Source: Halocafeteria seosinensis (lineage: Eukaryota). From it: a stretch of DNA of 64,000 bases. A program made the position numbers and the translations under genes. Positions 1 to 64,000 of this stretch are shown piece after piece. Every line of letters starts with the position of its first letter. Position 1 is the first letter of the stretch. The notes beneath the pieces were generated by a model, which saw only the letters and a program-made list of their open reading frames with translations, did not search any database and was not told the DNA's origin. The stretch spans positions 1 through 64,000 of the forward strand of contig LVLI01000388.1 in the NCBI GenBank assembly GCA_001687465.1, given 5' to 3'.

Positions 1-291
1 AAATAGAAGTGTAGAGTGTTTTTGGCATGCTTCCGATGGTCGGGGTTTCGTACGCTGAACCTGAATCTGCAAATGAGTCTCCTTCCAAAGTTTCCGGATA
101 TCCATTGCTTTGAAACTTTGATGAAGTAGAATCACAGACAGTCTGCACAAAAGTTAGACGTTCACTGAAAACCAGTCCTACTGGAAATTCTGACATGTAG
201 TACTTACCACGTGAGCGTCTCGAAACCACGTCATTTGAAGCATTACAAAAGTCTCTGCACTTCGTATTTCCAAGGTACGCTGGATCACAGC

Positions 292-1416
292 CTAATCCTC
301 TTGGCCGAAGAGTCGACGGAACTCATCTGGTTCCGTCTCCTCTTCACCCCACCATTGAGACCTATTGTCCAAGGCATTTTTGGCGGCCGCCTTCTGCGCT
401 TCCTTTTTGGTCGGGCCCCGACCGACACCAATTTCATTGCCCTCGTAGAGAACAGTCGCATAGAACTCTGGCATGTGGTCAGGTCCTATCCCTCCAGTAC
501 GATACTCCGGTAGCTCCAGTCCACGCTGCTGAAAAAATTCCTGAAGAGCGTTTCTTGCTCTTTCCAGATTGACACAACCATCGTCAGACGCTGCTCGGCC
601 TTGATCGCCACCTTCCAAACATCGCAGCATCAGTTCCCGTACATGGGAATCCAAGAACCGCGACAATGCATCCCAGCCTTGATCAAGATAGATGGCCCCC
701 AACAGCGCTTCAAACATGTCTCCAAGGCGATTTACTCGATTGCCTCTCTCATCACTCAACCATATGCTACTTCCCACTAGCAGGTACTCGTTAAGTCCGA
801 GTTCCTCTGAGTATGTGGCGCAGGCTGCCTGCTCCACGATGCGGGCTTTTTGGGAGGTGAGATCTCCTTCACGAGCATTAGGGCTTTTGTCGCACACTAA
901 CACTGACGCGTACGCTCCGAGGAACGCATCTCCAAGAAATTCCAGCCTTTCATTGTGTACCAACCCCCCGTGTTCATTCGCAAATGAGGAATGGATGAAC
1001 GCCTGTTTCAGAAGTTCGGGATTCTCAAAATCAAATCCAATCAGCTCTTGAATGGGTGTTGGATCAAAATCGATACCGGCCTCATCCAACGTCGTCGGTC
1101 TCACGTCGTTGGTCTCAACATTCTGAAGACTCCGATGGAAATTCTCCGCGGCAAGTTGAGCTACTTGCTGCTCCTTTTCCTTCCGCTCTCGGTTCGTTAG
1201 ACGACCACGGCCAGCGAGAGTGAGTGTACCATACACTCTGCCCCGCACTTTGGCTACCAGGCAGTACTGGCCATCGCTTCCTTTTTCAACCTCGTAGCCA
1301 GGTTGAACCGGAAGACATTTCTGCACCAGGCGTTGAAAAATGTCTTTCCAGTTCCGGGAACCGTCGAACTCGGTGTTCTCCTCGGTAGCGTACAAGGTAA
1401 TGCCTCTTGTTGCCAT
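292..1416 (-). CDS. rnc: Bacterial-type ribonuclease III (dsRBD-like N-terminus, RNase III domain, C-terminal dsRBD), intronless
   Basis: Signature HNERLEFLGDAFL, second motif GDMFEALLGAIYLD, C-terminal dsRBD GPDH...GVGRGPTKKEAQKAAAKNAL; uninterrupted 374-aa ORF. Confidence 0.93.
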   Translation of the reverse strand: MATRGITLYATEENTEFDGSRNWKDIFQRLVQKCLPVQPGYEVEKGSDGQYCLVAKVRGRVYGTLTLAGRGRLTNRERKEKEQQVAQLAAENFHRSLQNVETNDVRPTTLDEAGIDFDPTPIQELIGFDFENPELLKQAFIHSSFANEHGGLVHNERLEFLGDAFLGAYASVLVCDKSPNAREGDLTSQKARIVEQAACATYSEELGLNEYLLVGSSIWLSDERGNRVNRLGDMFEALLGAIYLDQGWDALSRFLDSHVRELMLRCLEGGDQGRAASDDGCVNLERARNALQEFFQQRGLELPEYRTGGIGPDHMPEFYATVLYEGNEIGVGRGPTKKEAQKAAAKNALDNRSQWWGEEETEPDEFRRLFGQED

Positions 1417-2560
1417 CTTGATATCAAGTGAATTGTTGGTGGTGCTTTTCGAGAGAAAATCTAGCGTGTTTGCGCGAAAATCCTGCGGAACGGATCTTTG
1501 GATTCACCCGACAGTGGTGTTGCAGACGATACGCGGTTGTGCCGCTCATATTCGATCACGTACCTTGTTTACTTTAGTTTTTGCTTTGCAGCGGTGTACA
1601 CGTACAGTGGACTGTGTGAGACAATTCTCAAACAATCCCAGCCGAAATCATAATAATATCTTACTACAACCGGAGTATCCATTAACCGGTTGAAGCGGAA
1701 GAAATGTCGTGGCCCGCTCGTGGAGCTGGCAGGCTGGTGGCAGCCGCTGGCTTTTTCGCGCCACTTTTGGCTCCAACGAGGGCAGGCTGCATGAACTACA
1801 CGAAAAGCAATGCACCTCAGTAAGCCATTGAACTATGCTAACTGAAACCATCGTTGGCTCAGGAGCACCGGTGCGCATGAGAGGGGGTGAAGGGATCCGG
1901 TGCGGACGGGGGGACGGCCGCAGGTGAACAGTGAATGGACTGCCTATTGTATACTGCTCGAGCTGTCCAAAGCATCTTCTTTTCGTTCATATAGGGGTGA
2001 CTACATGCATATTAAGCTGTCCTTTAGAACAGGGTTGGCTCAGTAACCGACGAGTGTTGTTCAACTTTGGTTTGGCGTTGGCGGCTTGTTTACACAGGAT
2101 AGGAGCCATGGTATACTGTTGTACAACCAGATTGATAGTGTAAAATTGGTGTACAGTAAACTGAGTAAAAAGAAACCTCAACACCGGTGACTTCGCGAGC
2201 ACGCTGAAGACTACGCACACCGAATGTAGCACATAAGGATACGCGTGAAATGGCCGAAATATCGACTTCCTTCAAAAGCTAGCGTTCCTCGTGTACACAT
2301 TCCACGCAAACATCCCTCAGGTATTTACACCACACACATGTCTCACAATCTGCTACTACTACGTGGTGAGGGACCTCTACGTTCTGGACAGTTGGGCCAA
2401 GAAAACAACATTCATTTGGTAACATGTGAGCATGTCCTTCTTGATTCCGAGAAGTCCGTGCGTCTCGCAGGATCTGGGTCTTGTCTTCAGCTCAATGAGT
2501 GAAGCAGCGCAATGGATGAAGGCATTCTCGTAGACTGGGGGAAGGAGGTCAGTGTCTTAC

Positions 2561-4033
2561 TCAACTTAGCCCACTTCGTTTCGGCTCCCACCCTTGTAGC
2601 AGCTCCTGACATTCTCGCGATACATCTAGTCCTTCCTTGGCAGCATCGAGAGGGATCTCGTTATACGTCGATTTCAGAGTTGGGTCCGCTTCCGCATCTA
2701 ACAGCGCTTGTACAATGTGTGAGTGTCCGCCGAAGGATGCGCTATGAAGTGGAGTGAGCTGTTTCTGGTCCCTGACGTTTACTGAAGCACCATGGTCGAT
2801 CAATTGGATGACACCTTCGTAATAGCCTCTGTCGGCGGCTACATGCAATAGCGTCATACGCCCTTGCTTGGTCACAGCTTTATCCAGCTGTTTCTGCAAA
2901 ACCTCCTCTGTCGAAAGCAGTTTTGATAAAGAATCGGTTTTACCACGATGTATTGCATCAAACGCATCAACAAAGGGTTGCTCGATACCAGGCAGGGTAT
3001 TTAATCTTTTCCCGACTTGCTTCTTTGCTCTTAAAAAGGCAAGATCTTCATCCGAATCCTCCTCCCTCTGGCGCTTCACGGAGCCGCAGAAGGTATCTTT
3101 CCCACCATACTCGCTTGGCACAGCGGTAAACGTCCAGCATTTATTTTCCTGCGCGTGTATTTGGCGGCCAAACTCTCTACCTAGTTTTCGCACTGCCAAT
3201 TGGACATCCGGGTAGTCCCAGTCGTCACCCACCAGATGCGCGTAAGGAAACAAGGTTATCGCGTTACGTATGTCCTTCCAAGCTGGTTCGTAGTGATGAT
3301 CCGCGTCTATGTAAATGACCTCTGGTTCCACATTGTGTTTTCGCAGCATTCTCTGTAAAAATGGCATCGCCTCAGTTGTCGACATCTGCACAGGAACTAC
3401 CCGATCGCTGTAATCCCACATGTTGAGCTCAAACGTTTCCAGCAGCGGCAGCTTCTTCAGAATGTTCAGCTGTATAGCGTCATGACTGTAGTGATCAGAT
3501 TGCTGCTGTAGAATGAAACTGTTGTCGTATAGATCGACGGCGAAAATGATAGCATTGGGTGCATGCTGAGCGATGAACTCTGTGCTGGCTCCCAACCAAG
3601 ACCCCAATTCGAGAACGACAGTCGTTTCCTCAGAGAGAAGGTATTTCAGCACAGTCTTATGAGCATCATAGAACCAACCATGTTTGAACACTTTAGTCTT
3701 GTCATCCGGCTTTTTCTGGGGCATACCGCACGCAGGGTGCTCGCAGATCTCTTGTTTCGCAGCAATAGGATCGCTTCGTGGACTCTCCTTCGTCGTTGCG
3801 GCTGTGCGAGTGTCGAAATACACTTTCTCTCGGTTTTCGTTGATTCTAAAGACCCATCCCCTGGGGAGACGTTGGTCAATCCAGTACGAGTATCCAGTCT
3901 TCAGGTCATTGATATATTCACGGCCACCGCAGCTCTTGCTCTTAAATAGTCGATAGTGTGAAGGAAGATAATTCTTCCACCATTGCTCCTGTCGCACGGA
4001 TAGTTGATCGGAGCGTACAGATGCCGAAGCCAT
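2561..4033 (-). CDS. WW-like region + class I SAM methyltransferase (Methyltransf_24-like) + ankyrin repeats
   Basis: LPRGW...KVYFD (WW-like); VLELGSWLGAS, YIDADHHY, VGDDW (methyltransferase); TLLHVAA, TPLHSAS (ankyrin). First ATG at 4033. Confidence 0.8.
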   Translation of the reverse strand: MASASVRSDQLSVRQEQWWKNYLPSHYRLFKSKSCGGREYINDLKTGYSYWIDQRLPRGWVFRINENREKVYFDTRTAATTKESPRSDPIAAKQEICEHPACGMPQKKPDDKTKVFKHGWFYDAHKTVLKYLLSEETTVVLELGSWLGASTEFIAQHAPNAIIFAVDLYDNSFILQQQSDHYSHDAIQLNILKKLPLLETFELNMWDYSDRVVPVQMSTTEAMPFLQRMLRKHNVEPEVIYIDADHHYEPAWKDIRNAITLFPYAHLVGDDWDYPDVQLAVRKLGREFGRQIHAQENKCWTFTAVPSEYGGKDTFCGSVKRQREEDSDEDLAFLRAKKQVGKRLNTLPGIEQPFVDAFDAIHRGKTDSLSKLLSTEEVLQKQLDKAVTKQGRMTLLHVAADRGYYEGVIQLIDHGASVNVRDQKQLTPLHSASFGGHSHIVQALLDAEADPTLKSTYNEIPLDAAKEGLDVSRECQELLQGWEPKRSGLS

Positions 4034-4632
4034 TCCCCGGATGATCCCATTCCGAACTACTCTTTCATTCACGATACAGACATTCAACAAGTATAGGCAT
4101 GCCACATGCTATAAAGGTCGTCAAAAAGTTGAATCCTAAAAAAACAACTTCAACGAGACAAACATATCGTCTACTTTCTTGAACATTCTACTTGATGATC
4201 AACAGCATTGAAAACGCGATTTGTAGACAAGTCTATTTGTCTCGAAGAAAGGATTATCTGGATTGGCTTGCTGTTTGTTGCTTGCTTGTCAAAGGCGGTC
4301 TAGGTTGATCAAGACGCTTCCATTCTATGGCCATGTTGCAAAGGAATGTACGTAGTTTCGATATACACAGCGTTCCAGTGGCGGCACCATGGATGGTTGC
4401 GTTAAAATTGTTTTTGGACCCATACATGTTTTTCTCCACCATTGAGATCGAGTACAAGAACCATATGTCGGTACTTTCGTATTACCAAGGATGCACGAGA
4501 CCAACAAAAAGGGCCAAGTACATGTTGAAGGGGGAGAATAGGGGACAGCAAAAGCATGTGGGTCAGGGGCCTGTAGGGGAGGAACCACGTCTGTCATTAT
4601 TACGGATAGAATTCACTCTTATATGTGCGTGT

Positions 4633-6671
4633 ATGCAGCTTTTGCGTTTCCGCGTGGGTAGTGGACGCCAATTCCACTCATCTGCTTTGTGTCAGCAAGT
4701 TGTTGGAGGAAGCAAAGATGCCAACGTAGATCAGGATACTTCGTCCAAGAGCTATCCCATCAGTAAGTTGCACTGACGTAAGAGCGTCCCTAAGTGACGT
4801 ATGAGTGACTTCATGCCGAATTGTCTGCTGCAGTCGATCATCAATATGAAGCTGTCGTCGTAGGAGCAGGAGGCGCAGGTCTCCGAGCTGCTATGGGATT
4901 GGCTGAGAGTGGATTCCGTACAGCGTGTATCTCCAAACTGTTCCCAACGCGGTCTCATACAGTGGCTGCGCAAGGTGGAATCAATGCCGCAATGGGAAAT
5001 CGTACCGAGGACGATTGGAGGTGGCATATGTACGACACTGTGAAAGGCTCAGACTGGCTTGGCGACCAAGACGCCATCCACTACATGTGCCGTGAAGCAC
5101 CAGCGTAAGTGTTGCTAGAACTGCATGTCGGAACTGTAGCAGTTGTGGAAAACTTCCGTCGTAACTGCAGTGCTGTACGAGAACTTGAGGGATATGGACT
5201 TCCTTTCTCACGAGATGAAGAAGGAAAAATTTATCAGCGTGCCTTCGGCGGTCAGTCCTTGAACTTTGGTAAAGGCGGGCAAGCATATCGGTGCGCTGCC
5301 GCAGCAGACAGAACCGGTCACGCCATGCTACATACATTGTATGGCCGATCACTAGCTTTTGATACCACATACTTTATAGAATATTTCGCCCTGGATCTAA
5401 TCATGAACGAGAATGATGAATGCGTTGGTGTTATGGCGTTATGCATGGAAGACGGAAGTATCCACAGATTCAACACAAATCATACTGTACTTGCAACTGG
5501 TGGGTATGGTCGAGCGTACTTCTCCGCCACGTCTGCACATACCTGCACTGGAGACGGAGGAGGAATGGCACTCCGCGCTGGTATCCCTCTGGAAGACCCG
5601 GAGTTTGTTCAATTCCATCCTACAGGTATCTACGGAGCAGGTTGCTTGATGACTGAAGGTTGCCGCGGTGAGGGTGGCATTCTGCGTAACTCGGAAGGGG
5701 AGCGCTTCATGGAACGCTACGCGCCTACTGCCAAGGACTTGGCTTCCCGGGACGTGGTCAGCCGGGCTATGACGATGGAATTGCGTGAAGGGCGAGGTTG
5801 TGGTCCGAATGGGGAATACATCCACCTGCACTTGGATCACCTTCCGCCAGAGGTGCTCGCAGAACGGTTACCCGGTATAAGTGAAACTGCCAAGATTTTT
5901 GCAGGCGTAGACGTTACCAAGGAGCCTGCCCCTGTTTTGCCTACGGTTCATTACAACATGGGAGGCGTACCTACGAATCATCTCGGTGAAGCGGTGAAGC
6001 CAACCAAGGACGATCCAAATAGGATCATTCCAGGATTATTTGCGGCAGGTGAGGCTGCCTGTGCTTCAGTGCATGGCGCCAACCGATTGGGAGCCAATTC
6101 TCTGCTTGATATTGTGGTATTCGGACGAGCTGTCGCCAATCAAATTAACAAACTGAATAAGCCTGGGGATGCAATCAAACCGCTTCCGAAGAATGCGGGT
6201 GAAGAGAGCATTGGTAACCTCGACCACTTAAGACATGCGAATGGCTCGAGGCCCACAGCGAACCTTCGACTGGAGATGCAGCGGACAATGCAGCATAATG
6301 CTGCCGTGTACCGTACGAAGGAAACACTAGAAGAGGGTGTGAAGAAGATAGATGATGTCGTGAAGAATTTTGATGACATATCGACCAAGGATCGAAGTCT
6401 GATCTGGAATAGCGACCTGATAGAGACGTTTGAGTTACAAAACTTGCTCTCGCAAGCTGCCGTAACGATGCATGCAGCCGAGAAAAGGAAGGAGAGCCGG
6501 GGTGCACACGCTCGTGAAGACTTCACCGAGCGTGAAGATGAAAATTGGATGGTCCACACAATTGCCTATCACAAAGATAAGAAGACCAGTATTGAGTACA
6601 GGCCCGTACATCACTATACTTTGGATAGTGAAGAGATCGAACCCTTCCCACCTCAGAAACGTGTATACTAA
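4633..6671 (+). CDS. SDHA: Mitochondrial succinate dehydrogenase flavoprotein subunit
   Basis: [15 protein letters not shown] (FAD-His), [23 protein letters not shown]; introns 4763-4833 and 5105-5170 join in frame; start approximate. Confidence 0.97.
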
Positions 6672-6766
6672 GTTTAGTTTTTTCCTCAAGAATTTTGTGC
6701 TCATTGCTCTTACGTTGGCATAAAAATAAATCTGCTCCTACCTTGTTGACACTTATCTACCCCAGC

Positions 6767-9700
6767 TTAAATCCCAGTGCTGGATGCCATAGAGTTCCTT
6801 GATGAATTGCTCTTATCCAGGAGCGGTGCTCGTCCTGATTTGGCGGCTTTCTGGTAACTATTAAGTTTAGCCTTTAACTTCGCCACTTCTTGCGATAGCT
6901 CAAAATTCTCGGTCTTCAACCGCTCGACATACCTGTATACGAGAGGAAATGTAACAGTCGGCAAAAAACCCGTAGTACAACCCGGCAGTTTGATACTTAC
7001 TTTATCTTCTGCTTGGAGTTCTGGTGTCCGGCTAATTTGGCATTCTCTTCTGTCAGTTTTCGCGCCTCTTCTAAAGCAGCTTGTTGACTGGCCTGTAATA
7101 GTGCGGATTCTGTTTCAGCATGCAGCGCACGATTCAAGGATCCTTCGTCACGTGCCCGCTCGAGCAATTTCGCCAATTCGTCACACCGACGAGACTTTTC
7201 CTCCGCAATTTCTTTGTATTTGGATGACTCCTTTCTGGACTTTTCTAACTGGTCACTTAACTCAGAAACTTTGCTTTGGTTCTTCGAAGCCTCAATGCGT
7301 GCTTTCTTGCACTCCTCTCGGCCCGAGTTTGCCATCTCTTTAAACTTATCCACTTGCTTTGACAAGTACTTGGAGTCCTCTATTGCCTTGTTGGCCTTCT
7401 CCCTATTGGCTTCTGCCTCGTACGCGCGGTTCTCCATGTTCTCCAGTTCTTTCTCTAGCTCCTGCACCTTTTGGTTCTTTTCAGATCGTTCTCCAGAGAG
7501 CTCCGCCTGTGCAGCTTCGTAGGAAGTTTTCAACTCATTGAATTCTTTATCCTTCTCTTCTTTCTTGCTTCGTTCCACGACCAACTGCTTCTCCAACTCA
7601 TCCTTAAATGCACACAGACTCTCATATTCGCTGTTGACTCTCTCTAGCTCCGTTGACGTTTCCGCGTTGGAGGAAGAAAGCTTTGTCAATTCCGAATCCT
7701 TGTCTTCTATACGTTTTTGCAGCTCACTGATTTCGGATCTCAAGGCTGCTTCTGACTGCGACTTGGTGGTCTCAGCATTCCGCAGCTCTTGCTGAAGGTT
7801 GTCGTAACCACTCTTCAAAGAGTCATATTGAGACTTCATTTGTTCGTAATGTTCAGCGTATTCATCCAGCTGCGTTTGTAATTGACACTCCCTCATGCGG
7901 GATCTCGCCTGATCATTTGTAATACTGTCCTTTAAATTCATCATCTGATCTTCAAGTCTCAAAATATTATCTTGCTTTTCTTGTAGCTTCTGCCTTAACT
8001 GCTGAACCATCTGTTGCTGAGCCTTTTCTACGGATTGCTTCTCCCGAGCAAACTGCTCTCTTAGAGCAGCCTTCTCCGATTCCCACTCCTGAAGAGATCG
8101 AGTATGTTCTTGTTGCATGCTCCGAAGTTCGTGCTCCTTGGCTTCTGATAACTGCTTTATTGAACTCGCATGTTCTTCTTGTAGGTCCGCGACTTTACGG
8201 TCATGTTCATCTCTTAAGTGTTGTTCCATCTGAGAGAAGTTATCGTCCTTCTCCTTGAGCAAATGGCCATACTTTTGCAATTGCTCGGTATGGTGTGTCC
8301 TCTCCTGGGAGAGATCATCTCTTAAATCCTTCAGCTCCTGTTCAAACTTTTCCTGCAGTGTTACCAGCTCTCTTTGGAACTGTTCTTCTTTCTCCTTTAT
8401 CTTACTCTCGTACGATTCGACAAGGTCTTGTTTTGACGATTCGAGCTTATTGACATGTTGCGTATGCTTCTCTTCTAAATCCCCGAGTTCTCGCTGTTTC
8501 TGATCTTCTATAGCTGATTTTTGTTCTTCAAGAGAGTGCATTTCTCTTTGATGGGTCCTCTTCAACTCATCTATGATTCTCTTATGAGAGGACTCTTGAG
8601 CTTCCAATTCTTGTTGGTGATGTTGTTCAAGTGTGTGCTTTTCGTTTTCCACTTGTTGCCGCAAATCTTGGACTGCTGCTTCATGTTGCCTTTCTCTCCT
8701 CGCCATTTTCGCTTCATAAGCGTTTGCAATTTGTTCAGTCATCTCTTGGCAGTAGCGGATTGCACATTGGAATTTTTCTGAAGAGTCTTCCTTCAGAGAC
8801 GAGAGCTCCTCCCTTAGACAGGCGCAGGCAGACGCAAATTCCTGAGTCTTATTGTTACAACATCCACGCAACGCTCTCAAGCGGTTCTGCAGGTTGTCAA
8901 TGCTGGAGCTCAAGCTTTTCTGTGTAGCCTCCAATTCGCCCTGCTTTACCCGGATAGTTTCCTCAAGCTCGGCTTTGTGAGACTCTCGGAGATTCACAAT
9001 CTGATTTTCGTAACGCTCTTTTGTCTGCTCTAACTCATTGTTGAGAGCCTTCCGGTCCGTTTCAAACTTCGCTGTGAACTCATGTAGTTCCTGAGCGTGC
9101 TCTTGTTTCAAACTTGACAAGCAATGCTCCCAGTCACGGTTAAGTTGGTACCTTTGCTCTTCATTCTTCTTGCAGAGTGAGTCAACCACATTTTTGTTTT
9201 CACACTCGACATTCCACAAGGAAGAGTGTAGGTCTTCTTGTAGCATGCTTAGCCGCTCTAGACTATTGGAGCGAAGCTCCTGAATCCTCTGAGCACACGC
9301 TTTCTCCTTTGCATCAATCTCAGCTTGTTTTTCGCTCTCTAGGTCGTCCTTCTTCTCAGAAAACCTTTCGTCAGCTTTTTGTTCTATTATTGTATCTAGC
9401 TCTTGCTCCTTCTCTTCTACCTGGCTTTCTTTGGAATAATATTTTTGGACCTCTTGCTCGAGTGTCTGTGGGGCAGGTAAACACCACGAAATAGTTAGCC
9501 GACGTAATAGAATGTATTAAAACATTATGTAAAAGCGATTTTTACCTGTACTTTCTTCCGCAAGTTCTTTTCATGCTCGGAGAATTTTCGCTTCATGTCC
9601 TCCATGTCCGTGTACGCCTTGCGAACACGAGCTCGTAGCCGTTGCTCGTTGGTTGCATTGACACCTAAACCTTCTTCTGACGATACACCACTGGCACTGC

Positions 9701-9950
9701 TATTTCTCATTCTCTTGCGGTTTCTGGTTACCGGCCCTTCCTTGCTATCGCGTTGCGTCTGCGATCCTTCACCACCTTCGTGAAGATGGTCCAGGAGACT
9801 CAAGTCCATTGATTCCATGGAGTCCCGCCTGTCACTTTCTCTCCATCGATCACCGTATCCGAACGACGGGGCAACGATTTCCCAGTTTTCTTTGATGTCA
9901 TATGATCCTGGACCTGGCAATTCATCTTCTGTACCATGCAAAACACACAT
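6767..9950 (-). CDS. HMMR/RHAMM-like long coiled-coil spindle protein
   Basis: N-terminal PGPGSYD motif; long coiled coil; splicing intron 6933-7000 gives KLAGHQNSKQKIKYVERLKTEN (HMMR/KIF15 C-terminal motif); intron 9466-9545; 5' end uncertain (possible mini-exon ATG at 10109). Confidence 0.72.
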
Positions 9951-10844
9951 GCCTTTAGTAAACGGCTGCTACGCAACAATTCCAATTTCAACAGTGGGGA
10001 ATGTGTGTCAATAAACACATCCAATCAAAGCCGAACTCCACCCCCCACGAGTAATGTATAGCACGATTACAGTGAGGAAATGCATGAAGGAACTTACTGC
10101 GTTTGTCATCCCACCGTGGAGGCTGCCTTCCCCAATCCATCTTTGCGCGCGGAAGTGTGAAACTAAGCTCTGTCGCACACTTAACTTCTTCCCGTACACG
10201 TGTGCTTGCACGTAGTACACTAGCAAATCAGTGTACCACAGGATAGTACTGTGCTCTATAAACCTGACAATGCGATAAATTCCTTGGAATTGGCTCCAGT
10301 TAAAGGGTCTTCGTGCCGCGACCGCAAGTCGGACGCGCCAAAATGACTCAACTTGAAGTTGTCGAATCGACGAAGCCACACAGGAAGTTGTTAGGCACTC
10401 TTTGTGACACACCAAGAGGCAGAAGAACTCATAGTACTCCTGGAGTCTCCCCATCAGTAGTTCGAACGCAACCGAACCTGGTGGCAGCGAGCGATCATCT
10501 TGGAACATTGTCTGTGCGTGGCCCGCCTGGACCATCTGAACCAAAATTCATTCAACCCAATGCTTACGCCACATATACACGCTCAAAACCAACAACCATC
10601 CTCTATGCCTCTGTATTCTCCCTTGTCTACCTTCAGTGGTCCGTAGTACAATTCCCCTCCCCCCTCTTTCCGCATCCCAGGGAATAGTGCCTTTAGCCAA
10701 GATATTCGAGTTGTTTTCGCCGTGATTGTTTGACTTTAGCCTCTCCTCAGGTGCACACCTTTACAGAGAGTAAATTTAACGATTTGCAATCTACGCCTTA
10801 TTTGACGGCGATAGTTTATTGAGAACCTCACCTGATAGAGCACC

Positions 10845-11469
10845 ATGTCCTCCTGGAACGGATCGATGCTGGAAAAGACATGCATGGTGCATGCCTCTGT
10901 AGCTATTATGGCGGGCCTAGGTAATGGTGGTTACGGAAGTGTAAGTGCTGTTGTAGTCGCTGCCCCCCTATCGGGAGTACGAGGGATTCGTTAAACGCGT
11001 TTTTGGCTCCAATAACGTCGTTTTTTCTGCAGCCCTTCAACGTTGGCATTGCTATCTTCGGTATACTAGTAGCATACCTCTCCAAGCCCCAACTGGCAGT
11101 GAGGTACGTGTGATAGCATAACTTACTCCCTATCCAAAGGTAATCCGTTGGCATTTTGCGGGAAGTTGCAGATTTTTGATCCTTCTGTCTTTTGCACTGC
11201 TGGCGGATATTGCTTGGCTGGGTCTATGGACACATGATATAGAATCCCAGAAAACGTACGACCAGAGCAGCGTTGAGAAGCAGAAACATACTGGTCAATT
11301 TGCTATTGGTATGGCCATTGTCTGCCTGATGTTGAAGCCGGTTATGGGATTCTTTGGATACCGAGTTTACGCTGAAGGTGGTGGAGTAGGTCAGGATTAT
11401 GTTGACATGCAACCCGATGGGGAACACCCCGCTGCTCAAGGAGCGGCACCTTATGTGGGTATGTTCTGA
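10845..11469 (+). CDS. AGTRAP-like small multi-pass membrane protein
   Basis: ATG 10845, introns 10941-11032 and 11104-11171 give one frame; hydrophobic helices; QFAIGMAIVCLMLKP...YRVYAEGG resembles AGTRAP. Confidence 0.7.
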
Positions 11470-11628
11470 TTCTTGGTTATATAAACAATTACGTGGTGTA
11501 ATGTGTACTCTCTTTCTGCGTTATTTGTGTGTGCAGGGTCGGCCGGATACTAGAGAGCTTACAACTGTATCAATATCTCCTGTCAGGATAACAGCCTTGT
11601 CAATAGCACACTCTCTAAAAACTGCTCC

Positions 11629-12762
11629 TTATACCCCTTTAAGAGTTTCATCCAAATCGGCAATTCTTTGCTCGATTAAATCGAGCTCACTCAAGGAATC
11701 TGTTACGCTAGATTCAAATCCGCTCCCAACATCGGCGGGCTTACTTTCTCTTTGTTCAGTATCATTAGTCGTTTTCTGTGTTGATTTCGTACCCCTGACT
11801 TCTTCACTATCCTTCTCATCACGAGGTGTTCCCGACGGAGCTGTACTGCTCACACTCGCCTCCGTGACAGGCGTCTTCCCATCCGTACCGATGGCCATGG
11901 ATGACACAGTTTCGGCAACCTCTTGAGACTTCCTTTCACCTGTAGCGTTAAATAGTACGGTATATCCCTTGCTGTTTGGTGGTTCATACTCGCTGTGATG
12001 TTCTCTTTTCTCCTGTTGCACATCTGACTTTTGGGGGGAATTTCTCTGATTTCCACTGGTTGAATATTGTTTCGCACGCGCGCGTCTATTGTTGCCACGT
12101 TGGGAATCTGAAGAATGAATTGAATCAGGGGAATCCTTCCACTGCTGTTTATATCCCACATAATTTGATATAAATTCCTGTACCCGATCTGAAAACAAAA
12201 GATCACTGTTCACTCCATGGTGAAACAGGGTCGCAGTGCAGAGAGGCGTACCTATGCTATCGTTCGCGTGGTGAGTTCTGTTTTCGTCGGCCCCTTCTTC
12301 AAAGGGAGAATAGCTTGTTGGCGACAATTCACCAACATTAACGTAATGTAAGACATCCTCCAGCTGCAAGAGCCATTGCTTGGGTGGCTGGAACCAGGGA
12401 ATACCACGACACACTTACGACATGTGTAAGTTCATCGTTTTGTTCTCGAAGCAATCGCAGCTGATTGGACCTTTCCTCCACGGTTTCATTCACTTGCTGC
12501 ACTTTCAAGGATACATTCTAATTCATGGCATTATCCACCATGTGTGGACTAGCCACCTTCATACCTGCTGTGCATCTTCCACGCTTCGTACAGATTTCAG
12601 GATAGCATTCAACCTCTTCTTCTCGCCGTTAATATGAGTGCGCAGGTTGTTGATGGTCGTGGTTTGCTCTCCCTCGGACACAAAATGCTGTTCTTGTGGA
12701 GACTGAGAGCGGTGCTGGGTGGACTGGGCCACCGCAGACGGCGACGACGACGTCGATTGCAT
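11629..12762 (-). CDS. Hypothetical protein, coiled coil plus low-complexity tail, spliced
   Basis: Adjacent minus ORFs 12559-12762 and 11629-12414 with GT donors near 12567 and 12418; no family recognised. Confidence 0.55.
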
Positions 12763-13046
12763 ATTGAGCGTACCTTCTATCTATCCGCAAATTTCTAGTT
12801 GATATCCGTCAGAATACAAACACCACTTGAACGACTCATTTACCAGTGGTACAACTCTTTAGACTACCTCCTGCCTCCTGGTCACGATCCCGCGAGACCG
12901 GATGCTCGGATCCTGCGACCAGTGTCTGGGCTACATTATGGTGTAATTCGACGAATTGGTAGTGTATGGGCACGTCCACATGTTTGGAAAGGAGCATTTA
13001 AATCCCCTCTTTACTAGTCTTGTTGGGATGGTAGTCGGTACGAAAA

Positions 13047-15079
13047 TGAAAGGGAAACAGAGCTTGATGGCATTGGGCTTGATCTCGCTTCTTGTCCTTG
13101 GAGGATCGGAAGCGCGTAGTAAACGGGATCGACCGCCTAAATGGCCCAAAGACGTCGATACCGTCACAGTTCGCTTGTGCTGTACGTGTACTTGCACAGT
13201 ATCTTTTGCAGGAGTATGGTCTCGACCTTTTCTTGGCTGCAGACGGTAAACGGCGAGCGAACCTCACACTTCCAGACTATCCACCCGAAACTAAGTCAGT
13301 GAATGTTACTGACAAAGCTTTGGATATTATGGGGTAAGTGGTTTAATCCGATTCCTCGTAGCTACGAATAGCCTTCTCTGCAATGGTTGAGAATTTTGCA
13401 GTTGGTATAGACTGGTGAACATTGAATCACGTAAGCTCTCACTGTGGTGCGACAGATTCCTGTCGACTGTGTCCATCACCTGTCTTGTTTGGCGCAGTAC
13501 GAGCACTAGAACAATTATTTAATCTAGAGGAATACAGATGGAAACCAAAATGGTATGATAGACTGACAGTGGAAGATGAGGGTCTCCTCGGAACCGCTGA
13601 CTATCACTTTGATCTGCTCGATGATGACAATTTAGCATGGGTACGTGCTTTGGTAGCATTGCAGACGTTGGTCTCGTCTATTTTCGAATCTCCTTGGGTG
13701 CTAACAGATTGCAAATAGAATATGCAAAACGATTATGCCTCCCACGGCAGACTGTAGTGCAATAGTCCAGGACATTCTACAAAAAGAAAGGCGTATTTAT
13801 GACGGCTTGGAAAATGAAGGACCTCTGGCATTCGTTCCTAAGGCACACTATAGTCAGAGGCGCCGACCCTCCAGCGTTTTGCTGTCAGAAAGGTTCACCA
13901 CCTCCTATTATTACAGGCCGCGCTATATGCAACAGTTGCATCAGTTATATTACTTGAACGACTCCTCTAAAGTAAATCATGTCAGCGCATTGCATAAGAA
14001 GTGGCAGAGTTCAAAGAAAACCGTTCAAGAAGACGACGTGTCGCGTCTTAGAAGAGCCTGCGGTGAGCACGGAAAGAGTACACTGAGCAGCAAGACTTTC
14101 GACGGGAAAACCATCGCCCTCTATCGCGTACATAATGTATCTGAAATGAACGTATCAATCGAGAATGAAGTAGAATTGTTACAGTCTAGCGGTTGGCAAG
14201 TCTTTCGAAGGGAGTTTTTGTTTGCTGAGTCAACAACTCTTGACGATGAGCAAGAAGCAGAGTCATATGCAACGCATGTTGTAGCCAAGAGCATACGAGC
14301 GCTCTATGAGCAAGTACGTGGTGCACTGAAAGAAGATGTACAAAATCGGCGAGCCGACTACTTTCTCGTATGGGACGACGCCTATAATTTTACCCATAAG
14401 GTTATCAATAATCTAGTGCACGTTTCGGACCAACTACCAGATGATGTAATTGCTGGGAATATGGCGTTCGAAAAATTCTGCTTTGACTGGAGCGAAGAAG
14501 GGTTTCCTGAACTTCTAGATAAGCTCCAACCTGAAGAAATGTACACTGTGGCAGGAGGATTTTGCTGCCGGCATCTACTCGATGGAAAACTCGATTATAA
14601 TGGGATGTACCAGATTCATCACAGTAGCAACGAAACATTTATCGCTCCGCAACATGCATACTCCGGAGGTAAGAGTTCCCCGTACCCTGTCTTCGTATGC
14701 AAGTGTTGTCATCTGTTTCGCGTTCTATCGAGCAGGGTTTTTGGCATCGCGGGAAAAACTAGAGCAGTCCCTCGACGTCTGCTTAGTGGAGTATCCTATT
14801 CCTCACTGGTACTACTCTGAATATCAGTCCCTGTTCGCCGATATATATTACCGTTGCAACTGGATGAAAGTTGTACCCCTCCATTGCATGGAGCATTTTA
14901 TGGTCGATCACCCATCCCGAAGCTTCATCGATAAAGTCGGGCTCGGCCATTCCAGCTCTGTTTATCTGAGCGATATTGTTCTCCGCCATTTTGCCATGGA
15001 TTGCGAAACTAAGAGTGTCATTGACATGCACGACGTTGACGTCGAGGTCGATGGTGATTCTATAGCAGATATTGACTGA
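13047..15079 (+). CDS. Secreted/luminal hypothetical protein, possible glycosyltransferase-like C-terminus
   Basis: Signal-like MKGKQSLMALGLISLLVLGGSEA; successive plus ORFs separated by GT-AG introns; FLVWDDAY and AGFLASREKL weakly recall PLOD-type glycosyltransferase domains. Confidence 0.5.
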
Positions 15080-15208
15080 AAACGCCTGAGTTCGTCATGG
15101 GGTTCAGGTTTACTTACCTCACTGGTAAAGTGTCTGGCTTATTTTTGTCGTGTGTTTCCATTTTGAGGCGGAACGACCTAGACTAACTTGTGCTTACAAA
15201 TGACCATG

Positions 15209-15736
15209 CTAAGCAGTGTCTCTGGATCTAATTTGGAAAGGGTTTGAACAGACGGTCTCAACATTTCCTAAGTTAAAGAGAAATTGGAAAGGGAAGTTGG
15301 CATGCTCGTCGCTTGTTGGCAAGGTATGTTCACTCCGAGGCGAGTAACCGCTCCAAGGGATTTGTACAACTAACTGTTTGCCCACTGTTCCATCTTCTCG
15401 CTCCACCTGCTCAACTGCGCAAGCTTTTACTAATGGCTGGATAATTTTAACTTCTTCCGTCTCATTGTCAAAGTATTCGACGCTGTCTCTTTTCAAATGC
15501 CTCTGTAGCTGTACATGCACTAAGTCTTCCGGACATGCACATTCAGAGAATACGCTCTGGCAACGTTCTGAGAGAACCAATCGCACTTCCAGGGAGTCCG
15601 ATACTGACCCATCGCTCAGAACATCCTCCCTGTACAAAACCTCAGGTAAAGAAAGGCAATATGAAGACCCCGAGGATTCGCCCCTCATTTGAATTTCCGA
15701 GGGTGTCAAGCCGGTGTCTCGTCCACTTCGGAACAT
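15209..15736 (-). CDS. Hypothetical protein (5' end probably upstream via intron)
   Basis: 175-aa ORF; donor-like site near 15857; ends FQFLFNLGNVETVCSNPFQIRSR. Confidence 0.45.
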   Translation of the reverse strand: MFRSGRDTGLTPSEIQMRGESSGSSYCLSLPEVLYREDVLSDGSVSDSLEVRLVLSERCQSVFSECACPEDLVHVQLQRHLKRDSVEYFDNETEEVKIIQPLVKACAVEQVEREDGTVGKQLVVQIPWSGYSPRSEHTLPTSDEHANFPFQFLFNLGNVETVCSNPFQIRSRDTA

Positions 15737-16539
15737 GATGTACTAGGCAGCAACTCCTGAGGGATCACTATATCCACTGTTTGATGGACTGCTTAACATT
15801 GTCAGCATCGATCACGTTAAGTGAGGGAGAATTTTCAGTTGGTAGAATTATCGCTTACCCCGCGAAGTTTCAGTGTGTCCGTGGTACGTAAACGAGGAAT
15901 CAGGGATTCAGACAAGGACTGAAGTACTTCAGTATGAGACGTGTATGCACTAACACAATTTTAAGGCTTTGCCTACAGACTCTTCCTAAACTCGACAATA
16001 CTGGCTAACGCGTCTCAGTGACTCGTCCTTTTTCCGTCCAAATGTTGCGGCTTCACAAAACGTAGTTGTGATAATTCTTTGCGAAGGGATCTTCACGATA
16101 AGGCTCATAACGATGGGAAAGCAAATTTTGCACTCCTCTATTCTATCTAATGATAACGTACATGCTCCAGTCTACCTAATAATGGCATTGGTCTCGTGAA
16201 AATGGCGCCCTCCGAAGGAAAATGCTACCAATTGCCTGTTAGCAGGCACCTAGCCGCTAGCGTCCTCGTGGCGAGTGCCGACGGTGCAAAGCCCAGTGCG
16301 CAAAATTGATGTACGAAGAGAAAGCAATGCTATACATTGCATGGTGTAGCTTAGGAGTGCAATATGGCTTCGTAACAGTTCTGCGAATGCCATAATGGAA
16401 TACCCTGTGGGTCGAACTTCACAAGACGTGGAGTCTGGTACTCACCCAGTCAGTCAGCTGAATCCAAATCAGAACTTCTCAGAAGGGTTTACTAGCCGAA
16501 TTGGCAGTCCTACTCTCGTAGGATAGTGGACGTGAGTAG

Positions 16540-16787
16540 TCTGTGGTCCAAATTATGGAAGCAGAGTTGGCAGGAGTACTACCCTACACGCTAGTGACGT
16601 GTTCCATTATTCCACCACTGGGTACTTCTACTTATTCGGATATAATCCTATGAACGCATCCGTTTCCTTATCGTATCAGCAAGCAGGGACAGTCCAGTTT
16701 GGGTCAGAAATTAAGCCAGCTAGAGCTCATTCGCCGTGAATTCTTCCAAGGAATGTTCGTCGCAACCAGTACAGCAAGTACTGGTAG
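16540..16787 (+). pseudogene. Decayed tandem paralog of the 17602-18105 secreted protein gene
   Basis: Translates ASDVFHYSTTGYFYLFGYNPMNASVSLSYQQAGTVQFGSEIKPARAHSP*ILPRNVRRN against paralog ASDIFHCPTSGYFYLFGYNPMNTSVDLLYQQTGIVQSGSEIKPAKAYSPWTIPQNLRRN; TGA at 16737 replaces TGG; upstream frame broken. Confidence 0.85.
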
Positions 16788-17601
16788 CAACCAGCATTCG
16801 ATCCTCATTGCGAAACAAGAATTCTACCTATGGCATTGACATCCTTGATCTTCAAGTGATATCTTTGATCTCCCAAGTGCTGTGATCGCTCTTCCCCTGC
16901 TTCATACCCGGTACATGGTTAAATTACTGAAGTCAAAAGTAGCCGCAAACAAGCTTAGGCTGTTTGCAAGTCCGGTGTGCTTGGGTGTTCACTAATGCAC
17001 TTCCAAGTTTTTGTTTAAGACACTCTTCCTAAGCTCTGCAATACTGCCTAACGTGACTCAGTTACTGGGTAAAAGCGCCAACTTTTGGATGTTGTGATAA
17101 TTCTTTGCACTATTTGTCTATTCCTATACAGTACGTAGCAATTCGCTTCCAAAGCATCATACATATATTGTAAAACACGGTTTGAAAAAACGCGTTCATA
17201 CTGCAAGTTCCTGGAACCAGTACAATAGTTGGATTTGCACTCAATGATCTGAAAACACGCAGTAAGTGATTCTGTAATAAACCCAACGGCCAAGGAGCAA
17301 ACATGGTCACAGAATAGCGGAAACGCGAAGAGAACAAAAGAGGTGTTTAGGATCGATGCGAGAGGTCGTCAGGACGCACATGTTAGGCGCCGTATGGGGC
17401 ATGCATCGTAAGGTCGAGAGTGTGTGTTTAGGTACACCACAGTTTACGGACAGGAGCGAGGTATTGCTGTGTCCCACCCTTCGCGTAGCTGCTGGTTTCC
17501 TCTCACCGAGGTTGCCAGTTGGCTTCCTTGCAAGTTGCAAGGTACTTTGCTTCAATAAATCTCAGTGTTCATGTGTTTCGTAATTGACGCAGATCAGGAA
17601 G

Positions 17602-18105
17602 ATGGGCCGTCTCGTAACTTATTGTGCTCTGCTCCTAGCAGCATGTACTGGAGCGCTCGGCGACTTCGACTACTGTGGCAGCAGCCAGAACCTACCGTAC
17701 ACGTACACCTTGGGCCCATTTAGTTCCGAGTGGTTGATGTTCTGGTATGCAAAGGGTGACTCGTTCACTCAGAGTTGTTTATTGGTGGCTACTGACACTG
17801 GTTCAGACTCTGGCCACTCTGGCTTGGAACTGTCAATCGGATGCAGCCCCTATTTGAAAGAAGGAGGGCCGTGGACCATCTTAAAGAAGTTGGATTATTA
17901 TGCCACTAAAAACGCTAGCGACATATTCCACTGCCCCACCAGTGGATACTTCTACTTATTCGGATATAATCCTATGAACACTTCCGTTGACCTGTTGTAC
18001 CAGCAAACTGGGATAGTCCAGTCTGGCTCAGAAATTAAACCAGCCAAGGCCTACTCACCATGGACTATCCCGCAAAATCTTCGTCGCAACAAGCACGCCA
18101 ACTAA
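17602..18105 (+). CDS. Small secreted protein of unknown function
   Basis: Signal peptide MGRLVTYCALLLAACTGALG; intronless; amino-acid conservation with the decayed paralog supports coding status. Confidence 0.75.
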   Translation: MGRLVTYCALLLAACTGALGDFDYCGSSQNLPYTYTLGPFSSEWLMFWYAKGDSFTQSCLLVATDTGSDSGHSGLELSIGCSPYLKEGGPWTILKKLDYYATKNASDIFHCPTSGYFYLFGYNPMNTSVDLLYQQTGIVQSGSEIKPAKAYSPWTIPQNLRRNKHAN

Positions 18106-18439
18106 CCAACCAGCATTCGACACTCATTGCCAAGTTCAATACGAACGGCAATACTACCGATAGAGTGGACAATTCGACAAACCCAACTTTATGTAACTGT
18201 CCGCCAGCTGCTATGGACTGCTTAATATAAACCGTATGTTATGGTGCTCATCACTTCTAGTTCGCTTCCGTTGCATATTTGGATTATCCACAAAAGGAGA
18301 AACCAGTTAGGTTAGCATTGGCGAAAAATCGCCACTTCGAATTCCTCATGATGGCCTCATTTGTTTAGTCGGGGTCTATTAGCCAAGTTTAAAGTGTTCG
18401 GGCGCGTATACAAATCATTTTGGAAGGGCGTCTTTTAAG

Positions 18440-18970
18440 GACGGGAGATGTTTATAGAAAAGTAACTTCCTTATCGTTACAGGTGTATCTCGCAATGAGA
18501 GTGTCTTCTAAATCGTCCTTCGTAGGCTTGGAGTCAAACTCACCAGCATAAACAGTGGTTACCAGCTGAGCTGGCTCATCCCAGTGACCAACAACACTCA
18601 TTAGATTGAGACTGCTATGAGGTATACCTTTATGTTCTTCCTTTGTAGAGTTCTTGAGTTGTTTGCGGTATTCATATACTTATACTAAAGCATCAAGTGC
18701 CTCGTCATCAAACTCTGCCTTCATCTCTTGGTAGTGCTTACTGTAGTTCTTACATTATATTATCAATCCCATCTTCTTTAGAAGCACAAGACATATATTC
18801 ATGTACCCATATCCTTGGCGAGGACTCGAAGTGCGCTCTTGGTTTTGCAATTCAAAATTATCGTCGATAAAACTTGTCGATATTACCCTAAGGAGACGAG
18901 CTTGTACGGCGTATTCCCGCATATCATCTTGCAAATACTTGCATACAGTCGTACTAATAATACAGAGCAT
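18440..18970 (-). pseudogene. Decayed coding remnant, family unknown
   Basis: One minus frame reads protein-like through internal TAA stops: ...KKMGLII*CKNYSKHYQEMKAEFDDEALDALV*VYEYRKQLK...VVGHWDEPAQLVTTVYAGEFDSKP... Confidence 0.35.
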
Positions 18971-19232
18971 TTACTGCAGGTTTGAACTGACTCACTACGC
19001 ATGTCATCAGTTCCATGCGTGCATTCATACCGTGCGTGCATTCAACCTGGGGGGTTCCCTCCCCCCCCCTTCGTCAAATCCGATATTTGCGCAAGCACGG
19101 AAATTGTCCACAAGTCCCATCTCCTGTCTCTCAGAAACTATACAATGCCATTGGATTGTGTTTGTACCGATGTATGCCAAGGTCTGCAACCCATTAGTTA
19201 CACTGTCAGAGAACATTGGTGATTGGTTGGAC

Positions 19233-19400
19233 AAGCGAAACGTAGCGTGATGCATGGTGGTAACATCGACGGTCACGCGCTCGAGTTAAGAGATCCCTGG
19301 GTCTGTTTACTGGTCTAATGAATAGGAATTCAGGTTCCATGAGGCAAATACAGCCTAACACCCATCATGGGGCCCCATGGAACGCCTGACTGGAGCGTGC
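19233..19400 (+). repeat. Degenerate direct copy of 21188-21360 (upstream region and first codons of the phosphatase gene)
   Basis: aatgaataggaattcaggttccatgaggcaaatacagccta vs aatgaatgggaattcgggttccacgaggcaaatacagccta; shared aagcgaaa, acggtcacg, ctggagcgtgc. Confidence 0.85.
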
Positions 19401-19619
19401 AGTGGCATTGCACTCACTGTGTACTCTTCCCACGACACACACCCGATTGGGGAAATCCTTCTAGTCATGGGGTGCCACTGGCACCGTACAACATCAGGAG
19501 TGGGTTTATCACAACGATCAAGGATGTCGAACCTACGTGAAACACACACACACATATGTGACAGATAGCCCACCGGCCGGGGAGTTGACCGCATCCTCTT
19601 AGCGGGGAGCGGTATGTGC

Positions 19620-19900
19620 CCGCGTGAAAGCTATGTGGTCGAGTGTGGAAGATCTCTCTTCGGCGCCTTGCGGTCCTTTCTGTAGCCCACGGTCCGCAAC
19701 CAAAAAACTTGTCAACCTTTTTCCTCGTATACTGTACTTGCAAGTCAGGGAACGCGGCATATTGTGTCATCATTTATTCCTGTGTACACAGGAAAGACAA
19801 GTTCGACGAACTGCTCAAGAGGTCTTCCAGCAGTATACTCGACGCCCTCCATTCATAAGCATGTTAAGTAGGATGAACATGAAGATAGTGATGACAAAGT
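19620..19900 (+). mobile_element. Probable Mutator-like (MULE) transposase remnant with frameshifted SWIM finger
   Basis: YCTCK in one frame then RERGILCHHLF in another at about 19730-19780, the CxC...GILCxH pattern of MULE/FAR1 SWIM fingers. Confidence 0.45.
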
Positions 19901-20758
19901 TTCGTTAAGCAAAGGAGAGCCTTGTGGATGTCGTATAGACTAGTTTCTTCGAAAAATTCACACATGCTACTTTCCGAAGGATATACCAGACCGAACCCTT
20001 TCAGCTTAGCTCTGTTTTGTAAAATTTCCATGTCTGTCCACTTACGCTAAGTACTTCACGACGAACTGTATAATGAGTGGTAGTGAGAGGACTGAAACTG
20101 CATGAAACAAGGATAACTTCAGTAGCATTGCGAATTCCACTCGACCACCAAGGTACAGTAATGACGAAAATGTGACCGATGACCCACCAGCAGCGGTAAG
20201 TCAAGTATCAGTGCCGGTTAAGTGCTGAAACGTATTCATTATCATAAGGTGTTGCTTTATTATACGTGTATAGCCTCTCCACCTGATGTATGAAGTTGGT
20301 CGTTTACAGTTTTAGTCTGCTACACCAAAGCCAGAGGGAGGTTTGTGCCGGTACCGCATTTCCCTATCGTGTAGTTCGTTTCTTGATGCATCTTAATTGA
20401 TTGACCCCACAGCTGAGCTAATTTAAGAAGGCTTGGACGAGTAGCATGAGAGGAGATGTAGAGGTGGTTCGGCTTGTACTCCCTTAGGTGATACGCATTG
20501 AGAACTTTTCCGAAGGACAAACTTGCGTTACTTTAGCCATGATGTATGGTGGACTGGTTTCAAATGACCGAACACTGAATAAAGATTCGAAAACACACAA
20601 GGTATCGCAAATTAATGTATTTCAATTAAATGTCTGTTGCATATCATCCCACCCAATTACTATGACAGTACAGCGGTTCAGCAAGTTGTTATCGTTGTAC
20701 TGTAACAACTTTTACAGTAGATTTGCAAACAAAACAGTCACACTTATAGCAAATCTGG

Positions 20759-20904
20759 ATCATACAACAACCTGTACATGTACCAATATGATTGGAACTC
20801 TACAATGTATAAATGTAGCACCAGTTGTAAGAAGAGTCCTGGTGCTACATTTATACATTGTAGAGTTCCAATCATATTGGTACATGTACAGGTTGTTGTA
20901 TGAT
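20759..20904. repeat. Perfect inverted repeat, 66-bp arms, 14-nt loop
   Basis: 20759-20824 is the exact reverse complement of 20839-20904; loop ttgtaagaagagtc. Confidence 0.97.
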
Positions 20905-21268
20905 TGTTTGTGGTCGAAGAGATACAGCTGGTGCAACTGACTAATATAACTCAAAAGAAACAATTCTCAATGAACGTAAACACGTATGTATCAGTTTCCC
21001 AATTTACTGCCTTTACAACTTGTAATCTACAAGTACTGTATCTTCCATCCGGGCTTTGGGCCCGGAACCCCGTTAGCGCGCGTTATCTGCTTTACAACGC
21101 CATTCGGTTCCGTTTTTGTAGATGCATGGCGAGGTGTGCAATCCATTCTCTTTACAGATAGTTGCCGTCAGAGGACACTGGCGAGATAAGCGAAAGGGAG
21201 CGTGATAACCCTGGGATCCACGGTCACGTCCTAGCGTCTAGAGCTACCTCTGGCTGTTTAGTGGTATA

Positions 21269-24200
21269 ATGAATGGGAATTCGGGTTCCACGAGGCAAAT
21301 ACAGCCTACACACCATGTGTCCGGTGATCCTTCAACGAATTCCTTCTGGCTGGAGCGTGCCAACCTCATGCGAGCCTTCCCACCGCCCTTGCCGCATCGG
21401 GGGGAATCGCTCCAAGGACCTGGATTTTCCAACTGGATCATACAGAACCACGCATTAGTAGGTAGGTGCTGAAATGAGTTTCCACGAGTTTTGCCTTTTT
21501 TCAAACGAGACTGGTGCGATCGTTTGAAAAAAATTAATGATGCCACACTGCGGTCTCTTTATGTGCAGGTCAAAACCCAGCCGTTGGTGGAAATTGTCAG
21601 ACCTTCGTTACCAATTTAGACAAGCTGTTTTCCGCCGGCGTCACTACGATAGTCTGTCTCCAATATGAAATGAGTATATCCCACGATGTTTCCAAAGCTC
21701 TTGTAAAGACAACCGAGGCGGCATTAGCCCAGCAAGTGTCGAGGAGTAGCGGAGAGCTCCAGGCAGTAGTCAATGTCCAGCCGTACTTTGATCGAGCTGA
21801 AGTGATGGTTCAAACTGGAAGATACCCCCAGTTTGATAAAAATTACAGATTCCAAGTTCTGCATTTTCCTATGATGCCTAATGAACTCGGTATTTCCAGT
21901 GATAGCGAGGTCATGGAGTGGATTTATGAACTATTGTCTCACATCAGAGCAGGGGAGCTACTCTTTATCCACTGCTCCGACGGGAATGGAAGGACCGGAA
22001 TCATAGCCGCCATTTTACTGGGATGTATTTATGATATGTCATCTGCGGAAGCATTGGACGCTGTCCAGCGCAGTCGCGATTGTCGCCATGGAGCGAAAGG
22101 CATCAGTCCCGAACTCCATGACCAAAAGCTACAGGTACACCGGATACTTAGCAATCGGGAGTTCAGGAGAAAAGCGGCCGCAGTACAGCCACAGGACACA
22201 AAGCTTAAGATCCTGGGTTCATATGACGGCGCAAGCACTGCTATCACGAGACTGAGGCACCAGCTTTCGCAGAAAGGGGTTGCCAGTTTTCTCATCCTTC
22301 AGAGGCTACTGAAGGCTGAAGAGTTGGATGAATCGAAGCGCCTACTTACGAAGAATGTCCTATCATCGGGATTGGCCGATTTTGGATTTTATATTTCTGG
22401 AGAAGAGTTTAACTCCTTATGGGAAAAATTGTCGACCACCAAAGAGAATCAGCGATATGTGGACTCCCGCTCTCTGTGCAATGAGATCAGGAAACCCTTG
22501 AATAATACACGTACTGATGCTGTCAAAGCGGCGTTCCAGCTTATGGATGTGGATATGGACGGATTTGTGGATCTAAGCGATATAGCCAACATCTTTGATG
22601 CTTCAGGACATCCAGATGTGCGAAGCAACCGCAGGAGTGAACAACAAGTCCTCGCAGAATTTCTCGATACCTTTCCGGGAGCAAGGTCCTCCCTAACGAC
22701 AGTATCTGGAAGTAAGGGATTGCGACTTGCGAGTAACGTCTCGTTCTCCAGACATGTAGATTATCGGAGTTTTTGTGACTACTACACGGACCTCTCGACT
22801 GCTATCGAAGACGATAACTATTTCACGATGATGCTCTGGAATTGTTGGCCAGTTAGGGGTAGAAAAAGTCATCCGGATGAGTCCCTGTTGCGTGCACGGA
22901 TTTTAACCCAGGCCCGGGCTCAAGTAAAGTACGATGAAGAAACAACCGCAGAAAGCTTAATTAATGCCATCAAGGCTTTATTGGTGGAACAGGATCCATT
23001 GCTCGCACCAGGATACATTGCGGAGCTAGAACGGCTGGATGGCGACGGAGATGGACACGTCACACCATTTGAGTTTGTTCGCGCTACCCGAAACTGTGGT
23101 ATCCGTGAAGATAAGTATTCTGAAGGTGCATTGATGCGGCTCTTCCAAAAACTACTCCAAGAGGGCAAAGATCACACCGCTTCACAAACTCTCTCGCTGG
23201 AGAAAGTACGGGATGCCATCAAGCGGCCACTAAATGAAAGCAGGCGTCGATGTGTCATTGCAGCATTCGAGATGCTTTTATCCCAAACCAATGGTGCCGG
23301 TTTGAGCTCGTATTCCTCCAGGAATCTTATTCCTCTGGAAGTCATTATGGGAGAATTTCAAACTAGTGGTCATCCCGACGTTGTATCGCAGCACAAAGCG
23401 GAACAGTTCGTCCGTGATATATTTGTACGCTCTATTAAAGCTCCATCGATCGGAAATGTCATCAATTTCCCTAAGTTTCAATTATTTCATGAATTAATCT
23501 CAGGATGCCTGTCAGACGACGCTTACTTCTGCTCGTTGATATGGGGTGTGTGGGGAGTTGGCCACTCCACCAGGTACAAAAATGCTTTACAGAACAAGTA
23601 TCAACATGGACGAAGCCCGTCAAGGTCACAAGCGACCTCGGAGCCATCTCACGTTGAGCAGGCTAATTCGAACGCAGAAAATTTCTCATTCGAAAACTTA
23701 GCTACGCAGCAGGAACATGCCAACGACATAGAATCGTATGCTGCAGGAACGCGTGCATCCACCCACTATTGTAGCCGAGGAGGGTATGGGGTTGGTCCGG
23801 CCACGCTAGCAGGCGTTTCGGTTTCTCCAAACCGATCAGACCTCTGTTGGCAACACGAGCACGAGAAATCTCATGAGGCTTTTCTCCAGGGGCAGGAAGT
23901 GACGACTCTCCCCGGGAACCATCCAAGTAGGCCCCCAATGGCCCCTGGTAAAACCGTTAACTCAGCGGAAGACTCGTTCAGTTTCGACTCACTGCAGCGG
24001 AGGCTTCATGAGGAATACGCAGGCCAGCCAAAGGACAGAACAGGGGTAGATGACCCCTTCAGTCCTTACCGTCAAATACGTAGGAACACTGGCTTTAGGG
24101 GGAACCAGAGTAATAAGTATCAAGGAACACCTTGGAATTCCAGTGACCATATGTCGGAACTCTTGAATTCTTCGAAGTCAATTTCTACGATCCCTCCTAA

Positions 24201-25683
24201 TGCAGACCTAGAAAGTATTTTTGAGACGTTATGCACTACCCTGATCAGTCATGAAAGAGGCCGAGGTCTCGTGTCGCTCTTCGCCTTTGACAATTTCATG
24301 CGTCAAAAAGGCGAGATCATGCCGGAGGCACAGTTGAAGATGTGTTTACAGGAATTCGGTGTACCACTACCACCTGGAGTGTTTCAGAAGATTGTCAACG
24401 CATGTGCAGTCACTCGCGGGACACAAGAAGTCCATATCGATACCTTCTTAGATCGGTTATGCTTTAACTGGAGCAGCAATCGAGAACAATTTGTACAACA
24501 ATCCTGGACCAAACTGCAGAAAGCATACGTGCAAACACACACACGAGGGACTACGAGGAGGGAAGATTTGATTGTGCCTGCTGATACGAAAATTCCTTGG
24601 GACTACTTATTATCTTCTCTTGACCCTAAGCATCACCCTGATGTCGTACACGGGACCCGCTCTGAAGAGGAGATTGTCGAGGAATTTAGGCAAACGTTCC
24701 CTAACGGGCTCAGTGGTCGTTCGTCGAATGGTTTAGTCAGTTGGGAAGAATTTAGCTGGTACTGCCGAAGGTTCTCTACGCTGTTTGAAAAGGACGTAGA
24801 CTTTACATTTGTTATCTGGAACTTGTGGCATCTTCAGAATGTTGAGACAGAAGACTGGAGGAATCGAAATGATTCGCAAACAAGCTCTGCCAACAAAGGA
24901 TTAAGAGAACAGTATCGTGGACGGACCAGAACTCCACATACTGGCGAAAATAAAGCAAAAGGCTTGAAGGGATGGGGAGTGGAGACAATCGGTTGGGATA
25001 CCCGGCTGTCAGGGGTAGGGGTGCCACAACAGCACCAACAACATGTTCGTTCTCGGAAAGATATTACGCCAGATCAGGTGGTTAATCGTTTGAGAAACTC
25101 GTTAAGCTCTCATGGCGAATTCGGTGTATTGAAATTGTGGACAGGCTTTCATAGTCGAGATTTCGGATTTTCTACAAACGAGCGCCGACCTATGGGACTA
25201 ATTACCAGACAAGAGTTAAAAACCACAACCGCAGAGTTTAGTCTTGGAATAAGCGACTTCGAACTAGATAAACTGCACAATCAGTTTGGAGGCCCACACG
25301 ACTTTGAACACAATATCTCTCAGCATCTTTTCCAATACATCAATCTAATGACAGCAATCTTAGGCTCAGTATCATCCCGGCGGGAGAACTTGATTCAGCA
25401 GGCCTGGAATAAGATCAGTGGCGGTGCTCCACAATGTCCTATTTCATTGATTTGCCAAAAACTAAGCATGAAGCAGTACCCGCAAGTACTGCGCGGTTCG
25501 CTAACTGAAGGGGCTGCAAGAGAATATGTCCTCCACCCTCTCCGTGCGCTTTCCGGAGCAGCAGATGACTCGGCATCCGTCCCCTTCAGTCTGTTCCGCA
25601 TGATTCACTTGGCGATAAGCTTAAATGCAGCTGATGACGCTTCCTTCCAATGGCTTATGTGGAACATGTACCTGTCGAAATAA
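21269..25683 (+). CDS. Cys-based (PTP/DSP-type) phosphatase fused to four calcyphosine-like EF-hand modules
   Basis: HCSDGNGRTG (CX5R); EF loops DVDMDGFVD and DGDGDGHVT; repeated HPDV...F...W blocks; intron 21462-21568 joins the ATG 21269 exon in frame. Confidence 0.85.
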
Positions 25684-25775
25684 TAGGACAGAAGACGACT
25701 GTAGTACATCCACCGTTTTCCATAAATATTTCTCTGAAAGTGAAAGGATATTGGTATTCCTCGTCAAATTCGGAA

Positions 25776-28052
25776 TTATCTAGATACCGCCGCCAACTTC
25801 CGTTCTTGTTCTGACTTATCGAGCCTTAACGCTCGTGGCTCGGCGTCCCTTCGCCACTGTCTTGGTTTCGTACCGGATCCCTCATGAGGAAGTATTGGCT
25901 CGCGGAAGTGTACATCCAAGCCATCTACAGTCCTTACACGGACGCTGCCATATCCTACGGCGCGTTCCCATCCGAACATACCCTTTATCTCAACCGGGGT
26001 GACGCTTACCCATCCAAGCCCGTCGATTGCAATATCTACTAATGAATGGCGAATACGTTGCTGGCGTCTAGCTCGCGTTCGTTTCGGAGAGCCCCCTTGA
26101 GGCGGATCCCCGTGGACGATGCGTTTCCTCAACCAAGGAACACTATCTACTAGGTTGTACTCGAATTCTTGATCCAATTCCCCGAAGCTTGGGAAGAGCA
26201 ACGGATCATTCTTGTCCAAATTATCTCGATGCTTCTCCCATAACATGTCAGCTTTGTCGGAAGAGGTTATGTGAACACGAAGGTTCGTAGCAGGCGTAAA
26301 AAGCATATGTGTATCCTCTGCGGGATGGAAGTAGTCAATCCGCACTAACCCACCCAGAAACATAGTCCGTCCAGGGCGAATGCTGTAATGCGTTAGACGC
26401 AGAGGTTTCTGTGGCAGAATTTGCCGCAGAGTATGTTGTCCGTAGCCCGAAAGGTACTCCATTAATTGTTGTTTCTTCGCGTTCACAATAATTCCGGGGG
26501 TGTCAAAGAGGCGCGACGTCCCTCCTGGCACTAATGGAGCACCGATCACGCCTAATGTTGTTCCAGGAAGAGGAGATGTAGTCAGAGGAAAAGCTCTCAT
26601 TTCTTCTTCTGAATTCCCGAACCCCTTAGTTGCCCTCTTTGAGTCTCCGCCAATCAACTTAGCAGCTTCTTCGAAAGGCAGTGGTCTCAGTTGAGACGGA
26701 AGATTAGAGTTAACACTGATGGCACCGCTTACAGCACCAGCATATGGACCGTCCCCAGTTCCAACCAGACGGTTTTGACCTAAAGGACGACCTTGCCGGT
26801 CTACGTCGGCGTCCTTTGGCGAATCGGAGCTAACACTGATCGAGGGAGTCGGCACTTTTTTCTGCTCAGAACGCTTCACTCGCTTCTTGTTCTGTATTGC
26901 TTTCCACGCTTCCTCTTCTACCTCATCGATACTTGTCGTCGCCGGAGATTTGAGTTCTAGTGAGGCCGTTTTTTCATCATGCAAGGAGTCTTTCCTATTA
27001 AACGGGGAGCCTTCTTCGCTTATGCCTAACTTCGCAAGCGTTGAATTGTCCATCTTCCTCAATTGATTCATTTGGTAACTTTCGCGTACCAAGTCCTCCA
27101 TATCGCCCGTATACGTATCGTTGACATCATAGCCTTCAGGGAGTTCGTCTAACAAGACTGCATAGCTCCCTTTGTTTCGTTTCTTTTGTTTGTGTGGACT
27201 AGAACTGACTGAGCCTGTCCAAATACGATGTAAAACACGATTCACAAATGTAGACTTGCCTACATTGGCAGTGCCGATGATGTAGACATCCCGTCCTTTG
27301 CGGTATTTCTTGATATTTTCAAGTGCTTCTTCCATCCCCGTACCCCGTTGAGCGCTGATACAGGCCACATTCTCAACATTTTGGACTCCCATCTTCCTTA
27401 GCTCACCACGAGCCCAGTGCTTCAGTCTTTCAAAACTAGTTCTCTTGGGAAGTAAATCACACTTGTTTAGCACTAACACGATAGGTTTCTGTCCGATGCG
27501 GTCCGTGAGGTTACGAATGACTGATCCGTGGAAGTCAAACACGTCTAGCAGCTGTACCACTAAGCAGTCGAGTGGGCGAATTCCATCAAGATACTGTTCA
27601 AAGCTCTCATAAGGCAACTGCGGAGGGACAAGATTTCCATAGTGCTTATTCTGGTAGCATCGTTGACAAATGATTCCGTGGCTTTGTTGTACCCGAGTTT
27701 CCATCCCCTGGCGTTTTTGCCCTTGCTCTTGCACCTGCTGCCGAGCGGCAGCGAGTGCCTCCGACTTGGGTAAATACCCACTTCCGTACTGGTTTTCGGT
27801 CTGTAGTTCCACCCCACATCCTGCACAATACACTTCCACAGCATTGTCCTGTGTAGAAAACGCAGCATTATGCGCTTGTTTTGACACTTTCTGTCCCCCC
27901 AAAGACGAGATTAACTCCTCTTTCCGTACTGATGACCATCTATAATATCTAGGGAAGGTAATCGAGGAGAAACATCTGCTTGGTACCATGTACAAAGACC
28001 GTATGGAGCCATGAAGCTCAACGGCGTGCCTGACACCCCGCGGAGACCACAT
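25776..28052 (-). CDS. NOA1: YqeH/NOA1-family circularly permuted GTPase, probably mitochondrial
   Basis: CAGCG...CQRC zinc finger; NKCD (G4) precedes GTANVGKS (G1), PGTT (G2), DTPG (G3); presequence-like N-terminus. Confidence 0.88.
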   Translation of the reverse strand: MWSPRGVRHAVELHGSIRSLYMVPSRCFSSITFPRYYRWSSVRKEELISSLGGQKVSKQAHNAAFSTQDNAVEVYCAGCGVELQTENQYGSGYLPKSEALAAARQQVQEQGQKRQGMETRVQQSHGIICQRCYQNKHYGNLVPPQLPYESFEQYLDGIRPLDCLVVQLLDVFDFHGSVIRNLTDRIGQKPIVLVLNKCDLLPKRTSFERLKHWARGELRKMGVQNVENVACISAQRGTGMEEALENIKKYRKGRDVYIIGTANVGKSTFVNRVLHRIWTGSVSSSPHKQKKRNKGSYAVLLDELPEGYDVNDTYTGDMEDLVRESYQMNQLRKMDNSTLAKLGISEEGSPFNRKDSLHDEKTASLELKSPATTSIDEVEEEAWKAIQNKKRVKRSEQKKVPTPSISVSSDSPKDADVDRQGRPLGQNRLVGTGDGPYAGAVSGAISVNSNLPSQLRPLPFEEAAKLIGGDSKRATKGFGNSEEEMRAFPLTTSPLPGTTLGVIGAPLVPGGTSRLFDTPGIIVNAKKQQLMEYLSGYGQHTLRQILPQKPLRLTHYSIRPGRTMFLGGLVRIDYFHPAEDTHMLFTPATNLRVHITSSDKADMLWEKHRDNLDKNDPLLFPSFGELDQEFEYNLVDSVPWLRKRIVHGDPPQGGSPKRTRARRQQRIRHSLVDIAIDGLGWVSVTPVEIKGMFGWERAVGYGSVRVRTVDGLDVHFREPILPHEGSGTKPRQWRRDAEPRALRLDKSEQERKLAAVSR

Positions 28053-28369
28053 GTTTGTTGACCCGATTACGACTCTTTCTCCACCCTTAATGACACCAAG
28101 TGTCTTCTGTATCTCTTAAGGTACAATCCACACATGCTCTGGCGTCTGGTACTCGCCTCTGGGAGCTGTAATCGGCGTGTATGCAGTGTATGGCCGAAGC
28201 AAATGCCTCAACTTCACAGCCGGAACTTCACAAGCAGAGACACTTGGATTCCAAGGTCTTGAAATACATGGATATTTTTTTTTATTTTGTTATTAACATC
28301 ACATTTTCTATTGTGAGGAATTTTAAGAAGGAACACATTCCAAATATAATACGGACGGCGTGGGAACTT

Positions 28370-29297
28370 CTAGTTTGTGGTATTCTCTTTCACCGGGACC
28401 TTTCGCCAGAGCCACCAACGCTGGTTTTCATTCTGTTTCAATTCCACATAGCTTTGAACTTTGCCTTCCCGTTCAAGTTCCAAGCTATATCTTTGCAAAT
28501 CCCCGTTCCCATCTTTTAATTGGAGATTAACTTCTGAGAATGTATTGGTATACCATTCTGGGTGACGATACTGCGTAGGGTTTTCTTTCCGGCTGGCATC
28601 TCCACTTGGGTGGAAGCAACTCTCCCGAAAGAATAGGTATCCACCCGGTTTTATCCATTTCAAACAGTCTTGAGCAAACTTGGACACTTCTTCGTCACTT
28701 AGGTACATAAGCAACCAATTGGAGAAAACAATGTCAAACATTTCTCCTTCAGGGAATTCTGTCGGTCGAATGATCATTGACATCAGACGTGTGCCACACA
28801 GAGTTAAGCTATCATGCTTCACTTACCTAACTGCGTCACATCCGCCACCAGGAAATCGACGTTATCAAACGACGCGTTGTTACGCTTGTTTACTTCTATA
28901 CTGGCTTCAATGAAGTCAACGGCGACGACTCGTTTACATTTTTCTGCTAGCGTCGTGGTGAATCGACCCTGCAATTACCGACATTTCATGTTGCACGCCA
29001 TTCTAGCGTACTTCTCTGGGTAGTGCTACGTACAGATCCAGCTCCAAGTTCAGCCACACTTCGCGTTTTCAGCTCTGGGAGATACTGTAAAATTTCAGGC
29101 CTCTCGGATTTATCCAACGCTGCTGCTCTGCTATCAAGCATCATGTTCTCTAGATCTCCATCTCCCGTGTGAATTTCCCAGTATTGGGTCATAGCTTTCC
29201 TCAGCTCTTCACTTGTATCACTCTCCGCGCCCGGGGACGGATTCGTCGGCTCCCCTGAAGCCATGGAAGCCTTGACATGTTCTGGCACCGAACTCAT
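28370..29297 (-). CDS. PMT: Phosphoethanolamine N-methyltransferase, single domain
   Basis: MMLDSRAAALDKSERPEIL, ELGAGSGRFT, VFSNWLLMYLSDEEV, GYLFFRESCFHPSGD; introns 28969-29033 and 28759-28826 join in frame. Confidence 0.9.
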
Positions 29298-29313
29298 CTC
29301 GCCTCTTTGCAAC

Positions 29314-29527
29314 CTGCATGTTGTATATGTGAATGAACGCTGAGTGACACCCGCAGAGCAAGAAATTCAGTTCATTCAAGCGTCTCAAGAGCACCCAGCA
29401 GCGGCTAGTTGCTCTAAACTTGCCGCAAACGAATACTGGAGAGCATAATGTACGGATTTAAGGGGCTACCCTCTGGAAGAGGTTTCATTGTATACGCCTC
29501 CAGCCCCTGCTGGTTGCGAGCACCTAC
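29314..29527 (-). promoter_or_regulatory. Putative 214-nt 5'-UTR intron of PMT containing a multi-stem RNA structure
   Basis: AAG|GTAGGT donor at 29527, TGCAG| acceptor at 29314, 16 nt before the ATG; several nested complementary segments. Confidence 0.5.
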
Positions 29528-29907
29528 CTTGAAGAAAGAAAGCGCCTAGATTCCAATATAATCAACACAATACCAATTACAACTGGTGTATACGGATAGA
29601 ACAACAAGACACGACGATACTAAGACACTGACGCTATTGAAAAAAGCACCACGGAAGCAATAATAGCCAAATGTTCTCACAAAAAACAACTTTTCCGCAC
29701 GTGGGCGAAGCATTCCTCTAACGCTTGGGTGCCAGCGTGGAATCGGTATGATGAAATAAAGTGATTCAAAACGGCATTCAGAACAATGACTCAATACAAT
29801 GTTATTTATTAATTCCCTCAAGTTACACACGCACGTGTGAGCAGTTAGGAATGAGACAGCCATGAACAAAATATTTGGACTGCAGGTTGACAGTGTGTTC
29901 GAGAACG

Positions 29908-31446
29908 TTATCGAACCATATTTCCTTGGGTCAGACGACCAGCGCCTGTGCCCGATGCTGCAGTTTGAAATGCTTGCATACTATGCGCTTTCAAAGCATT
30001 TTCCTGTAGAGCCTCGCTTCTAGCTCGTTGAGCAGCCACGGAAACATCTTCGTACCACTTTTGGCCAAACAGTGCTGTTGCAGCATCTCGCATATGTTGT
30101 ACTGCCATTGGGAAAGCCGCCTCAGACACTTCGCGTTCACTCAGATGTATGACAATAGCACCTTTAGAGGTAGCATTTCGCACAGCAGAAATCATTTTCC
30201 CAACACTACGAGGTGGTATATCCGCCGTAGAGACTCCGCATATTCCGACTAGATAATCGCCCTTGTTGACCGCACCACTTCGTTCTGCAACTCCAGGGAC
30301 ACATTGGTCTTCCCCCTCATGCTCTCTCCCATTTTCTTGTTTCATTCCTCCTTGTTGCCCAGTTATCTGACTTCCATGAGCTGACGAGTCAGCGGACACC
30401 TGCACCCTGGGGAGTGCATCTACCTTCACGTATGTGCTGTTGTCCGAGCGCAGCGAGATGCCGATGGAGTCGCCTCGACTAACTGGTTCCAAATAGACGT
30501 GCCGTAATGTAATATCTGGAATATTGTGCGGTTCTCCTAACGATTTCGAATCCCGAGCTACGGGCAACCCAGGTAGTTCGTGTAGATGAGGTTCCTCGTA
30601 GGGGTAGTTAACTGGCTCCGAACCCTCTACACTGTAGCGACCTTCCTCACCAACGTACAAAGAATCGTCACCATTCCTTCCTGTAAGTTGCTTTGATTTT
30701 GGTCGTTTAGTCTGTGGATAAGGAGGAGGCGTCTCCCTAGGTCGTTTCTGAGGCGGTGCACCACCTTGGCCCTTTTCAAGCTCGGGAGCAATGTGTTCCC
30801 CGATTGTTACCTGCAGAATTCACGATACCACGAATGAACTATGATGGGAAGAACCATTCTACTAGTATAAAGAAGCTTACTTTGGATGGAGATATCCCCT
30901 GCTCTTTTGCTTTCTTAATGAAATACTTCTGCGCGTGCGTGCGAATCTGCGTTGGAAGAGCTCTCGTCAGCATTAGAGTCGGCCAAACATACAACCACAA
31001 CGCCACCGTACCTGTACAATGGAGCGAGTCGGAACTAGTCTGCATTTGGCACATCCACAAACAAGAACAGTGAGCATATACGCGTAAACAGAAATACGGT
31101 TGAGGGACGGCAGGTTGAAGCGAGTACGGAGAATGCCTCCTGTTCGGTCCGAAGGCAGTCAAGGCCACACGCCCTTGGCAAAGGTCCTTCTTGTACGAAA
31201 GAAGGTAGGGAAAACAATCGCCCGTACACAGAGGATGGATCCTTGGAGTACACTGAGGCCGCATGACTCCGGGGAAAGCAGCGTCAAGCTGCAGTTCGCG
31301 CTGTGCACTTACTTTTTTACCTCCCTCCACCGATTTCCATACAACCTGAGTCCTTCAACAAAGGCTTCATGCTCCTCCTGAGTCCATCTACCAGTGTTCT
31401 TTTGGGATCCGCTCATCCTCGGATGGTACTGGCTGTAGTAGTCCAT
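29908..31446 (-). CDS. SHAQKYF-class Myb transcription factor with C-terminal PDZ-like domain
   Basis: Spliced TGRWTQEEHEAFVEGLRLYGNRWREVKKLVPTRSIVQIRTHAQKYF; PDZ-like SIGISL...GVAERSGAVNKGDYLVGICG. Confidence 0.85.
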
Positions 31447-32088
31447 GCTACACGGTGAGAAAAAGAACTTTACAAGGATTGCCGAACCTCCCAAAGACAG
31501 ACACCCTCTTCCCACGGTTATGGATAAACTCGAAGTCCGTAAAACGGTATTTGTGGGTTGGTATCACTCTACTTCAAGTAGAAACAAGCAAATGATGGCG
31601 ACTTCAATCCACTCAAGATCTCTATGACTAGGCGGCGTGGATCCAATACACCATGTTCACACAGTTATTATTGTCCGCGGAGCAGTTCGAACCGTCCGGA
31701 TGCAGACCAGTTCCGGTTGTTGAAGTTACTTTCCACGGGGGAAGCCAAGGGGGAACCGAAACAACAAAAAAGGTGGTAGTGACGTGTTCCAGCCGATCCT
31801 TCAATTCTTGCCGCAATGCCGCTCTGGGACGGCGAGCAATCTTTTCGTCTACTGACTTGTGACAGCAAACTTCAACCTGCACTGCAACCTACCGCAAGCG
31901 CTTTATCTAGCAAGTGACCCGTTGCTTTCTCTCTTGTTGCATTCTTTGGGTTACCATACTGCCAGAGACGGGCCATAAGAAGTTGGTAGTGAAGCTATGC
32001 CCCCAACGGATTCCGAGGAAGCACCCGTAATGCTTGTGGGAAGGCGCTAAGTGATATCAATGGAGTAGCTTCCCAGCAGCGCACAGTC

Positions 32089-35000
32089 ATGCCAACGCCA
32101 AGTATTTATCGGGCAGGAATTTCTCCTGACCAGCTTCTAGTACTGATGTCTATAAGTGTTGGAGTTTTCACGGGGCTGGTTCACTGTTTTGAGCTTAGAG
32201 ATCCAAATGATCCGGGACCAGAGCCGACGTTTGAACCCTACGCTGCAGGATTTACGGCCAAATCAGATGATGCTACTCCAGAACCTGTTCCCGTGATAAA
32301 TCCTGGAAACGAATTCTCATCCAATAGTCAGCCCAACATATTCAAGGGTCCTCTTCCTCGACGTAAGTTAGTCTATTGAGAAACTAAATTTGCGTTTCAC
32401 CGTCACTGGACGACACTTTGACCCTTGCAGAACGTTGCCCTGGTATGATAAAGAACGAAAGCAGCTATTTTTGTACATCTGTAGAAGCCGGATACTGCGA
32501 CCGTAGGACGGGAACATGCTATTGCTTCGAAGGGTATACCGGAGTTGACTGTTCCAAGTGCGCAAACACTCACGTCCGCTTGGATGGAGGCGAGTGCCTA
32601 CAGAAGGTACAATGTCCTAATGACTGTTCAGGTGGGGGCGCATGCAATTACACGACAGGAATTTGTAACTGTGAGAAAGAGCGTCGTGGAGACGATTGTT
32701 CCATACCTGTGTGCCTGAGTTTCGATGAGTTCTGCGTAGAATGTGATACTCAAGTTTGTATCAAATGTATCCCCGGCTTCTTTGTTACGCCTTTGAGTCA
32801 GTGTGGTACGTGCGACGGCTACCGAAGTGTGTCTTTGCAAGCTTACTTAAGAAATCAAAAATGCTTTCTACAGTACCATGCTCCGTATATGACCCTCGCT
32901 GCGATGACTGTGACAGGGATAAATGCCTTGGATGTAATGACTACATACTCAACTCTGTTCTCAGGAGTGGCCGCAGGAAATCAGATAGTCCTCCCCCGTT
33001 TGATGAGTTCAACAGATTGTTCTCCGTCAAACGAAGGTTTGGAACTCAGTCCCCTTATGCCTTTTCAACTGCGGAGCCATACCACTTAATCGACGACAAC
33101 AGAGGGCTAAGAATGGCCGGCTATCAGCAGTCCTCCAGCAACTACAGAAAAAGCTCCCGATACCGTTTCACCACTGGAACAGATATTTACCTAATGCATC
33201 ATCCTGATCCTCCAACTGCGTTCAGTCAAGAGGAATATGATGTATTTTTCCAGAGATTGAACAGAAAGCGAGGTTTTAACTTGGACGGTACGGTACCGCT
33301 TGGTGCGTACGACACTGACGAGGCCGCGTCTCTAGCCCAGGCGAAAATGTTTGAGTTCGATTCCCAAGAAGAAGCTTTTGGCCTTTGGTTTCATAACAGC
33401 AGCAAATTTTATGCGGGCATGCCACTATTGAACGAAATGTCTGTTGCTTGCTCGCAAGGACTAGATAATAGCCCAGTATGGGTATGCAAGCCGAAGCAGG
33501 AGTCACACAAAATATGTGGTAGCCTCGGTACATTAGAATGGAGAAGCCCTTCTTACGCTGTATTGGAGAATCAGCCCTTCTTGCGGGTGGCTGTTGACCG
33601 AACCGGAGGAGGACTGGGACGAATATCGTTCCGGTACGATTTAATCCATCAGTCCACCGATCCTTCAGATGTGACAGCAAAAGCAAATTATGAGAGTTCA
33701 CAAACACTGGTGATGGAGGAGGGCATAGTACAACTGTCGTTTCTTATAACAATACATGACGACGTTGATGTCGAAAGCAATGAAACTTTCTTGCTCCAAT
33801 TGAGGGATGTGCGGGGTGGTGCCAGTGTAGGGGCTCAGCAGAAGACGAGGGTAACTATCATAGATGATGATAAAGATAAGTTGAGCCCGCTACAAACAAC
33901 GCTTGAAAGGGTGTTTCTTCCTGTTGACAAGTCTGCCTCGCGGAACTCACCCTTGATTTCTTCCACTCAATCAGGGTTATTAGAGGTGTCAGCTGGGCTG
34001 CCAGTTCTGCTTTCTCTTAAGACGCTAGACTCCAAGGGGTTCCCCGTAATGGAAGCTGCAGGGTCTGTTAGTTTTGAGCCCGTCTTTAGCGACGGAGGCG
34101 AACAACTGGCAAGTTATAACTTCTTAGTGGAAATCGAAGACGAATTCTCTTCAGAGTTTTCTACACAACTGTACACTGCCGATGATGAAAGTGATACGGA
34201 TTCACGAGGTAAACACCGTGGTGTATATTTCGACCCAGCCGACGCGGTCTCTTCATACGCACCACCAAAGGTACGCAGGCAGTACGTATCACCTGGTAAT
34301 ACTATATGGGGGCCCTCTTTGGCCAAATACCTCGAAACTTCCGTTACAAGTTTCAATAGCTCGATAATTGGCGAAGTCGACTTATCAATGTTCAGCCTTG
34401 ACGACATCGACGGTACCACCTTGGAAGAACTAAACGACCCAAATACGTACGTGGCTATAATCTATCCCACCGTCTCCGGAACAGCCAAAGTAAGAGCCCG
34501 CTACGCAAAGGCAAATGCATTGATAGGGGAGTACTTTTTAAACCCTTTCTTGAATGGAAAGCCATTTGTGAAGAGGCACGACCAAAGGATAGATTTTAGC
34601 TGGGGGAACAGAGGTATCGCTGGACTACCATCGAGAGATTTTGTCTCTGTTAGATGGAGTGGAGCGGTTTCAATAGGAGTACCCAGTAGTCCCGCTTCGC
34701 TGGGATCAGGAAACTTGGAAACATCTGTTTTGCAATCGATCTGCTCCGATGACCCATCACGTTATCGATTCTGCGATAGATGCCAAAGCTATAATTGTTC
34801 GGGGGCTTCCTTCGGCGGCGAAACGCTTGTTCATTTCTACCTCTCAGGAGGAGAGAATGACCAGGTTCGACTATGGGTGGATAATCAATTGCTTTTAGAC
34901 GTATGGGGAAGAGAAGCTTCGTCGACCTTGGGAGTAGGAGAGCATCGCACATCTATTGTCGTAAATCAGGATGAGATTTACGCGATCATGGTCGAATATC

Positions 35001-38000
35001 GCCATTTTTCAGGCTTTGCAGGACTAACACTGCAATGGGAGTCTGCGGACAGTGGGATTAGAAAGGAAGTCATACCGCCATCCAAGTTGTTTGCGCTCTA
35101 TGAAATAAGAAACAGCCCTGCAACCCTGCAGATACTACCATCAATTTCGTATGCTAATCCTGAAGGATTCGCTGCATCGCAAGACGGCACTTTTGTTGAA
35201 GGTGATGGCTTGTTATTTGCAACAGTTGGAGAAACTGCAGATTTCAGATTGTACTCCCTAGATGCCTTTGGAAATTGGAGGAAAAATTTCTCTGAGGAAG
35301 ATCTATTTTCATCCTCTCTTACACTTCGTGAATTTCATGTCCCTGAGTACAGATCTAAGGGTATACGACCGCTCATGGATAATTTTGATACCTCTGAACT
35401 CTCTGAAGCTGTCATAAACGACACGTTGACGCTGCCCGCTTCAGTACAATATATTTCGTCCAACGATCACTTTCGGATATCGTATCTTCCACTTGTTTCG
35501 GGGATTTATGATATCGAAGTCAAACTGTTTGCCCCTAGCGATGGAAACGAGAACACGAGCATCACCGAAATACCTGTGGCTGGGTCACCATTCCGAGCGT
35601 TCGTATCTCCAGCACCTGTATCCCCTTTCCAATCGATTGTCGCTGGGCGAGGTCTAGCACATGGTGAAGCGGGAATTACCTCGACTGCGCTTATATTGGC
35701 TCGCGACCAGAATCAAAACCCGGTACCCGCACTTGACTGGTTGTTCGCCTCTTTCGAAATCGTGGCCATCCACCAAATCGAAGGACTGATAGTAATCGGT
35801 GAACAACGGCACTTGGAGGGCCCAGTGTACGAATTGAATTGGACACCGTTGAGAAGCGGATTGTATGATCTTACCATATCTTCCCAAGTAGGTGAAGTTC
35901 CGGGGAGCCCCTTCCAAGCAGCTGTGCACGCTGGACCCACTAGTGCGAGAAGTAGCTCACTAAGATTTAGTAACAACGGAACATTTGTTGCAGCCGAAGT
36001 TGGCGTCATTCATATCACTGCGAAGGACCAATGGGGTAACTTACGAATTGCCGAGTTTGGGGCCCAGGGCATTGGCAATGACAGCTTTTCCAGTGCAATT
36101 ATTACAAAAAATTGGTCGGAGGTGGACTCCCTAGGTATCGACCTCAGTGCATCAAGGGCTTTTAAAGATAGTCCACAAGTAACAAAGGACAGTAATGTTA
36201 CCCTTTTCAACGGCTTCTCCTTGGAACACCAAGGAAACGAAATGTATACTATGAAAATCGTCCCAATGTTAGTTGGCGAGTGGCCTCTGGTGGTACTATT
36301 AGACGATAGGCCTGTGGGCGAGTTGAGTCACATAATAATCGTTATTCCCGGGAAGACATGGGCCAATACGAGTTTTATCGTCCCTCCGCAAGGGATGCGG
36401 AAGCCGAATTTCGATGTGGTGCGTGCAGGGGACAGTGGAAGTTTCTTAGTGCAAATGAGGGATATAGCAGGGAACAACCAGAGCCGCACTGAAGCTCTTA
36501 AGGTTGAGACAGTAGAGGGATGGATAGAGCCTGCGCCTGGGCAACATTCATTAAACGATAGCATGAGGAATAACATTTCCTGTGCTTTAGTGAACGACGC
36601 TGGACTATTTGAGTGTCACTATAGGGCACGCCGGGCAGGACTATACGCACTACATGTTCAAATCGACAAAATGGAGGTTGCGAATTCTCCCCAAAATAAC
36701 ATAGTTATAGTCCCAGGAGATCTTAGCGCCGATTTCACTTCGGTCGAAGGTTTACTCACTACTTCTGGAGAGGAGTCTAGTAGAGCAATGAGAACGGGAC
36801 AGACCCAAGATTTACTTATCACTTCGCGAGACAGATTCGGCAATGAGATTCCGAGTGGTGGTTTAGCCAGCCGGTTCATAGTAACACTATTTGGAGTGGA
36901 AGTCGAACGAGAAGTGACTCCCTCCGGTTTAATCTTGGACGACCTGGAAAATGGTCAGTACGCAACTTCATTTACCCCGCTCGTGGCAGGTACGTACCGC
37001 CTGGGAATCGAAATAATCACTTCAGGGGGCCTTGAAGGGATCTATTTTGCTGAGCCTCTCTTTGTAGGATCCACAAGTGTGGTTTCAGAGGAGATTATCA
37101 ATTTTGATTGGGGAGTAGAACTTCCCGACTCGTTGAGTGACATCACAAATTCGGCAATATGGAGTGCAAAATGGTCTGGTTTCTTTCGCCCAAACGTATC
37201 AGAAGAGTTAGTTATGCTACTGGAAACCGAAGGGGCCGCCCGGCTACGCGTGTTTGATAAGGTTAACTCCATATCGTCGTTTCAAGCACAGGTAGCAAGT
37301 AGCGGTGGTTCCATGGAGTATTTCCTGAAACAGCAGGGGAGCAACCCTATCGTCTCAATAGACTTATGGACGGACTTCTTTAGTTCGAACGCGAATATAT
37401 CGAGCACGAAAGAGGCAATAGCATTCCAAAGGGGAAATGTGGTAGCAGGAGGATTCTACCCGGTGCTTCTTGAGTTTCAGCGAGATATTATGGCATCTAT
37501 ACCGGCGAAACTCCGCTTTAGATATCTGACAGTCGACATGGTAGATCCCACGGAGTTACTGGGAGAAATTACAGTGACCAACAAGACGGTAGACCGACTT
37601 GCACGCCCAGTACCAGATGAACTGCTTTTCCCTTCGAAGTTTGTTGAACGACTGAGTGGCTCCCCCTTTTTTCCAGTGGCTGCCGCGAATCGAACAAGCC
37701 CCGAAAACTCCAGAGTCACTGGAGATGGCCGACGTTTCGCCACTGCTGGCATCATCTCAACATTCAAAGTTTCTCTCAAAGACAAGTGGGATAACCCTGT
37801 GCAAAGCGAAGAGGCCATCGAGGCCGGTGCAGCTGCTGTGGCTGTGCGGATAGCATCTTTGGACGAAATCCGCGACAGCCCGGGTGAAATTATCGTTGAG
37901 GTAGACGACTCCTATATAGGAGGAGCGCAGCATCTACTGAGTTACACTCCGACTGTACCCGGCCATTACTTACTCTATGTATTCACAGGGACTAACGTTA

Positions 38001-39607
38001 CTATCGAGGGTGATCTCCCTGCCACGCTTGATTATCTAAACCCCTACGGCGTTTTCGGCTCCCCTTTCGCCCTGAGAGTTGATGAGAATGTTCAGGATGC
38101 CAATTCTTCCATAGCGTTTGGAGACGCTACCAAGCGAGCCGTTGCGGGACAGATCAGTACATTCTTTATACAAACAATAGATACCTTCGGAAACAATAGA
38201 TCTTCGCCACAGACTGGAGGAATATCAGGGTATCTTGAACGGAAAGCAGGACTCTCCCAATCTGACGTATCTCCAGAACCTCCCGTACCATTTGTGGTAG
38301 AGTTCAGTACAGAATACGAGGGGAACGGTATCTACAGAGCCACATACGAAACAAAAGTTGCCGGCATATATTCTCTGATAATGCGCATTGGAGTCAAAGA
38401 CATTCATATCAACGATGATCTCATTATAGTTGACGAAGTTGCCGCGGCGCAGGAGAGCGTCATAGACCGAAGCGCACGCTCGCAAACATTGACAGTGGGC
38501 ACTCCTAATGTTTTTAAAGTAAATTTAAGGGACAGGTTCGGCAACCCTTTGACAAGGGTCGGGGATAAATTGATAGCGCGGGCCCGTGGACCTGGAGGAG
38601 GAGAAACTACGTACATTCTTAACGTTACAGATGCTCTGGACCCGCACAATCCACCTGTAGCACCGGTCGAGCGTTGGTGGGAAAGCGGGAATACCCACCC
38701 TAAGCATGACTTGAGTACCCTAATAAGAGAAAATCCAGCAGGCACTGGTACGAGTAGCGGCAGCGGAAGAATCTTCATCGCCCGCAGTGAGGAATGGTCA
38801 CGAAGATACGTTGGGTTTTGGCCAGACTCGCCAGGGCTGTATGAAATCGATATAAGTCTGGCAACAGGCATCGGAACCGGAGAAAAGCATAACACTCTCA
38901 CACGGGGCCTGCTAGGAGAGTACTTTCCAAACCTGTTATGGACAGGAAATCCCGCCGTGACGAGAGTCGACACAGCTTCAATTTTTGGGTGGGCAGCCGG
39001 AGATGTAGTCACAGCAGAAGCATTTCATTTTTCCCCTGAATTCCGTCGTGCAACCATAAACGGTACAAATATGGTTGGAGAAACTGTAGGAGCAAGGGCG
39101 AGGGAGATGTTCAGTCTTCTGGAAAGTGTCAATCGTACTACAGCTCACTTTCCGCACCCAAGGCACACGTCAGGACAGGATTTTGGCGATCAAGGAGCGA
39201 GCGGACCGTTTTTCCAGTTTGCTGACAAAAGACTGTCAATAAGATGGACCGGTTACATCGAGGCACCAGCGACAGCTTTGTACAGCTTTTTGGTCAACGC
39301 CCGGACCCGATTAAGGTTGTCAGTAGAGGAAGAAATTGTTATTGACACGTGGAACTGTAACAAGTCGGTAGCCGCCGGTCAATACTCTCAGGCTCTGCGA
39401 AAAGGGCAACTCTACAAACTTAGAATTGAGTACCAGTTCGAGAGTGGGCCATTTGCTCTCAGCGTAGCTTGGTCCTGGAAGGGTGACATCGATGCAGACT
39501 CAAGAGGTTTCCTACCTCTGGATAATGCGTTTTTGTTTCCGTTCTCAGTCCCAATTGCTGGTAGCCCACTCAGGATGACAGCAGCAACTAACTCCACCGG
39601 GCTCTAG
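32089..39607 (+). CDS. Giant secreted protein: EGF-like/Cys-rich, Calx-beta, three PA14-like domains, many filamin-type Ig repeats
   Basis: Hydrophobic N-terminus; CYCFEGYTGVDC, CPNDCSGGGAC; IHDDVDVESNETF; three GLxGxYF...SxxW(S/T)G blocks; repeated DxxGN and GSPF; introns 32363-32430 and 32806-32873. Confidence 0.88.
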
Positions 39608-39658
39608 CATCGCAGCGTTACAAGGAAAAGTGGGTGTGCTTACACAAATCAACAGCTG

Positions 39659-42600
39659 TTAACTCGCCGTTTTCCTAAGACTAAACCAATTGTTGAAGTC
39701 CAAGCGGGTGAGCAGGGCGGCGAAAGCCCGGGTGTTATCTACATCCGTGTCCGAGACGGCAGGAGATAGGGCGGAGGACATTTCGAAAAGAAACTTACAT
39801 TCGTGTTCAAAGCGACGCTGCAAATCATTCACTTTATCCTCAAAATCCGATGACTGACTATAGTATCCGTTTTCCGAAAACAGATACGGTATAAGCTCCT
39901 GAAACTCGAAGGCTATTGAGAGTATTTTCGTTATACTGTTTGCTACCATTCGATTGCCTAGAAAGGACTTCTGTATGACTGAGTGTATAAATGCGTTGTG
40001 TGCTCTCATTAGAGATTCAAAGTTGGTGGCCTCCTCTATAGTTTGCAACAGTTTGGAATACGCGCTGTCGATGACATCAATTTGCATGTAATAGTAAAGC
40101 ATTTCGATAGTAAACGTAATCCGGTATCGCAAGAGCCAAAAGTCTTGACTGATACGTCCACTGTTTACACTTGCATTCCTGGACACCGGCAAGAGCCGCT
40201 TCCACCTGCATTTAAGACAACAGTACGTATTAGAATCAGCTCATTCCATATTCGAGTCATTAGCTTACCAATAATTCAATCTACATAAGCAGCGACGAAT
40301 GCTGAAAAGGTATCTAAACAGTTCTTCATATACATGATTCAGACGCGAACCAAAGACCAGCGACTGAGGCCATGGCACTTTGTAGCGCTGCGGACCACGA
40401 ACAAAATTGTCAACAGCACCTCGGAAATCGTTGCACAAATGCAATGAAACCTTACCACTACCAAGGAACCATGTTTCTCAAAGTAGGAATGGCTAGAAGT
40501 GAACTGCCACTTGGCCACACACGCTATGCCATGACGGGGTACCTGCGCCCCCAATCCCACATATGCCCCAGTTGCAGCGGGGCCAGTATGTAGGTATGTT
40601 TCCATGTCTCCTCTCCAATTAAGGTTTATGCTCTCTACGTTTGTCGTCGAGGCATGCAAGGGACTTAGAGAGAACTGAATCTGACCATCTGTGGAGGGAG
40701 ACTGACTAAAACTAAATTGAGTATGCAGCGAAATTGCCCAGTCTACTTCATCTGCAGAGCCTCCCTTCGTTTCTGCTCGGAGACGGCAGTTGGCAGATGT
40801 AATATACTCTCTGTTGTTCCCTTTACCCGTATTACTCCCGTAGTTAAAAACGTCACATGCACACTTCAATGTAACAACCCGCCTCTCAATGAACAAAGGA
40901 GTAAATGTCAGAGCCGCGACTATACTGGGGCAACCGAAATCTCCCACTCCCTCAAATCGAGGAAGCAAATACTGGCCACGAGTATCAGTGTGAATGATAA
41001 TCCAAATATTTGCAGATCCAACTGATGCATTGTTAATCTCCTGCGAGGAGCACCGTCCTGCAAGACCTAGAGTGGAGTGCATCCGGAATCCCTTATTCAA
41101 CTTAACAGTATCTTTAAACCACGTAACACCATTGGGACGGGAGTCACACTTCTCGTCTGCAGCTGCTAAGCAAAGTCCGTGAGAACGGAGAGCCCCACCC
41201 TGTTTGTTTTCATCTCCCGGTTGTTCGATCCCGCTGTCATTTCCGTATAGTATCATCTTAAGCGACGCTTTGAAGTCCCTCGAAAACTGCTTAGGCACGT
41301 CTGCATTGGTTGTCTCCATACTAGCCCCCGCCTGACCAAACAACAAACCAAACGACTGAACCAAAACTACTACATCAACGTTGGCGAAACATTCATCCTG
41401 GTTGGCGGAGCTCAGTAAAGCCGAAGCCGCCCAAGGACCTTCTCTTATTTCTTCCTCAATGGTTGGTACAAGAGTGGTAGATCTCAACAAAGCCGATTGA
41501 GAATCGGTGGATTCCGAATAGCCCGAAGTTGACGAGGCAGGCTTGAGCTTATCCAGAAGGGGCTCAACTTGCTCGATAAAAGCACGATAAAGTTCCCCTC
41601 GGCCTAGGAGCATATAGTTTCGCATGGCCGCAAAATGCTTCTGCAGACCACCATTCTTCTTTAGTACAGTGAGAATTCGGTTCTGTATCAGTGCTCCCAT
41701 ACGCTGAAAAGCGCACTCAAATGCTAGAGGATCGTGCGTCGGTTGCGCTTGAAAAAACTGTAAAATGCGAGTAAAGGGGCTACAGTAATCTTCCGCGCAG
41801 GACGTTTGTACATCCATACTGTCCACACTACCGCTCTGCTGCTCCCGTTCCTGGCGCAGCAGCCTAGTTGCTTTGCCCATGAAAAATATTCTGAGAGCTA
41901 AATCGTCTTCAATTATGCATTGAGGCACAGATTGCCAGTCAATATAGAATCTGTGGGACCATTCAAATGCCCGAACTGCAGTAAGATGTGGCAACATAGT
42001 TCTGGGGCTTATAAAATGGTTTCACATCGTGTACACAACAAATGGTGCGCATACCTTCACCTGGCAATGCAACCGCATTCACTTTGCGGTTTTGAGCACA
42101 CAAGATATGACGAGCGTCGAGGCGCTCCTTGATAAAGAACTCATACGTCGGGTCTATAATCTCCCCGTGAGTAACCCATGAAGATATCTGCTGAATGATC
42201 GTTCTCCTCAATGGTCGCGCAAGTCTGCAAATGGTAATCAACATAGGCAGAGAATGAATGATTTATTCCACACGTTGTCTACGAGTATTACACACATTTG
42301 AAGGCATTCTCGTTGGGCCATCGTGACTTTCTCCATTTGGGAATACATTGCATCCAAGATCTGTCCTCCGGGGTAATGATGGGAGTCCAAATCTTCAAGA
42401 AAGCGTCCAATGGTAGAAAATTGTTCCCTATAGGGCTCCACTTGTGCCCACGCATATGATAACGTGATAGAATCCTGCTCCAACACTTCAGCTTCGAGGT
42501 CCAAGATATGTTTCTCGTACTTTCGTAAAATCATTTTGTCCAGACCTTCCAGGATGACACTCCGATATATCGACGTCCATTCTCGGCCCGTCTGAGCCGC

Positions 42601-43086
42601 ATAGGCCTGGATATTACCCTCTACATCTTCAGTGGTTTCAGGAGTATTTTGGGTTCCTAGCTCAGTGCCTTCTGTCTCCAATAGCAGTCCCTGCTCACCT
42701 TTAATAGCCAATCTACCATGCTCTTTGGTTGAATGAGCGTGTCTCCTCGACCTTGTGTATGATTTAAGTGTGCTGTATTGTTTTCCTAAAGCAATAAACT
42801 GCTCCAAAAATGCTCTACCACTGTAGTCAGGGCCAGTTCCCGGCCCCTCTCTGTGCTCTTTTCCTTCTTGTATTGATTCTTTCAGCAATCTCGATACCAT
42901 ATCATTATAATCATCGTCCTCTCCTGTGTCTGCAGTTTCAGAAATGGTGGCGGTCATCCTTCGAGAGTCCCCAGAAGAGACATCCAGGGAGGATGTTTCC
43001 GCGTAGGCATCCGCCGTGAGCGCAGCATCCTCCCACTCCCCTTCACCCAGAAGCCATAAAAACACCTCCCGGATGATGAATTTCAT
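39659..43086 (-). CDS. TUBGCP4: Gamma-tubulin complex component 4 with a large insertion
   Basis: IIREVFLWLLG, SWVTHGEIIDPTYEFFI, YMLLGRGELYRAFI, YYMQIDVIDSAY, LLTRLDFNNWF; multi-exon. Confidence 0.82.
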
Positions 43087-43331
43087 ATCACCCACACATA
43101 CACTGACCTACCCAAAACCCGATTTAATGAAGGTAAAGCAACCAACCAACAATTCACTGGTATCAATAACATGTCATGTGAATATACTCTTGTGTACTGT
43201 ATGTAGTATTTTAAATGAAGCTTGTAACTTAAGCGTTAGTGGAATTCAAAAAACCCAAACTCTTTGAAATCTTGCTGCTCTCCTCTTTTGTAGTAAAAAG
43301 ATGCAAATATACGTCATGAAAATAAAGTCGC

Positions 43332-45377
43332 TCAGCGATAAGGAACCCGGTCTAGTTTTGTTAGATTCGGTAAATGTCCTATGGCGTCTTCGGTAATTGC
43401 GGTCTGTCCGCAACAACTAATGTCGAGTTCGCGCAACCGACGCAAGTGCGTAAATGCCTCATTTGTGATCGTTTGCTGATGGCAGCTTTGCATATCCAGT
43501 CTCGTCAGTTTTCGTAAATGGCGGAAGCCGTAATCGGTGAGCGTATCCTGGCTGCAGTTAGAGATGTCTAACAATTCCAAGTGCCAGAGGTGTCGTAAGC
43601 TTTCGTCTGTAATCGTCCGCTGCTGACAACCGTCAAGGTGTAACACTCGTAACTGTGAGAGGTGACGGAACGCTTCGTCACCCACAGAACTCTGACAGCA
43701 CTTGGACATATCCAGCAACTTGAGGTTGGTAAGATGCACGAATGCCGAATTTGTTATTGTTGGTTGGTCACACTTTGACATTATCAACGTCTTAAGCCTA
43801 TGCAGTCCTTGAAATGCCTCGTCGGTTATAGTGGGCTGATTGCATCCCTTCATAACCAGACAAGTCAAGTTATTTAATTGTTGGAATGATGCATCCGTAA
43901 TAGTGGTCGCGTTACAGTAACTCATTCGTAGCTCTTTTAAACTACTCAGACGGACGAGCGCCGAGTCTGCGAGTGCATTAGCCTTGCACTCAGAAATATC
44001 CAGTTCCTGAAGCCTTGTGAGCGGAGCAAACAGAGAAACGCTGAACGGTTCCCCGGTGTAGCCACGAATGTCTAGTGTAGCAAGATTCGGAAAATTATCA
44101 AATATATCAGCGTTCGCGAGCGAACAATGTAGAGGTCTTGACATGTCCAAGTGTGTCAATGCGGTGAGTTTACCAAACGAATTCTTGTGATACGTACATC
44201 GTGACATTCTCCATGACTTCAGAGTCTTTGCAAAGCTCGAAATGGCCAGAACGAGTGATACACGTTGACAACTGCTCATATCAATCTCTCTCAGGTGCGG
44301 CAAGTGAGTGAGAGCACGCTCATTTATCTGATTGCATCCGTTCATGGTCAAACTTTGTATGCGGGGAACGTGAGGGAACAGCTTTTCGCTAAGTGTCTCC
44401 TGTGTACAATGATTGATATCGAGCGCTGTTAAATTCTCAAGACGGCTAAACGCGTCATCAGTTAGGGTAGTCTGGGAACACCAGGGCAAGTGCAACCGCC
44501 GAAGACTGGAAAGATGGCAAATCCCAGCATCACCTAGCCCTTCTTGGTCACAGTGTCCCATATCCAACATCGTAAGATGCCTAAGGGGCCGAAACGCTTC
44601 GTTGGTAATGGTTGATTGACAGCACTCCCTCATTTCCAAATGTCGAAGATTCGACAATCTCTGAAAGGCGGAGTCCGAAAGGGTATCTTGACGACAATTA
44701 TTCATGATAAGACACCGCAAGTTTGCGAGATGTTCGAAGGCTCTATCGGAAATGGTCGTTTGATTGCACCTACTCATATCCAGTGTCCTTAAGTAAACAA
44801 GATTTTCAAATGCTTCGTCCGTAATTTCGGGTTGACTGCACCAGCTGATATCCAAGAAGGTTATATGCGAGAGGTGGTGAAATGCTGAGTCCGTGATCAG
44901 GCGGTTGCCCCTCAGCGAAACAGAACTGATATTCGAGTTGCTTACTTCCGTGAGCGCGAAGTCAACGCTATCTCTCTCAGCACCGGAGAAATCGGTCACA
45001 TCGCTAAAACTTTCATTCATAAAGCCCAGAACATTTTGTTGCTCCCTTTGTACCATCTTTAAGCGACCTGCGAAGTTTGGCAACTTGTCCTGGAGTTGCT
45101 TGTGTAAAATGGCAGCTTCGGGAGCTACCAAAGTGTGCCGAGCCCAGGGTAAATGGCTGGCAAAAGATCGACTCGTGATTTTTTGAGGCACCCACTGTAA
45201 ACAGTCAAAGGAGTTTACGGGGCCATTTTCCACATACATCCAATATAGGACATCCATGCTCACATCATGCCCCTTGGAGTGGAATTGGTACCATTCGATG
45301 TACAGTCTCAGGATTAACATAATGCTTGCTTCCGTCGCGTGCGTAGTTCTTTGGTCAGTACCAACTAGCGAACTCAT
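43332..45377 (-). CDS. Cys-containing leucine-rich repeat protein (about 25-aa repeats), intronless
   Basis: Roughly 20 repeats of ITDEAFxHLxxLxxLDMSxCxQxT. Confidence 0.9.
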   Translation of the reverse strand: MSSLVGTDQRTTHATEASIMLILRLYIEWYQFHSKGHDVSMDVLYWMYVENGPVNSFDCLQWVPQKITSRSFASHLPWARHTLVAPEAAILHKQLQDKLPNFAGRLKMVQREQQNVLGFMNESFSDVTDFSGAERDSVDFALTEVSNSNISSVSLRGNRLITDSAFHHLSHITFLDISWCSQPEITDEAFENLVYLRTLDMSRCNQTTISDRAFEHLANLRCLIMNNCRQDTLSDSAFQRLSNLRHLEMRECCQSTITNEAFRPLRHLTMLDMGHCDQEGLGDAGICHLSSLRRLHLPWCSQTTLTDDAFSRLENLTALDINHCTQETLSEKLFPHVPRIQSLTMNGCNQINERALTHLPHLREIDMSSCQRVSLVLAISSFAKTLKSWRMSRCTYHKNSFGKLTALTHLDMSRPLHCSLANADIFDNFPNLATLDIRGYTGEPFSVSLFAPLTRLQELDISECKANALADSALVRLSSLKELRMSYCNATTITDASFQQLNNLTCLVMKGCNQPTITDEAFQGLHRLKTLIMSKCDQPTITNSAFVHLTNLKLLDMSKCCQSSVGDEAFRHLSQLRVLHLDGCQQRTITDESLRHLWHLELLDISNCSQDTLTDYGFRHLRKLTRLDMQSCHQQTITNEAFTHLRRLRELDISCCGQTAITEDAIGHLPNLTKLDRVPYR

Positions 45378-46792
45378 AGATCCTCATGCGAGACGGACGA
45401 AGAAAATTTTGCCACACTTCGCAATTCCACAGTGGCGAAATACCGGGTAGAAGGGTGAGAACATTCAGAGTTCGCTGAACCCGCCCAGTAGAGGAGAAGG
45501 GCGAGTTGCTGCTACCACTTCAGTCTGCACTACCACGACTCGTTGATTCCAAAGCGATATATGGAAAACCCCTAGGAACGAAGGATCTAGCACTGTCTGA
45601 ACATACAGCACATGCATTGCGTGGTCTTCTGGTTGAAGTTGGCGTCAGCGAGCAAGGAGCAACTACAGTACACTTGTGGTATATGGAGAACAGAACCACA
45701 CTTGGTTGTAACCCCAAATTGGTGGCACTAAAAAGAAGCATGGAAAGCAGGAATAGAACTGCAGGCCACGGTGAGAATATTGACCAACTCAATCTTTAAG
45801 ACAACCCAACTACAGGCTTCGCACCCTCAAAACCGGACCTTAATGAAACATCGCTGATGAAAGGTCGCTGGGAGAGTTCACGTGTGTACGGGTATTGCTC
45901 AGACCGGAAGACGTGTCGAGTTCACCCAAGAAATGGCCGACATGGTAAAGATATTTTCCACTGAAATGGTTGTAAACGGGAAGCCCTTGCTCTTCGTCAT
46001 CAGGGAACCTGCTTGAAGGCAAGCAGCAGCTTCCCAGTGGGAACAGTTTCGTTCAAAGAGTCCAAAACTTCGTCAAAGGGTCTTCAACAAGCCTTTTCAA
46101 GATGGGGAGACGATGCCGTCTTTGCCGGTGGAACCCTCGACGTCTTCCTCCCATGCCTGGACGAAATGTCCACAGGTCATTCACGCAAGAGATATGTAGT
46201 CAACCAGTGCAACTACCAACTACTACTGTAGGTACAAGTTGTAGTCCCGGTGTGCGAATTCGAATAAATTCTTCATACAGCTACATATGTATGTATGTAA
46301 CGGCTTCATTACAGGGCAATGCTGGCATGTCGGAAACCATTCGAAGGGTTAATGACAATGTATCCAAGAAGAGTGGTATGGAATCTCCCAAAAAGGCGTA
46401 CCCAGAAGCTTACTCCAGCCTCCCGTCCCTTAATTTCCCCCATCGACCGAGATACTGCGAGGGTACAACTAGAACTCATGCGACTCAAGTGACACTCGTA
46501 TGATAGACCGCCCATCTGACAGCTACTGTCTGTACTCTGTGTTTCGTGAAAACTCCAAGTCTACCACACGCGTACCCGACTATAACATGCAGTCTGTACT
46601 GTAAAGAACCCGCAACTATGTATTCAATACGACCGGACATCAACTACTGAGCCCAGGTGAACCATCCTTTGTACACACTTCAAGCTCTATTCAATTTGAA
46701 TCTTCTTAAAATGTTGCCCAGTTTATTTCAACAATAGCAAAGTGATTTGAAGAGCCCTGGAGCTGGAGCAAAGTAAACATGCAAACAAATGA

Positions 46793-49250
46793 TCAAGAGT
46801 TGTGATCTCCTCTAGTGGGAAGCTGTCCAAATCTGGGGCTCTCAGATATCCACTGCAGCTCATCTAATGATACGGGGCAAAGGTCGGAGTATAACAAGCT
46901 TTGGTCCCCGTTCACACGTTTGCTTAAAGAGCCAACTTCACTGGTTTCCCCCTTGCCATCTTCTACAGCAATCATAAATTCGTAGGCGGGGTTATAGTGA
47001 GTCTTCTTAAAGGGGCCTAACGGGCGCGAAGTAAAGTGCTCCTCGTCAAGGAATACTGAAAGTTCCTCCCGCGGCTTCTTTTGAGAACTTTCTTGGCTCT
47101 CTTCGACTGTGGATTCAGGCGACTGTCGTTTACCGGATCTTCCATGGTCAATTGCTGGAGAAGAGGCAGTGTGCTTTGCTACGTCTTCACTCACTACCGA
47201 TCCAAGTCGCTTGCAAATGGCTCTCTCAACGTCATCCACCCGAGCACCGTATTCTCCAATATCATGCTTGAGTTGAGATTTCGGAGAGACAGAGAACGCA
47301 GGCAACGAGGGAAACCGAGCGCGTCCGTTGGACGACAACTTTGCAGACATCGCGTACTGTGGATAGTCATAGTTTCTGCCACTCCCAATACTCATTACTG
47401 TATCTCCCCGCTCCGCAACCCAAACAGCACCAGGCTGGCCAAGATGTGCTGCTGTATATCTCGAGTGACTTCTACCACGAACCCTCTCTAGCTTTGCTTC
47501 TCGGACAAACACAGAAAACTGCGACTCCCTATACCTTTGTTTTTGACTGTGCTGATGTTCCTTTTCATTCTCTATGTGATGCGCCGCAGAAGACATCTCC
47601 GCGCTGTTACCATTGCCTGCTTGAGCATTGGCGGAAGATGGGGGTTTGGAGCAGCCGCTTTCATCTGGCTGGTCCGCAGAATCTGTATTGGTCGATGAGA
47701 GGACTCTCGCTTTTTCGTGGATGCTCTTGTATTTCTCCAAAATGTTTGCTGCTGATTCTGAGTCCAAACCTTGATGGTCACTGTAGTAAACATCCGCAGC
47801 AGTTAGCTTGTTTCCAGGTAGCACTTGTAGCGAGGAAGCAGTTTCTTTTCGATACTCTTTTGCCAGATCTACTAGCTTTTCTCCAGCACTTGTGGGATTC
47901 TGCTCAACCACCTGAACGGCATCGTCAACGGCTTTCCAAAGTACGTCTTCGTGAATGTCTTCCAAGCCTACATATTCCACAGTCTTCGTAGTTCTCCAAG
48001 GAGGAATCATCCCAAATAAAAAGCTTGGGACGGTACGGCTTGTTACTGGTTTCTCCTCGTGCTCTTTCAACATAAACTCAAAGCTGGCCTGAGACGGCAA
48101 CTTATGTTTCTCAATGGTATTCGTGGATATCGTATAAAACGGCGCAATAATTGGGGACGAGAGGTTATTACGGGCGTGGTACTCTACTTGCAACTCCGGG
48201 CACTTCATGTTACAAGCATGAATCCATGACGAGTTAGCCGGTGATACTCCTTTCCATGCCACTAAGTATTCCAAGTGATTCTTCTGCGGAGTCGTATGAA
48301 TACCGCGACTGTCTTCCTATCCAACAGAGTCATACACATGCTTACCTCAGTAAATCGGTGGCTTATTATTCCGACTACCTCATGGCAATAATACACGATA
48401 CCATCGCATCCATAAAATCCTCCTTCGACAGCAGCATGCTCAAGTGGCGTAGGAGCCGTAGTCTTCTTCAGTTCTTCTCGAGTAGCTTCTTTACCATGGC
48501 GCGCAACATGCTCAAAGATTCTCAGTCGCCTAAGGTGCACTTCGACATCATCTTGATACACCTTTTTACGAGGTCCTTTACGTGCCGGGGTGATTAACTT
48601 CCCTTTGTATCGCACCGTCCTTGAGGAATCAAGCCAATGAGCCAGTAGGTCCTGAATCCGTTGAATCTCTTCCGGGGTCCCACGAATAGCCCCGGTGACA
48701 AATTGGTTTAACTTCTTTTCGCTGCAGGGCACATAGAAATATAGTCATGTGTTAAGAAACAGACGAGACAGACAGAATGTTGAGAGCTGCAAGGCATGAC
48801 GTGAGCTTACCTGAGGCCTAGCATGTCAGCCACCACCTTCAATGGCACCCCCGCTGCTTTGAGGGATCCTTTGACCTGCAATCATCATATTTCCCAAATA
48901 GAATAGAAAATGAAAAAAATGGAGTGAAATATGATGTCTAATGCACCCCATACGTCGTCTTGCACTCTCTTGGAGATTTTCAGCCCTCCCGGCTGCTGTT
49001 GCACTTGGTTGGCCGCCATACTGCAGTGGTTCTATCCATCTATCCTTCATTAATAAATGAGGTTGTACCGTATCATCCAGGAACCTCGACGGGCCGACGA
49101 CGGCACGACTGTACAAATCGACAAATTGCAGTACAATGTACAAACGACACTGTGAAGCAATTTGACTTGAAGCCTTTTGTTGAATACCGGTATCATACCC
49201 GGCGGTATGCCTGGAGTTGACTGTTTGTTGCGCCACAGTTTCCTTGTCCA
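46793..49250 (-). CDS. Chromodomain-containing protein
   Basis: HEVVGIISHRFTE followed after an intron by EYLVAWKGVSPANSSWIHACNMKCPELQVEY; start approximate. Confidence 0.7.
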
Positions 49251-49339
49251 TTTTAGTTTCCTCTTGATGGTCTGGCCATGACTCGGGAGAAACATTGTCT
49301 TCCTCCTCCTGGCATCCAATACACAGCTTGCTGGGGACC

Positions 49340-52300
49340 ATGCCGACAACACGTCGTAGTCTGAGGAAGCGCAGCTCTCCAGCGAAGCAAAATGGAGCTA
49401 TTCGGGCTCATTCACCCACCAAGAAGCAGAAATCCAAGACACGGCGCTACCACCGTCGCCGCCCGAAAAGCAGTGAAGAGAATGTCAATGGAACGAGTTC
49501 TGGTCCGGCTATTATACCTCATGAAGGGGAGTTCAAAATCTGCCACCATTTTCAATGCATTCGGCGTGAACAAGTTGCTCCTGTGCTGTCCAGACCTCAT
49601 AAATGGAGCTGCCAAGGTACGCTCGTTTGTGTCTCTATGTTTGCCTGAAAACCTCGGCGGCCCTCAACGGTGTCGATGCAGTCTGTTGCACCACCCAGGA
49701 AGTGTTCGTGTGCTTAACGTGTGGGCACCGAGGCTGCTCTCGAGGGGTCGATAAACACGCATACGCCCACTTCGAAGAGCACCCGGATCATCCTCTGTCG
49801 ATGCAAGTGCCAGGTGCGATTGTGTACTGCTACCAAGGTAAGCACCTGGAACTGCACCGGCTATGGGGTTTATTGGAGGAATCTGGATTGGAGGTTTGCA
49901 GATGAGGAATGGGTACTACCGGATGCTGACAACAATCGGCATGACTTGACGCTATTACGGCAAACCGTGTATATACTTGCGCAAGGAGCGGTGCCGTAAG
50001 TGCCAGTCGTTTTCTCTACACAACTGCTGCTTGCTTTGACGGTGCGTGTATCGTGTACAAACAGGGGAATGATCACAAGACGGGGGACGCAGTTCTCTTC
50101 GGACAAAAGTCTTGGCGTTTCTCAGCCATCTCTTGCTAGATTGCCATCGTGGGATGAAGGGGAGCAGAAGGTCGCTGGATCACCACAAGCGAGGAAAGGA
50201 GTCCTGCCAGGTCTCAGCCAGGCCGACTTAGACGAAGAAGTTGAGTCTGATCGTCTAGCTACGGCCAAACAGTGGCATCTATATCGCACTCTAGCAAGAG
50301 CATTTCTGGCTTGGCACTCGGGTGTCAAAAACAAATTTGACGAGAAAAGCCCATTCCCGGACGAAGCCGAATACATCTCCGAAGATGAAGACCAGGACCA
50401 GAAAAGAACTGATACCCAAGAAGAGATGGATTATCGTAGGTTTTACTTGTACCCAGAAGATGCGAGAGAATTAGATTTGTCCATCGCTGGCACCGTGTTT
50501 AACCTTCAAAAAGTTCCTGCTGTACTTCGGCACCATAAATCGAAGAAATACGGCGATTACTATACCGATATACCGACGGTACGTTTTGCGCTTCGGATGA
50601 CTAGTCTTGTGGATGTTTGAAGAAGAGAGTGTCCAAATTTGCAGGATTCGTCAATGAGTGCGCAGTTAGCGAGAAGGAGTACATTGCCGAAAGGGAGAAC
50701 AGGTTTGAGGAATCTAGGTATGCCCGTCTTCGCTTTTGATTCATGTACCTATTTCTTGAGCGGATCAGCTTTCTTGCTACAGGAAATACATGTTTCATCA
50801 ATAGTGTTCTTCAGTGTTTACTTCATACGCGAATGTGGAGGAAGTATTTCTTGAAGCTTAAGCAATTTACTTATCCCAGCAATGCTCCGTTTCCGTCCAG
50901 CGCATCCAGCAGTGAAGCGACAAGTTTCACGTGTACTTCCGACGGCGGAAATAGCAATACTTCGGCAAGTAGTATAGCTCATGCTACTCCAATGTTGTGG
51001 AGGCAAGATACGAGCGCGGTGTACTCTTACATGGAAAAACCTTCAAAGAAGAATACATTGGGAGAGGCCAGGGGTATCACTGAAGAGAAGGAATCCAGCA
51101 TGGATGGTGGTACTGGGATCAGCTCTGGAGGTTCTGGAGCTCGAAGTGGGACGATACATTCTGTCGCTACTCGCTCGCCTTCGTTAGGACCGAGGCTTAC
51201 CTTGACTCCCGCAAAGAATACTTACGAGAACGAGCCTATGAGTCCCTCGCCCTCTCCCTGGGGCCTAGATGATTTTCAGCTCGACGCACCAGCGCAAGAT
51301 CAAGAGTCCCCTCATGGCACAACAGAACTTCATCGGCAGACTTCCTTTAGAGAACATCCTGACCGACAAGAAGGCCATGACAACAATGAGACTATGGTTG
51401 CTGGATTTATGTTCTACTCCAAGGATAGCACGCTTGGTGTCGAAATGAGTAACGTTGCACGCCTCCTCTGGTCAGGGAGATGGGCAGTGATAACGCCGTA
51501 TGCCTTCATTGTTGTAAGTGCATCTATGGTTCAATCGTATATGATAGTGATTTTACGGAGCTGGAAATCTTGTTCGCAGACTGTGTGGCGTTTGCTTCCG
51601 CATTTTAAAGGCTACAACCAACAGGACGCTCAAGTATGTTTATACAAGAGTAATTCCGCGTGCCAGTTGGTCTGAATTTCTGAGCGCCGAAATGCAGGAA
51701 TTTTTTGCTGCCCTCGTAGATTCGATGCATGAGGAAGCTATGCGTGGAGGAATTCCACAGGACATTTATGAAAGCTTTCTCGAGAATTCAACAAATGACA
51801 ATGCAAAACCAAATGGCTCTACGGAACTCCGAAGTAGCAGTGCCCTCCGTTCTCTACCAGCATTCCGTCCACCCAAGAAGGTAGGTAATACGAAGTCCAG
51901 TGGTCAGACGGCACAGCCTCAGGCGAAGACAAAACGATTAGGAGTAAGAGCATCCTCGATGAAACGGGTGGGAGGAAAACGAAAAGAGGAGGAACCCCCG
52001 GCAACTCACCATGAAGGGCCGTTATTTTACCGATACCAACCGTCTGATCACGTGGCCACAACTGTGTGTGGGACGATGATAAACCGAATACAGTGCTCAA
52101 AGTGTCAGCATGAATCGACTCAAGAAGAACCGTTCTCGCATCTTAGTGTTGATGTTAGCGCCCCGCGCATCAAAGCCATGTCTAAAGGAGATTTGGAAGA
52201 TTGCCTCCATGAAATGGTCCAACCCGAAGAGCTGAGTGGGGACAATGCCTACTACTGCTCTTCCTGCTGTGAATATGTGACGGCACACAAACAACGGATG

Positions 52301-53007
52301 CTCAACCGAGTTCCATATGTAAGGATTTCTTCATACTTGCTTCGACTCTTGGGAACCTTAGTGATTGATCTTGAACTGCAGGTCCTAGTCATTCATGTCA
52401 ACCGAGCACAATGGTCTCTGCAAGGTGCTAAAACCAAGATTGATAAATTTATTTCTGTAAGTCGTGTTTGATAAGTTAGTGGAGGCAGTTTACTTGACCT
52501 GTATGTGATTGAATGTCCTGCAGTACCCACTCGACGATTTTCGTCCCTACCGTTACGTTTATAGTGAAGCTCATCCTCCTTTAAACCAGGTGTCGGCGGA
52601 TACCGGGGAATATCAGGACTCTAATGATGCTCCCCGCACACACAGACGCCGAGGATCAGTCTCCGCAGAAAGCGCTCAGTCCCTTTGGACTCCGGTAGAA
52701 GCGAAACAATTTACGGAGCTTCCTGAGTACAAATTGGTAGGACTGGTTGAGCACAGTGGGCGCGGAATCGATCGGGGTCACTACATCTCATTTTGTCGAG
52801 ATCCCTTCCCTAGAGATGGTAGGTGAAGTCCTATTATCTGTGTCGGCCGCGACGACTGTGAGGATGATTAGTGTTCCCGTTGCAGATACCTGGCATTTGT
52901 ATAATGACCATCATGTAACCTTGGCTAGCACCGAGCAGGTTGCTCATACTCAGGCGTATATATTGTTTTACGAGCGCGTTGACAGCAGGAATTACCCAAC
53001 TTGGTAG
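49340..53007 (+). CDS. Ubiquitin-specific protease with zf-UBP, USP44/USP49-like
   Basis: zf-UBP CLTCGHRGCSR...HAYAHF; Cys box GLRNLG/NTCFINSVLQCL; LWSGRWAVITP...VWRLLPHFKGYNQQDAQEF; His box EHSGRGIDRGHY, YND, AYILFY; many short introns. Confidence 0.88.
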
Positions 53008-53305
53008 CCTAGTGGTTGCGGGTAGTTCGAATTACCACAGGTTTCTTCCCTGTGGTACACAGCGGTAGAGGTAGAGACACAAACTCAGTCTCCCTACTAT
53101 ACACGTTGCGTATTCTCTTTAATGTATTTGAAAGTGAATACACCACCACAACGGTGAGTGGAACTCCACTTGAACAAGAAAACTGTACGAGTAAGACTTA
53201 AGTTACTTAACCCTTTCCAAATTGATTATTAAATTCCACTTCACTGGATTGTTGACGAAATGAATGTTTTTGAAATAGTTTGTATAAAGGAAAATAGTGG
53301 TAATA

Positions 53306-53917
53306 ATGGAGTACTTGAATACATTACAAAGTACGAGTGCTGAAGTTAATGCTTTAGGCGCTTTACTGACCGATTCCAATGGGTTTACGATACAAGGTGC
53401 GCAGACTTACCTCCGTAATTTATTTTTTTTTTAAAGAGCTATCAATCCTCGTGCAGCATCGGGCGAATTACCGCTGGAGAGTGGCCCTTACATCCGATCG
53501 TTGTGTCAACGAGCGCATGCATTAGCGAAAACGACGGGGGAATCCACCAGTGGAGGCCCTCCCGTGGTGACTATCGAGACCAAGGACCGCCATATTACAG
53601 TCCGTTCCGTCGATGACCACGACCAACAGTACTCTCTGGCTCTCATCTCAGACGCGAACCAGGTGAATGCCCCATTGAAAGTGAAAAAACCAGCACATGA
53701 CAGCCAATTGGACCATGGAGCCAAAGGCGCCTCGGGGGGCCAAGGAAGCCAGCATGAAGAAGGGGCCAATGAAGGCCCCAAGGCCACGTCGGATGAACAT
53801 GATGAAGAGGATGACGAGCAGAATGAAGAGTATGCCGAACGAGAGGACCATCCTATGGAAGAGGACGAAGAAGATGACGGCGGTGGCCATCATCGAAGAG
53901 GGGATTCTGAATACTGA
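53306..53917 (+). CDS. LAMTOR5: Ragulator subunit LAMTOR5 (HBXIP)-like with acidic C-terminal extension
   Basis: ATG 53306 plus intron 53397-53456 gives ALGALLTDSNGFTIQASGELPLESGPYIRSLCQRAHAL...PPVVTIET, matching the LAMTOR5 pattern GVLCTDSQG...PVVCLES. Confidence 0.72.
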
Positions 53918-54036
53918 AAGCCATAACACACTATGGTAGCTATATCATCAGAGGAGTGAATCAGGGTATGGGTACGAAATGTATACATGTGCTTGGAGTG
54001 CATTACAACTTGTCTCAATTATTGTTGTGAGCGTAT

Positions 54037-56301
54037 TCACACTTGTTGACCACTTACGCATAACATGCCTCGGGCCTTGGTATTTGGGTTGCCACCTGCA
54101 CGTGGTAAAGGGGGAAGGGCATTGCCGCAACGTGTGTTTCCAGAGGCTTCTGAAAAATTGGGGTTCTTGCGGGGAGGGGCAGTTCGTTGCGGGGGAATCA
54201 CCGACGTTATCTGACTCGAACTCGAGGAGATAATACCCTGTATTGCTGACTCTGCGCTGTTTTCATCCAAAGCTGCTCGTGATGGTTGTTTTGGTTGCAC
54301 TCTTCTTGGAGGTAACTGTCTTGATGTCGCGGGGATCTGTCGTGAGACCGTACCAGCCATGGTAGTAGAATTACCGCGGACAGTCATCAAACTAGGTAGA
54401 GTCTCCGGAGACTGCGTAGTATAGTCCTCCTTTTTGGACTTCCACTTCTGTGCTTGCGTTCGTCGAGTGAAACAATTTCTTTGTTGCTTCTCTTTAATTT
54501 GCTCCTTGGGTGCTGATAATGGTTTGGCACTTGGACGATGAGCATGGACGTGCTCTTCGTGAGATCCAACTATGGAAGCTCCCCGAATGTCTAGTGATAC
54601 GTCACTATGCTCTGTATTGGGTCGGTCAAAACTTGTACAATTCTCTTTATCAGAACCATTAGGAGAACTCGGTGACGAATTTGCCTTCTTCCGCCCTGCG
54701 ATCCCAGGCACCGAAATTTAAGCAGGAACTATCCTAACCAAAACGTGGCTGGCACGTGCACATACCGACAACGTTGGTGTTTAAGATCAATCCAGGCAGT
54801 ATTACTTTGTGTTGACAACTAAGGGCGGGACATCTGTAATGTTTTCCCCGGAAATGATCTTCTAGACAATTCTGCGGATAAAAGAAAAAAAAAAAGCTAA
54901 TCGACTGGAAGAAACTTGCCCAGAAGGACGAAAATAGTAGCTTACCTTATGGATAAGGTGATAACACGGCAGCACACAACAGCCGGAATCATCCGTCACC
55001 AATAGTCGTACATTCATACCACAATGAACGCATGTCTGTTCGTCAAACCGCGTTGTGGCAGTCTTGAGTCTCGTTCCATCTTTCCGGCTCCACTGTTGGA
55101 TACAGTTAGAAAGATATTGAAACAGCTCAGGAGATGAATTGATTCGATCCAGCTCCAAGAGTCTTTCGTAATCTTCATGGGTGATTTCTCTGTGCTCTAG
55201 TTCCTGTAGACTTTCGGGTAAAGGCTGCATATTGCTCGTTCCGTCACATTCTCGTGGAGCGGGGATCCAAGCACAGTTGCCGGGCCGATCTTTCCGAACT
55301 ATCGCATGGCCTTTGTGCCGACAACGATGGAAGCAACGACTGCAAAGGTCTGCTTCGTCGCATTCAATGCATCTATACCGGCATCCATATAATGGTTTTG
55401 TTCCACATTCGACACAAACAGTCCCAAAGTGCACGTTTTTGGGTTTCTTGCGGCTTTTCTCCTTGAGATCCTCTTGCAGTCTTCGAAGCACTTCGGGTGC
55501 TTCTCCCCATTCATGGCGGCAGAGCGGGCACGTAACGGCTTCATTGTGTGAATTGCGATGCTCTGCCCAAGCTTTCATGCACTTAACATGGGCATGCTTT
55601 TCACATGAATGGCAGAAGGTAAGGAACTCTTCGGGGATAATGTCAATCTGACAAATCGGGCACACTTCCTCCGGGTCCAATTTCCGAACTGGCCGAGAAC
55701 CTTTGCACACTGTCATGGGGTTTGCATCAATGTCTTCTTTTCTCTCTTTCTGATGCTGGTCACGCTCTTGCTGCTCCTGTTGTCGTTGTCTGCGTTCCTC
55801 GGCTAGGCGTTCCCGGTTGTCCGTCAAGTGTTGCAACTCCCGTTCGGAGAGAGACTGGTTCACAAGCACCGGGTCATTCTCTTCAAGCTGAAAGATGCGT
55901 ACGAGGACAAAGACAATATGCAAGCATACTCCAAACTTGGAGTTTTTACACGAACAACACTTGGACGGGGTCAATGAACTCAGAGTTACACGACTCGGTT
56001 TGTGTTCCTCTTCCGCGCGGACGACAAACGACAGAGGTCCTTGTTCCTTCAGCAGGAACAATCGGCAATTTCGCAGCTTCTCCATGACAATCTTCAGCAT
56101 CTGTTTGGGAGTCATGTCGCTCTGTTTACCTCGTTTTCGCCTCCGTATCGTGCTCGAGGTATCCACTTCACAAGCCTCATGATGACTGATTTGGTCCATT
56201 TCTGAACGGTCCGTTCCTCCTTGAGACCGCGCGCTGCCTTGGTTGCCAGGAATATCTCCATTTGAGGCACCAGTAGGGCCTCCAGAGGCAGCTGCCATCA
56301 T
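54037..56301 (-). CDS. ZSWIM2: ZSWIM2/MEX-like E3 ligase (SWIM-RING-ZZ-RING)
   Basis: LLKEQGPLSF...CSC...CLHIVFVL (SWIM); CPIC...HVKC...CPLC (RING); CVEC...YRCIEC...DLCSRC (ZZ); LEHREITHEDYERLLELD; second RING split by an intron near 54945. Confidence 0.82.
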
Positions 56302-56593
56302 GCTTGGGGGTGTATCAATCTCGTAGCATGGAGAGACCGTTAAGCTCGCAGTGCACAACTTCAACTACAGCTGATTTCGTCGTGAATGCCGCGCTCCATC
56401 AAGCCACAACCATTCTAAGACAATTATATATTTTGGTTCACATGTTTCATTCCTCCATACTAAGAAATAACTCCTTCTAAGCAGCAGAAAATAGTCCCAA
56501 GGGGAAAAGGCAACGAAAAGTTTGCACGCTTTTTGGCGGAAATAGACGATTGGAGACTCGTGGGGTTGTATATTGGCTGTTTAGGGTACAATC

Positions 56594-58926
56594 ATGGGGA
56601 GCGACAGCAGTGATGTCTCCTCCTCTCTTTTGTCTTCCTCTTCAGCCTCTTCGGGGTCTTCTTCGGAGGAAGACAAGGGAGGAAAAAGTCATCAAAGAGG
56701 GCATCGACCTCCCTCCAGAGCCGAAAAGGACTATAACGGAGGCGATTATTACACAGTTATAGCCGATTTGCGGAAGCCTTTAGGTCTCAAATGCGGGGTA
56801 CGCTGCTTGCCACTTCACTCTCTGGTGTATCTCGTGTATTCACGGCCATAGTACGACGTTTGACAGATGACGCCACGACCCCAATATGGACGCATGAAGG
56901 ATAGACAGGTGCATATCAAAGAGATAGCGCGGTCATCACAGTTTTATGGGAGGATCAAAGAGGGTGACGTACTCGTCAAAGTCGCACAGAAACTAACGTC
57001 CCCTTCCAGGGAACGGAATAGCGGAAGACGAAGGCGACGGTCCTCTCAAACCGAACCAACGGTGTGGGTGATACAGACTCTGCAGGATGCGGTGAATGTG
57101 AGTGGCATGTAGTGGTAGTTCCTGGTTGATACTCCGCGTGAAGACTTATGTACTATGTGCAGGCGTTTCAAGAAGTATATGAGGCAAAAACTCGAAAGCA
57201 TCCGTTTGCAGTATTATATTTGTTCCCGATGACCAACGATTCAAATCCTCGTTGTGAACCAATGCATTCCCAGGAATCTTCCGACAATTCCAGCACGAAG
57301 TTTAACGATGAATTCTACTGGGAGAATTCTCGTAGTACAGAGGCCCTTCACTGCTCCGTGAAGGAGCGAACCACTCTCACTCAGTTACAGATCTACAAGG
57401 AGAAGCTTCGCGCCGTAGCAGATTCATGGAAGCAATTAATCAGTACGAGCGAGGTGGTGGCGTCTTCGTCAGAAGGAAAGGGCGACCGAGGAAACTACCA
57501 TGGATTTCCATGGACGTCTGCAAACGCGGCTTTAAAGAGAGAGATGTTAAACGAATATCAGCGAAGGAAGGCGATCCGATGCTATGGAGAAGCTCAAGCA
57601 CTTTACGAGCGTGTCGAGGAGCAAGAGAATGAGGTGAATAAGCACATTGCTCAACAGGGAAAATACAGAAAGCATGGCTTCGCAGTCTCAAGGGAGGGTT
57701 TGTTGGACGTTATAACGCGAGACAAACTGCAGCAATTGGGTTTATCCGTGACCAAAGTGCAGCAAGATCTGACTCAGTTTTTGGACACCCTACAAAGTAA
57801 TGATGGAATCGCGAACGGATCTACTCTAGAGAACGGAGAGATTAATTCAGATCACGCTAGGGGCGCCCACAAGGTAAATTCAACCTGGGAGCATTCTAAG
57901 TATCGAGGTGTTGGACATCGACATACGGAGACAGCTAAAAGGAGCAGGACTTCTAGTTACGACGAACGTATCAGCATGGCAGAACTTGAGGGATGGGCAG
58001 ACGTAAGTCCAGAAGATAGTCAATTCGACAGCGAGAATGCAAGCGTCTTTTCTTCTGAGAATGAGGAACAACACGAGAAGACGAGCAAAGAGCTGACTGG
58101 CTCAAGAAAGAAAATGACTTTAAACTGCCGGGAATCACGCAAAGAAGCACATAAACTGCCTTCAGATATACCTTCGCAGACGGCATATTCTAAGGATGTT
58201 CAAACCGCGGTCACTCCAGAGCACCGACAATCCCTTAACCACTCAGGCTCCTCTCTACAGCGTAACTCAGATCTGAAGTTGCGCCGTGGCTATAGAAACG
58301 GAATTTACACCCAGTTGAAGTCTACACCTCCACCGGCTTCTCGACTGCCCGATACGTGTCGTAAGCAGGACAAACCGCGGAAGGTCCCACAACCGGGACA
58401 AGGGTTAGAAGGCGAACGGAATACTTATATAGACGGTAATTCTAACGAAAGTGTGAACGATAAACTGAAGAGGGTTGATGATGTCCCTGAAGCACAATTA
58501 TGGCATCCCAAATCCGTGGCATCGTTTGGAGTAGCATCGGCCCAGAAGGCTTCAGCTGCAGCAGTTAGAGTAGCTCTGCACGGTGCATCCGTACTCAATT
58601 CCGATGCGGCTATGCAAGATACGATGGGTCGCGATTTTAGTTCGCTTGACATTGATAACAAGGAAAGGACAGTGTTGAAGGAGGAAGATAATTTGAGCAA
58701 CGACGGAAGCACCTTTGTTCAGCAGCTATCACTTGAGGATTTGGCAGCTAGTCCCCACCTCGAGGTGAAAGACATCGCTCGAAAGGTCCGAGATCGCCTT
58801 CAACACTCTCCCACTGACAGGAAGTCTCGAGACACTGATATGGAAAAGAGTGATACCATGACTTCCACGAATACTTGTGGAACCGGAAAAACCCATCCGC
58901 GGATAGCTGCCATCTTTGGGTCGTAG
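56594..58926 (+). CDS. Hypothetical protein with PDZ-like N-terminus and disordered tail
   Basis: KPLGLKC...VHIKEIARSSQFYGRIKEGDVLVKV across introns; 592-aa final ORF. Confidence 0.6.
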
Positions 58927-59043
58927 TCCTTCAAGTCAGCATCCCTTTGGAATTTTTCCCACATTCAGCCCCCCGTTTCCAGTAACATGCTGGTGGAACC
59001 GGAAAAACCCATCTGCGGATAGCGGCCATCTTTGGGTCGTGGT
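58877..59043 (+). repeat. 51-bp direct repeat (58877-58927 and 58993-59043), 3 mismatches
   Basis: gtggaaccggaaaaacccatc(c/t)gcggatagc(t/g)gccatctttgggtcgt(a/g)gt. Confidence 0.9.
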
Positions 59044-59094
59044 AATGCTAGTAATGTACAACGATGCCGTATATTCCTCGTACTCATACTCTAT

Positions 59095-62000
59095 TTAAAC
59101 GAACTCTTCCTCCATATGTTCGTCATGATTACTATCCCTGTAGGGGCGATCATTCAATCTCTGCGAGACCCTTCGCGCAACTCGTTCACCTTCTCGTAAC
59201 AGTTCTGCGATTGACCAGTCGTCCTCGGATATGTAACTGTCCTCATCGGAAGGAGGGGCCGACTCGCTCCATCCATATCCCGGAAGAAACTTGTCTGGTT
59301 GTTCATCCTCTCCCATGCTCAACCTAACGTCACCAGGAACGTCATCTGTTTCAACGCCTATTTCAGCGACATTGCGGCTGTACGTTGCTGGGCCATTTTC
59401 TCCGGCGGATTTACCCGCCCTTAAGGCTCTTTCCTCGGCAGCAAGCTCATCCAATTCCTCAGGACCAGCATAGCTGTCAGAATCATCTTCATCGCTCTCA
59501 AGCCAATTCGCATCCCAGTGCGACATTTCATGGGGTGCTTCCTGCTCGTCTTCAATACTCAATCTACTATCTGGTCTCGCTTCGTCAATTTCAAGCCGGG
59601 GAACAGCATCTCGTCTGTCGATATTCTTTCTCTTCGCTCTTATTAGCTTATGTCTCTCCCAAAGACAACGCGTACGACACCACCAAGCAAAGTAATTTGT
59701 CCATACGGACTTAACTGTATGCTCTAAGCGATACAGCATCGCACCAATAAAACGCATTCCAAAAATCAAAACGGTTAGACCGACAATGATCCAGGTGCCC
59801 CATTGGAAGACGTCATTCAGATTCACCATAGAAGCTACCATCCTGCAATGATTATCCAAGTGAGGAAGGGCAATATTAGAAGAAAGCAAGTACCTCCTCT
59901 TACCAGTTGGTGAGTAGCCAAAAGCTAAGGACCCGGGTGCGAAAGGCTGCGAATTCAGACGAGACTGTCTCGTTCTCCTCTCGCAACTTCTTTTCCCGTC
60001 TGTAAAAGGATCGCGCAATAAATGAGATGTTACGAAAAGTCTCAACCAGACACTGCCATACTTACTCCTTTATTTTACGTTCGACAGCCTCTTGCTGGGC
60101 GGCGACATACGCATCGTCGAGCATTTTCTGGGGGTCTTGAGGAGCTGAGTCCGTCCGTCCCCTTCTTGCCACACTGGACCTTTCATTCTCATTCTCACCC
60201 TCTTCGTTTCTATTGTCGCCTGTCGCAGGGTTATCATCAGCATAAAATTGTGCGTGCTGTAACTCCCGAATCCTCCCTTCCACCTCTTCTAAGATTTCGG
60301 ACGCCCGTTTTCTCGGTTCACCTCCAACTTTAACGTCCATATTTCTCTTTATATCTCGTCGGGCTTGAAGCAGTAAGGCGTGCAAGTTTCCTTCTTGAAG
60401 CCGGTGGCTGATGTCGTTAAGATTGCAGAAGCTGTAGACTAGGAACAGATTGATATACGTTGGAAACATGAACGTATACTGCATGAAAGTGAAGGTCATT
60501 GCAAAAAAACTGCTGTTGACAACCGCAGCAACTATCAGCATACCAAGAGCTGAAGCCAAGCCCCACACGAAAATTGGATTGAATGCCTCTTCTGCTGCTG
60601 ACAGCAGGAAGAGTGCAAGCGCCACGTACATAAATGCACCATATATCAGAGAAGAGACAAGATACACACGTTCAACGTCTTCCGCCCGAGAGGCAAGCGC
60701 AAATACAACCTGAAGGGCCAACGTTATCAGGTACACCAGGTGGAACCCAAATGTTATGATATCGGTTCCAAATCCTAATCCCGCTACGGCAGTCGTAAAG
60801 ATGTAGAACATGGTCACGTACATCAGGGAAGGAGCAAACCATATGTAGAGAACATAGAACACGTGCATCAGCGATTGCACGCTCAATGCACATTTCCGGA
60901 AGAATGAGTGAGCGCTCCGCTGCCATAGAGCCTTCGCTCTCGAAAGGAAGTAAAAATAACCGAAAAAAGTACCACTGAGATAGCGGCGTCGAGATATAAG
61001 CAAGGGAACGAGTCCATTTGCTAGTTCTTGCTCCACGACCGCCCCTGCGGCATAATGAGTGGTCCAATTACTCTTGGACTTTGTAAGAACCTCGTAGGCT
61101 ATGATACGGTCAACGGTAAGATATAAATTGGATAGGAAGGGTCCCAGCTTGTGCAGCCCCTCTTCCTCCACCTTAAAATATTGGTTCAGGGGCTCTCCTC
61201 TGATTGCCTCCCATCGGTATACTGTGAAACTGTTGCTAAATGGGACGACAAAGCCGGCAAACGAGTCAGCTTGTTTTTGCAATACATGTGACAACTTGTG
61301 TTCAAAAGTTTGGCTCGCTTCAGAGAAATTGTAAAGCCGCGCTGAGTAGGGACGAACTTCGCCCGCAGCTAGTCCAACCTGCGGATTGAGCTCCATGCTT
61401 TCGTACAGGTACCTAAACGCACCAGAAGTTGGGTATACACCTGGTGAGACTACAGTGATATACTTCGGCCTTATTTGACGAGCAAATCCACTAAATGACC
61501 ACAAGTGCGAGTTTAGGACACCTCCAGTTTTTTCCTTAACCGAGACGATCATTTGGAGTGGTAGATAATATTCGCGTTGCGTTATGTGACGAGCAATTTC
61601 GACCGTTCGCTCAAATATATGGCATGTTACTTCCATCCCCTTATGAATGCTCAATAGCATTTCAGGGTCCCAGATCTGTAGGTCGTGTCGCAGGTACTTG
61701 AGCACATCCTTGGGGATGCTGTTCCTTCCGTCAATTACTAGATTCACTACCGCTTGTTCCCATCGAACACCGGCCCGGTGTAATTCAGACAAATTCTCTG
61801 CTATACTCGCCAGCGTCCTGAAAGTAATATATCCGCAATGAAAAGCCGAAGCAATTGACATAACCAACGGATGCGCTTACCTCTTCAAATGCTCCAGTGG
61901 TTCGTTATAATACGCCACACAGATAAAAAGCTCTATGTTCCGTCGCTGTCTCGTTATCCGCAGCAAAGTGCCTAAATTGCGGGGACGGCGGTTGATAGCC

Positions 62001-64000
62001 GGTGTATAGTCCAGTACTTTCATCTCTTCGATGTCTTGTTCATGACTTAACTCTGATGTACTAAATTTCCGTCTGAGAAAGCTTGGTCCTCGGTTGTGCC
62101 TATATCTATGAGCTTCACTAGTGGCAGTTTCACCACTCTGCAAAGACTCGGTTTCCGTTTTGTTGTCTTCTGATTCATCATCTTCTTCCTTTCCGGGAGC
62201 TTGCAAGTTTGTATCAGCATTCCCTTCCTCGACAGGTGGTTCATGCGGAGCTCCTTGAAAGGCTTCGTCTTCGCGTGCGTTACGATCGACATTAGCTTTA
62301 GTCTCTCCATCGTCATTTGTTCCTTCCGCCTCCGGATATTCGTTTCTAACTTTTTTCTTTCGCCATAGTGGCCTCATATCGGAATCCAACTTAAGCTTCC
62401 GATTGTCCCCTTTGTAGGAAAGCGGTAAGTTGGCCACCTCTTCTCCATGTTCACCCTGGTTATGCTTGTCTAGCTTCTCTGCCATACCTTCCGCAAGATC
62501 TTCTCCCTCATTGAGCCATTTTTCCAAGTCTGCCGAGTTACAGCTGCGTTCAGAAGACTCAGAGGCTCGTGATGAGTGTGGATACGCTTGCGGATCGGTA
62601 CTATGTTGCCCTGAAGGGGCATGTTCGTGTGGGACACGACCATTTCGCTGAGTACCAATTTGTTCGTTGTTTGGTATTGCTGGTTTCCGAGATATTGCAT
62701 CTGAATTGTGGACGGGAGTACCGGATGACCCTGGCTTATTCGTTTCAAGAATGCTCTTTCGATGCCCTGTAGTTTCTTCCCGTGTATCCTCGTCCCATCC
62801 AACGATTTTGGAAAAGCGCTTGCCGATTGCTTCCTGGTCATTGTCCGCACCCCCTTTCTGTTGAATTAGTCCGTAACCGGTGTAGTTATCGTAATCATCA
62901 GGACCCCAGTTCCGTTCTTCTTCGAGGTCTTCGGCATTTACTTCTGACTCGATAGTGGAAGACTCCATATCATGTACCTGGCCTTGAATACGACCGAGAT
63001 GACGTGCGTCCCTAACCTTCTTCTTCCGTTTCAGCAACTTCGTTATCTTGTGCCTATGCCAGCAACACCGACAACAGCACCACCAGTGAAATGCGGAGTC
63101 CCATAAAGACTTTAGGGGGTCTTCAACCCTGAACCATAGAGCCCCTCCTAATCGGTACGCCATCTGGAACACAATCGCTCCAGTGATGAACCAGCCAAAG
63201 AGCGCGACAAGATCAAAACCCAGAACTAGCGCGGCAAATGCCCTGCAACAAAAGGCTTCCAACTGTATAAACCAAAACAGCATAAAAGCACTGTCACACA
63301 TACCCATTACTAAATGCCCAGAGAGACACAAGCCGAGTCCTAAACGCAACAAATGTATTCTTGAGCTCTGCTTCTTCTTGGCGCATCTTCTCGCGTTTCC
63401 TGCACTCGAGTGTATGACCTGTTACTCGCACGAGGAGCGGCACATTGGCTAACACATACTCTTCAATTTGCCTCGCAAAACGCTCCTGTTCAACTCTCTC
63501 CACTTCCATATACATCTCATGGTGTACTGAACCCTGCTGGACTGCTGCGCCTACTTCTCCTTCGTATGCCTTCTTTTGCTTGTCGACATTCCGCACAACT
63601 TTTTCCAGATTCCGTATTCGTTTTAGTGTTTGATGATGAGCGGAGGCAAGCTCTTTGTCCCCGAGATCTTCTTTGTTAAACATGTTAACATCCGCACCTT
63701 TGTCCTGGATGTTATAGTGAGCTGCATCTCAAGTTTAGTAGTGTTAAGAAACAGATGGACACAGGCACAGAAATGTGGCCAGCGTACCTGCGGCGAGCTG
63801 CTGTCGGAGATTTCCCTCCCTGCAATAGCATCGTATAACGAAGGATGAAGGACTGTTGTAAGGCTCTAATGCACTAGCAATGTGTTCGAGTGCCTACTTT
63901 GTTCCCCATGACACATCGTGGAGATTCGTTAACGAATAGATTGTGAACATGTTCAGAAATGTCGGAAAAACGAACAAGTACTGTAAAACCAAATTGAGCG
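59095..64000 (-). CDS. CHS: Chitin synthase gene (5'-partial) with two tandem CHS modules, the second degenerate
   Basis: Module 1 end: [36 protein letters not shown]; module 2: [48 protein letters not shown] introns keep one frame throughout. Confidence 0.88.

What the first reader, a model, noticed from the sequence alone, without database searches (positions are those of the whole stretch)
59095..63980. Single-chain tandem chitin synthase: canonical-looking module fused to a motif-degenerate pseudo-synthase
Seen: the exon at 63980-63898 encodes [28 protein letters not shown], an intact CHS C-terminal motif. Splicing at GT-AG sites continues with no stop through [19 protein letters not shown] helices, WWCCCRCCW and a long hydrophilic linker into a whole second CHS module ending in the paralogous [26 protein letters not shown]. 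Module 2 has altered motifs: DxGT to SPGV, VLPGA to VPFSNS, EDR to VDR, TD to QE, QRRRW to SRRRY, SWG to SHR. Established: these motifs bind substrate, catalyse and gate in fungal and oomycete CHS, and solved CHS structures are dimers. Inference: a covalently linked active/inactive pseudo-heterodimer in which module 2 is structural or regulatory. The catalytic core of module 1 lies outside the window.
Basis: partly seen in the sequence, partly recalled or inferred. Interest (0 to 1): 0.88.

Follow-up and report, generated by a model that had tools for sequence, protein, structure and literature searches.

The report
Chitin synthase fused to silent twin
A protist gene encodes two chitin synthases joined end to end in one spliced reading frame; the second has lost several catalytic and gating residues yet is conserved across relatives, so it likely serves as a built-in, non-catalytic partner of the first.

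Summary
The fusion is real. Eight minus-strand exons (63980-59095) give 1,476 codons without a stop: the tail of one chitin synthase (CHS), a 325-residue linker, then a whole second CHS. Two complete transcript-derived relatives (P0001, P0173) have the same layout, with module 1 intact at 12 of 12 sites tested in Phytophthora Chs1. Module 2 is changed at 5-9 of these sites in 6 of 6 copies (7 in the window). Module-2 copies form one clade (100/100) with three subfamilies and tip lengths like module 1, and are predicted to keep the full CHS fold. TM2 and the TM2-3 loop, part of the known dimer face, are better conserved than in module 1. Best reading: a single-chain active/pseudo dimer that makes one chain (0.5). 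Not shown: the window gene's own module-1 core, the pairing, and inactivity. None of the listings from ten searches of open papers showed such a protein. A new variant of division-1 CHS.

The parts
63898..63980 (-). Exon: end of interface helix IF3 and intact SWG loop of module 1. The gene continues upstream beyond the window.
   Evidence: 30 loose-end letters in 3 runs continue the frame and resemble the IF3 helix of P0001 (read by hand)
63788..63819 (-). 32-nt micro-exon (EGNL)
   Evidence: joints on both sides
63460..63721 (-). Exon: cytosolic loop before TM5 of module 1
63400..63459 (-).
   Evidence: (skipped in 3 of 3 spliced runs); matches a 20-residue gap against P0001
63304..63399 (-). 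Exon: long TM5 of module 1 (FRTR)
61881..63242 (-). Junction exon: TM6 and Cys-rich stretch of module 1, ~325-residue hydrophilic linker with conserved islands (YxGYG, GWDE), and N-terminal SFLRR..DYTP..YYNE part of module 2
   Evidence: no hydrophobic segment in the linker
60066..61817 (-). Main exon of module 2: GT-A core with altered motifs (SPGV, QTFEH, VPFSNS, VDR, QE, SRRRY), TM1-4, IF3, SHR loop
   Evidence: Pfam Chitin_synth_1 E 7e-24; PsChs1 E 1e-73; AlphaFold pLDDT 87, pTM 0.80; Foldseek TM 0.76 to 7WJO; motif table
59904..59999 (-). Exon: TM5 of module 2 (FRTR)
59095..59842 (-). Last exon: TM6, Cys-rich stretch and acidic tail of module 2; TAA stop at 59097-59095

Best explanation
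The gene encodes one polypeptide with two division-1 chitin synthase modules in tandem, a likely active module 1 and a likely non-catalytic module 2, which would fold into the two halves of the usual CHS dimer so that each dimer would make one chitin chain instead of two. Shown: fusion, splicing, motif states, conservation, one origin of module 2. Predicted: the fold. Inferred: a whole-gene duplication, then a burst of change that removed acceptor, gate and SWG residues, then renewed constraint. Six transmembrane helices put module 1's C-end in the cytosol, where module 2's GT domain begins. Module 2 would supply the TM2/TM2-3 loop and TM5 contacts that a partner protomer normally gives, stabilising, trafficking or tuning module 1.
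For: One spliced frame across both modules. Two complete relatives with 2 Chitin_synth_1 domains each. At 12 sites whose Ala mutation abolished or impaired PsChs1 (PMC9556331, sections 7-8), P0173 module 1 matches P0001 module 1 at all 12, each the canonical residue. Module 2 differs at 7 (window), 9, 5, 8, 9 of 12 and 6 of 11; V452, P454, E495 and W539 equivalents are lost in 6 of 6. Of 94 near-invariant CHS columns, 44 are kept in all module-2 rows, 19 lost in all, 31 partly. Module 2 is one clade, 100/100, stem 0.79, tips 0.13-0.33 against 0.21-0.56 for module 1. Separate duplication in the P0001 lineage is rejected, p-AU 0.0004. 4 of 4 allelic differences in the module-2 core are synonymous (p~0.005 at an assumed neutral share of 0.27). 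The model of P0173 module 2 has pLDDT 88 with a 63-residue TM5 and matches PsChs1 at Z 40.9, rmsd 2.1 A over 582 residues. In PsChs1, TM2 and the TM2-3 loop contact the partner's TM5 (PMC9556331, section 9). These elements are 21-23/31 and 6-7/8 identical among module-2 pairs, against 15/33 and 4/8 for the module-1 pair. TM4, TM6 and, in two of three pairs, IF2 are less conserved in module 2.
Against: The window gene's own module-1 core was not seen, and no module-1 core is tied to its subfamily (window + P0020). Module 2 keeps D291 and L359 equivalents in 6 of 6 and D496 in 4 of 6, so some binding or chemistry may remain. Enrichment of loss at tested sites is significant in 2 of 3 full copies only (Fisher p 0.04, 0.006, 0.31). 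The interface comparison rests on a single module-1 pair and on helix limits set by hand, and it cannot tell pairing within a chain from pairing between chains. PsChs1 protomers work independently (Hill 1), and deleting its swap subdomain impaired the dimer but had little effect on activity (PMC9556331, section 9). A partner is therefore not needed for catalysis there.
Confidence: 0.5

Rival explanations
1. Array organiser: each module pairs with its like on another chain (1 with 1', 2 with 2'), so the tandem proteins link into rows or rings. Inactive dimers would space active dimers and shape fibril assembly.
For: The linker is 325-369 residues and hydrophilic, long enough for either geometry. 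Module 2 keeps both TM2 and the membrane part of TM5 well conserved. Solved CHSs are homodimers, and oligomers are thought to align chains (PMC12653383, passages).
Against: Covalent tethering should favour pairing within a chain (inference). Modules 1 and 2 have diverged differently at TM2 and TM6, which suits an asymmetric pair (weak).
Confidence: 0.2
2. Sensor: module 2 still binds UDP-GlcNAc or UDP in its nucleotide pocket and switches module 1 on or off, as pseudokinase domains do (analogy recalled).
For: DGR aspartate, the K of KE..LNSH, the L359 equivalent and the R of EDR are kept in all covered module-2 rows. The window copy also keeps YNE.
Against: The uridine-binding T237-E241 loop of PsChs1 (PMC9556331, section 10 passage) is lost in 2 of the 3 copies that cover it. 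D382 is lost in 4 of 6, including the window. PsChs1 shows no cooperativity.
Confidence: 0.12
3. Module 2 is a changed enzyme (primer maker, chain modifier or other glycosyltransferase) that works in series with module 1.
For: The catalytic-base aspartate is kept in 4 of 6 and changed only to E in 2. The new gate loop (PF/PY followed by S/T) and 20 module-2-specific invariant residues are conserved.
Against: D382, W539 and W742 equivalents, whose loss abolished or greatly impaired PsChs1, vary freely among copies. An enzyme would be expected to fix its new active site.
Confidence: 0.1
4. Polyprotein or read-through: one message, but the linker is cut (or shorter messages dominate), so the modules act as separate subunits.
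For: The linker is acidic and likely disordered. Contigs cannot show molecule ends and also bridge a convergent gene. Stand-alone degenerate CHSs exist in relatives (P0051, P0030). Yeast Chs1/2 need proteolysis (PMC12653383, passage).
Against: The open junction is kept in 3 of 3 genes whose junction is in hand (33-35% linker identity). Only one contig was laid per spliced run.
Confidence: 0.07
5. Module 2 is a decaying duplicate.
For: Long stem branch; many motif losses.
Against: No stop or frameshift in any module-2 stretch in hand; 44-53% identity across three subfamilies; synonymous-only alleles; structural residues kept.
Confidence: 0.01

Closest known systems
Phytophthora sojae Chs1 (PDB 7WJM and related; division-1 CHS)
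   Same: GT-A core, IF1-3, TM1-6 with long TM5; module 2 E 1e-73 by sequence, Z 40.9 by predicted fold; all nine motifs recognisable in module 1 of P0001/P0173.
   Different: PsChs1 is one module per chain and a homodimer of two active, independent protomers with MIT/SP subdomains. Here two modules share one chain, no MIT domain was found by Pfam, and module 2 lacks VLPGA, E of EDR, TD, Q and W of QRRRW, and SWG.
Yeast Chs1 and Candida Chs2 (class I, solved homodimers)
   Same: Same fold (Z 35-39); dimer through TM5 (PMC12653383, passages).
   Different: Single module; both protomers catalytic.
Cafeteria chitin synthase (P0002, KAA0168994.1) and single-module relatives P0022, L002
   Same: Closest single-module relatives; share the N-terminal segment before DYTP and the Cys-rich stretch after TM6.
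   Different: One module with all motifs intact.
Covalent active/pseudo pairs such as JAK JH1-JH2 or ABC transporters with one degenerate site; inactive glycosyltransferase partners such as CHPF (all recalled, not tested)
   Same: A conserved catalytically impaired copy serves an active one.
   Different: Unrelated folds or separate chains; here the unit is a whole processive membrane synthase with its own channel.

Membership tests
Division-1 chitin synthase (GT2), module 1 | TMYNE, DGR, KE..LxSH, DxGT, QxFEY, VLPGA, EDR, TD, QRRRW motifs | tested here: inconclusive
   Met in the complete relatives P0001 and P0173; this part of the window's own gene lies outside the window and was not seen.
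Division-1 chitin synthase (GT2), module 1 | SWG loop, long TM5 and TM6 | tested here: met
   Window 63911-63059; 48-49% identical to the module-1 tails of P0001/P0173.
Division-1 chitin synthase (GT2), module 2 | Chitin_synth_1 domain and CHS fold with IF helices and six TM helices | tested here: met
   Pfam E 7e-24; models and fold searches (full six-helix model from relative P0173).
Division-1 chitin synthase (GT2), module 2 | D,D,D,QxxRW processive-GT signature | tested here: not met
   Window: first and third D kept, second D to S, Q to S, W to Y.
Division-1 chitin synthase (GT2), module 2 | VLPGA gate loop and SWG loop | tested here: not met
   V452 and P454 equivalents lost in 6 of 6; SWG glycine lost in 6 of 6 covered rows.
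Division-1 chitin synthase (GT2) | One catalytic module per chain | tested here: not met
   Two modules in the window product, P0001/P0005 and P0173; 3 of 173 stored proteins (165 with a core, 30 of at least 1,200 aa) have two.
Division-1 chitin synthase (GT2) | Makes chitin from UDP-GlcNAc; forms a TM5-mediated dimer | not testable with these tools
   Needs assay and structure.
Pseudoenzyme (module 2) | Homologous fold, catalytic residues lost, maintained by selection | tested here: met
Pseudoenzyme (module 2) | No measurable catalysis | not testable with these tools
   Inferred from PsChs1 mutants only (PMC9556331, sections 7-8).

The most novel reading that the evidence does not exclude
A lineage of protists, likely flagellates, has built a family of single-chain pseudo-dimeric chitin synthases, at least three subfamilies, in which a dedicated silent protomer halves the output to one chain per dimer or regulates the active half. 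It is a natural experiment on why processive polysaccharide synthases dimerise and how chain number sets fibril form.
Probability: 0.5. Interest if true: 0.82.

Novelty: new variant of a known kind. Interest (0 to 1): 0.74.

Why it matters
All solved chitin synthases are homodimers of two independent active protomers, and why they dimerise is open (folding, trafficking, or aligning chains into fibrils). A natural one-chain active/silent pair separates the structural role of the partner from its catalytic role and lets each half be mutated alone, which a homodimer does not allow. It predicts a different polymer product (single chains or thinner fibrils). It also marks which CHS residues serve catalysis and which serve the fold. 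And it points to an unexpectedly elaborate chitin system in protists where chitin's role is barely known: CHS rises in stationary phase in a marine heterotrophic flagellate (PMC7852580, passages).

Tried and rejected
No genome is held, so the gene could not be extended past 64000. No run was listed as RNA; RNA nature was judged from splicing only. The first metagenome scan found no relative (66 pattern matches, 0 confirmed). The second gave 2 of 221, single-module canonical genes in the DNA held (L001 is cut short). A whole-length search with P0173 returned nothing and missed the known positive P0001, so it is uninformative. The complex prediction of P0173 module 2 with module 1's membrane part gave 'no answer' (0.05; alignments not used): no evidence either way. 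A putative repeated helix motif in the tails was no better than shuffles (3.3 vs 2.9 bits) and was dropped. Sisterhood of modules 1 and 2 is in the best tree but weak (79/71). Grouping module 2 with the stand-alone degenerate P0051 is not rejected (p-AU 0.059), so internal duplication versus fusion of an older pseudo-enzyme is unresolved. My first splice script had acceptors off by one, corrected. The ESM Atlas gave only ordinary CHS clusters. Two look-ups of earlier scan findings were empty. A splicing control on neighbouring genes is missing, apart from one + strand intron at 57097-57163 seen.
Full report
Observation. Six GT-AG introns of 61-78 nt join them into 1,496 codons without a stop. 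The decisive piece is one 1,362-nt exon (63242-61881) that runs from TM6 of a first chitin synthase (CHS) through a hydrophilic linker into the first motif of a second CHS. Four public runs hold the stretch. Laid on 57000-64000, X1 keeps the introns. X2, X3 and X4 (2 samples, 1 study; not on record as RNA) each give one contig that skips all six introns and a seventh in-frame intron at 63459-63400. The corrected product is 1,476 aa. X3's contig has 2,843 nt more upstream, room for the 825 codons that P0001 has there, and the 30 loose letters shown continue the frame. The same contigs also enter the convergent neighbour gene, so contigs alone do not prove one molecule; the unbroken frame on one strand is the stronger argument.

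Relatives. A search among longer proteins gave 4 hits among 7,989 scored candidates. The best is P0001, a complete 2,326-aa transcriptome ORF, 39% identical over 1,552 columns including the linker. A cluster look-up revealed a second complete tandem paralogue from the same transcriptome, P0173, 2,177 aa. Pfam finds two Chitin_synth_1 domains in each. Of 173 stored proteins (165 with a CHS core, 30 of at least 1,200 aa), only P0001, its variant P0005 and P0173 have two modules. Exon-sized module-2 pieces come from environmental contigs: P0020 (67%), P0021 (46%), P0023 (52%), P0025, P0071. P0052, an intact module-1 N-terminal piece, shares the longest-contig length 16,476 with P0021, which suggests, but does not show, a further tandem gene. 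The HMMER search of 1.84 billion representatives found 1,442 proteins at E<=0.001, of which I examined the best 150. Whether P0001/P0173 are orthologues or paralogues of the window gene is not known.

Motifs. In PsChs1 (PMC9556331; I read sections 6-9 and passages, not supplements), D291A, D382A, D496A and W742A abolish activity, E495A removes about 95%, L359A about 70%, and E432, Y433, V452, P454, R536 and W539 mutants are greatly impaired. At these 12 sites module 1 of P0001 and P0173 is canonical throughout. Module 2 differs at 7 of 12 in the window and at 9, 5, 8, 9 of 12 and 6 of 11 in the others. V452, P454, E495 and W539 are lost in 6 of 6. D291 and L359 are kept in 6 of 6, D496 in 4 of 6. 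Of 94 columns near-invariant in 20 canonical rows, 44 are kept in all module-2 rows, 19 lost in all and 31 partly; 20 columns are newly invariant in module 2. Enrichment of loss at tested sites is significant in two of three full copies.

Selection and origin. In a careful tree of 26 rows (chosen by me from the hits) and a quick tree of 43, module 2 is one clade (100/100) on a 0.79 stem. It has three subfamilies (window+P0020; P0001+P0021; P0173+P0023) and tip branches of 0.13-0.33, like module 1's 0.21-0.56. Pairing P0001's two modules is rejected (p-AU 0.0004), so in that lineage the tandem predates the paralogues. Modules 1 and 2 are sisters only weakly (79/71), and an origin from a stand-alone degenerate CHS such as P0051 is not rejected (p 0.059). 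A linker block recurs after module 2 of P0173 (35 bits, shuffles at most 7.9), which fits duplication of a whole gene with its tail. Of 9 allelic substitutions in the coding frame, 7 are synonymous, including 4 of 4 in the module-2 core. Both modules fall in a 100/100 clade with Cafeteria CHS, against an outgroup of four more distant CHS rows; direct sisterhood with Cafeteria is weak. The host is likely a stramenopile, an inference from this one gene.

Structure. AlphaFold models give pLDDT 87 for the window's main module-2 exon and 88 for P0173 module 2, with a 63-residue TM5. These match PsChs1 at TM 0.76 and Z 40.9, rmsd 2.1 A over 582 residues. With six TM helices the linker and module 2's GT domain are both cytosolic (inference from PsChs1 topology). 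In PsChs1, TM2 and the TM2-3 loop contact the partner's TM5. These are more conserved among module-2 copies (21-23/31; 6-7/8) than between the two module-1 copies (15/33; 4/8). TM4 (7-8/21 vs 13/21) and TM6 (5-10/31 vs 21/31) are less conserved. That TM4 and TM6 line the channel is recalled, not checked. The pattern fits a protomer that keeps its dimer face and lets its channel drift, but it rests on one module-1 pair and hand-set helix limits.

Mechanism. Best reading (0.5): the chain folds into a pseudo-dimer; module 1 makes and exports chitin; module 2 fills the partner position and stabilises, traffics or tunes it, giving one chain per dimer. Rivals: like-with-like pairing into arrays (0.2), nucleotide sensor (0.12), new enzyme (0.1), cleaved polyprotein (0.07), decay (0.01). 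Against the best reading, PsChs1 protomers are independent, and loss of its swap subdomain impaired the dimer but barely changed activity (PMC9556331, section 9).

What is known. Solved CHSs are homodimers of single-module chains (PMC9556331; PMC12653383, passages: 'heterodimer' 0, 'tandem' 0 occurrences). A family-wide survey (PMC5122149, passages) mentions a duplicated QXXXY motif class but, in the passages for 'tandem', 'fusion' and 'duplicat', no two-module protein. The six Saprolegnia CHSs all keep D,D,D,QXXRW (PMC6923183, passages). Hyphochytrium has division-1 CHS (PMC5795050, passages). None of the listings from the ten searches of open papers showed a tandem or pseudo-CHS (two searches were aimed at background papers). 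The 15 hits all matched 'double chitin synthase' once; I saw listings only, and their titles concern fungi or chitin. Subscription papers, including the oomycete CHS survey of Klinter et al. 2019 (seen only as a citation), and all supplements were not seen, so a passing mention may exist.

Verdict. Real, likely expressed as one spliced frame, conserved; a new variant of division-1 CHS with a likely pseudo-enzyme half. Interest 0.74.

Noticed in passing
window 58871-58936 and 58987-59052: 66-nt direct repeat (86% identical, 116 nt apart) between the convergent 3' ends of the + strand gene 57142-58926 and the CHS gene; spliced contigs run through both genes.
   Followed up: partly
window 62786: 12-nt in-frame insertion allele in the linker, at the conserved GWDE island, in 2 of 4 runs.
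   Followed up: no
P0051/P0172 and P0030: Stand-alone CHS-like proteins with degenerate motifs, one from the same transcriptome as the tandem proteins; possible pseudo-subunits acting in trans.
   Followed up: partly
window 63085-63059 and 59685-59659: Cys-rich stretch right after TM6 in both modules and in single-module relatives; possible palmitoylation site (inference).
   Followed up: no
window 292-1503: Bacterial-type RNase III with dsRNA-binding domain.
   Followed up: partly
window 2561-4108: Methyltransferase (Methyltransf_24) fused to ankyrin repeats.
   Followed up: partly
window 32388-39607: Very large filamin/PA14/Calx-beta protein with a Cys-rich N-terminal part; 2,286-codon open frame.
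   Followed up: partly
window 21541-25683: Phosphatase-like (PTP-SAK) domain followed by EF-hand repeats, 1,380 codons.
   Followed up: partly
window 54862-56364: RING and ZZ zinc fingers with a SWIM-like Cys/His stretch in front, recalled as the ZSWIM2/MEKK1 layout.
   Followed up: partly
L002 ~180-3300: Single-module intact CHS sharing the SFLR..DY.P N-terminal segment with both modules; no second module seen among ORFs of 100 aa or more in the 6.8-kb contig.
   Followed up: yes
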